Assembly: GCA_032718475.1 (NCBI GenBank)
Contig: JAUCBJ010001771.1
Location: 1-64,000 of the forward strand
Source: Nemertoderma westbladi
Lineage: Eukaryota > Animalia > Xenacoelomorpha
Direction of reading: 5' to 3'
DNA: 64,000 nt
Of the stretch, positions 1 to 64,000 are shown piece after piece; position 1 is the first letter of the stretch, and each line of letters opens with the position of its first letter. A program made the translations under genes and the position numbers. Under the pieces are notes generated by a model that was not told the origin of the DNA, did not search any database, and saw only the letters and a list, made by a program, of their open reading frames with translations.

Positions 1-318
1 ATAGAAAAATGACTACTTATAACTTTGGATATAAAATGTAAAATTTACATTTTAAATCCAAGGAAGTCTCACTTCTTATATTATACCGGTACTTACTACG
101 GCATTAGTGTCAAATAGGGGACCCTCCTAATCTGCCTCAGCCTCAGGACAATGCATCGCTAGGGGGGGGGGGGGGGGGGGGGTGGGGGGGGTGTCAATGT
201 AACACAACGTAATTATCAAATTCTAATTCCAGCCAATCACTAGGGGGGAGAATAAAATAACACTTCTTGCAATTTGCAATTGATCTTGCCCTGAAATAGG
301 AAATTCAATTTGTGAATT

Positions 319-962
319 TGTAAGCGGATTCAATTCCGTTTATTACCCACCGAAAATGGGGTTAGTGGCATTTTACCAATATAGTTGGCGATGTGAGATT
401 ACCAATAATAATCTCACCTCATAACCAACTGGGGCGATACACGCCGTAAGCCACAGAGAGAGGTGAGAGGTCAAACCACCTCAGAGGGACAAACAAGCTA
501 GTAAGGCTAGCACCAAGGGACAACGCCAACAGGGAGTGGCGAGGTGAGAATTAATCAGGTTAAGCCAATAGTGGGCGGGAAAGCACATTGGGGAGGACAA
601 GAGCGCATCTATTGGATATTAAGGCCGCCCTGTAGTGTAGGGCTAATGTAATATGTGTCAATGATATAACCGTTGTGATTACTGATTATTAGTTTAGTTG
701 ATTTCCTTACAGTTGTGAGACCGGAATAGTTTTGACTCGTCGTCGTCGTTACTGACCGTTGTATTGCATATTATTATATTCAGACTGTGCTGTTATCAAT
801 TACTGTGATTATTAATACTGACAATTTAACTCTGTCGTTTTCAACGGCCTTCGGCCAATATATATATCCAGCGTTAGCCCAGCAGCCCACGGACGCGACG
901 ACGCGTACAATCCACACACCGGTCGGAATCCACCACTGTCAACTCCAGTGGATTCCGTCACA
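319..962. mobile_element. Solo LTR (644 bp) of an LTR retrotransposon unrelated to E1/E2
   Basis: Starts TGTAAGCGGA and ends TCCGTCACA (TG...CA with an imperfect terminal inverted repeat). Flanked by an exact 5-bp direct repeat GAATT (314-318 and 963-967). No coding region. Confidence 0.7.
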
Positions 963-1839
963 GAATTATTACATCCCCTAAATAAAAAAACCAAACCACC
1001 CCATTTTTGAGGTGAAATACATGTTTCTGGACGATAATTAATGCAATGGGGGGGGGGGGGGGGTTCGTTCAATTGTGGGCCATTGTCTGCTAACGTGCTT
1101 GGTGCTGTCTGCGAACGTGATCATTGTTGCGAGTGAGAAGCGACCGAGCGTGGTGAGATCATGGCTGCGAGCGTGGTGTGCTCACTACTGCATGTGAGTT
1201 GCGACAATCCTGGAACAAGCGTGATCACAACGTACGACTGTATAAGCATGCTCACTGCCGCGAGCGTAATTCAATATTGTGAATGGAGACTAAGCAGGGG
1301 AGGTAGGGATGTGATTCTTGAAGAAAATCACATCCCAGGGAATGAATACCTCGCAAAAAATAATCAAAAAAATATTATTGAATTAAAATACTAAAAGTAT
1401 CATATGTCACTGCTGCCTGTGTGACGTTAATTTCTGCCAAATGTTGCGAGAGTGCTCTATCCTAAAGTATTATCAGAACAGCTTCCTTCACCACTTTCAT
1501 GTAGTGTAGACCGATGATACCAACTAATCAAAATCATAATAACAACCCTTACAGCCATGATTATAAATGAAATTAAATAAGTTAAAATATTAATGATTAT
1601 GAAACCAAACGTACATTATTTCGAGCACAATTTGCCAAAAATTACCTCCATAAAGAACAGAAACTCGCCAAGTTGGAGTTAAGATAATATATTTAAAAAA
1701 AGTTACAAAGTAAAATGAAATTGTAAGTTAAAGTGTTTAGTTTATGTATAGTGCGTAAAACAAGGGATGTATTTCTTTACTCATTCCTACCCACAAATAA
1801 ACAATTAACATATAAATAAATAACATTCAATCCTTAGCC

Positions 1840-2736
1840 TCAAACAATCTCAGGAGTTAGATTGATCAACCGATTACTTTGTTCTACCAGTTCGGAAAGA
1901 GAAACTCGTCCTCTCTGACGAATAAACTTGGCGACCTTAAGAAGTTCCTCTTTCGATATATAAATAAACTTCCCTCGGTCGTCTATAACCCCGGATAGTT
2001 GCTCCGATTCCATTAGCGATCGAACGCGATCGATTGTCTCCTGAGTCTTTAAACCGAATTCAGCGGCCAGATCCTCCATCAGAACGACTTTGGTCTTCTT
2101 TATATAAGTTATGAACTGTTCTAGTTTGTTATCATCATCGTCTTCTGTCTTAGAAAAACCTTCGTCTTCCAGAGTAAAAGTCTCCTTTAACGCCAAATAC
2201 TCGTTATATTCCTGCAGCTCCTTTTCTTCCCTCAAACGTTTTTCTTCCTTCAACCTAGACTCCTCCTCTCTCGCCTCCGCTTCCTCCCGCTCTTTCTGTT
2301 TCTCTTCCAGTAGTTTACTCCTCTGCTTCCGTTCTTCACGCTCCTCCTCCAAGGCGACTCTCGCTTCCGCTGCGGCCGCTTTCATCTCCAACTTCCGTAG
2401 TTTTTTGGTGCCGATCTTACGATCGAGTAACGGTGTTTCTTCCCGTTCCCACTCCTCCCCGGATTCTCCCGATTCGCTATTGCGACCCGCACGTTCTCTG
2501 GCGGCCGCGATCCGCGACTGGGCTGATCGCGCTCCACCGCGTCGACGGATTCCGCCTCCGATTCGCTCCGCCGGACCTCCGACCTGCCTCGCAGGGACCC
2601 CCACCTCCGCTACATGGCCTTTATCTTCCTGATTCCCAAACTCCCTAAGTTTACTAACGACGTAAATAATAACACCAACCAGAGCAGCAAATATAAGCAG
2701 CCCTATTTGTAGTGTTGCCGGGTCTACAACAGCCAT
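1840..2736 (-). CDS. DDRGK1: DDRGK domain-containing protein 1 (UFBP1, UFM1 pathway ER adaptor), 298 aa, intronless
   Basis: N-terminal hydrophobic anchor (IGLLIFAALVGVIIYVV), KIGTKKLRKLE motif, E/R/K-rich coiled coil, and C-terminal winged-helix/PCI-like domain containing SGVIDDRGKFIYIS. Complete ORF. Confidence 0.96.
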   Translation of the reverse strand: MAVVDPATLQIGLLIFAALVGVIIYVVSKLREFGNQEDKGHVAEVGVPARQVGGPAERIGGGIRRRGGARSAQSRIAAARERAGRNSESGESGEEWEREETPLLDRKIGTKKLRKLEMKAAAAEARVALEEEREERKQRSKLLEEKQKEREEAEAREEESRLKEEKRLREEKELQEYNEYLALKETFTLEDEGFSKTEDDDDNKLEQFITYIKKTKVVLMEDLAAEFGLKTQETIDRVRSLMESEQLSGVIDDRGKFIYISKEELLKVAKFIRQRGRVSLSELVEQSNRLINLTPEIV

Positions 2737-3612
2737 CCCGAATCATTAATACATTAGGCTGGTAGGCCCCTAATAAATAGGCCAGGCCTACAACCTGACA
2801 ACACAGCAAACAGCAGAACAGACAACAACATTAAAACATGCCTAACACAAAAGACAATTCAGCAATAGGCCTGTTGTTAGACTGGTGCTTAGATCGTGGC
2901 TTTTCAGCTTTTCCAGTTAACATTATTCCATTTTGTATAAAACAAGTAATGTGGTTGGAGAAAGCTGCTACTAAGCAGCAACCAATCACGTTAATCCTGT
3001 TTAACACAGAGTCAATGAGAATTGAATATTGCTAACATGAAAAAGTTCAGGTTACCATTGCATTATTCCATATCACAGGATCTGTATTCATTATTATCAC
3101 CCTCCTTGTCTGTTTCATTATACAAGTTATACCGAAAGCAGTCAGGCGTCAGGCAGAACAGAGGTACAGCAAATCAAATTATTAAGAATTGATAAGCATC
3201 CGTTGTTGTTAGCCTGTTACGTTAACGTTACACCTTAGTACTTAGGCTGTTTCTGTTAGGCTTAGGCAAGGCACTACAGCACTACTTAGAACTTACAATA
3301 GTTGATAGTACGATACATCAGCGTCATCAGCTACCTATGTCCTCCGGCTGTCCGGCGTCCGGTGCCGACCTCCGGCTGATAGGCCTTCATATAATTTATT
3401 CCATAAGATCAGAATATAGGCTTACACAACACATACAATTTTCAACACACACAACCAGACAACACAACCGCACAATTTTCAACAAATACTACATACTACA
3501 GTACTATTAAATACAGAAATACCACTCCCAGACGCCAGACGCCAGACTCCTGGCAGCCTCTGAGCCTGGGTGGGGTGTCATCGTTGCTCCTGCTCGTGTC
3601 AGGCAGTCAGGG

Positions 3613-4785
3613 TGTAAAGGCTTTTGCGGATCTAGCTAGTCATTTTCCCCGCAAAGTACTCTGTAGGTGTTTTAGCGGACATAAAAAGCCGTTTTCTTAC
3701 TGTGTAGGTGTTTTAGTGGACATAAAAAGCCATTTTTTCTGTATGTGTACTTTAGCGGACATAACAAGCCATTTTATGCCGCAATGCGCCAAAATACTCT
3801 TAATACAGTGTAGTTCAGATGACGACATCTATCAGCTGATATGTCGATGTGGAGCTTTTTGGCTTTCTTTGTTCGGCTCCACTCGACCAATCAGAGCGAT
3901 TTTCATTTTATCTTGCACAGAAGCCTACAGAAGATCACGCAATGCATTATGATCTTTGTTTACCTTTTTTCCTGAGCCCAGAACATCGGCTTTGGAATTA
4001 TTCTGTGTTTCAGACTTTAGCAAAACATTAGAACGGCTTTGATTATAGAAACGTATAACTGTTATCTACCACCTATCATATCATAACTATATGTACCTTT
4101 CACCGCATTATTTTACTGCTATTTACTGTCGGTTATTAATTGTTATCAGTGATGGAATGTTGTTATATTTGGAGAATATCGATAAATAACCATAAAACCC
4201 CAATCTTCTTGATATACTGAAGGTTAGAGACCGGTTACATATAGCAATTGCGACTTACATTATAGTGGTTTTGGAGTGAATTGAATGCTATTTCATAGAC
4301 CCTACATGTGTCAGTTGCTGTTCTCCTTATATATGATCAAATTTAGTGAAGGTCGGCAGATCAGTGTGCAGTAGTGTGCGGTAGTGTGCATGAATGTGAT
4401 AGATAACAAAGCATTTCCTAAAGAATGCGCTTTATACGAAAATCATTAGCCATCCCGTTGCGTTTAGTGTAAGTCATAACTCTGTTTACATACTTAGAGC
4501 ACCACGTCCTAAAGGAACTGTTAATATTTCCCGAAAGTGAATAATATTTGTCAGAGATTATATATTAACGATCAATCGAATAGTAAAGTAAGTCTACACC
4601 GCAATAAGGTCAGAGCATCCGAATCCAGTCTCCCTTAACCGTGGGTGAATGGTCGCGCATAGGCTGGCTTCGGCTAATGTAGCTTTATGTGTATCAAATA
4701 CTTGTTATAGGCTAAAGTCGATTTATAACCTAGAAGACACCTAAATTTGGCAGGTTAAACTGCTAAAGGTCTAAAAGCGCGAACA
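3613..4785 (+). repeat. E1 5' LTR (1173 bp)
   Basis: Matches 17953-18885 over ~930 nt. The right end (...AAAAGCGCGAACA) is placed by homology with the TSD-defined end of the E2 LTR. U3 contains three ~40-nt tandem units (TGTAGGTGTTTTAGCGGACATAAAAAGCC..., 3662-3775). Confidence 0.9.
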
Positions 4786-4798
4786 ATAACAGTTATAC
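4786..4798 (+). promoter_or_regulatory. Putative non-tRNA primer-binding site of E1, complementary to LTR 4053-4065
   Basis: ATAACAGTTATAC directly follows the LTR-terminal CA and is the exact reverse complement of GTATAACTGTTAT at 4053-4065. No TGG-starting tRNA PBS is present. Confidence 0.55.
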
Positions 4799-5824
4799 TT
4801 TCTTTATTGCAACGTAGGCAATAAAGGCAAAAGTACCGGTCGACCGGTAACCAGTAGGCCTAACTACCTAACCACCCGAACCAGTACTTGCAGCAGTACA
4901 GGTAGGCCTACATTAGTATTATTCGATTTTGATAATTATATACCGGTAGGTCTTGATATTTAATCAGGGACTGCAGCCCTGGTTTTTTATTGAGATTTTA
5001 CTTATTTCTGTCAGTTTTATTTACCTGTAAGTTAATATTGAGCAGAAGGCGTGTAAGCCTGCTCAGATTGTACAGATAATTTGTAGGCTGGACTGTTGTC
5101 TGACTGTTGTTAAGTCTGAAGAGATTGCAGTGTGTGCAGAGTGTATGTCCGATAAAGTACTAGTTAGGAACGTGGGGGCATCCAGTGCTGTAAGGTAAAT
5201 CCCCCCCCCCCCCCCCCCCGAAAGAATAAGTCGTACTACTCGGTTAGAACGCATACTAACTAACCATTTCGGAGTCTGCATATACTGTAGTTTATTTAGG
5301 CTTGATAGTAGTCTGCCAGCGTTTGGTCTGTATTTTGTTTGTGTAGTCTGTACGGGTAGCGTAATATTTATTATTCAGAGTTTATGCGATTATTCGCAAC
5401 ATTTACAACCCCAAGTTTATTCCTACAGTAATTGTGCTTGTTATACATACCATTATAGTTAAATTAACCCCGGTACTACATCAGGGCTGTTTGGCGTAGG
5501 TAAAGACTAGTGATTCTATGCTCTGGTCACTCCGGCAGATACCGTGGTTCTTTTAGCTGTACAAGTATTTTTAACTGCTGGTTATTTGTTGTATAAGTAC
5601 TTGTACCTAATTTAGGGTTTAGTGTACAGTGCTTTCCAAAGGTAATTAGTGTGTAGGCAGTATATTTGTGTTGTAAAGTGGTTAATAGGCACGTTAGCTA
5701 TGGTAGGCTGCGGTAATTAACTTCTAGGTAGGAACACTCCATAACACTCCTAACGTAGTACTTATAGCGCTACGGCTATAAGTCGTCAGACGGTGGTATA
5801 TTCAGTTATTCTAAAATAATTGAC

Positions 5825-6085
5825 GTACCGGTATTTACGATAGGCTTATTATATTTATTTCTATAAATTTGGGCTGAAAATATATACCGGTATTCTGTAA
5901 TTAATTCTAGTCTATAATTATACTTATGTATACACTATAAGTGTAAGCTGTATACCGGTATTCACGTTAGGCTTATTATATATCTATATATTTGCGCTGA
6001 TATTATATACCGGTATTCTGTGACGAACCCTAATATTCGATCCGTAATAATACTTATATATACTATAAATGTATACCGGTATTCT
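5825..6085 (+). repeat. Degenerate tandem repeat with five TACCGGTA palindromes in the E1 5' leader
   Basis: TACCGGTA recurs every ~55-70 nt in two alternating unit types. The same array is present in E2 at ~55128-55375. Confidence 0.75.
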
Positions 6086-6219
6086 AATATATTGTATATC
6101 TATCACGTTACACAGAGTAACGATATCGGTAATTAATTACTAGGCTAACAGTGATACTGAATTATTAGACTTGCTTTAACTGTAATTATAGCAGTAGGCA
6201 TTCAACTGTACAAACAAAC

Positions 6220-9200
6220 ATGTCTGACACAAAGCAAAACCTGTCAGACAGTCTCCTAGATACAACCATCTGTGATCCAGATAGGAGTGTGGAACGTTTG
6301 AGACCGAAGTTCAACTCACCTCCTACTGTAAGAAAGGTCATCCCTCCAGTAGTAGTATCAGACCCTAGGCTAGTCAAACACCGTAGGTCTATCATAGGCA
6401 CTCGGGCTCAAGTCAAGCGGGACCAAGAAGCAGCTATTAAACAGCAGCAACACTCGAGCCGAGAACTTATTTCTCAGCAGCCCGATAGCTCCAGTAGTTC
6501 GGATACTGTAGAGCTGACACCCGAGCGCGGAGCAAAGATGGCAGATGCTGTTTATTCGGATCCCCTTCTCATCCTTCCTGCAGCCATACTCACTAGGGTA
6601 TTGATTGCGGTGGAGGAACACCAAATCGATTGGGCGAGAAGTAAGCGATCGACCAAGGACAGTTATGCTGGATACACAAGGGAGGAACTGAAGTCTATTG
6701 TCAAGTCGCAATGGAACTTCCCCGGACCCGGACTCCCGTTTAACTTATCGGAAGCTGCCTGGGAGGACTTACACAGGATGGGAGTGACAAAAGACACTAG
6801 TGATCCAGCTGTGTGGAAGAGGTCGGCAGCAGGATATGTACAGGGATTCTTCAGCTCTTTGGAACGATTAGAAGAACAACTGTTTCGACAACCCCAAGGA
6901 CCTCAAGAGCAGGGAGAGCTGCTTTATCAAGTTAGAGAAAGAATTCTAAGAATCAGACTAATCCTATCGGCCTTTGAGGAAGCTTCGAAAAGAAGACAAG
7001 ACACGTCGTTGCAAGTTGCCATAAAGACTTGGTTCCAGCGGGTGAGTCTCAAGGTTCAAGGAACGGCCCAGTGGAAATTTCAGCTGGCTGAGCGCTCAAC
7101 CCACGGAGAATCAACAGACGCTACCTTTTCTCAAGTGGAAAGCGAAGCGACAGCAGAGAAACCGCAGAAGAAGGACGCTATAGACATCTATCTGTCAGAC
7201 TATCAACGATTTCTAGGTGATGAAGAGTTGAGGAGAAGGCTGGCTGGACTTCGTCCTAATAGTGAAGGAGCCAAGTTTGTGTTGGACGCAATAGATGCGG
7301 AAATGTTAGCTGCGAACCAAGCTAAATTTGATGAAAGCATCCGCATCGCTAGGGTTCAAGAAGAACAAGTGAAGAAAAAACGTATAGAAGATAGAAAGAC
7401 AGCAGCAGCGGCAGCGGCAGAGGCAGAAGCGGAAAGAAAGGCAGTCGAAGTGGAAAGAAAAGCGGCCGAAGTGGAAAGAAAGGCGGCAGTGGCAGCGGCA
7501 GCGGCAGAAGCGGAAAGAAAGGCGGTCGAAGTGGAAAGAAAAGCGGCCGAAGTGGAAAGAAAAGCGGCAGTGGCAGAAGCAGAACGGAGGGCATCTGAAG
7601 AGACAACACAACTAGAGTTGGAAAATCTTCAAGAGAAGCAAGACAACTTCAATAAACAGTTAACAGCTAGTCAAATGCAGATGATGAGTCGATCTACTCC
7701 CAAAAGACAGGGATTTACATCATCTGATGAAGGCGATACCACCGATCCTGAAGGCGGAGGAAATAGATCTCGTTCCAACAGACGTAGAAGAATGCCTCAC
7801 CGTCAGAAATTGCCTGATTTGCCCCCAGCTGTGAGAAGGCAACTAGCTAGCACATACTTAGGTAGTACAGAACCCACAGACTAAATTATTAGATTAGAAA
7901 GACTCCCTACTATAGTAGATAAGCCTGAAATAAATTCCCTTTGCACAGCACTAAACTACCTGTGCCCAGCAGAACAACCCCTGAGACAGTTCCTGTCCTG
8001 GACTCCGAGCAAAATATCAATGATTTGTCGCCCGTTGTCCCTCGTCCACCCGCTACTATGTTGGCGGCTCCCGCTTCGGCGGTAGAGTGGGTGGATGAGG
8101 GACGACGGGAGATGGGTCTCCTGCTCGGGCAGCTGAGGGAACACTGTTTGTGCTCCTCTCAGCAGGTCCGAGAGATGGAAGGGACTGTTCAGCAGTTAAA
8201 GGGAACAGTCAGAGAGGGTAGGTTAGAGTTGCAAGAAGTGCAGCAGAGTATCGCGTTAGAACGCGATAAATTAGTAAATACACAAAAGGGTATACCACCA
8301 CCCCCTGTAACAATGTGTCAACCTGTTAGGTCTGAAGTATTTCATGCGCAAGGTGTGGAGCCTACACGCATCTATACTGCTAGTGAAGTAGAAACTCCCA
8401 TAGTAAACCCTATTAAGGGTAATTATCAACCTGTTGACAATGATATTCCATATAGACCTGATCATAATCCGAGAAATTTATATACCGATAGCTCGATATT
8501 AAATAACACGATGGCCCAAGAAAGTTTTACACGTCAAATGGCTAGAACCGAAGCCCGTCAAGCGGTAAAGGTGGGAGAGATTGTCAAGTTCAATGGAGAT
8601 GAGATGAAATGGTTACCTTTTAATGAATATTACAAAGATAACATACAGAACTCTGTGCTATCTAACAGAGAGAAACTTAGATTCCTCATCGAGTGCTTGG
8701 AAGGATCTCCCAAGTTAATGGCGTTAAAGTTTATTGGACATCCAGATGGATTAAGACAAGTTTGGGATACACTAAACATCAGGTACGGTAATAGGAATAA
8801 CATAGCTAGGTATTTGTATGCAAAATTGGTAGCGCCCCGAAAGTTCATTAGCAGCGGGATTATAGAGTTTTCCGATGAGATTCAGGAGATCTGTAGACAA
8901 TTAGATTGGCTAGGTAAGTCTCATGAATATCAGAGTTCTATGGTTATTGGAGCCGTGGCCTCTACTTTACCAAAGGTTGGAGTAGGTACGCGCTGGGACA
9001 AGAAAGTCTTATATATGATGGAACAACAACGAAGAGACCCTACCATGGCTAATCTCATGTCATTCTTAGATGGAGAGGTAAAATTACAGCTCCTAAAGCA
9101 GTCCAGAGAGAAGACACCGGAAAATAAGGTAAGTGAGAAACCCATTTCTAGGAGAAAGGTAACACCAGTGTGTTATACAGACGATGGCGAAAGCCAGGCT

Positions 9201-12200
9201 TCTCAAGAAGAGGACAGCGGGAAAGACACTGAAAGATCTTACTATGTCAACAAAGCGTCTAAAGACGTAAGTAAATTTAAGTCTCGAACCCATGACAGGA
9301 GAGAACAGGTAAGAAAAATTCCTCCTACGTCTCCTAATAGAGTTCACAGAAGAAAGCCCGAGGAAAGAACGAGAGTGCACAACGTTACCCAAGGTAAGGT
9401 GAGTAACATAAAACCGAAATGTGTACTGTGCGACGGGCCCCACCGTTTGTGTGTGTGATGAATTTCTAAAGAAATCACTAAAGGATAGACGTGAAGTTAT
9501 GTGGGATAAGCGGTTGTGTTATAATTGCCTCAGACAAGGACACCAACGGCGAACCTGTTACTCCGACGCAAGGTGTGCAAAATGTGGCGCGAAACATCAT
9601 ATCTTGTTGCACACTGAATTCGAAAGAAACAGCCCGAGTCAGGTAAGTGAGTCCGAACTACATGTCCAATTCAGTGATGTGAACGACACTGATCAAAGTT
9701 CTGAGATGGAAGGATTCTATACGGATGAATTCTCCGACGAAAATGAATCCTGTTACCTAATAAATACTGCAGTGTATTGAGCACTTACGTATGAGAAGGA
9801 AACCGACAGTGAGCTCCCCCCAACTGCTCCTGACCGACAACCATCTTGGAAAGCACCAACTTCCAATGTAGGAATCCGAGAATTTCCCGTAGTGCAGTTG
9901 AGAGTCCACGGGCCTAAAAAGAGTTATATAGTGAACGCCCTCCTTGACTTCGGCAGCACAGGAACATTCATCGACAAAGAACAAAGACATCTTTGCTGGA
10001 CAACCCAAGCTCCGAACTAAGTTAAATATGTCAGGAATTATGCAGGTTTGGAAATCTACAGTAATTGCAGATTACTATGTAGGTACGTTGTCCACCCCTC
10101 AGGATGAACTAGGAGAACACAGTATAAGGTCAGTAAAAATGGTGGCGATAAAGAACTTCGCTACTAGCCAAGTGGAACCTTATAACTGGGATGAAGACGA
10201 TTTCACCCAGCAGCATAAGATACCTAGATTCAATACAGACTACCCTGGAGTGCAAATACTCATCGGTCAAAATGCGCATGAGGCGCTTGAGACATTGGAG
10301 AAACGGCCTACTCGACCGCAACCACTACAAACCTATGCGGGGAGAACTAGAGTAGGTTGGTACTTTACTGGCCCTTCCCGTAGAACTCTCATGGAAAGGT
10401 TACCCAAAACCAACTTTGCAAAACCAAGTGAACCTATGTCACCTCATTCATCCAGCGGGACAAGTCGATTACAACGACGAACTGAATGAAGTGATAGATC
10501 GTTACAACGCGAAAACTTGCGATGAACACGCCGTACGATTCTTTACTCAAGAGGCTGTAGAGCCCAATTCCTACGATAAGGCCCTATCGGTAGAAGAAGA
10601 AAGAGCCAACCAGATACAGGAAACGACTACACATTTTCTTAAAGATCAAGGTAGATATGAGATTGGTTTGCCTTTCCGACGGCGAGAACCCAATTTTATA
10701 AACAACCGACCCTTGGCGGAGAAGAGAATTGCGCAACTACATCGACGCCTTACGGCAAATGCTGCAGCTAAGGAGATGTACAAGACCCAGCTGAAGAAAT
10801 TCATTGACAAGGGATATGCGGAGCGAGTACCGGAAGGAACACCCATAACTGAGAGAACGTACTATTTAACACATCATTACGTTCCCAAATCCGGTAAACC
10901 CAACGAAGTCCGGGTAGTATTTGACGGCTCCGCCCTCTACATGGGCCAATCCCTTAACTCCGAGTTGTCCAGGACCCAACTTACTACAATCCTTGATGAC
11001 AACCGGGACGCCTTCTCCAAAGAGGTTATCGACAACATCAAACGGGATATATACATGGACGACAATTTAAAGTCCCTCCCATCGGTAGAAGAAGCCATTG
11101 ATGTCGCCAAAGGAACAGTAGAGTGTTTGAAAAGAGGTGGATTTCGATTAACTAAATTCACCAGTAACTCCCGTGAATTTCTGGAATCGATCCCGGTAGA
11201 AGACCGAGGAGTTAAAGATCTAGACCTTATCAAGGACGATCTTCCAGAAACCAAGACGCTTGGTTTGAAATGGGACACGGAGAGAGATATCCTATTTTTC
11301 CAGCTAAAACAGTGAGATAATCCAGTTCGGACTAAACGGATTTGTCTAAGTATCCTGAGCACTTATTTCGATCCATTAGGATTTATTAGCCCAGTTATAT
11401 TGATTGCTCGGAGTTTAGTACAACAAATGTGGCTCAAAAATCACTCATGGGATGATCCACTTAAGGGAGAACTATTAAAGAAATGGATGAAATGGGAAGA
11501 TTCTCTACCATCCATCGAGAACTTTATAATTTCCCGTTCATATTTTGGTCATATTCTCCCCACGTATTCCTATCAACTCCATGTGTTTGGAGACGCCAGC
11601 GATATGGGAATAGGTATAGTAGCCTACCTGAGAGTTGAAACTCCGGATGGAATCAAGGTCGCCTTGGTTACCTCTAAGGCCTTGATAAACAACAAGTTGA
11701 AAGTTCCTCGAGCGGAGTTAAAGGCGGCTCTATACGCTACAGCCATCAGCCGGAATGTAACAGAACAGATTGACTATCCACTGGAGAAAACTGTCTATTG
11801 GACCGATGCTTTACTCGTGTTGGAGTATATAACCAATGAAGTCTGTCAGTTCAGCATCTTCTTTACCAACAGAGTAGCCATTATACTTAGTCGCACGAAG
11901 ATAGATCAATGGAGACATTGCCCTGGGACGATTAATCCAGCCGACATCGCCTCCAGAGGAGCAACTCCACAAGAACTGATAGATACTCCAGACTGGTTAG
12001 GTGGACCCGACTTCCTAAGCAAGGAAGAGGATGAATGGCCTCCTCATCTTACTACGGCAGAGATTAGACAAGCCAAGGGAGCGGAGAAAGTCAAACCTAA
12101 AACCCGAGCGAGTAAATCGAAGTTATTTAAACCCGTGATAGATCTGTCTGTACTACACACTTCTGGAGACGACGCTTTGGATCCAAAAACCCCAGCCACA

Positions 12201-13937
12201 AATAAGTCTGTTGTGGAAATCAGAGAGAGAGATTGGAAATCTGGAACACCAGACGTCTCGCAAGGACTCTCACCTCTCCTGCAGAGAGCGATACATCACT
12301 ATAGTTCCTGGAATCGGCTCTGTAAGGCCGTTACATATTTAAAGCGATGTTTTCATCATCACTACGCCAGGACAAAGACCGCTAGTGATACCGCTCCACT
12401 GACATCTGCTCGGGTCCATGTTGTTAAAGATCTTCCCAAATACAAGACATCGGACAGATTTCTGAAGGAGAGAATCAGTTACCAGGAGCATGAAGAAACA
12501 AATAAGCAGATACTGAGACTCCTGCAATGCTATGAGGATTCCGATAAGTATTTCCTGTTGTTAAGAAATCCACAGATGCGCTTAAGGGATCGTTTCTCTA
12601 GCACAATGATAGATGGGTTAATATGCATTGGAGGAAGACTAACTAATGCTCCATTATCCTTTGACACTAAGTTTCCCATACTCATTAGAAATCTTGAAAT
12701 ACAAATCAAGATGATTGTAGATGTTCACAGTAAGCTTTATCATGCTGGTAGAGAACGAGTTCTTAGCGAAATTCGAACTCGCTATTATTTTCATAAACAC
12801 CGTAGAGCTCTGAACCAAGTTCTTAGGAACTGCATACCCTGTAGGAAAGCATTCAGTAGGCCTTTAACACAGCGAGAGGCAGAATTACCTAGGGAACGAG
12901 TAAGCTTCTATGAACCACCCTTCACAAATACCGGTGTGGATTTATTTGGCCCTATTGAAGTATATCGTGCTAGGACTATAGTCAAGAGATGGTGTGTCAT
13001 CTTTGTCTGTATGACTTGTAGAGTTATCCATCTCGATATGGTGAACGATTTATCTACCAATAGCTTCATATTGAGCTTACGCCGACAGATCGCTCGCTTT
13101 GGAACTAGTAACACGATGAGATCTGATAAGGGAACGAACTTCATTGGTGCCAACAATGAAATCAAGGCTTACGTCAAAGACTGGAACCAAAGACAGGTGG
13201 ACGATCAGCTAAGGGTAACAGCGTCTAGCTGGACCTTCAACGCTGCCGATGCCCCTTGGTGGGGAGGAAGTTGGGAGAGATTAATCAGGAGCTTTATATT
13301 ATAATTTCACTTTATAGTGCCGTGCCGCGCGTATCTCACCGACGAACTTTTGCGGACGTTAATGGAGGAAATCGCCGCTTATCTCAACGAGAGACCGCTT
13401 ATGCCAGTCTCATAGAGTCCGAATTCCCTGGAAGCGCTAACACCCGCGCACTTCCTACTGAAGAAACCTGTAGCCATGCTCCCACGATCGGAAATCATGG
13501 ACGGAGACGAATACTGCCGGCAAACTTGGCAACTTATGCAGTTGTTATCCCATCGTTTCGCTGACCATTTCGAAAAACATTATCTGCCGACGCTACAACT
13601 TCGAACCAAGTGGTTTGCGCAACAAGAAAACGTCAGCGCCGGAGACATGGTCCTTATTGTGGAGTGAGATCTTCCAAGTAAGCGGTGGCAGACAGGTCAT
13701 ATCATCGAGACTCATATCTCAGATGATGGTTTGGTGCGATCGGTAGAACTCGTCGTCATGCGACGTAACTTTAAGAAACCAGGAATTGTCTTCGAGACGC
13801 AGCAGCTCAATCGTCCAGTTGGTCGTTTATGTTTACTGGAAAGAGACAGAGAACTCTCCGGAAACTATGGAAGGCAAGATACTCTTCCCACGACCACCTC
13901 CCTAATCCAACCAACATCCAGGGACTCCCCAACGTGA
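6220..13937 (+). pseudogene. E1 gag-pol polyprotein, disrupted by stops, frameshifts and an RT-core deletion
   Basis: Gag core KFNGDEMKWLPF (DUF1759-like). Knuckles CVLCDGPHRLCVC, CYNCLRQGHQRRTC, CAKCGAKHHILLH. Protease ALLDFGSTG (DSG in E2). RT VRVVFDGS...YMDD, lacking the segment between GPNLL and YMDD. RNase H LHVFGDAS...PRAELKAA...YWTD. Integrase H..H..CIPC, GVDLFGP, SDKGTNF, WERLIRS. C-terminal YLPTLQLRTKW (DUF5641-like). Confidence 0.93.
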
Positions 13938-15441
13938 CAACGTCTGGAGTGGGTGTGTGACTATATTATTTCATATATTTTTATTATTTTTATATTTATG
14001 TATGTATTATTATGTAATTTTATTATAATCGTTTTCTTTAATTTTATTTAGTAGAATGTTATTTTAGCGATTATCTAGTAGATTAGTGCAATATATATTA
14101 GTCTTATTACTTAATTACTTATATAATATATATTTAGTGCGACGGCGAGAAATAACTCTTTTTCTCTTTCCTTACTGTCCGTATCATATTATAAATACGT
14201 GACTACAGTAAGATGAAATGTCCGTACTTATTAAAGTACAATAAAGCTCCTACTATATTCAAGTATTATTGGTAAGTAGAGTATTAGGAATGCAAAATTC
14301 AGATCCTCGTGTCTTGGCTAAACCAAGCTCTGGGTAGACCTTGGAAACGACTTGCCTCTTCTCACTGACATTGCTTCTTGCAATATTGCTCTCATACCGT
14401 ATATTAAATAATACATATAGTAGCGTGATGTCCCTTTAACAGTAGCGTAAAACGCAAAATAAATCTGTTAAACCCTTTGACCATCTGTAATTCTAGTCGA
14501 TTAAGATATCGCGGCACCCACCGATATACTTGAAAGACAAAATTATAGAATCAGTGGTTAACGTCCCCAGGCATGTTCTGGAATAAACCGGTGCCCATCT
14601 TAAATATTAACTATTAATATTTATAAAATCTGTCAAATAAATACAATAGAGTAACTACTTACAAGTTAACTCTAGAAAATCTATAAATTAAAATCTGTAA
14701 AATTTTAGATCCTTTAAAATTCTAGTCTATTAAGATATCGTAGCACTTACTGATACTCTTAAAAAGACAAATTTCCTAGAATCAAGGATCCCAGTCCCCA
14801 GACATGTTCTGGAATAAAATTGTGTCTATTTTAATATTAAATAATAAAATTTACGGGAATAAATTTAAATTCATCTCTTTTAATGAATTTGATAAATTGT
14901 CATTTTTATACAATTTATAACATTCCCAAAATTCCATTAATTAATAGATCCTGGGAGCGGAGATTCACCCTATTAAGTGTATTAGTGTGCGAGAATCTCC
15001 AATATATAGTCAATAGCCGATAAAATTCATAAAATCATGTATAAAGGGGAATATTGACAATTAAAGAATTACTATTAAATAGCATCCCAGATCTGTATGC
15101 ATGAGAATTACCCTAATTCTACTACTAGCTTTCCATAATGCCACCATGGCAACAACCATGCTAGAATTAGAAGCGAGTTAAAAGAACAATAGAAAGCTTG
15201 CCCCATTGAATAGCATAGGGAATAAATAGCACTGCTAGTATCCAAGGATACATAATAATAACGTGGCATTCTGGAAGGCACTTGACTAACGGACAAATGG
15301 CCCGAATGTGTACAATTTGTGACAGTTGTGTGGAATTTGTGCGTTTATAGGTGAATGTTACTACTAAAGTGTGTTTACAGTAGCGAGTCGCAATTGTGAA
15401 AGTAGCCCTACCTCTGCAGTAAGAACCTGAAGTAAATCTTA

Positions 15442-15598
15442 GCCCTTGGGACGGACGGTGGAGTGACTCGCGCTGGTTATCGTTGTTGTTGTGTAGCTAC
15501 TACGTTGGCGAAAAACACAGCAACAACGGTACATCGGCGCTAAGGATCTTGCGCTGTCCGGGGGCCGTGAGGGGTAGGCAGCGACGCCCGCTAGCCTA
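15442..15598 (+). other. Conserved structured RNA element (long stem-loop plus second hairpin) upstream of E1 accessory ORF-A
   Basis: Nested helices GGACGGTG/CGCTGTCC, GCGCTGGT/ATCGGCGC and the 17-bp TATCGTTGTTGTTGTGT/ACACAGCAACAACGGTA, then a TAGGC-AGCG/CGCT-GCCTA hairpin. Pairing is largely preserved by substitutions in E2. Confidence 0.7.
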
Positions 15599-15640
15599 AT
15601 TATAAACTCATTATAATATTGATAAACTCATATAGCAGCT

Positions 15641-16018
15641 ATGACTGATTTGATAGAAGATGATCTTGGTATCAGGGAGCGATATACTCTACCTTTACAA
15701 GCGTTTGTTGATAGCTTGATACGCGGCGACGCTAGTCCAACTACTACGGAGGACGATGGTCGTTATATCGAACCGCTGATGTCCCAGGAGCAACTTAAGC
15801 GTGAATTGGACTATAGAAAATTAACCGCTCGCTATACGCATCGCAATGGTACGTATATGGACTTCTTAACTACTGGCCATCCTATCGACTTACACGATAC
15901 GGACGATGTAGACACCGAATGGGAAATGGTTTTATTTAAATATCATACCCAGCGGAGTCGGAACAATAAATCGAGAATAGAACACGATAATTCTATTCGA
16001 AACCGACTCGAAAGATAG
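15641..16018 (+). CDS. E1 accessory ORF-A, 125-aa protein of unknown function
   Basis: Intact ATG ORF inside the element. By manual count 111/125 residues are identical to the E2 copy (48861-49259), with visible synonymous changes. Confidence 0.75.
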   Translation: MTDLIEDDLGIRERYTLPLQAFVDSLIRGDASPTTTEDDGRYIEPLMSQEQLKRELDYRKLTARYTHRNGTYMDFLTTGHPIDLHDTDDVDTEWEMVLFKYHTQRSRNNKSRIEHDNSIRNRLER

Positions 16019-17026
16019 AATGTGGAAGAAGGCTTGTAAAGACAAGTGGAGGAGAACTACTAGAGAAAAGGCATACGTTAATGTCCAGGGTCCATGATGT
16101 GAATAGTTTTCCCCAGGGCACGGGTGCTCGCGGGCGGTCTCCTTCGGGAGGCTGTAATTTTCTCTTACTTCATGGTGTTCCTGTAATTATTGTGATCAGT
16201 GTCGCAATCAAAGAGCAAGAATGAATGATGACGTAACGGAAAACATGTCCATCGTGGTATCTTATAGATACTACCATATATCCTTCCTCCTCCTTACTAC
16301 TATTATCCCTCTATACATCGCTATTGAAGATACAACATACTTCGTCCCACCTTCTCTTCCCAACGTGCTTGGAGCTTTGGGAAACGATCGACCAATCATT
16401 GCCGTATTGTGGTATTAATCGTACCACCTCTTACTAAACCTCCCATCCCTTACTATTAATCTGGATGCTTATATTGGTGTCCGCACCTCCTGTCCATGTA
16501 CCATTCTGTTAGTATTTACAATATCAACTTCCATCCCTATTGTCGTCGATTAGATAATCAACCACCAATAATTTCCTTAAGTCCACGACCGTGATACAAG
16601 GACTGAAAGGACACGCAGATAGTCTGTGAACAACTGGTACCATTATGTGTCATAAATCTGGTTGTTCACCTCCCTTAATAATTGGGGATAAATTCATTTG
16701 GAGATAGTACTCGAATGATACATTCCCCTACTGAGATCGTATTTCTGAATATTTCAGAATGCGACATAGGTTTTCCCCTGCTCTCTACCATCAATGGCGG
16801 AAAACATATTAGGCATACAACAGGAACATGGAGAACATTCCATATCCTTTCGTAGATACTCAGCTGATTGCTCCCTGGGCAGAAGGCCGAGGTTTCTTCC
16901 GCACTATGTATGCCAATACACCCAGCGGTATCACTAAAGTACAACGAACCTCCATCGGACATCTTGCCTTTCAAGAATACGGATGGAATTTCAAGGTTGG
17001 AAATCCTATTAACTATCAACAAGTAT

Positions 17027-17875
17027 ATGGAGATCTATTGTGCGTATTGCAGACTCAATAACTTGCATATTTTCGCAGTCTGCCCCCAATTTATGACTCA
17101 ATGCCATCATTGTCAACTTAAAGGACATGCCAGTTTTGATTGCCCTTTTAACCGCGATCTGGAAAGCGTAGATGAAATGATTACCCTGCGCTACATCCGA
17201 GCTTGGGAAGCGAATGCGGATTTACATTGTGAGTCACGCCATCGCTATTAACCTGGACGCGCCTACGAAGGAGTTTATGCGTTCCATCCTTATCTATTCG
17301 CGTCTGTTGAACAAAAATCACGCACACCGAGTTACGAACTAATGAAGCGTGTTGGTGAGTGTATTTCAACCAAATTTGTTCGTAAATATCTCAGGAACAT
17401 TAATCCTAACGATATTAATTCCTATAACTTGATCAACTTCATCCGCCAAGACCCGGAGTATGGCGATGTATTCATCAACTCGCATCCAGAGTTACAGGAA
17501 GTGCATCGACGGCCCTACGAATATCGAGCCCAAGAACGCGGGTTGGAAAGAACCATTAAACCGAGGAAGTTTCTCACCACTCACGGTCCACCTACCGCTA
17601 TCGTTCAGATGACTCGTCAGGGACCAGTAGGAGCTGCTGTCCTAAAACGCGCTCTAAAAGCCGTTAGACCTCGCTCCACTGAGGTTGATATCGATCAACC
17701 AGGTACCTCGACCGGCGGATACACCGACCGTAATCCTAAACCTTCCGATGCAATTGTATTGCACCCTTCACCCAGGAGTTATAGCCCTCCTAGTAAAGTG
17801 GCTTGCCCCAAAGAGAAAAGGACTCTTGCTAGCCTCAAAAAACTGCGTAAACGCCGTCCGCGCAAGAAAGACTAA
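17027..17875 (+). pseudogene. E1 accessory ORF-B, ~282 aa with two CCHC-type motifs and a basic C-terminus; one premature stop at 17249-17251
   Basis: Track ORFs 16868-17251 and 17342-17875 are in the same frame, and the intervening TAA is TAT (Tyr) in E2. Motifs CAYCRLNNLHIFAVC and CHHCQLKGHASFDC. Ends KKLRKRRPRKKD. Confidence 0.8.
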
Positions 17876-17952
17876 CTGTTTAGAGTATTTTTATATTTTA
17901 GAAACTGTTTTTTTTATATTTTATAGAATTAAATCCCATTTTCTGGGAGCAG

Positions 17953-18885
17953 TGTAAAGGCTTTTGCGGATCTAGCTCGTCATTTTCCCCGCAAAGTAGT
18001 CTGTAGGTGTTTTAGCAGACATAAAAAGCCGTTTTCTTACTGTGTAGGTGTTTTAGTGGACATAAAAAGCCATTTTTCTGTATGTGTACTTTAGCGGACA
18101 TAACAAGCCATTTTATGCCGCAATGCGCCAAAATACTCTTAATACAGTGTAGTTCAGATGACGACATCTATCAGCTGATATGTCGATGTGGAGCTTTTTG
18201 GCTTTCTTTGTTCGGCTCACTCGACCAATCAGAGCGATTTTCATTTTATCTTGCATAGAAGCCTACGGAAGATCGCGCAATGCATTATGGTCTTTGTTTA
18301 CCTTTTTTCCTGAGCCCAGAACATCGGCTTTGGAATTATTCTGTGTTTCAGACTTTAGCAAAACATTAGAACGGCTTTGATTATAGAAACGTATAACTGT
18401 TATCTACCACCTATCATATCATAACTATACGTACCTTTCACCTTGGAGAATATCGATAAATAACCATAAAACCCCAATCTTCTTGATATACTGAAGGTTA
18501 GAGACCGGTTACATATAGCAATTGCGACTTACATTATAGTGGTTTTGGAGTGAATTGAATGCTATTTCATAGACCCTACATGTGTCAGTTGCTGTTCTCC
18601 TTATATATGATCAAATTTAGTGAAGGTCGGCAGATCAGTGTGCAGCAGTGTGCGGTAGTGTGCATGAATGTGATAGATAACAAAGCATTTCCTAAAGAAT
18701 GCGCTTTATACGAAAATCATTAGCCATCCCGTTGCGTTTAGTGTAAGTCATAACTCTGTTTACATACTTAGAGCGCCACGTCCTAAAGGAACTGTTAATA
18801 TTTCCCGAAAGTGAATAATATTTGTCAGAGATTATATATTAACGATCAATCGAATAGTACAGTAAGTCTACACCGCAATAAGGTC
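17953..18885 (+). repeat. E1 3' LTR, truncated
   Basis: Copy of 3613-4611 with about ten substitutions, two 1-nt deletions and a 64-nt deletion (equivalent to 4105-4168). The last ~174 nt are missing. Confidence 0.92.
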
Positions 18886-19028
18886 TCAGCTGATCAGATA
18901 TCTGCTTAATGCATGCAGTATTGCATGCAACAGTGTATCATTTGCATAGAGGTATACAGGTATAACCTACATCTGTTCAAGATAAATAAACACACATAAA
19001 CTGATAAATACTTATATAAACTTTATAC

Positions 19029-19921
19029 AACTAGAAAGCCAGCAAGCTGGCTTTAAACGAACCTGCCCCTCAAACCAGTACCCTGAGTGAGCGAAAATGA
19101 AGATACGAAAATTGCCATCAATCAACGATAGAAACACCAGCTGCTGGTACTCATGAGGGCCTAGTAAGCTACTACTATTTATTGAATGGATAGCCCAAAC
19201 TGCAGAGAAGTATATTACTTACTAAATTTATTACTATCTCACTCTATCCCAGACAGTAATCCAATATCAACTGTTAGTTTGTATAATGTATTATTACCCC
19301 GCCTGCTGAATAGCTCTTCCCAGTGAATCATGGGATGGGAGATGGGACTATCATTGTAAGCACTAGGCCGTTCAAATGTTTTATAGGTTGATGATAATGA
19401 ATGAGGAGGGACCCAACTAACACTACGTTTGTCTATGGACGCTCTACTTATAGCCAGCTTGCTGGCTTTTCTAGTTGAATCATATTATTCTGCAACCAAT
19501 AATTCACTCTTTTAGACGAATTAGTACGATTTTTGCTGGAATAACAAATTTTGGCGACGTTCTGTGTGAGATTGGCGATATTTGAAAAGATTCTGAGGCT
19601 CACATATGTTGCTCAGATGACTGAATATCTCAAATAAAAAAGTTGGTGCAAACTCGACGATTTGAAATCGGTGAAATTCGACTTTAAATTTTCAAAACCC
19701 CTATTTTTCAGTGACCCCGTGATCGAAACGCCACAAAAAATATAGTCTTGTGCGCAACCAAAATTTATGTAGAGTTTGTTATTAAAATTTTTGCGTACCT
19801 GCTTTAGTTTTTGAGATATTGGATGGTTATACATACACACACACACAACCACATCGTGTTTTTGAACGGCTCAACTCTTGACAAGAACTACCCTGACCTA
19901 TTAATAGGCAGGTTCGTTATA
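19029..19921 (-). mobile_element. Non-autonomous Helentron/HINE (DINE-1-like) rolling-circle element
   Basis: Sub-terminal inverted repeats AACGAACCTGCC (19056-19067) and GGCAGGTTCGTT (19907-19918). On the - strand there is a (TG)n microsatellite near the 5' end, and a 3' hairpin AAAGCCAGC-TT-GCTGGCTTT followed by CTAGT. Confidence 0.6.
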
Positions 19922-19985
19922 ATATATACACCATGTCTGCATGTCCTGTCCATAAAATATAGTGTCATTTTCTGATGACACGGAA

Positions 19986-20804
19986 CCCCCCCCCCCCCCC
20001 CCCCCTCCCAGATTTGTTTACAAAGCTTTATCATAATGCTTGAAATTTGAAACATAACTAGTTCCACTCACCGTCGATGACCCCATGAAGCCGGAATTTT
20101 CGATTTTGCCTTTAAATTTTTTTTTATAAGAGTTTTAAAAAAGTGTCTTTTGCAAAATCGCACCCTCCGTATCGTGGCCATTCTTCACATTAGTCGTAAT
20201 GATGCGTTGCAAGGATTCCAAATATGTAACAATATCTGAATTTCGTTGAGAAACAGCTGAGATATAGGCGTTCAAAGATTGCAAGAATTATCGTTCGCTG
20301 CAGGCCATTTATTCTATCTAATAAATACACAAAATTCTAGAATGTGTCATTTATGTTATGAGTTGGTTGGCAACAGCGGTACTCCTATCCAATATATCTT
20401 TGCGTAGCTATTCAAACATAAACAAAATGTTCCAGAACATCGTTTATTTACTAAATAGAATAAATGGCCTTCAGCGAAGGATAATTATTGCAATCTACTG
20501 TATTAACGCCTATATCTAAGCTATTTCTCAACGAAATTCAGATATTGTTACATATTTCGAATCCTTGCAACGCAAGCTTTGTAATGATATGAAAATAATA
20601 CGACTAATGTGAAGAATGGCCACGATACGGAGGGTGCGATTTCGCAAAAGACACTTTTTTAAAACGCTTATAAAAAAAATTTAAAGGCAAAACCGAAAAT
20701 TCCGGCTTCATGGGGTCATCGACGGTGAGTGGAACTAGTTTTGTTTAAAAGTTTAAAATTTCAAGCAATATGATAAAGATTTTTAGAAAAATCTGGGGGG
20801 GGGG
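19986..20804. mobile_element. Foldback/palindromic MITE with ~360-bp arms
   Basis: Arms such as CTAGTTCCACTCACCGTCGATGACCCCATGAAGCCGGAA and TTCCGGCTTCATGGGGTCATCGACGGTGAGTGGAACTAG are reverse complements across nearly the whole element. Ends in polyC and polyG. Confidence 0.85.
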
Positions 20805-21743
20805 CTGCAGTTCTCCAGCCTGCATTTCTAGAATGCTGAAAACTCTGCGAAAGTAAAAACCGCTACTCCAATTATTGTACTATATGATGGGGTGCATTAT
20901 ATGTACTGTTTGGTTGTACAAGTACTGTCTGACTGTACAACAATTGGCCTACAGTATTTACAAATAGTATTGAAAAATTCGTATTTACAGATTATGGTCT
21001 CTCATGTATACAATACAGGAATACAGCTATATACTGTAGTTTACATTCAGTACTGTTTCCTACACTGTGCAGTATATGTTCGGTGGTGGTTATGTTTACT
21101 GTTCCACCACAGCCACCATCGTGATTTTGTCATGGCGGGGGATTCGTGTTATACAGTAAAACAAGGTGTAGAAAGGGCATACCCAACAGTATACTGTACT
21201 AACCGCAGTTCCATTATGGATTCCAATACGAAGCAGTGTGGATTATTCGCAGGACCAGGACTTTTCTTTATTATTGACATTTAGAATGTCAGAATTGGAA
21301 ATATATTAAAATGAGGACACAGAAATACCCCAGAACTCCCTACCAATCTGCTATAATAGCTCAATATAAATCAATAAACCGTTTTGGGGAATGAAAAGCA
21401 ATTCAGTAATACAGTAATCAAGTGTGTGATATTTTATTTGTATGGAGTATGGAGAGCGCTGGGAACTTAGTGGGGATCAGTGATGGGTGAGTATTGGTCA
21501 AGACGTACTACCTATGTATAGTAGTACGCCTTGGTAATGGTGTGCTGCTTTGATCTGTATTTTTTTACTGATTTAACAGTGTTGCAGCGTGTAAGAGAAC
21601 ACAACACCCCTAGTCATCTTAACTGTAATTTTGATTGCATTTGTCTGTTTGGCAGCTTGACAACAACGTTAACGTACAAACTTTATACTTCAAGTTTAAA
21701 CTGCCAGACTGTCTGACTGTGTGTTGTCCTGTTGTGTTACGGT

Positions 21744-23232
21744 CAAGGCCTACTAGAGAAACAGGCCTGGAATCCGAGATCAAGCCAATTCTATTGAAGG
21801 CCTAATAATCGTGTGTGTGTGTGTCCGGAGCTCTACAGCCCGCATTTCTAAACCAATCTGATCGAGTAAGGTATCAAACGAAGCGGAATTGTCATACGAA
21901 GCGGAATTGTCATACGATGCTCACTGCCCAAAAACATTTTGGTATTCTAGAACATTATTTAGCTATTAATAGCTATTATTGTAAATTGCAATTTTTCATG
22001 TGTAAACCATAGGCTATTATATAATACTACTTCTACTTGGGACTACGTTAGGAGGACAAGCTGGCCGCGCTAGCGATATTCTAGAACATAGATAAATAAA
22101 GGTAATAGGATTTATTAATAATATTAATATAATAATAATAAACTGGAATATAATTTTTTTGATGAAATGGATGAACCCACCGCAAAAATCGGTCGGTCTG
22201 CATGTTAGTAATTGATGTCCTGTTGTAATTTCACAATTAAGTAATATAATAATAATATGTACTGCTTGAGAATTACACTCAAGAGTTAAAAAAATATTAA
22301 ATATAGTTATAGTATTGGTTTATAGCATCCACTTCATTGTCGGTCAACGTGATGTCAACACACGAGGAACACTTGTGCTTCCCAAGTTCACTTGAACATT
22401 CAACCTCCAGTTCTGTGTATAGTTTCGCTCGATCAATGCAGTGGATAAAGAAAACTTCGGCTACGCTTATATGGTAATTTCCCCCAGCAGATTGGCGAAA
22501 GCGCCCAAATTAATTATAATTAATTAAAATAAATTTAAATAAATTAATTTATTAATTAAATTAATTAAATAAATTAATTTTATCGTTGGCAAGGAAACCC
22601 GACATCTCGTCAATATCCGGATTGCGTTTAGAAGAACTTGCGCGCGTCGTTGAGCGTGGAGGGGCTGGAGGCGTTGGGATGGAGAGCAGAGGAACATTTG
22701 GGAATACTGACGGCGGTTCCACCGGCACTGGGTATCTCCCGGAATGATGTTTCGTTGTCATATCTTCGGGCCAGTGCTTCCGACAAACTCCCATTAAACT
22801 CGTAACCTTGCACGGATCTACGATATTCGGAAGTTGCGCAACCACGTTTGCAATTCCACAGGATCTTTCGGAAACGCGTAGACCGTAATCGGTGAGGAAT
22901 TCTCCTCCCCGTCATCCATACCGGTCAGTTTATCCTTCGCGTTCGCATAACCAGTTCTGCAACCGCCGACGGAACACTTCCTTCCCATCGAGTTAACGGT
23001 CGTACAGTCGTATCAGGTTGTCACTTGGTAGTTTATTCGGGTAGACACTCGTGTATTCAGGTAAACACTCGAGCAGTCAGGTAGGAAGAGTAAACGATAA
23101 CATAATTCAGTGCAGTAGGTAGTTCAAGATTTGTAAACTATAGGCCTACAGTATACCGGTATCAGAATTCTAGGCCTTCAATAATGAAGGCCTGTAGGCT
23201 GGCTGCCAGGCCTGTTTCTCTAGTAGGCCTTG
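21744..23232 (-). mobile_element. Internally deleted P-element-superfamily DNA transposon (1489 bp)
   Basis: Perfect 27-bp TIR CAAGGCCTACTAGAGAAACAGGCCTGG (21744-21770 and 23206-23232). Perfect 8-bp TSD GTTACGGT. THAP-transposase remnants inside. Confidence 0.92.
22322..22988 (-). pseudogene. THAP zinc-finger / P-type transposase remnant
   Basis: MGRKCSVGGC...VYAFPKD...W, then a 1-nt frameshift, then VAQLPN...GVCRKHW: a THAP C2CH signature. After a large deletion comes FGRFRQSAGGNYHISVAEV, resembling the segment after the catalytic E of P/THAP9 transposases. Confidence 0.82.
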
Positions 23233-24562
23233 GTTACGGTTTACGGCTGTAGGCCTACGGCTGTACGGGTATGGTTTACCGCGTTTACTGGCTGACTGGT
23301 TTATGTTTGTGGTACTGTGCAGCAGTGTGAGTGTACTGGTGTATGGTGTACAGGCAGACAGGTACCGGTACAATCATTTTATTTGTTAAAAACTTTGAAC
23401 CAAGGACTACTGAAGAAAGGACTGCTGGACTGGCACACGGCAGCACAGTAAATCCAGACTTCGCTAGCGAAGGCGCCTGAAGGCCATGTCTGCATGTTGT
23501 TTGTGTTACCGGTAACCAACCAGTTTGAATAATAAACATACACATTCTGGGGTAAAAAAATTACTGAATTATCAGATTATGTAGAATCTATTTCTGGTAG
23601 GCCTATTAGTTTTTCAATTACCTATTGCTTTCATGTATTGCTTTCTACATTGTAATGTTTCTTAATAATTTAGAGTACCGGTAGGGGTAGCTGTATATCT
23701 GTATATACTGCAGTACTACTGTACTAGTATATGGTAGGCCTAGCAGCCTAGTTCAGGTTCAGGTAATCCTCCGAAGCGGCGCAGCACAAGCTCGTACCAA
23801 TGACATTTCGCCACACAACCGTCAGACCATAACCAGATAACTATTAATTTTATTTGCAGGTTTGATTACTAGTACCGGTAACTGGATTGCCGCATTGCTG
23901 CATTGCCATTGCGACTCGGCGTGTCGGCGACAGGGATGGCAAAAACCATGGTTTTTTGAAAAAAATTTTTGGTTTTGGTTTTATTGTTTGGTTTTTTATG
24001 TTTTTTTTCGGTTTTTTATGGTTTTTTATGATTTTTCTGTGGTTTAATTAAATCCAATACAGCAATCAGTCGGTGATATAGGCGATTTTGGACTTGATCC
24101 AATTTTGGAACTTGCTAAGTCAAAATTGGACTTCCAATCCAATATCGGAATTAATTTTGATATGAATTACAGTGAATTTTCCACGGCCTACAATTTTTTC
24201 AGACGGGATCTGAAATTTAACCTACATGTTCTTTACTACAAAATAAGAGTTTTAACCGTGCACGAGAAAATTTCACGGTGCACCACAAAGACAACCGACA
24301 TTTAAAGTTTTGCGCATCCAATTTTGGACTTTAGGTCCAATTTTGTCTTTCCATCAGCACTATACTACTGTACTACACTGTAGGTACAGTACACTGCAGT
24401 AAAATGGCAGAATGGGTAGCGTATTGTTTCTATTGAACAGCACATAGCAGCACTTAGCACTTTAAGTCCACAGTTGCTCTGAATGAAATTTATCTTATTT
24501 ACTCTATTTTGTTTCACTTTGTCACTTTACGTACATACGTAAATAGATTTTAAAAACTAGAA

Positions 24563-25960
24563 CTGTAACAATCTGTTGAAATGATTAAGATACCTTCCAT
24601 GTCCTTCACGCAGTATGTGAGATACTGAAACAATCCATTGAAACGTTTAAGAGACCTTCGTGCAGCATGTGGGGCACTGCTGACTGTAACAATCTGATGA
24701 AACGTTTAAGAGACCTTCGTGCAGCATGTTGGATACTGAAACAATCTGTTGAAACGTTTAAGAGACCTCTCGTGCAGCACATGCGATACTGTAACATTGT
24801 ATAACAATCTGATGAAACGTTTGAGAGACCTTCGCGAAGTATGTGAAATACTGAAACAATCTGTTAAAACGTTTGAGACCTTCGCGCAGCATGTGGAGAA
24901 CTGTAACATTGTGTAACAAGCTGTTGAAACGTTTAAGAGACCTTCGCGCAGCACGTGGCGTACTCCAACATTGTGTAACTAACTGTTGAAACGTTTAAGA
25001 GACTTTCACGGAGCACGTGGCTTGCTGTAACATTGTAACAAGCTGTTGGAAAGTTTAAGAGTCCTTCGCGCAGCACGTGGCGTACTGTAACATTGTTAAC
25101 AAGCTGTTGAAACATTTAATAGACCTATGTGCCAGCACATGGGGTACTGAAACAATCTGTTGAAACGTTTGAGACCTTTGCGCAGCATGTGGCGAACTGT
25201 AACAGTGTGTAACAAGCTGTTGAAACGTTTAAGAGACCTTTGCGCAGCACGTGGCGCAATGTAACATTGTGTAACAAGCTGTTCAAATGTTTAACAGATC
25301 TTCGCGCAGCATGTGGCTCACTGTAACATTGTGTAACAATCTGTTGAAACGTTTGAGAGACCTTCGCGCAGCACGTGGCGCACTGTAACATTGTGTAACA
25401 AGCTGTTCAAATGTTTAAGAGACCTTCGCGCAGCACGTGGCTTACTGTTACATTGTGTAACAATCTGTTGAAACGTTTGAGAGACCTTCGCGCAGCACGT
25501 GGCGCACTGTAACATTATGTAACAAGCTGTTCAAATCGCGCAGCACGTGGCTTACTGTAACATTGTGTAACAATCTGTTGAAACGTTTGAGAGACCTTCG
25601 CGCAGCACGTGGCGCACTGTAATATTGTGTAACAAGCTGTTCAAATGTTTAAGAGACCTTCGCGCAGCACGTGGCTTACTGTAACATTGTGTAACAATCT
25701 GTTGAAACGTTTGAGAGACCTTCGCGCAGCACGTGGCGCACTGTAACATTGTGTAACAACTAACAAGCTGTTGAAACGTTTAAGAGACCTTCGCGCAGCA
25801 CGTGGCGTACTCCAACATTGTGTAACAAACTGTTGAAACGTTTAAGATACCTTCGCGTTCGCGCAGTATGTGAGATACTAAAACAATCTGTTGAAACGGT
25901 TCAAAGGCCTTCGCGCAGCACATGAGACACTAAAACAATATATTGAAACGATTAAGAGGT
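24563..25960. repeat. Tandem satellite, 62-bp unit with 124-bp dimer structure and shorter ~50-bp edge variants
   Basis: Unit AACAATCTGTTGAAACGTTTGAGAGACCTTCGCGCAGCACGTGGCGCACTGTAACATTGTGT at 25335, 25397, 25459 and onward. Alternating A/B variants in the core. Confidence 0.95.
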
Positions 25961-26243
25961 CTATTTATTTTCCATCATAGCTAACACCCCAATTCATGAT
26001 ATTGGCTGAGGCTGATTGAATGGGATAATCTTTTAGGCTCATTAAGCCAAGGAATGCCTGTTCACCCCCAACCACCATGGATGATATTCTATAGTACCGT
26101 AAACCTCTTCCATTATGTTTTCCAAAGTTGCCTTGGTTCCCGTTTATCGACCACTCACAAGGTAGGATGGCTAAAACGTCTGTCCTTATCTGATCTGATC
26201 TGATCTGACGGTATCTGATACTTGTTCCACCTTGGTTCAGAGC

Positions 26244-26460
26244 GCACCTTGGTGTAGTGGTTATATTGAATTCACATCTCTCGGAGGTTGTGGGTTCAAC
26301 CCCGGCATGGGGCCAAGGTAGTTTTCGTTTCGGCACGAATGCTTTGAAAGGTTTAGCGAGGAATCTCTGCCTTGCTTCCTTAAATGGTAGCTAAATGAGT
26401 ACTGGACTTTCTGCCTATGTCATCATGTAAAGTTTCCCCGGTATTCCCCTTAAACCCGGG
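26244..26460 (+). mobile_element. tRNA-derived SINE-like element (degenerate)
   Basis: Pol III A-box-like TGGTGTAGTGG (26250-26260) and B-box-like GGTTCAACCCC (26293-26303). No intact anticodon arm. The 3' boundary is uncertain. Confidence 0.55.
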
Positions 26461-26614
26461 GGGGGGGGGGGGGTCAATATAATACCTCCCGCTCTGAAAC
26501 TAACGATACTTACTATAAAGACTAACTGAAACGAACTAAAAGGAATTCAAATGAATTAACTAGAAATTTTAAATTTGTTTTTAGCGGATGTTGCCAAAAT
26601 TTGGTGCCGACTTA

Positions 26615-26850
26615 GGACATTGCTTTCGCCGTGAGGACCAGCCAGTGCATAATCATGTGCTTTGGCAGCCTCATGGAGTAAATAAGCATGGTGGACAGCC
26701 CATGACTTTCTTGAGACGCATCTTAAAGGACACTGGCCTTGAAGATGCGGATGATCTAGCAAATGTCATGGGTGATAGGGAGTTGTGGCGGTGCAATTTT
26801 GTCGATAAGCCGGCACAGCATTCTTAAAAATGCAGCTGCAATGCAGCATG
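26615..26850 (+). mobile_element. 3' fragment of an RTE-like LINE ORF
   Basis: GHCFRREDQPV...LWQP...TFLRRILKDTGL...MGDRELWR resembles the C-terminus of RTE-clade ORFs. A near-identical copy lies at 29336-29640. Confidence 0.65.
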
Positions 26851-28105
26851 CCGATCCTAGTAGTAGTAGTAGTAGGTGCCGACCCATGCTGCCATGTGAA
26901 GAATACCGCCCATGTGAAGAATACCAGGATTTCACTTTTCGCGGTCGACTTTTATTGGAATTTATATTTGTGTATTATAGAGCTTATATATGTGTTATAA
27001 CCTGCACATATACTAATTCGTTTATTGTTTTGGTTATATTCAGCCCTTTCTGTAACCTGTGTTTTTTGTGAAAACCTGGTATTCTTCACATGGGGGTAAC
27101 TGCAAAGTGAAATAAAACGGCAGAAAGTCTGGTATTCTTCGCCCATGTGAAGAATACCAGGATTTCATTTTTCGGTCGATTTTTTATTGGTCGATATTTT
27201 TTATTAAATTTATCTTTATTAAGTGTTCTATGCGCGTGTGCGATGTCCTTTATTTTTTAAGGGGGGTGATCTATATTGATCAGTCAGTCGGACAGTTAGT
27301 AAGAAGGTGGGTGTAAACAAGCCGCCGCGGTAGCATATTCTCCTTTCCCTCAATTGGTAGGTAACAACATCGTTTATTGTTTTGGTTAGAAATTACAGCT
27401 CTTTTCCTTCAATTGGAAGGTAATAACAGTGTTTATTAATTCTCACATTCCCATCCACCTTCCCATATTCTTTCATCGTCTGGGTATAAACTCCACTTTA
27501 TCAGCTGGCAATATGGGGCATGTTAAGTGTTTCGTCATATACACAAGTACATAGTAGGCCTAGAGAGATACCCCTTCCTGCCTTCCCTTTAGCTGTTTAG
27601 CGTAACAAACAAACAATAAATATTTTAAATGTAATATATTAATAAGTATCATTACCGTACTTAATTAATAATATTAATTATAATTAATATAATTAACTTT
27701 AACTATTAATAATGATAACTATTAACAATAACGATTTACGAAAAAAATATTGCAGCAAATGCTGTATTGTTTTTAATAAAAGTTTAATGTTTCAACACCA
27801 ACTAACAGACTAAATCTACGAAAGTTGTTTACATCTGAAACTATCCATCTTTGCTGGGACAATCACACAACTTTCATACCCGCCATCCTTCATCCTACTG
27901 TATATCGCATTTTTAATATATAATAACATGCCTTTGTGCATTAGATGCATACCGGTATGCCTGTACTGATACTTCATATGATGATACTGATACGTAACAG
28001 GCAACCTGAAACGTGATCCCCTATTCAGCTATTGGCTATTTACCTAACAGACAGTTAGGTAAATATTATATATCTTTCTCCTGATTGGTTATAGAATCAG
28101 ATGCT

Positions 28106-28227
28106 GTCAGATCAGATCAGATCAGATAAGGACAGACGTTTTATTCTACCTCCTCACAAGGACCATCTTGGGATCGAAACTGGGCTTCCTAATTGGAAGC
28201 CCAGGAATGTCACCAATAGACCAAGCT
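28106..28227 (-). mobile_element. Short tRNA-Gly(TCC)-derived SINE with (TCTGA)4 tail
   Basis: On the - strand TGGTCTATTGGTGACATT-CCTGGG-CTTCCAA-TTAGG...TTCGATCCC resembles tRNA-Gly. The tail TAAAACGTCTGTCCTTA(TCTGA)4 also occurs at ~26172-26208 (+). Flanking direct repeat GATGCT. Confidence 0.6.
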
Positions 28228-28715
28228 GATGCTTGGTCTAGGGTCTAGCTGCAGCTGTGCTTCTAGCGTAAAACTGTGCTGTACAGCTGTACAGGGTACA
28301 GCTCTAGTCGTGCCCATATAGCCTTATGGTCGGACCCCTGTACCTTGTTATACTAGTGTTACAGCAGTCATCCTCCATAGCATCTCTGCAAACAAAGTCC
28401 AATTTTGGAATGTATGAATACATTTCTGCAAAAGCATGGTAGGAATAATGAATTTGGCACAAAAAACATATATTTATTGAAAAATGATAGAATTTATGAT
28501 GGAAATATACTTGCAGGACTTTAAAATATTTTTTTTTAATTTAGAAAAGTCCAATTTTGGAGTGTATTCCGATTTCGGAATCTACCCTCGCACAACTGCA
28601 CAAAGTTCCAAAATTGGAATAAGTCCAAAATCGCCTATATCACCAACTGGCAATACATACAAATGTAGGGCCTACGTACAACAGTCTGACAGTACAACCC
28701 TTGCGCTTACCCAAT

Positions 28716-30639
28716 CAGTCGGTGAGAAGTCAAAAATTGGACTTCAAGTCCAATTTTAGACTTCAAGTCCAATTTTGGACTCCAAAGTCCAATATTGGAC
28801 TTTAGTTTTAGTACAACTCCAAGTGTGCCCATGCTGCCATACTGTATGTATATCGGTATTTCAATCAAAACTGCATCCCGTATCAGTACATATATATTAC
28901 ATAATTACATACAATGCAACATTATTTTAATGATCAAATTAATTATTATAAGTATTATAAGCAGGGATCGCACACGTACAGTTAGACATCAGTCAGTAGT
29001 TACTTTTTCTGGTAGTGGTATGGCTTTGCGGTAGTAGTCTTACTGCCTTAGCTTAGCAGTGTATACCGCGGTCAGGCGGTAGCGGTAGTTGAGTTATAGC
29101 TGTATAGTTCATTCATACCCATACCTAGGGCCCATACCTGTGGTATTTTCGTATGGCAAAAATAAGACTACTGTAAACTGTAACGTAACCTATTATGTTA
29201 TTGAGTTAATGTTTATTGACTAATTGTTTTGATTAGGTTCACTGTGTCAAGTACAATGCACACATCTCCAACCAGACAGCAGACACTATATAACATTGGA
29301 GTTGGAGGTGTCTCATTAGTTCCCCCATGCTTGACACTAGAACAAAGCCGCCTCCGCTTTGCAGGACATTGCTTTCGCCGTGAGGACCAGCCAGTCAGAC
29401 AGTGCACCTCATGGAGTGAATAAGCATGGTGGACAGCCCATGACTTTCTTGAGACACATCTTTCTTACTGTCTCAAAGGACACTGGCCTTGAAGATGCGG
29501 ATGATCTAGCAAATGTCATGGGTGATAAGGCTGTAAGAGTGTAAGGGAGTTGTGGAGGCGCACTTTTGTCAACAAGCCGGCACAGCATTCTTAATAGGGC
29601 ATATATATATAATGCAGCTGCAATGCAGCATGCCGATTGCTGGATTGTAGTTAGTAGTATGTGGTGATAGGGCTCCTTCAATTGGTAAAGTCAAAAGTGG
29701 CCGTTTATTGTTTTAGTTAGAAAAGCCTGCCTCTGTAACCTGTTCCTTTCCCTCAATTGGTTTATGACGTGTGTTACTTCTGTACTTATTATGTGGAGAG
29801 GAGCTGGAGACCCCAACACGTTAATCAGTTAATCCCCTTTCATTATCCAGCCGTTTTAAAATACCCTTCATGTTTAATGGAAAAATTAGAAGAGATGGTG
29901 GTAGCATCAACTTTGTAGTATTTCTTTCTGATAGGGCTCCCATAGGCTTAGAGGAAATCGTAGCTTGTACTGTGTACTGTAGTTAGCCTTAGCAGCAGCT
30001 GCAGTTGGCAAACCTGGCATTGCTACCAGTTTCCACCAAATATAATTTGTAATTAAATATTTCTTGGAGCATAATCTAATCTAGTCCTAACAGCCTAAAG
30101 ACTCTAAAGTCCTGGCTCCTGGGTACAAGGCTGTAAGGTTAGACATAACATGAATGTAAACTAAACAGTATGCTAAAAGTAAAGTACAAAGTACCTAGAA
30201 TGCTAGCTAGAATGTACCATTATATTCTAAGTACAGTACACTGAAGATACATACAGAGCTGCAAAGGTAACTTTCCATAACTTAATAGCTGTCTGGCTGT
30301 CTCTCATCTGTTATGCTTCATGTACATTTAAGTTTGATTATCAATATCGCGTCCAAAATTGGGCTTAAAGTCCATAATATTGGACTTTTGTAAAAATTCA
30401 AAGCCTTATAAAAAAAGTTCCCCCTGGTGAATTTCAGGTCCCCCTGTTCAAAACTCTTATTTTTTAATATATTTTCGATTAAAAAAAAAAATTCCCGCCC
30501 GATCCAATTACCCAAGGCCCTGGAACAATTGGCTGATTTGAAGTCCAATATTGGACTCACAGAAGTCCAATTTTAGACTTGAACTGGAGTCGAAGTCCAA
30601 TTTTGGACTCAAGTCCAATTTTTGACTTCTCACCGACTG
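28716..30639. mobile_element. Non-autonomous CAGTC-type TIR element (1924 bp, 5-bp TSD CCAAT)
   Basis: TIR CAGTCGGTGAGAAGTCAAAAATTGGACTT at both ends. CCAAT at 28711-28715 and 30640-30644. AGTCCAATTTTGGACT subterminal palindromes. Confidence 0.87.
29336..29640 (+). mobile_element. Second 3' fragment of the RTE-like LINE
   Basis: LEQSRLRFAGHCFRREDQPV motif. Aligns to 26615-26850. Confidence 0.65.
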
Positions 30640-30908
30640 CCAATAGAACAAAATACTGGAATAACTGAATACCGGTAAGGCCACATACAGTATGCTGGTT
30701 TGATATTGATAATATGCCAGCAAAGCGAGCAAAACCTTTTCATTAACATTGCAAAATGAACAGATGAAAAAGAAACGCGAGCAAAACTCAAAGTGAGAGA
30801 AATTTGTTCATTCTAATCTAACAGCTTAACAGTGCAAAATGACTGAATGATAAGATAAAGAAACGCGAGCAAAACTCATAAGTGAGCGAAATTTTTTCCT
30901 TCTAACAG

Positions 30909-33900
30909 CAGTCAGGGAGATCATCAAATTTGAGAATACCTCAAATTTCAAATTATAGACCCAATTTTGGAATTACCTCAAATTTAATACAAGGTTAGGT
31001 TAATTCTTTAAATTTGAGTTTTACCCCAAATTTGAATTTCATAGCACCATAGTCCAATACAGACAGAAGTCATAGTTGGCCTAGTTCAGTAGTTGTTAGC
31101 TTGTTACTGTATTGCAAAGGTAAAAAAATAAACTGATGTAGGCCTAGTATCTGAGTGTTGTGAAATATAATATTTAAAACATATTCAGTATTAGTTTAAA
31201 AAGGCTTATACTTAAAAAGGCTACTGGTAGGGAGGGGTGCAGTGGGGGTGGTATGATCAGATGGTAGACATATAAAACGAAGTACAGAGCTTAAATAACT
31301 TATATTTTTATATTGTTACCTTTTGCTTGAATATGCCCTAAAATCGGAAGAAAAAGTAGTAGGCCTACTTTTTTTCCCTACTGCCTACTGGTAACGTGGT
31401 AGGGAAAAAGTTGTCCCCATATTATCTGAATATTGTAACTTTTTGATGGGCACAGCTTTTGCAAAGTCGGCAACACAGCAACCTGCAATAATATTGAATA
31501 ATATTGCCACAATAATGTACCATGGAGAGAGCCATAATTTTGCATTGATTTGACTTTTTCTCCCGGTAAAAAAAGTGCACTTGTGTCAAATAGGGGACTC
31601 TCCTAGCTCCTAATCTGCTAATCCTGAAATCACCTAAACTAAAGTCACTTTCACTAGTGCCCGGTTACAGGGTTAGCAAAGGAGCATGTTACAGAGGTGA
31701 GTTGAAAATAACCATAAAACAATAAACAAGAGTTAGGAATATTGATATTACCTGCCAGGCTGCAAATGAAGTGCAAAAATCGCAACGCATTGTGCGCGTA
31801 TTTGAAATAGTGTGCGGTAAAAGCGCGCGGAATTGAAATAAAAGTACGCGAAATTATGTTGAAGACAACAAACGTGCGCAGCAATCTGTGCAAAATATAA
31901 AAAGTCATAAAGTGCGCGGACAGGTGGATGAGGTGTAAAAAGGTTTACATGCATGCAAAGTGAGAAAAATAATTTGCCACAAAAAATTTCGGTCGCTTCG
32001 CTCGCATTTCTTTACATTGTCAGATTGCTCAAATGTCTGAATGTCTAAATTTCGCTCACTTGGAGTCTTGCTCGCGTTTCTTTTCATTTTGCATTGTAAT
32101 AATGAAAAAATTTTGCTCGCTTCGCTCGTGTGTTTTTTCCGTTTTTTTTTTTTATAAAATGTGGTGCGCGCGTTTTTTCCGGTGCATGCGCGCGGTATAT
32201 TGTAAAATATTGCGCGGCTGAAAAATTGTGCGCAGGCATTGTGCGTGGTTCAGTGGTGGTTTGCAGCCTGGATTACCTGCACTAAATTTCAGGAATAGCT
32301 GGTGATTTCAGGATTAGCAGATTAGGAGGGTCACCTATTTGATTTGACACAAGCAGACAAGTGCCAAAATATTTTTGGTGGAATTTCTAAAATTTCATTG
32401 AATGTGTTGATCAAAATTTTTGATCTAAATTTGAACAAAATCCATCCCTACACTGCTACACACTATTGCAATGCAACTTTAGTGCCTGCAAGGTGTACTC
32501 CGGAGATGAGATAAAGCCTCGAGAATAGTTTAGTGAAAAAGGTTATACTTTTTGCCCAAATTATAAATGATTCTCGTTCCTCATAAGGTCAATTTAAAAG
32601 GATGTATGTATGTGTAGTATAAACAAACAGTCACTTATATTTCTAAAACATTTCAGATGTCTTGATAAGAAACCAGAGTCTAAAGACTGTTTAAAAGAAT
32701 AGCGATTAGTGATGATGATGTTTCTACTGTGTTCCAGGTCCAGGGTCCAGCATGTTCCATATGTTAATGACCCTGATAAAGAAGAGGTGATGTATGGAAC
32801 ATGCAGACATGGCAGCATTGGCAGATGGGCGGGGCATGCATGGCCTTTGCTTCATAATTTTATATATATGGCCAGGTTATGATTGCATTGGATGTCTGGC
32901 TGGGCCTGGGATATTAAAATAGTCTGCGAGGATGTTGCACATTGTTGTAATGGAGGATCAGGTTTAGATCTTTACATATAAGTTTAAAGCACATTATCAA
33001 ATTGAACTTTAATTGATGTATACTGCAGTAGGTAGTGGTTCCAACTTTAGAGTCTCCAGTACTTGGCCTATAGATTAACTAACAAAAGAATCAAGTCCAC
33101 ATATATATCTGCATATATTGTATAAACCGCGTCAACATTTGCGGCAACATTTGTCTAGAAATGGGCTCCAAACTGTGGAAGAATGATGGTACAGTATTCC
33201 AATTGACAGATAGAGCTAGTGCAGGCGAATATTACATAAGTCTTACATCTTCAGGCTGTCAGGAGAGGAATGGCTTCATTTGATATACAAAGTTTTAAAG
33301 AGGACATCAACAACCAGAAAACATATTTTTTCCAAAGACGAGTGATATGAATGATGAACAGAACAGATGAAAGCCAGAATACTGGAATATGTAAACTTCC
33401 AAATTCTGGAATTGATTCAACATCTACAAGATATAGTATGCCTTCCTGAGTCTGTGACTGTGCAGCTGTGTGAGCTTGAATCTCGCAACAGTGAGGATTT
33501 GGTCTACTGTTCTTCTTACCAACAGTAAGGCTGTGCTGTAAGGATAGCGAATTTCTCTAGCCTTCTGCATTTTTCTCACCCATCACTAACGGAGTTAACA
33601 ATCATTAAAGGTATTGACTGTAAGTTGCTGTGCTGTAAGGTTAAGCCTACCCTGCATACATGTCATGTCACGGGTTACACTGGTCACCCATTCTCACCAA
33701 GCTCTATAAGCACTAAGCAGCAAAGCCTACTGCTGGCAGGCTGGTGATGTTATAAAGACTGGCTGACTGGCGAAATTTGAGGTTTTGTCTCAAATTTGAG
33801 GTTTAACCTCAAATTTCAATTTTCGCCCCCAATAAAAGCATGTTTGCATCGGTGAAATATTTTATTGCATCGATAAAAGTTCTTATTTTACATTATATTT

Positions 33901-34070
33901 TAACATATTAAAAGTAGAAGTTGCTCCAACAGTTTCCCTAAGTCGCAGCAACACTCGATATTATGAGCCTAAAAATACCTCAAATTTGAACAAAAAACCC
34001 CAATTTTCGACAGTCTATTACCAGAATTCGAAATTTGGGGTAACCCCAAAATTGATGATCTCCCTGACTG
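30909..34070. mobile_element. Non-autonomous CAGTC-type TIR element (3162 bp, 5-bp TSD AACAG)
   Basis: TIR CAGTCAGGGAGATCATCAA and TTGATGATCTCCCTGACTG. AACAG on both flanks. CAAATTTG subterminal repeats. It interrupts a tandem repeat (GAAACGCGAGCAAAACTCA...) seen on both sides. Confidence 0.85.
31755..32271. mobile_element. hAT-like MITE with 8-bp TSD, nested in another inverted-repeat MITE (~31578-32363)
   Basis: TIR CCAGGCTGCAAA and TTTGCAGCCTGG, TSD ATTACCTG. The outer element has GTGTCAAATAGG...CTCCTAATCTGC arms, also seen at ~107-135. Confidence 0.75.
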
Positions 34071-34685
34071 AACAGTGCAAAATAAAAAAAAGAAACGAGA
34101 GCAAAACTCAAAGTGAGCGAAATTTTCTCATTCTAACAGTCTGACAGTGCAAAATGAAAAAGAAACGCGACTACCAGTTTGCTTTATATTATTTACAGCG
34201 TTACCGTAATTGTAAAATTTTATGAAAAACCATAAAAAACCAATTTTTTCGCCTTTTTTTAAAAGTTGGTTAAACCAAAAAACCATAAAAAACCAATGGT
34301 GAGAAAAACCATTGGTTGCCAACCCTGGACTCGGCGATGTCACTATGATGGTTCGCATTTCATCTAAGGGTTAGAAAGCGTTCATCTGGCAGTCTGGCTG
34401 GGGAATTTCCGGTTTGGCATTTGGGGGGCACTGAATTCTACATTGTCTATAGGCCTATACTGATAAATGAAAAGACTCTGATATTTTCACAAATTTCCCG
34501 GTTTCCTCGGGGAAATAGCGGGAATAATACGGGAAAAATTTTCCCAAAAATTGTAAATAACCTGACTGCCTGATAACAACATACAGGCATAATCTGAGCT
34601 GGGTATAATAATAGAAATACCGGTCAGCCGGTACGAGTATGAAACATTACAAAGCATGCAAATTAATTTCACCATTTTTGTTTTG

Positions 34686-34935
34686 AGGGAAAGGAGCAGG
34701 TTACATAGGCAGGCTTGTCTAACCAAATCAATAAACGGCCACTTTACCAATTGTGAAAGGAGCAGGTTGCAGAGGCGGGCTTTTCTAACCAAAACAATAA
34801 ACGATCACTTTACCAAACCCCAAATCAATAAACAGCCACTTTACTGCTTTACCAATTGAGGGAAAGGAACAGGTTACAGATGCGGGCTTTTCTAACCAAA
34901 ACAATAAACGATCACTTTATTAATTGAGGGAAACC
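34686..34935. repeat. Minisatellite (~65-bp unit) with dispersed copies
   Basis: AATTGAGGGAAAGGAACAGGTTACAGA...CTAACCAAAACAATAAACG repeated 3-4 times. Reverse-complement copies at ~27340-27440 and ~29675-29760. Confidence 0.7.
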
Positions 34936-36483
34936 ATTGGGCAGTTGGGTCAGACAGTCGGTAGAAAACAGGTTAATCAGTTAATGAAAAAATTGTAAAA
35001 AGCGTTTCATAAAATACAAGCAGCGGTACCGTATACTGGTACTGTGGTATATATATAAATATATAAGCAGATAAGTGCTGAAGTGTTTTAGGCTAATGGG
35101 CGAACAGACGGTCCCCAAAGTAACAATACCCGCAGTAGTTATTACAGGCCTGCAGGCTGACCGGTACTGCAGCCAACACGAGTCTGTCAGTGTGTGGTCT
35201 GACAGTCTGATGGTAGAATGGACTGATGACAGCTGTAGCCAGGCTGCCAGGTGCCAGTGCCAGGTTGTGTTTTTATACACATGTCAGCATGTCACTCTGT
35301 CAGCCTGTATACCAATACTGGTGAACCGGTACAATAAATAACACATAACAGTAACAGTACCGGTAATACTACAGTTGTTAAAAATTCAGTGCCCCGTGCC
35401 CCTGAAACCAGAAAGAGCCGTCATCTGTATCACCCACTGCCCCACTGGCAGACTGGCGAGAGTTTCCCGAGAGTTCCGCACATCAAGTGTCGTTGCGTCA
35501 TTGCCTGGGACCAACTGACCTAATAACCAACTGTTCCGTTGGTCTGGTCGCAATAGCTATGGTTGCCGTTATAGGGTACCTCCAGTTGCCAGTCTCCAGA
35601 AGGCCGGCAAACTTATTTAGAAGCTCGTCGACTCTGGGAATTCGAAACACCAGACTGCCAGAGTCAGTCAGTCAGACAGTCAGTTGGAGTTTATGACTCG
35701 CCAACTTGAAGTACATTCAGACATTGTTCAAGACAAAGACATACTCAAAGGTTGATTATATGCATGGTCAGATGGTCGCAATCCAAGGCTATCCATCAAC
35801 ACAATCTCTGTATCTGTCCCGTGCAATTTTACAACGTAATTGGCCCAGGGGGGGGGGGGGTTCATTTTATAAATTTCTATTTATTTTAATTTCGATTTCG
35901 AAATTACAATTTCGATGGTATAAGGGTGAAGGGTTTTCGAGGTCGCTAATCACGATAAAACTTGTTAAAAATATTTTCTGGCAATGCAATCATCATTTTT
36001 GGTGTTATTTTGGCCCCCCAAGACGAAAAGTACAAGTAGCAAAAAATTTCAAACGTCAAAAATCTAATTTGTTGGATAATACAGTGTTTTTGATTTGAGT
36101 GTCATATTCGTGATCAGCGGCTTCAGTGCCCCAGAAAAGGAAAACCCATAATGGCTAAAACAGTAAAAATCAAGTTGAATTGTTAATGATTTTTGATTAT
36201 GAAATTTGTTCTACTTGTATTTTTCGTGCCGCTGCCGCACATTGACACATATCCAAAATTTCCACAATCAACAATATACAATATATTTCAGTATCATATT
36301 CGTGATCAGCATCCCAAAAAACCTATATGGTCATAAAATCAATTTGATTTTGTGGTGATTTTTCATTATCATATTTCCAGTACTTGTTTTTTTCGTGCCT
36401 CACTCTAAGAGGGCACATTCAAAATTACCATTTCAAATAATAATAATCATAATAATGTAATAACATAATACTGTAATAAGTAC

Positions 36484-37730
36484 GGGTGCTGGTCACCTCG
36501 CCGCACTGCCACTTCGCCGCAGGTCACCTCGCCGCAGATAATGTGCGGCGAGGTGTCTTTGCGGCGAGTTGTCTCACTGTGAATGCCATTTCGCCGCAAA
36601 TTATCGGACACCTCGCCGCAAGTCAATATTAATCATTTATTTCTATATTTACAGGGAAGCCTAGTTATGGCAGAATGGCATTGGACATTATGTATTATAA
36701 GAAGAAATAAAATAATACGGTCAGACGGTAAGGTTTGTTGTTCTATTATAATTACTGTATTATTATAGATACAGTAAGAGTATTATGAGTAACGTATTAA
36801 AAATGCCTCGAGAATAGTGAAAAAAAGTTCTACTTTTTTCCCATGTAATAAATAATTATTTGTTGGAATTTCTTAAATTTGTCCTGGCGATTTGGTAGTG
36901 TGATATTAATTCCACACAAATAAATAAAATTGGTAATGTAAGAAATTAAAAAAGTTATAATATTTAATGCAATATTATTTATTACTATTAATGCCATGGA
37001 AATTAATTTGAAATGTAATTCGACCATAATTTTGCTCTTAACAAAAAAAGTGACTGACAACAAATATAAGTATATCAATCCACTAAGAACATTACATTTG
37101 TAATTAAGATTTAACATAAACATACAGTATTAACCTTATTACATTATGTTGTCTTACTTCCGTTTCCGTACTTAGTTACCGGTACTGCATTACAAAAACT
37201 ACGTGAACGCATTGTACATGTACGTAAATAGTTATTGTTACATTATGTCAACTTAACAGCTTTCTGGTGAATTACTCGTAACGCTGCAAAGTAATCAATG
37301 ACTGACATGGAAAGGAAACAACTTCAATGACCGTATTCTGATCTGACCTCTATGTCAGAATACTCATTGTCATTCTGTCATTCATAGTCCTCTATATGAA
37401 TCTCTATGACCGTATTTTACTATAATATAATACGTTACTCAAATACTCTTACTGTATCTATAATAACATGTAATATAATACAGTAATTATAATAGAACAA
37501 CAAACCTTACCGTATTATTTTATTTCTTCTTATAATAATGTCCAATGCCATAAGTAGGCTTTCCTGCAGTCCTGTAAATATAGAAATAAATGATTAATAT
37601 TGAAGTGCGGCGAGGTGTCCGATAGTTTGCGGCGAAATGGCATTCACAGTGAGACACCTCGCCGCACATTATCTGCGGCGAGATGACTTGCGGCGAAGTG
37701 GCAGTGCGGCGAGGTGACCAGCCTGCACCC
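36484..37730. mobile_element. MITE with ~320-bp TIRs rich in CTCGCCGCA motifs
   Basis: 36484-36800 is the reverse complement of ~37430-37730. No clean TSD seen. Confidence 0.8.
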
Positions 37731-38337
37731 ATTTATAAACACAAAAATATAGAAAACAATACATGAATGCAACAGATAATTGAAAAACTAATACAGCAGT
37801 ACAGTAATACCAGAAATAGATTCTCCATAATTTTTTACCCCAGACTGCCAGAATGTGCATGTTTATCATTCAAACTGGTTACTCAGTCTCTACTCTCTAG
37901 TAACAAAAACAACAAACAACATGGCCTTCGCTAGCGAAGTCTGGATTTACTGTGTGCCAGTGCAGTGCAGTCCTTGCTTCAGTAGTCCTTGCAGCCTTGA
38001 TTTGAACTTATCAAGGCTTCTAGTGCAGTAGTGCTGTGTAGTGCTGTAGTGGGCCAGGACTTGCAGTCTTGTATTGGAATACCGTAATATTGTAATACTG
38101 CATGCTGTACAGTACAGCTGCTGTTAATACAGTGATAGGCCTACCTATACTGCAGTACTGTATCTATCTGTCAGTCTGTCTGTTTACAGGTTATGTTACA
38201 TATACATGTTAATCTTCTGATCTTACTGATATAACCATATCCAAATATCGGACCGGCAGACCGGTATTCCTACTGCCCTACTCTACTGCACTACACTGCC
38301 TACCCAAACGCAAACCCAATCAACAATTGTTGTAACG

Positions 38338-41300
38338 ATGGATAGCAGAGGAGATTTTGAAGAAGTTGAAACAGCTGACGATAGAGAACTTTGCGAATGT
38401 CTCATTGTTTGGATACGAACTTTCTCTCCACCTAGTTCCTGCAACGAAGTCTCGGATCTTACAGACGGAATGGTTTTATGTTTTTGTCTCAACAAAATAG
38501 ACTCAAACTTTTTCGACGATATGTGGCAGTCGAGTCTGGCCCCGGAGACGTCTAATTGGCGATTGAAAGCTAGTAATTTGCGACGGATAGTCCAGGGTAT
38601 GCGCGATTATTACACATTCTACATCCATAAAGGGTTGACAGACTTTCCGTACCCGGACGTTGAGCGGATTGCGGAATTATCCGACATTAAGCATTGTGGC
38701 CGATTGCTGCAACTATTCCTCGGGTGCGCGATGTACTGCGACTACAAACAGGACTACATCGAACGGATACTCCACCTTGACGAACGTGTTCAGCACGTTG
38801 TAATGAACGCGATTCAGGATCTCATAGACATGGAGTTCGAAGTTGACGAGGGAGAGGACAGTAAGACGGACGATTCCTTGTCGGACTACCGTCTTAAACG
38901 CTCTCTGGAGGACTCGCAACGCCTGTCGTTGGAGAACCGTCAGCTGATTAATAAACTCCACGAGAGCGAATCCTTAAAGCAACTTATAGACGAGGAAAAA
39001 TCCCAACTGAAGTTGGAGAATCTTAAACTGAGGGGTGAAGATTCCGGGGCGGAATCGGTTTACCCCGGGGACACTCGGCAGTATCAGCAGCTCCACAGCA
39101 AAGCGGAGCAACTGCTAGCCGAGAACTACCGGGTGGAGGCATCGCGGGAGGATTTACTGATGAAGAACGAAGCTTACGAGACCTCCATAAAGGAACTACA
39201 GGCCAAGGTTGAAGAGTTTGAGGTCCTTGCCAAGCACAGTCAGGAGTTTAAGGACGAGTTGGATGTGTTACGGAACAACAGCGATAAGATGGCCAAGTAC
39301 GAGCGGGAAATAGATCAGTACAAGAAGAAACTGTCTGAGATGGCGGACACCCGCAAACAGGTCCGCCATTAAATATTATAAGTATAGTACAGTAATACGC
39401 CAATAGATCACAAATTCACGTGTTTTCTCCCAATTTTAGTGAAACAAAATCTAGCAGTAGTATCATTACAGTATCACTTTCAACTAATAAACTATGGCAG
39501 TTTGGCCATTCCCTCCCTCACTATATTTTTACGTAGCCTTTTGCTACTATCAGTCAGCCAGGCAGTATATCAACACATATTACACCAATCAATATTTATA
39601 TTATATAATATCGGTAATAGTAACGTGTATTTAATTATTTCTACTTCTCACAGATGCGGCAGCTGGAGGATAAGAATTCCGAGTACGTCCGTGTCAACGT
39701 GGAGTTGGAAGAGGAGTTAGGTCGGGCCCAGGTATACCGGGCGCAATGCGAGAGTTACAAGGTTCAACTACAGGACGCCCAATCTCGGATACTCGAGGAC
39801 AGTAAAGCTATAGATAAAGGCGAGTTCGAAGCAAAGAAACTACAGGTATGATGGTTTATTAACCTTTACTTTGTTCGCTCAAGTAAATAGAATAGGATAG
39901 GCCATATCAGTTTCCAATTTTTATTTTTTTAATTACAGTAAGTATAGAAGATATATGTATCATTTTGTATTTAATATTATATATTTTGATTTCTCTGATA
40001 TATCGCGATACTCTGCTTCCCAATTATTTACGAAGATGTCGAATCAATACAATAGGTAAAGTCATGATGATTGCGGGCCATCAGAATACCCATTTTTATA
40101 ATATATGACACATACTGGGTGGGATTTACTGCTATAATATCCCCTGTATTGTATTGTAAGGACTTAAGATGCTATCGGGTAATATTAACTGTAATTTATT
40201 GTTTTAGTTAAAATAACGTGTCATTGTAACCTGCTCCTTTCCCTTAATTGACTATTTAACATGTTAAATCGCTGAGACGAGAATTGTTTCAATAGACTAC
40301 CATCTTAATACTTTACTCACAGACACAAGTTATTTATTTGAGACACGACGGGTCGCTATTCAGGGTCAGCCTCTCCATAAATCTCGCACAATCGGCTCGT
40401 ACGTCCTCGTCTTTTATGAATCGTCTTCCAGCCCAGCCAACACAAAATCCCTCGGCCCGTCGACCAATAGGATGACGCCGGTCGTCCATTTACATAACCT
40501 GCGACTGAAGCTCATCACTTACATTGTTGATTATTCATTATATATTTCAGTGTTGGTTTTATTAATTTTACTATTTACTACACCTATTATACAGGGGCCA
40601 AAAGTCTCCCCCCCATATTAATAAATTGTTATATTTGTATTGGATTTTCAGGAGAAGATAAAGCATCTCAACGACATTGTTGATAAGTTAAGGAAGGATA
40701 ACGAAGACCTCAAAGACATCGTGGAGGATCTGGACGGTAACGACGCGAGTTACGACCGTCTCAACACGTCGGGACGGCCGATGTCGGCGTCGCCGATGTT
40801 GGAGCTGATACCGTCGGAAGTTCGGGAGCGGATCGTTAAACTCCAACACGAGAACGAGTCACTGCGCTCGCAACTCGCCAATCGGACGGGAGAACAGGTC
40901 GCGGTGCTGCAATGCGTCGCAGACGACGCGAGGGCGCGGGTTGAGGACCTGGAAGGGGAGCTGCGAGAGGCGAACCAGAAGGTAATCCGGCTGGAATCCG
41001 AACTCGAAGATTATAAAGTCGCGGCGAAGTCGACGAGCAGTGTGGACGAGTTGGAGAAGCGATGGAAGAAGCGGCATAACGACCTACAGGAGAGGAACAA
41101 CTGGTTGCAGACGGAGAACCAACGGCAGAACAAATCGGTGATCGCCTTGGATAAAAAGATTGTCTCGGCTAATGCGAGTATCGACGGACTCAATGAGCAG
41201 CTGGCCAAGAACGAACACGAGAAAGGCGTGATGGAAGAACGATACCGGAAGTACTTAGAGAAAGCGCGGAGCGTTATAAAGACGTTGGATCCGCGACACA

Positions 41301-41587
41301 ACCCGCAGATAGTTGGCGATCTAGAGAATCTCAGGTCGGCTAATCGCGAGATGGAACAGCGTATCAAACAGCTGGAGACAGAGAGGGAGCGACAGAAGGT
41401 AGCCAGGGAGTCCGAAGAGAAGCTAATAGTGTCCGCGTGGTACAACATGGGTATGCAGGTACACCGGAGGTCCGTGGAGGACAGACTGTCGGGTTTCTCA
41501 TTCCATCGGGTCCCCGGCTCCTCCAACGATCGATATTCATCCGCCAGCGGCCCGACTTCCCGATACAGAAGTTCCCATCCACCTTAA
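38338..41587 (+). CDS. HOOK: Hook-family microtubule/dynein cargo adaptor, ~716 aa; exons 38338-39360, 39654-39845, 40652-41587
   Basis: N-terminal Hook domain (DLTDG...NWRLKASNL...GRLLQLFLGCA...VQHVVMNAIQ), long coiled coil, C-terminal YLEKARSVIKTLDP and EEKLIVSAWYNMG. GT-AG phase-0 introns join the three ORF pieces in frame. Confidence 0.93.
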
Positions 41588-42408
41588 TTAATAAGATCCA
41601 CCCCAACCAATCCTTTCATTTATAACAGATCGCTACTGAGTTCTCCTATAGTAATTAGGTTTTAATTTATTGTTCGATTTTCGAAATATGTTGAATTCAA
41701 TGCGAAACTGTTTTTGATTTATTTTTAATCTTTTAGACGGTATAATTTCCTATTTTATTAACAGGTATTTAAATTATTGTTGTAAAGCAGAATAAAGTGA
41801 AATTGTAATGTTACCATTATTACTCTATCCAATCTAAATTCATTTTTTTAAAAGTATAAATTGCCATTATATTCTGGTGCCATAATAGACAATTAACTAA
41901 AGTAATTATTTTTTAATTAGGCAGCAGCTTATTGTTGGCCATAACTTCGCGATTTTCGATCGTACGGAGCTGATTTTGGGCTCATTCTGTTCGGAATATA
42001 ACGATTTTATTCTAATCCACTTATAATTTCGTAATTTGGTTATTTCTTATTCAAAAACGCTTAGAAATAAATACAACTTTTTCCAATTTCTGTTTCAACA
42101 TAAATTTATAAATTTTAACATACATAAACAACATACTGTGCATTAACATAAATTTTAACATACATTTATGTTTATGTTTCGACATTTCGCACTGTAATGG
42201 ATCAGTAATTGCTGATTTCAGAAATTTACAGGTTTATATTTCGCAGCATTGCAATAATTTTGTATTATTAATGAACGTAATACAGTAAAATGAGTACAAT
42301 AAATGTATTATTACAAAATATCTGGACGGAATCTATTATCTAATTTATGTTTAAACATCCCATATAATGTAACCTAAGAGGCAGAATATAGTGCGTGTTG
42401 CTATGGCA

Positions 42409-44262
42409 TAGAGTTGCAACAAAGACCTGTTTTTCTTAATCCCGGTAAACCAGAGCCCTACCCGGAGAATTATTTTGAAAAATACCGGAGACCAGAGCCA
42501 GAGATCAGAGACTTTGCTTATTTTTGTGCTTACAATTTGATTAGTCCCATAAAGCATAAACAGGTATATATGGACTGATAACTATTTTTCTATGGTTCAA
42601 TTACAGTAAATCCAACCCATTTCAACCCTTACTTAAACCATGGGAAGAAAATAAGCGCACGTACAGTTTGGAGAGCTTAATTAATATTAATTTGGTTATT
42701 TGTTTATTAATTTGTTGTTAATAATATGTTACATAAATTTGTTTTGTGCCATTATAGGTACCGGTACTTTGTTAATTAAAGGCATTTATTTTACAATTAT
42801 TGTTCAAAACATTGCATTATATTTCATGCGTTATAGGCGAGTCAATCTAGCTGAAAAAGGGGGTCAACCCATAACAAATTCGCAATTGACCCAAACCAAT
42901 TTTTTTTTATTCTAAATTACCTTGTTAATACCCCCCAAAAAGTCTATAAAAATATATTATGCGGATCACTTTCAATTTGCTGTTTCTTTCCTTAGCAACG
43001 TGGATTTTACATAGCAACAAGGGGTCTAGTGGTGGGATTTTCTCCAAATTTGGTATAGACAAACTTTACTCTAATGACTATCGATTAACAGAAGTATGCA
43101 CTTCTAGATAGTTACCAATTTAGTTTCCAGAGCAACGGAAATTTGTCTAATAATTTTACCATTTTTAATACCAATTTTGCTGTTACAATATAAGGACCTT
43201 ATTTACACAACTTCTCTACTAAACGGGTGGATGTAACCACGCCCATCGGATTTATCGACCTCAAAAACCCTTATCCCCAAAAAATTTATTTGTTATATGA
43301 TAAACTATTGTGATTTTCAAACTAAAACAAATAAATAAATTACACCTAAAATCAATAGAGTAATCACAATTTAATAATGTGTAAAATCTTCACTAACATT
43401 AATGGAAATTATGAAATTTCCTTGCGGTGGAAATGTATGATTTTTTACAACGGTTTCCTTAATATATCGTAAAATTTTTGATATATTTAAAAATTCGATG
43501 CGACTTCTAGTTTCCGAGATATAGCAATTAATGTGTATCACGCCTGTGTAAATATTACTAAATTCCCATTGAATCACAGCTTATTGTGAAATTAATTAAA
43601 TTATTCTGGAACATCACCAATTTGCTACTTACCTTTCCCTACTGTTCCTTTTGTTTGGCTTGTCTTATGCAAATTTACGCAGAATTTCCATGAATAAACA
43701 TATGATCCGCAAATTAAAATTTTATAGACTTTTTTTGGTCATTAATAAGGTAATATAGAATCCAAAATGTGTGGTTCGGATTGATTGCGAAATACTTATG
43801 GGTTTTTTGCTAGATTGACTCGACTATTATATAAATACATTATAAGTGCTCAAATTAAGCACCCTTATCCTTAAATAAGAACTGTAGGTGCTAATTTAAC
43901 TTTAAATTAAACGCACCTTAAATGAATTAAATATAAGATTATCGGTACATTTAGTTTGAGTCAGATTTAGAGTTAGATTAAAAATAGTGGAAAAGTGAAT
44001 ATATAATTTTTTTGAAGCGGAGTATTAAAAATAGTTCAAAATTAAAGAAATTAATAATTGTAAAAAATTTGTGAAAAACATCTTAATTTCACATTTTGTG
44101 TTGTACAGGATCTATTTTTAAATAACTATTTCTAATTTGTAAAATCACTGATCTCTGGGTAAAATGTCTGTTTTCAATACCCGGGAACCAGAGACCTATC
44201 CGGAGACCAAAAAATAGCACGGAGAATCCAGAGATCAGTGACAAGTCTCTGTTTCAACTCTA
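42409..44262. mobile_element. hAT-like non-autonomous element (8-bp TSD CTATGGCA)
   Basis: TIR TAGAGTTGCAACAAAGAC and GTCTCTGTTTCAACTCTA. CTATGGCA at 42401-42408 and 44263-44270. Confidence 0.82.
42834..43826. mobile_element. TAG-terminated MITE with 3-bp TSD TTA (Academ-like ends; family uncertain)
   Basis: TAGGCGAGTCAATCTAGC and GCTAGATTGACTCGACTA, with TTA on both flanks. Further degenerate inverted similarity extends inward. Confidence 0.65.
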
Positions 44263-46551
44263 CTATGGCAACTTTCCACCATATTTAAATTGTTAAAACT
44301 AAATTCGTTTATTTAACATTTACACGATTCCGATAATTTATTATTACAGATAAACAACGATTTGGATGCAATGCCGCAAAATAAAAACGCTAAACCCATA
44401 GATTTTTGAAACCAGTAATTATTTCTCAATTAGAGTGCAAAATCTCGAATGTTTAAACATGATTTTGAAAAAGATGTATTTTTTAGCAGCGTTTTTTAAT
44501 GAGAAAAAATAAAAAGATTCCGAAGTTGTAAGTGGATTTGAATAAAATCGTTATATTCCGAACAGAATGAGCCCAAAATCAGCTCCGTGCGATCGAAACT
44601 CGCGAAGTTATGGCCAACAATAAGCTGCTGCCTAATTTAATAAATGAACTTTAAGTACATTGTTTTTTTTGTTAACAAAATGTAAATAAAATGTGTTTAT
44701 GGTAGATGCTAGGTGCCGTTAATCTTTCTTTATGTTGCTGAATTTTGTGTTTAGGTCATATTATGTGACAATCGGCTCGCAGTATAATTTGGGTGCCCAT
44801 TTTATAGGTTTGTTTCTGGGTGAGTAACATATATGAACCACTCAGTCAATTAAATTGAGTTTGTATAACAATTCTATATCGATTTTTCACATATAGATTG
44901 TATTTATTTAAACACTAACTAGATCAGCATTACGGGCTACTTATTATTATTCCAGGTGTTTTTTATCTGTTGTTATATTTTTTAAGTGTTTGTTTGTGGT
45001 AATTATAATTTTTTCTAATCTCTACTGGTTTATTATAGTTATATTCCATAAGTAAATTCTATCTGTACAGCGTTTTGTTAGAGCAATGCTATAAATTCCC
45101 CCTTAACTTACAAGCGGTTGATGTTTTTATTTTAATAATTACTTACATTACATATTTTTAATTAATAAACTAATTTACATTTCTTCTCTATCTGTAATGA
45201 AAACCTGTTATTAATTTATTCAATCTAATTTATTTTAGTTGTGAACTGCGTGCGTAGAAAGCTATTATTAATGGTTTCTTGTGTTATTTTTTCTTTAACT
45301 ATAAATACTTTTTAATGTAATCTATATTCTATATTGATAATTCATAATCTAATAATTTACTGCGTATTTTTTATTTCACCTTTTTGCATTGTTAAGCAAT
45401 AAGAATAAAAATAGAATTAGTTACCACGGATTATAACTGTTTTTTTATATTCTAATAAGTCTAATAACTGCCCATACTTGAACAGTGCAGACCCCATAAC
45501 CCATTTCTAGGGGAACATCCACTGCGCTACGAGGTATCTGATACGATGTATCGGAATTGATGCAGAATCCATTGTATTGTCATTTTAAATTATCTCGTAA
45601 ATTTTCTGTAGAAGAAAGAGGTCCAGTTTAGCATGTGCACCGCAAGCAGGTTTTTATTAAATGGTACCCTATTTAAAATTAACATAGACAATGAAATAAA
45701 AGACAATACAACATCCTTGGAGCGGTAAAGTTGGCAGATACTTAGCAAACTTACACTTTTAGGGAGGGGGGGGGGGGGGGGGGTCAATAATGGCAAATAG
45801 TTGTTGCGTTATTGTTACCATTTTAACATGTATGAACTTAGATTTAAAGCTGTCGAGTTGTAAATTTGTAGGCTTTTTGATTTTATTCCGTTCAAGCTGA
45901 AACTTACAGATTTGTACTACCGGTAGACTATTTATTATCTGTGTCATACAAAGGAGGCTGATCCGTCTGCAGTTTTCTAGTCTGCCGCCAGAGGTCAAAA
46001 TTGTCTGTAGTGATACAAGTCTGCCGCTAGAGGGCGAAACGTCTTTCCGCCATTTTTTTCAAAATGTCCGCTGTGAAAAGTTTCTAAACGGCGAGGAAAA
46101 ATTTAGAAAATCTCTAATTTGTTTAGAAAACAAAAATAATTTGCCCAATGGCGAATTTCAAAGATTAATTTTGAAAAATATGCCATGCATTACTTCCTGT
46201 GTGGCTTTGATTTCTACTTTATTCAACCATACGGTATTGTACTGGTAAGTCGTATGTCGTATATGTCATAAGTCAAAATAAATTATGGCACACATTGGTT
46301 ACAATTCAATGGGAGCGCTTCCACTGGTATGTCATACTCATAAGCTGTTTCTTAAGACTTCTTGGGTACCAGCAAGCCAGAAAATATTGTACAGCAATTT
46401 ATGGTGTTCCATTAAATGTTAGGCGCATCTTATAATTATTAAGGAAAGACTTATGACTTACCAGTAGAGCACGGGAGATATGCCTACTTTTGACATTGAC
46501 GGACTCGGACAAAATCAGAAAGCGACTTATGACATACGACTCATGAGTTAC

Positions 46552-47733
46552 TGTTCGCGCTTTTGAAGACCTTTAGCAGTTTAACCTGCCAAAATTTATA
46601 TGTCTTTTAGTTAATTAACACACCTTTAGCATACGACAATATTTTATGCTAATAAACAAAACATTAGCCGAAGCCAGCCCATGCGCGATCATTCACCCGA
46701 TGGATCTACACCCGGGAGGCTGAATTCGGATGCTTAGATTTTATTATTGCAGTGTAAGGTTGCAGTGTAAACCTATTGTATTATTCGATAGATCACTAAT
46801 AATTAATTTCTGACAGATATTATTAACTTTCGGGAAATATTAACAGTTCCTTTAGGACGTGGCGCTCTATCTATTTAAACAGAGCTAGGACTTATACTAA
46901 ACGCAACGATAAGGCTTATGATTAAAGTATAAGTCGCATTCTTTAGGAAATGCTTTGTTACCAGTCACATCACACTCACAATCATGCACACTATTCTGCC
47001 GACCGTCAGTATATTTGATCACACATAAAGAGAACAGCAATTGAATCAGGTAGTGTCTACTAAATAACATTAGATTCAATACACACCACATTGATATAAA
47101 TCGCAATTGTTATATATAGCCTGTCTCTCTAACCTGTAGTGTATCAAGAAATTGGGAAATTTGGGTGATTTATCAATATTCTCCAAATGACAATATTTCA
47201 TCAACAAATCGATACAATTAATAACTGACGGCAAATAGCAGTACAAACAATATGATTAGTGCAGTTAAATTAAGTGAGGTAACACCGCCGGTAACAGTTA
47301 TACTTTCTATAATCTAAGCAGTTTTACTAGAGTTGTTCCAAAAGCCGGTGTTATGGCGAAAAATGGGAACACAACAACAGAAACATGTGACTACTACTCT
47401 ATACGAAGATACCAACTCCCTTATTCCACGAAGCTCCCGTTCAACACAGAGGATGAGCATAGAGATAGGAAATTCAGTTCAGTAGCGCTGGGATAGGTCG
47501 AAATCAACGCCTACGCAAATTCTATTGGCCGACACGGACAGCAAGGCTTAGGCAACCTCTCTAGGCTAGTTGGCCGATTAAACTGAGCCCAGATATCTCC
47601 GTACAGCACATCAGCCAATAAGCCGGTAGCTTGCACTATTTTAGTTATAAATCCCTTTGAGAGTATTCTAGCGACTGGGGGGGAACTGGCCAGCAAAGGC
47701 AAACGTATCAGTTATCCCACAAAAGCTTTTACA
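46552..47733 (-). repeat. E2 3' LTR
   Basis: Direct copy of 57154-58335 (offset 10602). Only two differences noticed by eye. Confidence 0.95.
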
Positions 47734-47811
47734 CCGCTCCCAGAAAATGGGATTTAAGTCTATAAAATATACAAAATCACAGTTTCTAAAATATAAAAAT
47801 ACTCTAAACAG

Positions 47812-48659
47812 TTAGTCTTTCTTGCGCGGACGGCGTTTACGCAGTTTTTTAAAGCTAGCAAGAGTCCTTTTCTCTTTGGGGCGAGCCACTTTACGAGGAG
47901 GGCTATAACTCCTGGGTGAAGGGTGCAATATGATTGCATCAGAAGGTGTGGGATTGCGATCGGTATATCCGCCGGTCGAAGTACCGGGTTGATTAATATC
48001 AACGTCCGGGAAGAGGGGTCTAACGGCTTTGAGAGCTCGTTTCAAGACAGCCGCTCTTACGGGTCCTTTACGAGTGGTCTGAACGAGGGCCGTGGGTGGA
48101 CCATAGGCAGTTAGAAACTTCCTTGGTTTAATGGTTCTTTCCAACTCACGTTCGCGGGCTCTGTACTCGTAAGGCCGTCGATATACTTCTTGTAACTCAG
48201 GTGGGAGTTGACGAATAAGTCTCCATAGGCAGGGTCTTGACGGATAAAGTTTATTAAGTTGTAAGAATGGATGTCACTCGGATTAATGCTCCTGAGAAAT
48301 TTGCGTACATATTTGGTTGAAATACATTCTCCAACGCGCTTCAATAGTTCATAACTTGATAGGCGCGATTTCTGCTCGACGGAGGCAAACAACTAAGGAT
48401 GGAACGCATAAACTCCTTCGTAAGCGCGTCCAGGATAATAGCGATGGCGTGAATCACAATGTAAATCAGCGTTCGCTTCCCAAGCTCTGATATAACGTAG
48501 TACAATCATTTCATCTACGCTCTCTAAATCATGGTTAAAGGGACAATCAAAGCTGGCGTGTCCTTTTAATTGACAATGATGGCATTGAGTCATAAATTGG
48601 GGGCAGACAGCAAAAATGTGCAAATTATTAAGCCGACAATATGCACAATAGATTTCCAT
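47812..48659 (-). pseudogene. E2 accessory ORF-B (two CCHC-type motifs, basic tail), with one stop and one frameshift
   Basis: MEIYCAYC...CHHCQLKGHASFDC...AFHP*LFASVEQK...NSH(frameshift)...KKLRKRRPRKKD. The lesions are at different positions from the E1 stop. Confidence 0.8.
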
Positions 48660-48860
48660 CGACGGTTGCTCGTGGAAATAGGAACAGATATCGTTGGTGT
48701 CCATAGACGTAATATGGTCTCTCGATGCGCACAGCCGACAACGTTGTCGAGAAACATAATTGGCGTGGCGATATTCGTACGCAGTGAGACACTGTGGACC
48801 TTGATACCATTCTAGGATGTAATCGTTGTCGCTGTTCCGAGCGCGATAGGCTGAATCTCC

Positions 48861-49259
48861 TCAGATTCTAGACATATTGGTTCGTCTTCCCAGTCTGTTA
48901 CGAATAGAATTTTCGTGATCTATTCTCGGTTTATCGTTACGACGCCGCTGGGTATGATATTTAAATAGAACCATTTCCCTTTCGGTGTCTACATCGTCCG
49001 TATCATGTAAATCGATAGGATGGCCGGTAGTTAAGAAGTCCATATACGTACCATTACAATGCGTATAGCGAGCGGTTAATTTTCGATAGTCCAATTCACG
49101 CGTAAGTTGCTCCTGGGACATCGGCGGTTCGATATAACGACCATCGTCCTCCGTAATAGTCGGATCGGCTTCACCGCGTATCAAGCTATCCACAAACGCT
49201 TGTAAAGGTAGAGTATATCGCTCTCTAATACCAAGGTCATCTTCTATCAATTCCGTCAT
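48861..49259 (-). CDS. E2 accessory ORF-A, 132-aa protein of unknown function
   Basis: Intact ORF homologous to 15641-16018. Confidence 0.75.
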   Translation of the reverse strand: MTELIEDDLGIRERYTLPLQAFVDSLIRGEADPTITEDDGRYIEPPMSQEQLTRELDYRKLTARYTHCNGTYMDFLTTGHPIDLHDTDDVDTEREMVLFKYHTQRRRNDKPRIDHENSIRNRLGRRTNMSRI

Positions 49260-49302
49260 ATCTGCTATCTGAGTTTATTAATATCAATATGAGTTAATAT
49301 TT

Positions 49303-49456
49303 TAGGCAAGCGGGCGTCGCTGCCTACTAGGCTTTTGCCCCCGGACAGTGGGTTTCTCAGCGCCGATGTACCGCTGTCGCAGTGTTTACGCCAACATGTA
49401 GCAACAGCACGACAACGATAACCGGCACAAGTCCCACCACTGTCCGTCCCAAAGGC
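49303..49456 (-). other. E2 copy of the structured RNA element upstream of ORF-A
   Basis: On the - strand: GGACAGTGG/CCACTGTCC, GTGCCGGT/ATCGGCGC, TATCGTTGTCGT/GCGACAGCGGTA, TAGGCA/TGCCTA. Confidence 0.7.
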
Positions 49457-50881
49457 TTGAATCCACTTGAGGTTATCTCGGTAGAGTTAGGGCTATTTTA
49501 CAATTGCGATTAGCTACTGTAAACACACTTTAGTAGTAACATTCACCTATAAATGCACAAATTCCATACAATCATTACTTACTGCACACATGCATGCCAT
49601 TTGTCCGTTAGTCAGTGTCTTCCAGAATGTCACGTTATTACTATGTATCCTTGGATACTAATAGTGCGTTATGTATACTCTTATGCTACGCAATGGGGTA
49701 AGCTTTTATTGTTCCTTTTAACTTGCTTCTAATTCTAGCGTGGGTGTTGCCATGGTGACATTATGGAAAACTAGCGGTAGAATTAGGGCAATTCTCATGC
49801 ATACAGATCTGGGATGTTATTTAATAGTAATTCTTTAATTGTCAATATCCTCTTTATGCATGATTTTATAAATTTTATCGGCTATTGACTATATGTTGGA
49901 GATTCTCGCGCTCTAGTACACTCAATATGAATCTCCGCTCCCATGATCTATTAATTACTGGAATTTTGGGAATGTTATAAATTGCACAAAATGACAATTT
50001 ATGAAATTCATTTGAATATGAATTTAAATTTATTCCCGTGAATTTTATTATTTGATGTTAAATTGATACAAATTTTATTCCAGAGCATATCTGGGGACTT
50101 AGGATCCTTAATTCTATAAAATAGTCCTTCTAAGAGTATCGGTAAATACTGCGATATCTTAATTGACTAGAAATTTTAAAGGATCGGGATTTTACAGATT
50201 TTAATAAATATTAAATTAATATTTAGGATGGGCACCGATTTATTCCAGAACTTGTCTGGGGACGTTAACCACTGATTCTAGAATTTGTCTTTCAAGTATA
50301 TCGGTGGGTGCCACGATATCTTAATCGACTAGAATTACAGATGGTCAAAAGTTTAACAGATTTATTTGCGATTTACGCTACTGTTAGAGGGACATCACGC
50401 TACTATAAGTATTATTTAATATAAGGTAGAAGAGCAATATCGCACGAAGCAATGTCAGTGTGAAGAGGCAAGTCGTTTCCAAGGTCTACCCAGAGCTTGG
50501 TTTAGCCGAGACACGAGGATCTGAACTTTGCATTCCTAATACTCTGCCTACCAATAATACTTGAATATAGTAGTGGCTTTATTGTACTTTAAGAAGTACG
50601 GACATTTCATCTTACTGTAATCACGTATTTATAATATGATACGGACAGTAAGGAAAGAGAAAAATTATTTCTCGCCGTCGCACTGAATATATATTATAAG
50701 TAATTACGTACGTAATAAACACTAATATATTGCACTAATCTACTAAATAATCACTAAAATAACATTATACTAAATAAAATTAAAGAAAACGATTATAATA
50801 AAATTACATAATAATACATACATAAATATAAAATAAAAACAAATATAAAATGATATAGTCACACGCCCACTCCATATGTTA

Positions 50882-53800
50882 TTACGTTATAGAGTCCCTA
50901 GATATTTGTCGGATTAGGGAAGTGGTCGTAGGAAGAGTATCTTGCCTTCCATAGTTTCCGGACAGTTTTCGGTCTCTTTCCAGTAAACATAAACGACCAG
51001 CTGGGCGATTGAGTTGTTGTGTTACTTTCTCCGCTCCCTTGGCCTGTCTAATCTCCGCCGGGGTAAGATGAGGAGGCCATTCTTCTTCTTCTTTACTTAA
51101 GAAGTCGGATCCACCTAACCAGCCGGGAGTATCTATCAGTTCTTGAGGAGTTGCTCCTCTGGAAGCGATGTCGGCTGGATTAATCGTCCCAAGGCAATGT
51201 CTCCATTGATCTACATTGGAGTTAATATCGTCATTATCTGAGGAGTATGGTGTTCCTGCAGTTGGGTCGTCCACCTCACTGCTCTCCACTTCCCATTCCT
51301 TTACTTGGTATACCTGTTGTCGAGGTAATCTCTCTTTGAGAGTTCTACGGGAAGGGCCAGTGAAGTACCAACCTACTCTAGTTCTTACCGCATAGGTTTG
51401 CAGTGGCTGCGGTTGAGCAGGCCGTTTCTCCAATGGCTCGAGCGCCTCATGCGCGTTTTGGCCGATGATTATTTGCACTCCAGGATAATCTGTCTGGAAT
51501 CGAGGTATCTTAAGATGTTGGATGCTCTCATCCTCGTCCCAATTATAAAGGTCTGCTTGGGTAGTAGCGAAGTTCTTTATAGCCACCATTTTTACTGACC
51601 TTATACTTTGTGCTCCTAATTTATCCTGGGGGGTGGACAACTCACCTACATAGTAATCTGCCGTTATGGTAGATTTCCAAACCTGCATAATTCCTGACAT
51701 ATTCAATTTAGTCCGGAACTTGGGTTGTCCAGCAAAGATATCTTCGGCTAGTTCTTGATCGATGAATGTTCCTGTGCTGCCGGAGTCAAGGAGGGCGTTC
51801 ACTATGTAGCTTTTGTTAAGACCGTGAACTCTTACTTGAACTACAGGAAATTCTCTGATTCCTACGTTGGAAGCTGGAGCTTTCTAAGATGGTTGTTTGG
51901 CGAAAGTAGTTGGGGGAAACTCCGTGTCGGTGTCTTTTTCGTACGTAAGTGCTCGATACACTGCGGTATTTATTAGATAACAGGATTCGTTGGCATCGGA
52001 GAATTCGTCTGTATAGAATCCTTCCCACTCAGAACCTTGGTCAGTGTCGTTCATATCACTGAATTGGACATGTAGTTCGGGCTCACTTACCTGACTCGGG
52101 TTGTCTCGTTCGAACTCACTGTGTAACAAGATGTGATGTTTCGTGCCACACTTTGCACACTTTACGTCGGAGTAACAGGTTCGCCGTTGGTGTCCAGATC
52201 TGAGGCAATTATAGCATAACCGCTTATTCCACAGGACTGTACGTCTGTCTACAGGGGATTTCTTTAGAAATTCAGCACACGCACTCAAACGGTGGGGCCC
52301 GTCGCACAGCGCACATTTTGGTTTGATGTTACTCACCTTACCTTGGGTAACGTTATGCACTCTCGTTCTTTCTTCGGGCTTTCTTCCGTGAATTCTCTTA
52401 GGAGACGTAGGAGGAGTTGTTGTTACCTGTTCTCTCCTGTCACTGATTCGAGACTTGTATTTACTTACGTCTTTATAGGTCTTGTTGTCATAGTAAGATT
52501 TTGCTGTGTCTTTCCCGCTGTCCTCTTCTTGAGAAGCTTGGCTCTCGCCGTCGTCAGTGTAACACACTGGTATTATCCTTCTCCTAGAAACGGGTTTCTC
52601 ACTTACCTTATTTTCCGATGTTTTCTCTCTGGACTGCCTTATGAGTTGTAATTTTACTTCACTATCTAAGAAGGACATGAGATAAGCCATGGTAGGACTT
52701 CGTCGTTGTTGTTCATTCATGTACAACACTTTCTTGTCCCAGCGCGTACATACTCCACCCTTTGGTAAAGTAGAGACTACGGCTCCAATGACCATGGAAC
52801 TCTGATATTCATGCGACTTACCTAACCAGTCCAGTTGTCTACAGATCTCTTGAATTTCATCGGAAAACTCTATAATCCCGCTACTAAGGAAGTGTCGGGG
52901 GGCTACTAATTTTGCATACAAATATTTAGCTATGTTATCCTTGTTACCATACCTGATGTTTAATGTATCCCAAACTTGTCTTAATCCTTCTGGATGTCCA
53001 ATAAACTTTAACGCCATTAACTTGGGAGGTCCTTCCTAGCACTTGATGAGGAATCTAAGTTTCTCTCCGTTAGATAGTACAGAGTTCTGTATGCTATCTT
53101 TGTAATATTCGTTGAAAGGTACCCATTTCATCTCATCTCCATTGAATTTGACGATCTCTCCCACTTTGACCGCTTGGCGGGCTTCTGTTCTAGCCATCTG
53201 ACGCGTAAAGCTTTCTTGGGCCATCGTGTTATTTAATATCGAATTATCGGTATACAAATTTCTCGGATCATTATCAGGTCTATAGGGAATATCATTAATA
53301 ACAGGTCTATAATCACCCTTAATAGGGTTTGCTATAGGAGTTTCAACTTCACTAGCAGTATAGATGCGTGTAGGCTCCACACCTTGCGCATGTAATACTT
53401 CAGACCTAACGGGTTGACACAATGTTACAGGGGGTATTGGTATGCCTTTTTGTATATTGACTAATTTGTCGCGTTCTAGCGCGATACTTTGCTGCACTTC
53501 TTGCAACTCTGCTCTACCTTCCCTCACTGTTCCCTTAAGTTGGTGGACAGTCTCCTGCATCTGTCCTAGCAGGAGATTCATACCCCGCCGTCCCTCTTCC
53601 ACCCACTCAACCGCCGAAGCGGGAGTCGCCAACATAGTAGCGGGCTGACGCGGGACGACGGGAGACAAATTATTGATTTCTCTCTCTGCTATCTGGACAG
53701 GGGTATTTGCATGGACTGTTCCACCGGGTACAGGCAGTGTAGTACTATGTAAAGGGAATTTAGAGTTAAGCTCTGGAAGTGCAGGAGTCTCTAGCACAGA

Positions 53801-54991
53801 AGTGACTTTGGGAACAACAGGCCTAATTATTTCAGGTTCATCGACTATAATAGGGAGTCTTTTGACCTGGATAAATTGTTCTATGGGTTCTGCACTACCT
53901 AAGTCTGTGCTAGTTAGCTGTCTTTTAACAGCTGGGGGCAAATCAGGCAATTTGTGACGGTGAGATGTTTTTCTACGCCTGCTTAGACGAGATCTATTTC
54001 CTCCGCCTTCAGGATCGGTGGTCTCGCCTTCCTCCGAGGATGTGTATCCCTGGCGCTTGGGAGTAGATTTTCTCATCATCTGCATTTGATTAGCAGTAAA
54101 CTGTTTATTTATACTGTCTTGTGTCTCTTGCAGATTTTCCAACTCCAGTTGGGTAGTCTGCTCAGATGCTCTCCTTTCTGCTTCTGCCACTGCCTTTGCT
54201 GCCTTTCTTTCTGCTTCTGCATCTGCCATAGCCGCCGCCTTTTGTTCCTCTATCCTTCTTTTCTTTATTTGTTCTTCTTGGACTCTAACGAGGCGGAGTT
54301 TTTCATCACATTCAGCTTGGTTTGCAGCTAACATTTCGGCATCGATTGAGTCCAACACAAGCTTGGTTCCTTCACTATTAGGGGAAAGTCCAGACAGCCG
54401 TCTCCTCAACTCTTCGTCTCCTAGGAATCGCTGATAGTCGGACAAATAAATGTCGATAGCGTCTCTAGTTCGCGGCTTCTCTGCTGATGTTAATTCGCTT
54501 TCCACTTCGCTTTCCACCTCGCTTTCCACTTCGCTTTCCACCTCACTTTCCACTTCGCTTTCCACCTCACTTTCCACTTGAGAAGAAGTGGCGTCGGTTG
54601 ATTCTTCATAGGTTGGCCGCTCATCATAAACCGTATCCGCCATCTTCGCTCCGCGTTCGGGCGTCCGCTCAACAGTATCCGAACTACTGGAGCTATCGGT
54701 CCGCTGAGAACTAGGTTCTTGGCTAGGAGGTTGCTGCTGTTTTATAGCTTCTTCTTGATCCCGCTTGACTTGGGCCCGAGTGCCTATGGCAGACCAACGG
54801 CGCTTCACTAACTTCGCGAATTGCGAAATCTTTTCTACCAACCTAGGTTCTGACACAACCACTGCAGGGGTTGCCCTTCTTACAGTATGAGGGGTTTCAG
54901 ACCTCGGTCTGGGATTCTCTACACTTTGATCTGAGAAACAGGCTGTTGTTTCTAGGAGACTATCTGACAGAGTTTGCCTTGTGTCAGCCAT
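50882..54991 (-). pseudogene. E2 gag-protease fused in frame to small RNase H and integrase-tail remnants; two nonsense codons
   Basis: ORFs 53036-54991, 51884-53017 and 50882-51802 share one frame and are separated by TAG codons (TTG and TGG in E1). Three zinc knuckles, ALLDSGSTGTF protease, then QWRHCLGTINPADIASRG and QQLNRPAGRLCLLE. Confidence 0.92.
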
Positions 54992-57153
54992 GTTTGATTG
55001 TACAGTCGAATGCCTACTGCTATATTACAGTTAAAGCAAGTCTAGTAATTCAGTATCACTGTTAGCCTAATAATTAATTACCGATACTGCTACTCAGTGT
55101 AGCGTGATATATATATAATATATTAGAATACCGGTATGCTTATAATATATATATAAGTATTATTACAGACTAGATTTGTCACAGAGTACCGGTATATAAT
55201 TTTAGCACAAATATATATAAATATATAATAGGCCTATCGTGAATACCGGTATACAGCCTACACTTATAGTATATAAGTATAATTCTGGACTATAATTAAT
55301 TACAGAGTACCGGTATGATTTCAGCACAAATTTATAGAAATAAATATAATAAGCCTATGGTAAATACCGGTATGTCAATTATTTTAGAATAATTGAATTT
55401 CTGAATATTTTAGGGTTACTTGGTTACTTTAACTTACTTTGTTACCGTTATTTAAGCAGTAGTCCAACTGATTTTGAGACCTAGTTGTTGTATGGCAGGC
55501 CTACTATTTATAAATCGTTTGAGTTGATTTATAATATATATATACCCGTTTAAAAGGGTTTTGTCAATATTTGAAATAAATGTTATTATTTCTGGGGGAG
55601 TCACTACACAGAAGCTGAACGCCTCTCAGTGAAGTGCTATTTATTTGACACTAAAACTGATAATTCTAATTTACCTAAGTTACTTAATACTACAAATTAC
55701 TTACGATACTGATGAGATTAATTCTCTAATTAAACACAACAAAATATTACGTACGAAATTTTTAGGGTAATTTTACAGGAAGTCTACAAACCAGCCTAAC
55801 AAAGGGTTAGAATTCTGGTTATTACAACGGACAGGGTTCTACGGTATTTGAAATAATAAGTAGTAGTAAATATATTGCACTGTCCAGATAGGAAAATACC
55901 ACCGCCTGACGACCTATAACCGTATCGCTATAGGTACTACGTTATGTATCACGGATTGTTCCTACCCAGAAGCTAATAGAGCTAACGAATGTGCCTATCA
56001 ACCACTTTACAACACAAATATACTGCCTACACTAATTACTTCGGAAAGCACTGTACACTAAACCCTAAATTAGGTACAAGTACCGGTATAGCAAATAATC
56101 AGTAGTTAAATATACTTGAACAGTTAAAAGAACCACGGCATCTGCTGGAGTGACCAAAGCACAAAATCTCCAGTCTTTACCTACGCCGAGCAGCCCTGAT
56201 GTAGTACCGGGGTTAGTTTAACTATAACGGTATGTATAACAAGCACAATTACTGTAGGAATAAACTTGGGGACATGAATGTTGCGAATAATCGCATAAAC
56301 TCTGAATAATAAATATTACGCTACCCGTACAAAATACTCAAACAAATACAAACCAAACGTTGGCAAACTACTATCAAGCCTAAACAAACTACAGTATGTG
56401 CAGATTCTGAAACTGTTAGTTAGTATGCGTTCTAACACGGTAGTACGACTTACTCTTTAAGAGGGGATTGACCTTACCGCATATGGCTGCCCCAACTTAC
56501 TAACGGCACTTTATCAGACCAACTCTACACACGCAGCAATCCCTTCAGGCCTAAGAATAGCTAGACAACAATCTAGCCTACAAATATTTGAGTAATAACT
56601 ATTACGGTACCTGAACAGACCACACAAACAAACACAGACTAAAACACTGGCAGACTACGATCAAGCCTAAATAAACTACAGTATATGTAGACTCTGAAAC
56701 TGTTAGTTAGTATGCGTTCTAACACGGTAGTGCGACTTATTCTTTAAGAGGGGATTGACCTTACCGCATATGGCTGCCCCAACTTACTAACGGCACTTTA
56801 TCAGACAAACTCTACACACGCCGTAATCTCTCCAAACTCAACAACAGTCAGACAGCAGCTCAGCCTACAATTATCTGGACAATCTGAGCAGGGTCACACG
56901 CCTTCTGCTCAATATTAGCCTACTAGTAAATAAAACTGACAGCAATAGACCTAAGTAAAATCCCAATAAAAACCAGGCGTCCCCGATTTAATATCGAGAC
57001 CTACCGGTATACAATAATCAAAATCGAATAATACTAAATGTATTTGTACAGCAGTACCGGTTAGGACAGTTGGGCCTACAGACCTACAGAAATACCGGTT
57101 ACTACGGTATTTTGCAACCTTATTGCCTACTGCAATAAGATTATAACTGTTAC

Positions 57154-58335
57154 TGTTCGCGCTTTTGAAGACCTTTAGCAGTTTAACCTGCCAAAATTTA
57201 TATGTCTTTTAGTTAATTAACACACCTTTAGCATACGACAATATTTTATGCTAATAAACAAAACATTAGCCGAAGCCAGCCCATGCGCGATCATTCACCC
57301 GATGGATCTACACCCGGGAGGCTGAATTCGGATGCTTAGATTTTATTATTGCAGTGTAAGGTTGCAGTGTAAACCTATTGTATTATTCGATAGATCACTA
57401 ATAATTAATTTCTGACAGATATTATTAACTTTCGGGAAATATTAACAGTTCCTTTAGGACGTGGCGCTCTATCTATTTAAACAGAGCTAGGACTTATACT
57501 AAACGCAACGATAAGGCTTATGATTAAAGTATAAGTCGCATTCTTTAGGAAATGCTTTGTTACCAGTCACATCACACTCACAATCATGCACACTATTCTG
57601 CCGACCGTCAGTATATTTGATCACACATAAAGAGAACAGCAATTGACTCAGGTAGTGTCTACTAAATAACATTAGATTCAATACACACCACATTGATATA
57701 AATCGCAATTGTTATATATAGCCTGTCTCTCTAACCTGTAGTGTATCAAGAAATTGGGAAATTTGGGTGATTTATCAATATTCTCCAAATGACAATATTT
57801 CATCAACAAATCGATACAATTAATAACTGACGGCAAATAGCAGTACAAACAATATGATTAGTGCAGTTATATTAAGTGAGGTAACACCGCCGGTAACAGT
57901 TATACTTTCTATAATCTAAGCAGTTTTACTAGAGTTGTTCCAAAAGCCGGTGTTATGGCGAAAAATGGGAACACAACAACAGAAACATGTGACTACTACT
58001 CTATACGAAGATACCAACTCCCTTATTCCACGAAGCTCCCGTTCAACACAGAGGATGAGCATAGAGATAGGAAATTCAGTTCAGTAGCGCTGGGATAGGT
58101 CGAAATCAACGCCTACGCAAATTCTATTGGCCGACACGGACAGCAAGGCTTAGGCAACCTCTCTAGGCTAGTTGGCCGATTAAACTGAGCCCAGATATCT
58201 CCGTACAGCACATCAGCCAATAAGCCGGTAGCTTGCACTATTTTAGTTATAAATCCCTTTGAGAGTATTCTAGCGACTGGGGGGGAACTGGCCAGCAAAG
58301 GCAAACGTATCAGTTATCCCACAAAAGCTTTTACA
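57154..58335 (-). repeat. E2 5' LTR
   Basis: Direct copy of 46552-47733. Followed on the - strand by GTAACAGTTATA (57153-57142), which is complementary to LTR positions 57893-57904. Confidence 0.95.
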
Positions 58336-59655
58336 GTTACCAATGAGGCGCGGGCCTACGTAATCTTAAATATCATCGTAATATTAAAATAATAAAGACC
58401 TACTACCCTATGTAATGCAGCTTTGGTAAATTAATGCCATTTTTATTGAGAAGGAATATTCCACATGATTGGGGTGTTGTGACAGTAAAATAAGTATCAA
58501 ATTTATAAGACTATAAATTATGGGAATGCAATGAAACCATGGAATACTAAATATACATGTATATTTAGTATTCCATGATGAAACACTCTTAGACTGTAAC
58601 ACAGTCGATGTCGATCTACTTAGAAATAAACAATACCACGAGAAATGAGTGAGTTTATTCGATATTATAGAAGTTGGTACAAATGAAGCTGGTGGAGATG
58701 AATCAGATTTAGAAGATCAAGTATTCGATTCTGGTGAACGAACAAGGAACAAACAACATTAATAATAAATTAAAATGGTTAATCTTAAATTTTGATTTAC
58801 ATGTGTTTTTATTTCAAACGCTGTAGTAAAGTTTATATTTTTCAATTCGTTGTTTGCAATATTTAATTTTAGAAATATTTCTAAACAAGTTTAAAAAATT
58901 TAGAAATCACTATTTTATTTATAAATTTCACTAACATATTTAGAAAAAAAAACCCTGCTTCCACATGACATGGACTTGGTGTGAGTCGATTCAGCAGTTA
59001 ACCAATTCGCACCAGATTGACGAAATTTTTAATGTTTTACTAATCTTGTACAATGAATAAAGCTCAAAAAATCCTGATGATGATAAGAGGATTTGGATTC
59101 CATTGAGTTGACTACGAATAAATTGTTGTGGATATTTAATTATCTAATCAGCTAATTGTAATTTATCGTACGGCAGTACGGTACTAGACCACACCAATAT
59201 GGTGGCCATGAGCGCCCAGTTTTGTAATCTTTTTTTGTTCACCGATTTTGCAAACTCTATTTGGCTAGAGTGGTTTCTATACCGCACCCTTGCTTGGTTC
59301 ATTGGTTGTGACTTATGTGAAATTATAGCGGTAAGCGGGGGAAATTTAAAATTTTCCCACTATGCCTCGATAGCCGCTGAAAGTAACTATAAACTGCTGT
59401 ACTGACGGACTGACTTACTGCATACTGTACTTCTGTACTAAAGTTAGGCCAAGTTCTCACTGTCTCAAGCTGCAGTAGCTCCAGGCTGCCAGGTATTGCT
59501 GTATTGGTCGATTCGTAATGGTATCCTATTCCATATCAGCATATCATAACGGTGTAGATAGCCTAATGGAGTAGCCCCTAGTAGAAAGACAGAGAGAGAG
59601 AACGGAGGAAGCCAACGTAACTGCTGCTACTGACAGACTGGACTACCAAACCAAT

Positions 59656-62600
59656 ATGGCAGAAGAAACTGAGAATACATTCAGAATTCTAGTAACCACC
59701 GATAATCACCTTGGCTATATGGAGAAGGATCCTTTAAGGGCTAACGACTCCTTTGTTAGCTTCGAAGAAACTCTAAAGGTCGCAGTGGAAAAGGACGTAG
59801 ATTTCATTCTACTGGGCGGCGATCTCTTCCACGAGAATAAACCGTCCCGACAGACTATCTACCGGTGTGTAGAACTCCTCAGAAAGTATTCCTTGGGTAG
59901 CAAACCCTGTCAGGTATATAATTATTCATACAGTCGTAGCTAAACACAAATATAGCTAGCTAAATACTGTCAGGCGTTTCATTAATCTATTTTTTAATTG
60001 TTTTTACAGCGAACAATGCGGGATGGGTAGATTAGCACTAGATGGAAATTATTTAGATTTTTTGTCAGTTCACTGTAAAGTGTTACTGGTACTAGTGTTG
60101 CCCGTGTCACCATTATTCTGCCTTTCATCATAGCTGTAGCTGGTTTTGGTTTGACATCCAAAAATATTAAAGTACCAAAAAAATACAAAACATAATGTTT
60201 TGGGCTATTGATTTATGTTCTTGACATATTTTGGCGAGTTACATGTGAAAAAAAATTTTTTTTAAAGAAAATGAAAACAAATGTTTGTGGTAGCTAGTGT
60301 TTTCATAAAATAGCTACCACAAAATCTTATTTTTTGATGCCATTTCAGATGCCATTGAACCAACGCATGTGGTAGAAGTAAAATGTCCAACATCAAAACA
60401 TGCCATTCAAAAATCTTATCTTTCACAATCGAATATCGTAAGCGCTAAATTCATGGCACAAATCCAACTTCAAATGCTTCTTTGCAATAAACAATGGGCC
60501 TTGTTTTGTGTCGCAGATCCATCTTTTGAAATAAACAGCGAAGTGAAAATAGTTTATATATAAAATATACATGCAAAGTTTACTGAAAAGTAGTAGTAGC
60601 TTCTGGAAGGAATATATATTTCCAAAAATTGTGAAAAAATAGATAATTAAAAAATGTAAATTATAGTTATAGTTCAACTAAATTCTAATTAATGCTGATT
60701 GTATTGATGGATTGGGATGGCAGCTGAAGATATTTTTACTACGTCATCAATTACAGGGATTGTCTTGAAAGGAATCACTGGATGGGGTTCCAACATCTTG
60801 TATTCCCGTATACGTCTTATTAACCTTTCCACATGGACTAACTATCAATGCTATTTGGAATTCAATAATTTAACTTCATGTATAAAAATAATTGCAATCG
60901 AAAAAGTGCGAATCCACAATCTAATCCAAAGTAATCTAAGTTTTGAAGCTTAATAAAACATCAATAAGCTACTGGATTTCTACCACCTGGCAGTTTTAGC
61001 TACAAATATATTTTATTTTTATAGCTAACAACTGTATAGTTTGGGATAAATAAATATTATTCTGGAATAATTAACTTGTTATGAATCAATTTCCGCCATA
61101 AAGATATCAAATAATGTATTCTTAACACAACACAAAAACACACCAAATAAATATTAGCTACATTATTTATTTTAGTTACTAAGAGATTTATATCGTATCG
61201 TAACCAATGAACATTTAGTGCTGCACTAGTGACGTCACTCGTGCAGTTTTCTGAAACGGCCTGATTTTTCGATGTTGCTAATTTTGCGTTTTAAAATCCG
61301 CTATAATTCGGCCAAAATATTATTTTTTTTAAGTAAAATTTCTCTCTGGGGTTTTTTCACATGCTCTTTCACATGAAACCAACGAAAACTCGAAAAAAAT
61401 TTTCCGAGTCGTCTACTCCATTCTATTTCTAATCAAATTTACTGTACAATAAGAAGGTTCTTCTATCGATGTTTTGGCTCTGCCTGCGGTGCTGCAGTGG
61501 GGGTCATGGTGGAGGGTTGTAATTGTATACATTAATACATAATAAAAGTATTATTGCATGAGTAATTAATTCGCCAGCGCTTTGGAACCGATACGTATAC
61601 CGACAGTATAAGGGCATTATGTATTATTTTATTAGCTTCAATCGCTATTTCAGGTTGAGTTCCAGAGCGACCACAAAGTCAACTTCGCCCACTGTCCCTT
61701 CCCTGTGGTTAACTACGAGGACCCCAACTATAACGTTAGCTACCCAATATTCTCTATCCATGGCAACCACGATGACCCAGCCGGATCCGGCGACCTCTGT
61801 GTCCTCGACCTCCTTAGCGTCTCCGGCCTCGTCAACTTCTTCGGGAAGCACACCAACCTCGAGGAGATCACGATGACACCGCTGCTGTTACGGAAGGGGA
61901 CTTCGACGCTGGCGCTCTACGGGTTGGGAGCTATACGAGACGAAAGACTACATCGTATGTTCGTAGCTGATAGAGTCAAGTGTCTGAAACCCCCGGACTC
62001 TGTGGACCGGTTCAACGTCATGGTTATCCACCAGAACCGCGCGGTACACGGCGCCAAGAACCACATCCCGGAGTCGTTCCTGGGCAGCTTCCTGGACCTC
62101 GTGGTCTGGGGTCACGAACACGAGAGTCGTCTATCCCCGGAGTTCGTGGACAGTAAATCATTCTACGTGATGCAACCGGGATCTACAGTGTCCACCAGTC
62201 TATCCCTCGGGGAGGCTGGACCTAAACACTGCTTCGTGTTGGAAATCCGGGGGAATCAGTTCAAATCCACCCAGATTCCTTTGAAGACGGTCAGACAGTT
62301 CTACATTCGTGATTATGCGCTTAAAGACTCCAATATCGACGTGAGAGACCCCGAGGTCGATTTATTAGTCCAGGAATACTGCGAGGAGTTAGTGGAATCT
62401 TTATTAGATAAAGCTAGAAGGGAGCATTCGGGCGACCCCTTGCAGCCCAAAGAGCCGCTGGTTCGTCTGCGGGTAGACCACAGCGGGGGCTATCAGACCT
62501 TCTCCGTGAATCGATTCGCACAGAAGTTTATTTCCAAGGTGGCGAACCCCCGGGATATCATCCAGTTCTCGAGAAAGAAACCCCCCGGGGATAAGGAGGC

Positions 62601-63438
62601 GGAGGGCCGGAGTCTGGCTGCGTTGGGCCAGCTGGAGACGTTGGCGAGACCCGCGCTGTTGGGCGGAGTCACCATGGAGACCGTGTTGCAGAGGTTCTTT
62701 AAGGAGACGGATCGGGATAATCAGATGAGTTTACTGACGGGGCGAGGGATGGCGAACGCGGTTGATGAATTCGTTAATAAGGAAGAGGCGGATGTCGTTA
62801 TGGAGATGGTCAAACATCAAAGAAAGAAAACTAGGGCGTATCTGATTGAAAGTCAAGTGACTAGAGAGGGAAATATTAGGGAGCAGATTGGGAAGTATAA
62901 GGATGAGAGAGCGGCCCGGATGACAAGGGAAGAGGAGGCGAGAGAGACGATGGAGGTAGTGGATAGGGCGAGGAGAGGGGCCAATGTTAGCGAGGATGTG
63001 TTGATAGATGATGACGAAATGGATGTTGGTAGGGGGGACGGGGAATGCCCCCCTAGACCGGCTACTGGGAAGGGGTCCCGCGGAGGTAGGGGGTCCAGGG
63101 GTGGGCGGGGGGCCCGCGGGCGCGGGAAGAAGGACTTGGGTACTCAGAGGACTTTAGACGATACTTTTGGAGCTGCCAATGATGCCGCTAGGGGGCGGGG
63201 GGCTACCAACGGTCGCTCCTCTAGGAGAGGAGCGGGCAGTTCCACAGCCGCCGCTAGGGGGCGTGGTTCGCGCGCCAACCCTCTCTCTATAGAAAACGAT
63301 TCAGACAACGATGAGGGATTTATATCTCGGTCGTCGCGTAATACATCTAGGGTCTCGAGCGCCACATCGAAGCGGCCTCGATACCAATACTCGAGCGGGA
63401 GTGATTCGGAAAACGAAAATCTATTCCGAAGGCAATAA
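59656..63438 (+). CDS. MRE11: Double-strand break repair nuclease MRE11, ~680 aa; exons 59656-59913 and 61654-63438
   Basis: Phosphoesterase motifs [35 protein letters not shown]; VNYEDPN; PLVRLRVD capping region; C-terminal RGG/GAR tract. A CAG|GT...CAG phase-0 intron joins ...KPCQ to VEFQSD.... Confidence 0.97.
60349..60840. mobile_element. ISL2EU/PIF-Harbinger-related transposon remnant in the MRE11 intron (convergent YqaJ-like nuclease and DDE transposase 3' ends)
   Basis: + strand: D....VVEVKCP...AQIQLQM...ALFCV (YqaJ/lambda-exonuclease-like). - strand at ~60700-60838: [19 protein letters not shown] (C-terminal motif of DDE_Tnp_4-type transposases). Confidence 0.68.
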
Positions 63439-64000
63439 AATAAAATAATATTCTACATCGCTTAGTCATATTAATTCATTATCGACATTATTGGTCACAT
63501 TTATATAATTATATCGTGATATTTCTTTAATATCGACTTTTTTTAATTGTGCTAAATCAAATTACAAAATTGCATCTGCTTGTTTTACATTGTATTAATA
63601 TTACTACTACTCTGCCCCCCCCCCCCCCCTCCCCCCACTGTGACCGTATTCTAGCATGCAATAAATATAATATCGAACCTGTCTTTAAACTGGGTGGGTT
63701 TAGACTAGACCTGAGGCCTGCAAAAACACGGGGATAAATATATGTGTGTATGCGGGGCGAGCCACGAAAGTAAGCGAGCTTAGTATAAGGGTACCACTAC
63801 TAACTCAATCGGTGTGTCTGTTGATCTATTGTGTCCAATTTTAAACGTTAATACCTCACCAATCCACGATGAAATCTAACTAAAGTTAGTGTTTGTTACT
63901 TAAGTTAGTGTTGTTTGGCAAAAGTTTAGAAATATTTTGCGTGTGGCCTTCAAGAAGCTAAGATAAGAAGCTGTAATGTAGCAGTGTAGTGTAAGGAGCC

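Follow-up and report, generated by a model that had tools for sequence, protein, structure and literature searches.

Self-priming of reverse transcription is a known mechanism among LTR retrotransposons. In the available text of Neumann 2019 (PMC6317226), it is assigned to Tf1/sushi and Tcn1 among the gypsy elements and to TAR among the copia elements; Tf1 is the only element in which it was demonstrated, its gypsy relatives and one plant copia lineage being predicted cases. For Tf1, it has been shown that the mRNA begins with the primer and that cleavage follows it. According to the available part of bioRxiv 10.1101/2022.12.06.519325, Tf1 priming requires a central primer:PBS duplex and two further duplexes, in which PBS-adjacent sequence pairs with the LTR downstream of the primer. 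The available part of PMC5341516 describes Tf2 as switching between a productive upstream start and a non-productive downstream one, the latter used under repression. The preliminary description of the present locus took BEL/Pao elements to be tRNA-primed, and the ICTV profile of the Belpaoviridae agrees, giving an 18-nt PBS for tRNA-Arg or tRNA-Gly and calling replication poorly understood (PMC8742986). Self-priming in BEL/Pao is not reported in the available text of PMC5445492, PMC3601003, PMC4600332, PMC5443660 and PMC8220671, and a term look-up in the available text of de la Chaux and Wagner 2011, Copeland 2005 and Thomas-Bulle 2018 found no passage on PBS, tRNA or priming. No paper on BEL/Pao self-priming was found in a search of paper listings and of the main text of openly available articles; the occurrence of this known mechanism in BEL/Pao would be new as far as the literature was searched.

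The window (the whole 64,000-nt stretch of DNA that was analyzed) contains two related LTR elements, E1 on the + strand and E2 on the - strand, with the following features:

3613-4785, + strand: E1 5' LTR, 1173 nt, TGT...ACA, 3' end set by homology to both E2 LTRs
3979-3998, + strand: short block shared by E1 and E2, where agreement begins in an otherwise barely related U3; candidate promoter/start region
4053-4065, + strand: E1 candidate self-primer, exact complement of the E1 PBS
4067-4099, + strand: E1 hypervariable stretch directly 3' of the candidate primer, with variants from DNA runs
4786-4798, + strand: E1 PBS of non-tRNA type, adjoining the terminal CA of the 5' LTR
6169-13937, + strand: E1 gag-pol region with stops, frameshifts and an RT deletion; DUF1759, Peptidase_A17, integrase zinc finger
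17936-17952, + strand: E1 polypurine tract (PPT) region
17953-18885, + strand: E1 3' LTR, truncated; 64 nt missing (equivalent of 4105-4168)
57154-58335, - strand: E2 5' LTR, 1182 nt, 2 differences from the E2 3' LTR
57893-57904, - strand: E2 candidate self-primer
57142-57153, - strand: E2 PBS, 12 nt adjoining the 5' LTR
46552-47733, - strand: E2 3' LTR
58340-58336 and 46551-46547, - strand: E2 target-site duplication (TSD) GTAAC, 5 bp

Membership of E1 and E2 in BEL/Pao rests on their proteins. The Pfam scan returned DUF1759 (8e-12), Peptidase_A17 (6e-37) and Integrase_H2C2 (6e-8) in BEL/Pao order, PF05380 or PF17921 was present in 15/15 homologues, and RNase H D-E-D-D motifs were seen in the E1 ORF at 11316-13304. 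The TG..CA LTRs, PPT and 4-6 bp TSD of BEL/Pao elements were also found, the TSD being assessable in E2 only (the 3' end of E1 is truncated). The elements resemble the Belpaoviridae (Semotivirus) in their DUF1759 gag, Peptidase_A17, PR-RT-RH-IN order and triple Cys-His box, as well as in LTRs of about 1.2 kb, a 5-bp TSD and a PPT; they differ in lacking the 18-nt tRNA-Arg/Gly PBS (PMC8742986), and E1 spans more than 15 kb as against 4.2-10 kb for the family. The Tf1 group, in contrast, belongs to the Ty3/gypsy chromoviruses, and no chromodomain, the mark sought for the Tf1/sushi lineage, was matched in the 15 ORFs scanned. Two sub-threshold Rfam matches to plant miRNAs inside gag were judged to be due to chance.

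Both elements are defective. In E2, RT, RNase H and integrase are largely missing (51024-51324) although its LTRs differ at only 2/1182 sites, and E2 is a recently moved non-autonomous copy; its near-identical LTRs indicate recent movement with its cis signals in place. The E1 LTRs differ by 11 mismatches in 933 aligned nt, and the 64-nt gap of the 3' LTR was rejected as an intron, its edges not being GT-AG. The candidate primer site is kept in the E1 3' LTR (18391-18403) and is present in both LTRs of each element. Between integrase and PPT lies a region of ~4 kb (13937-17935; E2 47740-51000), 85-91% conserved in E2, with reading-frame fragments at 15626-16018 and 16868-17875 and no Pfam match for the piece scanned; it is a possible extra ORF region. 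A leader block of ~290 nt is tandemly duplicated in E2 (56303-56877; E1 counterpart 5079-5377), and the joint of this duplication also occurs in contigs from other copies. Elsewhere in the window, long unbroken frames hold the host genes DDRGK1 (1840-2742), HOOK (38230-41587) and Mre11 (61636-63438; an intron-less ORF with about 50% identity to mollusc proteins), which suggests an intron-poor animal genome, and repeats of about 62 nt form a tandem array at 24576-25957.

The complementarity that led to the proposal of self-priming was recovered with the same coordinates and letters as first described. In E1, positions 4786-4798 are the exact reverse complement of LTR 4053-4065 (13 nt, offset 0), and in E2, positions 57153-57142 (- strand) are the exact complement of LTR 57904-57893 (12 nt, offset 0). 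No TGG was found within 15 nt of the 5' LTR end of E1 or E2, in agreement with the reported absence of a TGG-starting PBS. When the LTRs were shuffled by dinucleotides, with PBS offsets of 0-5 allowed, matches of 13 and 12 nt were reached in 2/3000 (E1) and 4/3000 (E2) shuffles, respectively. Among other words of the window, 4/118,692 13-mers matched the E1 LTR and 15/118,702 12-mers matched that of E2, and the same match length was reached at 0/1455 (E1) and 1/1494 (E2) leader positions. The primer:PBS pairing was the longest GU-free helix between LTR and leader in E1 and was tied for the longest in E2. E1 and E2 are 78% identical over most of R-U5, and, as homologues, their matches count as one observation, not two. 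The core shared by PBS and LTR is an interrupted palindrome, ATAAC-A/T-GTTAT, so that the two sites are also near-direct repeats.

This arrangement is that of Tf1, Tf2, Tj1 and Tosmo, which likewise have no tRNA PBS and carry 11-13 nt past the 5' LTR that complement the own LTR. A published in silico definition of a self-primer (at least 10 bp, 0-5 nt from the LTR end; available text of PMC6317226) applies to both elements; Tcn1 (gypsy) and the plant copia elements TAR, Houba and Osr-1, predicted self-primers on the same definition in that text, differ from E1/E2 in superfamily and host. The fungal Copia element GalEa also lacks a tRNA PBS and has a palindromic word adjoining its LTR end, but it is described in the available text of PMC5445492 without the complementary LTR site that E1 and E2 possess. 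The U3 of sister families diverges until shortly before the primer in Tosmo (available part of bioRxiv 10.1101/2022.12.06.519325) and in E1/E2 alike: the partner site had been placed ~80 nt past the U3 divergence, and the shared block indeed starts about 75 nt upstream of it in E1. The R-U5 past the primer, 720-739 nt in E1/E2, is listed as a difference from the Tf1 group.

The base pair next to the LTR end, A-U in E1 and G-C in E2, had been read as a compensatory change. The change is real, one event at the helix edge; the weight given to it did not hold. The C of this pair in E2 is the point where the E1/E2 alignment ends, the 40 nt past it being 45% identical (shuffle level 42-50%), its G doubles as the first base of the TSD GTAAC, and the E1 primer is still able to pair with the E2 PBS via G-U. 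On its own, this single pair is weak evidence. The PBS of E2 opens with the same five bases as its TSD, an identity with a chance probability of about 1e-3; coincidence, local conversion and target choice aided by a PBS-derived overhang are its candidate causes. An 18-nt extension of the match over the TATA-like motif (E2 LTR against E1 PBS) was set aside, as it needs a bulged C at 4052 in E1, and deletion of this C was not among 12 of 40 indels listed from the DNA runs. When GT-AG joins were tested, no intron extended the PBS match in E1, and the only join in E2 (15 nt, with a weak donor and an AAG acceptor, in unshared U3) was rejected. On this sequence analysis, E1 and E2 represent the contiguous, intron-less form of the signature.

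The E1/E2 family is present at high copy in public DNA runs, and the region 4005-4130 was compared with 211, 165, 118 and 3 contigs of four of them (X1, X2, X3 and X5; X1 and X2 come from the same sample). No substitution at 1% or more was listed at 4045-4066 in 4/4 runs, and 26/27 listed variant rows fall at 4067-4099; contigs drop rare variants and cannot link both sites, and divergent copies or changed sites may not align. The summed depth in X1 fell about 30-fold, from 71,214 (4060-4064) to 2,496 (4070-4074). The agreement among copies thus ends one base past the 3' end of the proposed primer, the conserved block as a whole being 4005-4066 and thus wider than the primer alone.

The same comparison bears on the start of transcription. 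The preliminary description had named the word TATAGAAA at 4044 as a potential TATA box, which would place the start downstream of the primer. The substitution 4044 T>C accounts for 85, 83 and 80% of depth in X1, X2 and X3 and for 36% in X5, so that in three of four runs the word usually reads CATAGAAA (CATA); the TATA-like motif is broken in most of the depth of these three runs, and its role as a TATA box is disfavored. No canonical TATA was found upstream of the primer in E1 or E2. TATA-like words occur downstream of it, at +184 in E2 and +275 in E1, so a downstream start is possible, and the transcript start site is the main risk to the self-priming reading.

Related families were collected by a profile scan of metagenome contigs, which gave 398 BEL-like stretches, of which the best 80 were taken; 4 more came from genome contigs. 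In 12 loci (11 families), a second copy of the LTR served to fix its 3' end, the LTR ends of L062 and L069 being placed by eye and the 3' LTR region being used in place of an incomplete 5' copy in six loci. Only the LTR start was fixed in 7 further families, and 65 other loci were left out as sister copies or as having no usable 5' end. Within this sample, which is biased toward elements resembling E1, 16/18 BEL families with a usable 5' end carry their own PBS/LTR match of 10-16 nt, with differing letters; the match is contiguous, as in E1/E2, in 7 of the 16 and is best or only found across a GT-AG splice junction in 9. The PBS letters vary between families yet match the own LTR, so each PBS tracks its LTR, which amounts to covariation.

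Among the 11 end-fixed families, a contiguous match of 10-11 nt was found in three (L004/L006, L014 and L018) and a match of 10-16 nt, best or only across a GT..AG intron, in six (L022, L025, L041, L060, L062 and L069), with null values for these nine of 0-6 of 300 per element; L046 had no PBS/LTR match and L040 one of 9 nt only (23/300 null). The start-fixed families gave contiguous matches of 10-12 nt in L008, L029, L038 and L056 and spliced 11-nt matches in L031, L043 and L063, under scan settings widened after the L031 and L063 matches had been spotted by eye; the same widened scan on 98 coding windows yielded 1 match at 10 nt and 0 at 11. TGG followed the LTR only in L041, which also has a 14-nt junction match, and the PBS match of most relatives begins with GT, as in E2. 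An exact 21-nt LTR-end/PBS pattern gave 0 matches in metagenome contigs, and the viral contigs searched contained no relatives.

The locus L060 provides both forms of one LTR. Its 5' copy is without the 117-nt GT-AG intron found in the 3' copy (1-214 vs 6935-7265); with the intron the match is 10 nt long and without it 14 nt, the junction falling within the 14-mer that complements the PBS. The pattern, in a record that may be RNA or DNA, is as would be left by a transcript spliced at its 5' end only. The spliced 5' copy extends 79 nt upstream of the primer stretch, so that the transcript start proposed for E1 at 4053-4055 is best softened: the transcript may begin upstream. In these relatives, unlike Tf1, the primer spans a splice junction and probably lies inside the transcript. 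L040 and L043 have splice-junction matches with a common exon end and a paired A-U vs G-C change in primer and PBS, provided that the LTR of L040 is taken to end a few bases sooner.

A quick tree was built from 62 RH-IN proteins, leaving out 13 sister copies and frame-broken loci. It placed E1, on a long branch of 2.03, in a group of 56 rows that is separate from two insect proteins (SH-aLRT 95); the position of E1 within the tree is unsure. Contiguous and spliced labels needed 4 changes each and were not clearly clustered (222/500 and 36/500 shuffles). Four of the loci, L081-L084, are BEL/Pao elements located on short contigs from prokaryote MAGs and probably represent eukaryotic contamination. 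In L032 and L034, an entire BEL element is repeated exactly, head to tail, with common LTRs, which may be a tandem array or an assembly loop.

Folding of U5 plus leader without the primer gave z scores of -3.93 (E1) and -4.51 (E2), a stability reached in 0/20 shuffles each. In these unconstrained folds, the PBS is predicted to be mostly unpaired between duplexes in both elements; in a second folding set, the PBS was held open. The predicted elements of structure are:

4574-4585 with 4917-4928, + strand: E1 outer 12-bp LTR-leader helix, predicted, mean P 0.92-0.95
4601-4609 with 4802-4810, + strand: E1 PBS-adjacent duplex, predicted, weak (P 0.2); strong in E2
4653-4782, + strand (4653-4658 with 4777-4782): E1 stem-loop, predicted, U5-IR-like; also in E2
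4802-4928, + strand: E1 leader arms of the LTR-leader duplexes plus intervening hairpins, predicted
57346-57391, - strand: E2 LTR arms, three nested perfect helices of 12, 10 and 10 bp, predicted, P 0.96-0.99
57023-57138, - strand: E2 leader arms of the nested helices, predicted; the first starts 3 nt past the PBS

The LTR-leader duplex is predicted to begin 3 nt past the PBS in both copies, and with the PBS held open a stem was obtained whose closing pair lies 3 nt short of the LTR end (P 0.73 in E1, 0.6 in E2). The inner duplex of E2 is predicted to consist of a pair of perfect 10-bp helices (P 0.96-0.98); one of them, the middle of the three, joins an E2-only LTR duplication with E2-only leader letters. 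The PBS-adjacent helix on the 3' side was matched by 4/150 random words in E2 and 14/150 in E1; the 5'-side stem was not significant in the longest-helix test (93/150 and 142/150 null). Once 150-330 nt of leader are included, nested folding no longer yields the pairing of primer and PBS (P 0.00-0.05 at 330 nt). This would be expected if the helix formed a pseudoknot, a structure that the program cannot model, and is not proof of one. Modeling thus predicts pretzel-like LTR-leader duplexes around an open PBS in E1 and E2, possible counterparts of the flanking duplexes of the Tf1 pretzel. The pretzel was rejected as a clade-wide trait, a 3'-side helix at no more than 5/150 null being found in 1/10 relatives and a 5'-side one in 2/10.

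These data also allow other readings of the two sites to be weighed. The PBS might bind a host RNA (a tRNA half, an edited tRNA or a small RNA), the LTR match being structural or regulatory through PBS masking, packaging or dimerization; we consider this unlikely. In its favor, the PBS core CTGTTA presumably resembles the anticodon loop of tRNA-Asn. The near-palindromic PBS is also reminiscent of the conserved hairpin site of fungal GalEa (available text of PMC5445492), tRNA-Arg/Gly priming is given for the family by the ICTV (PMC8742986), and half-tRNA priming exists in Copia lineages (available text of PMC6317226). One host RNA, however, cannot fit all 16 families, whose widely varying PBS letters each match the own LTR, and in 9 families the match is to a splice junction. 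Moreover, the PBS self-dimer is weak (-6 to -7 kcal/mol vs -13 to -14 kcal/mol for primer:PBS), the Rfam scan of 3500-19200 gave no tRNA or snRNA family match, and no tRNA gene was detected in the window.

It is considerably less probable still that the sites are DNA-level repeats, either a short duplication or a near-palindromic word that binds protein or acts as promoter, with no role in RNA pairing and with priming by another route. As direct repeats, the E1 sites differ only at the central base, the LTR site lies within the conserved block 4005-4066, a possible promoter, and the double change between E1 and E2 is one edge pair. Yet the E2 sites each lose palindromy and stay mutually complementary, the sites of the relatives are non-palindromic, the position 0-5 nt from the LTR end recurs over families, and a match completed only by splicing cannot be a DNA repeat. 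A chance match or an assembly artefact, for example first PBS bases of E2 copied from the 3' flank, is the least probable of all and on the sequence comparisons already largely refuted. The AT-rich sequence and the identity of the E2 TSD with the first five PBS bases would favor it, against which stand p values of about 1e-3 to 1e-4, the independence of the E1 match from any flank, the presence of the site in both LTRs of each element, and the recurrence of the match in 16/18 relatives, mostly starting with GT as in E2.

The self-priming proposed in the preliminary description is the best reading in view of the conservation of the partner site with its sharp 3' boundary, the predicted duplexes and the 16/18 families: E1 and E2 likely prime minus-strand synthesis with a stretch of their own LTR RNA rather than a host tRNA. 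On the sequence evidence, the two are bona fide BEL/Pao elements that are most likely Tf1-like in priming and lie outside the Tf1/sushi lineage. By analogy with Tf1, the transcript would start at or upstream of about 4053, the predicted LTR-leader duplexes would keep the PBS open, and the RNA of 4053-4065 would anneal to 4786-4798. The RT/RNase H of the element would then cut at about 4065/4066, freeing a 3'-OH that faces the terminal CA. From this end, RT would copy U5-R as far as the cut before transferring to the 3' LTR. Many relatives would assemble the primer by splicing, the family in the window being the intron-less form, and the defective E1 and E2 would have borrowed enzymes in trans or provided them. 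If the elements do self-prime, 4053-4065 should be covered by a transcript, an RNA should end at about 4065/4066, and strong-stop DNA should carry these 13 ribonucleotides.

With less confidence, though still on balance, we favor a broader picture, in which a large, mostly non-insect branch of BEL/Pao abandoned tRNA priming. The primer, taken from the element's own RNA, would lie within the transcript, and in roughly half of the families it would arise when the host splices out an LTR intron, with intron-less families interspersed on the tree. Splicing of the 5' LTR would act as an on-switch for reverse transcription, and in E1 and E2 an extended scaffold of paired LTR and leader would keep the PBS open. 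If true, a self-primed BEL/Pao branch would extend the mechanism to all three LTR superfamilies and would bear on which of the two, self-priming or tRNA priming, is older, as asked in the available text of PMC3601003. It would also explain why PBS-based annotation misses such elements, and may imply that they have escaped control by tRNA fragments.
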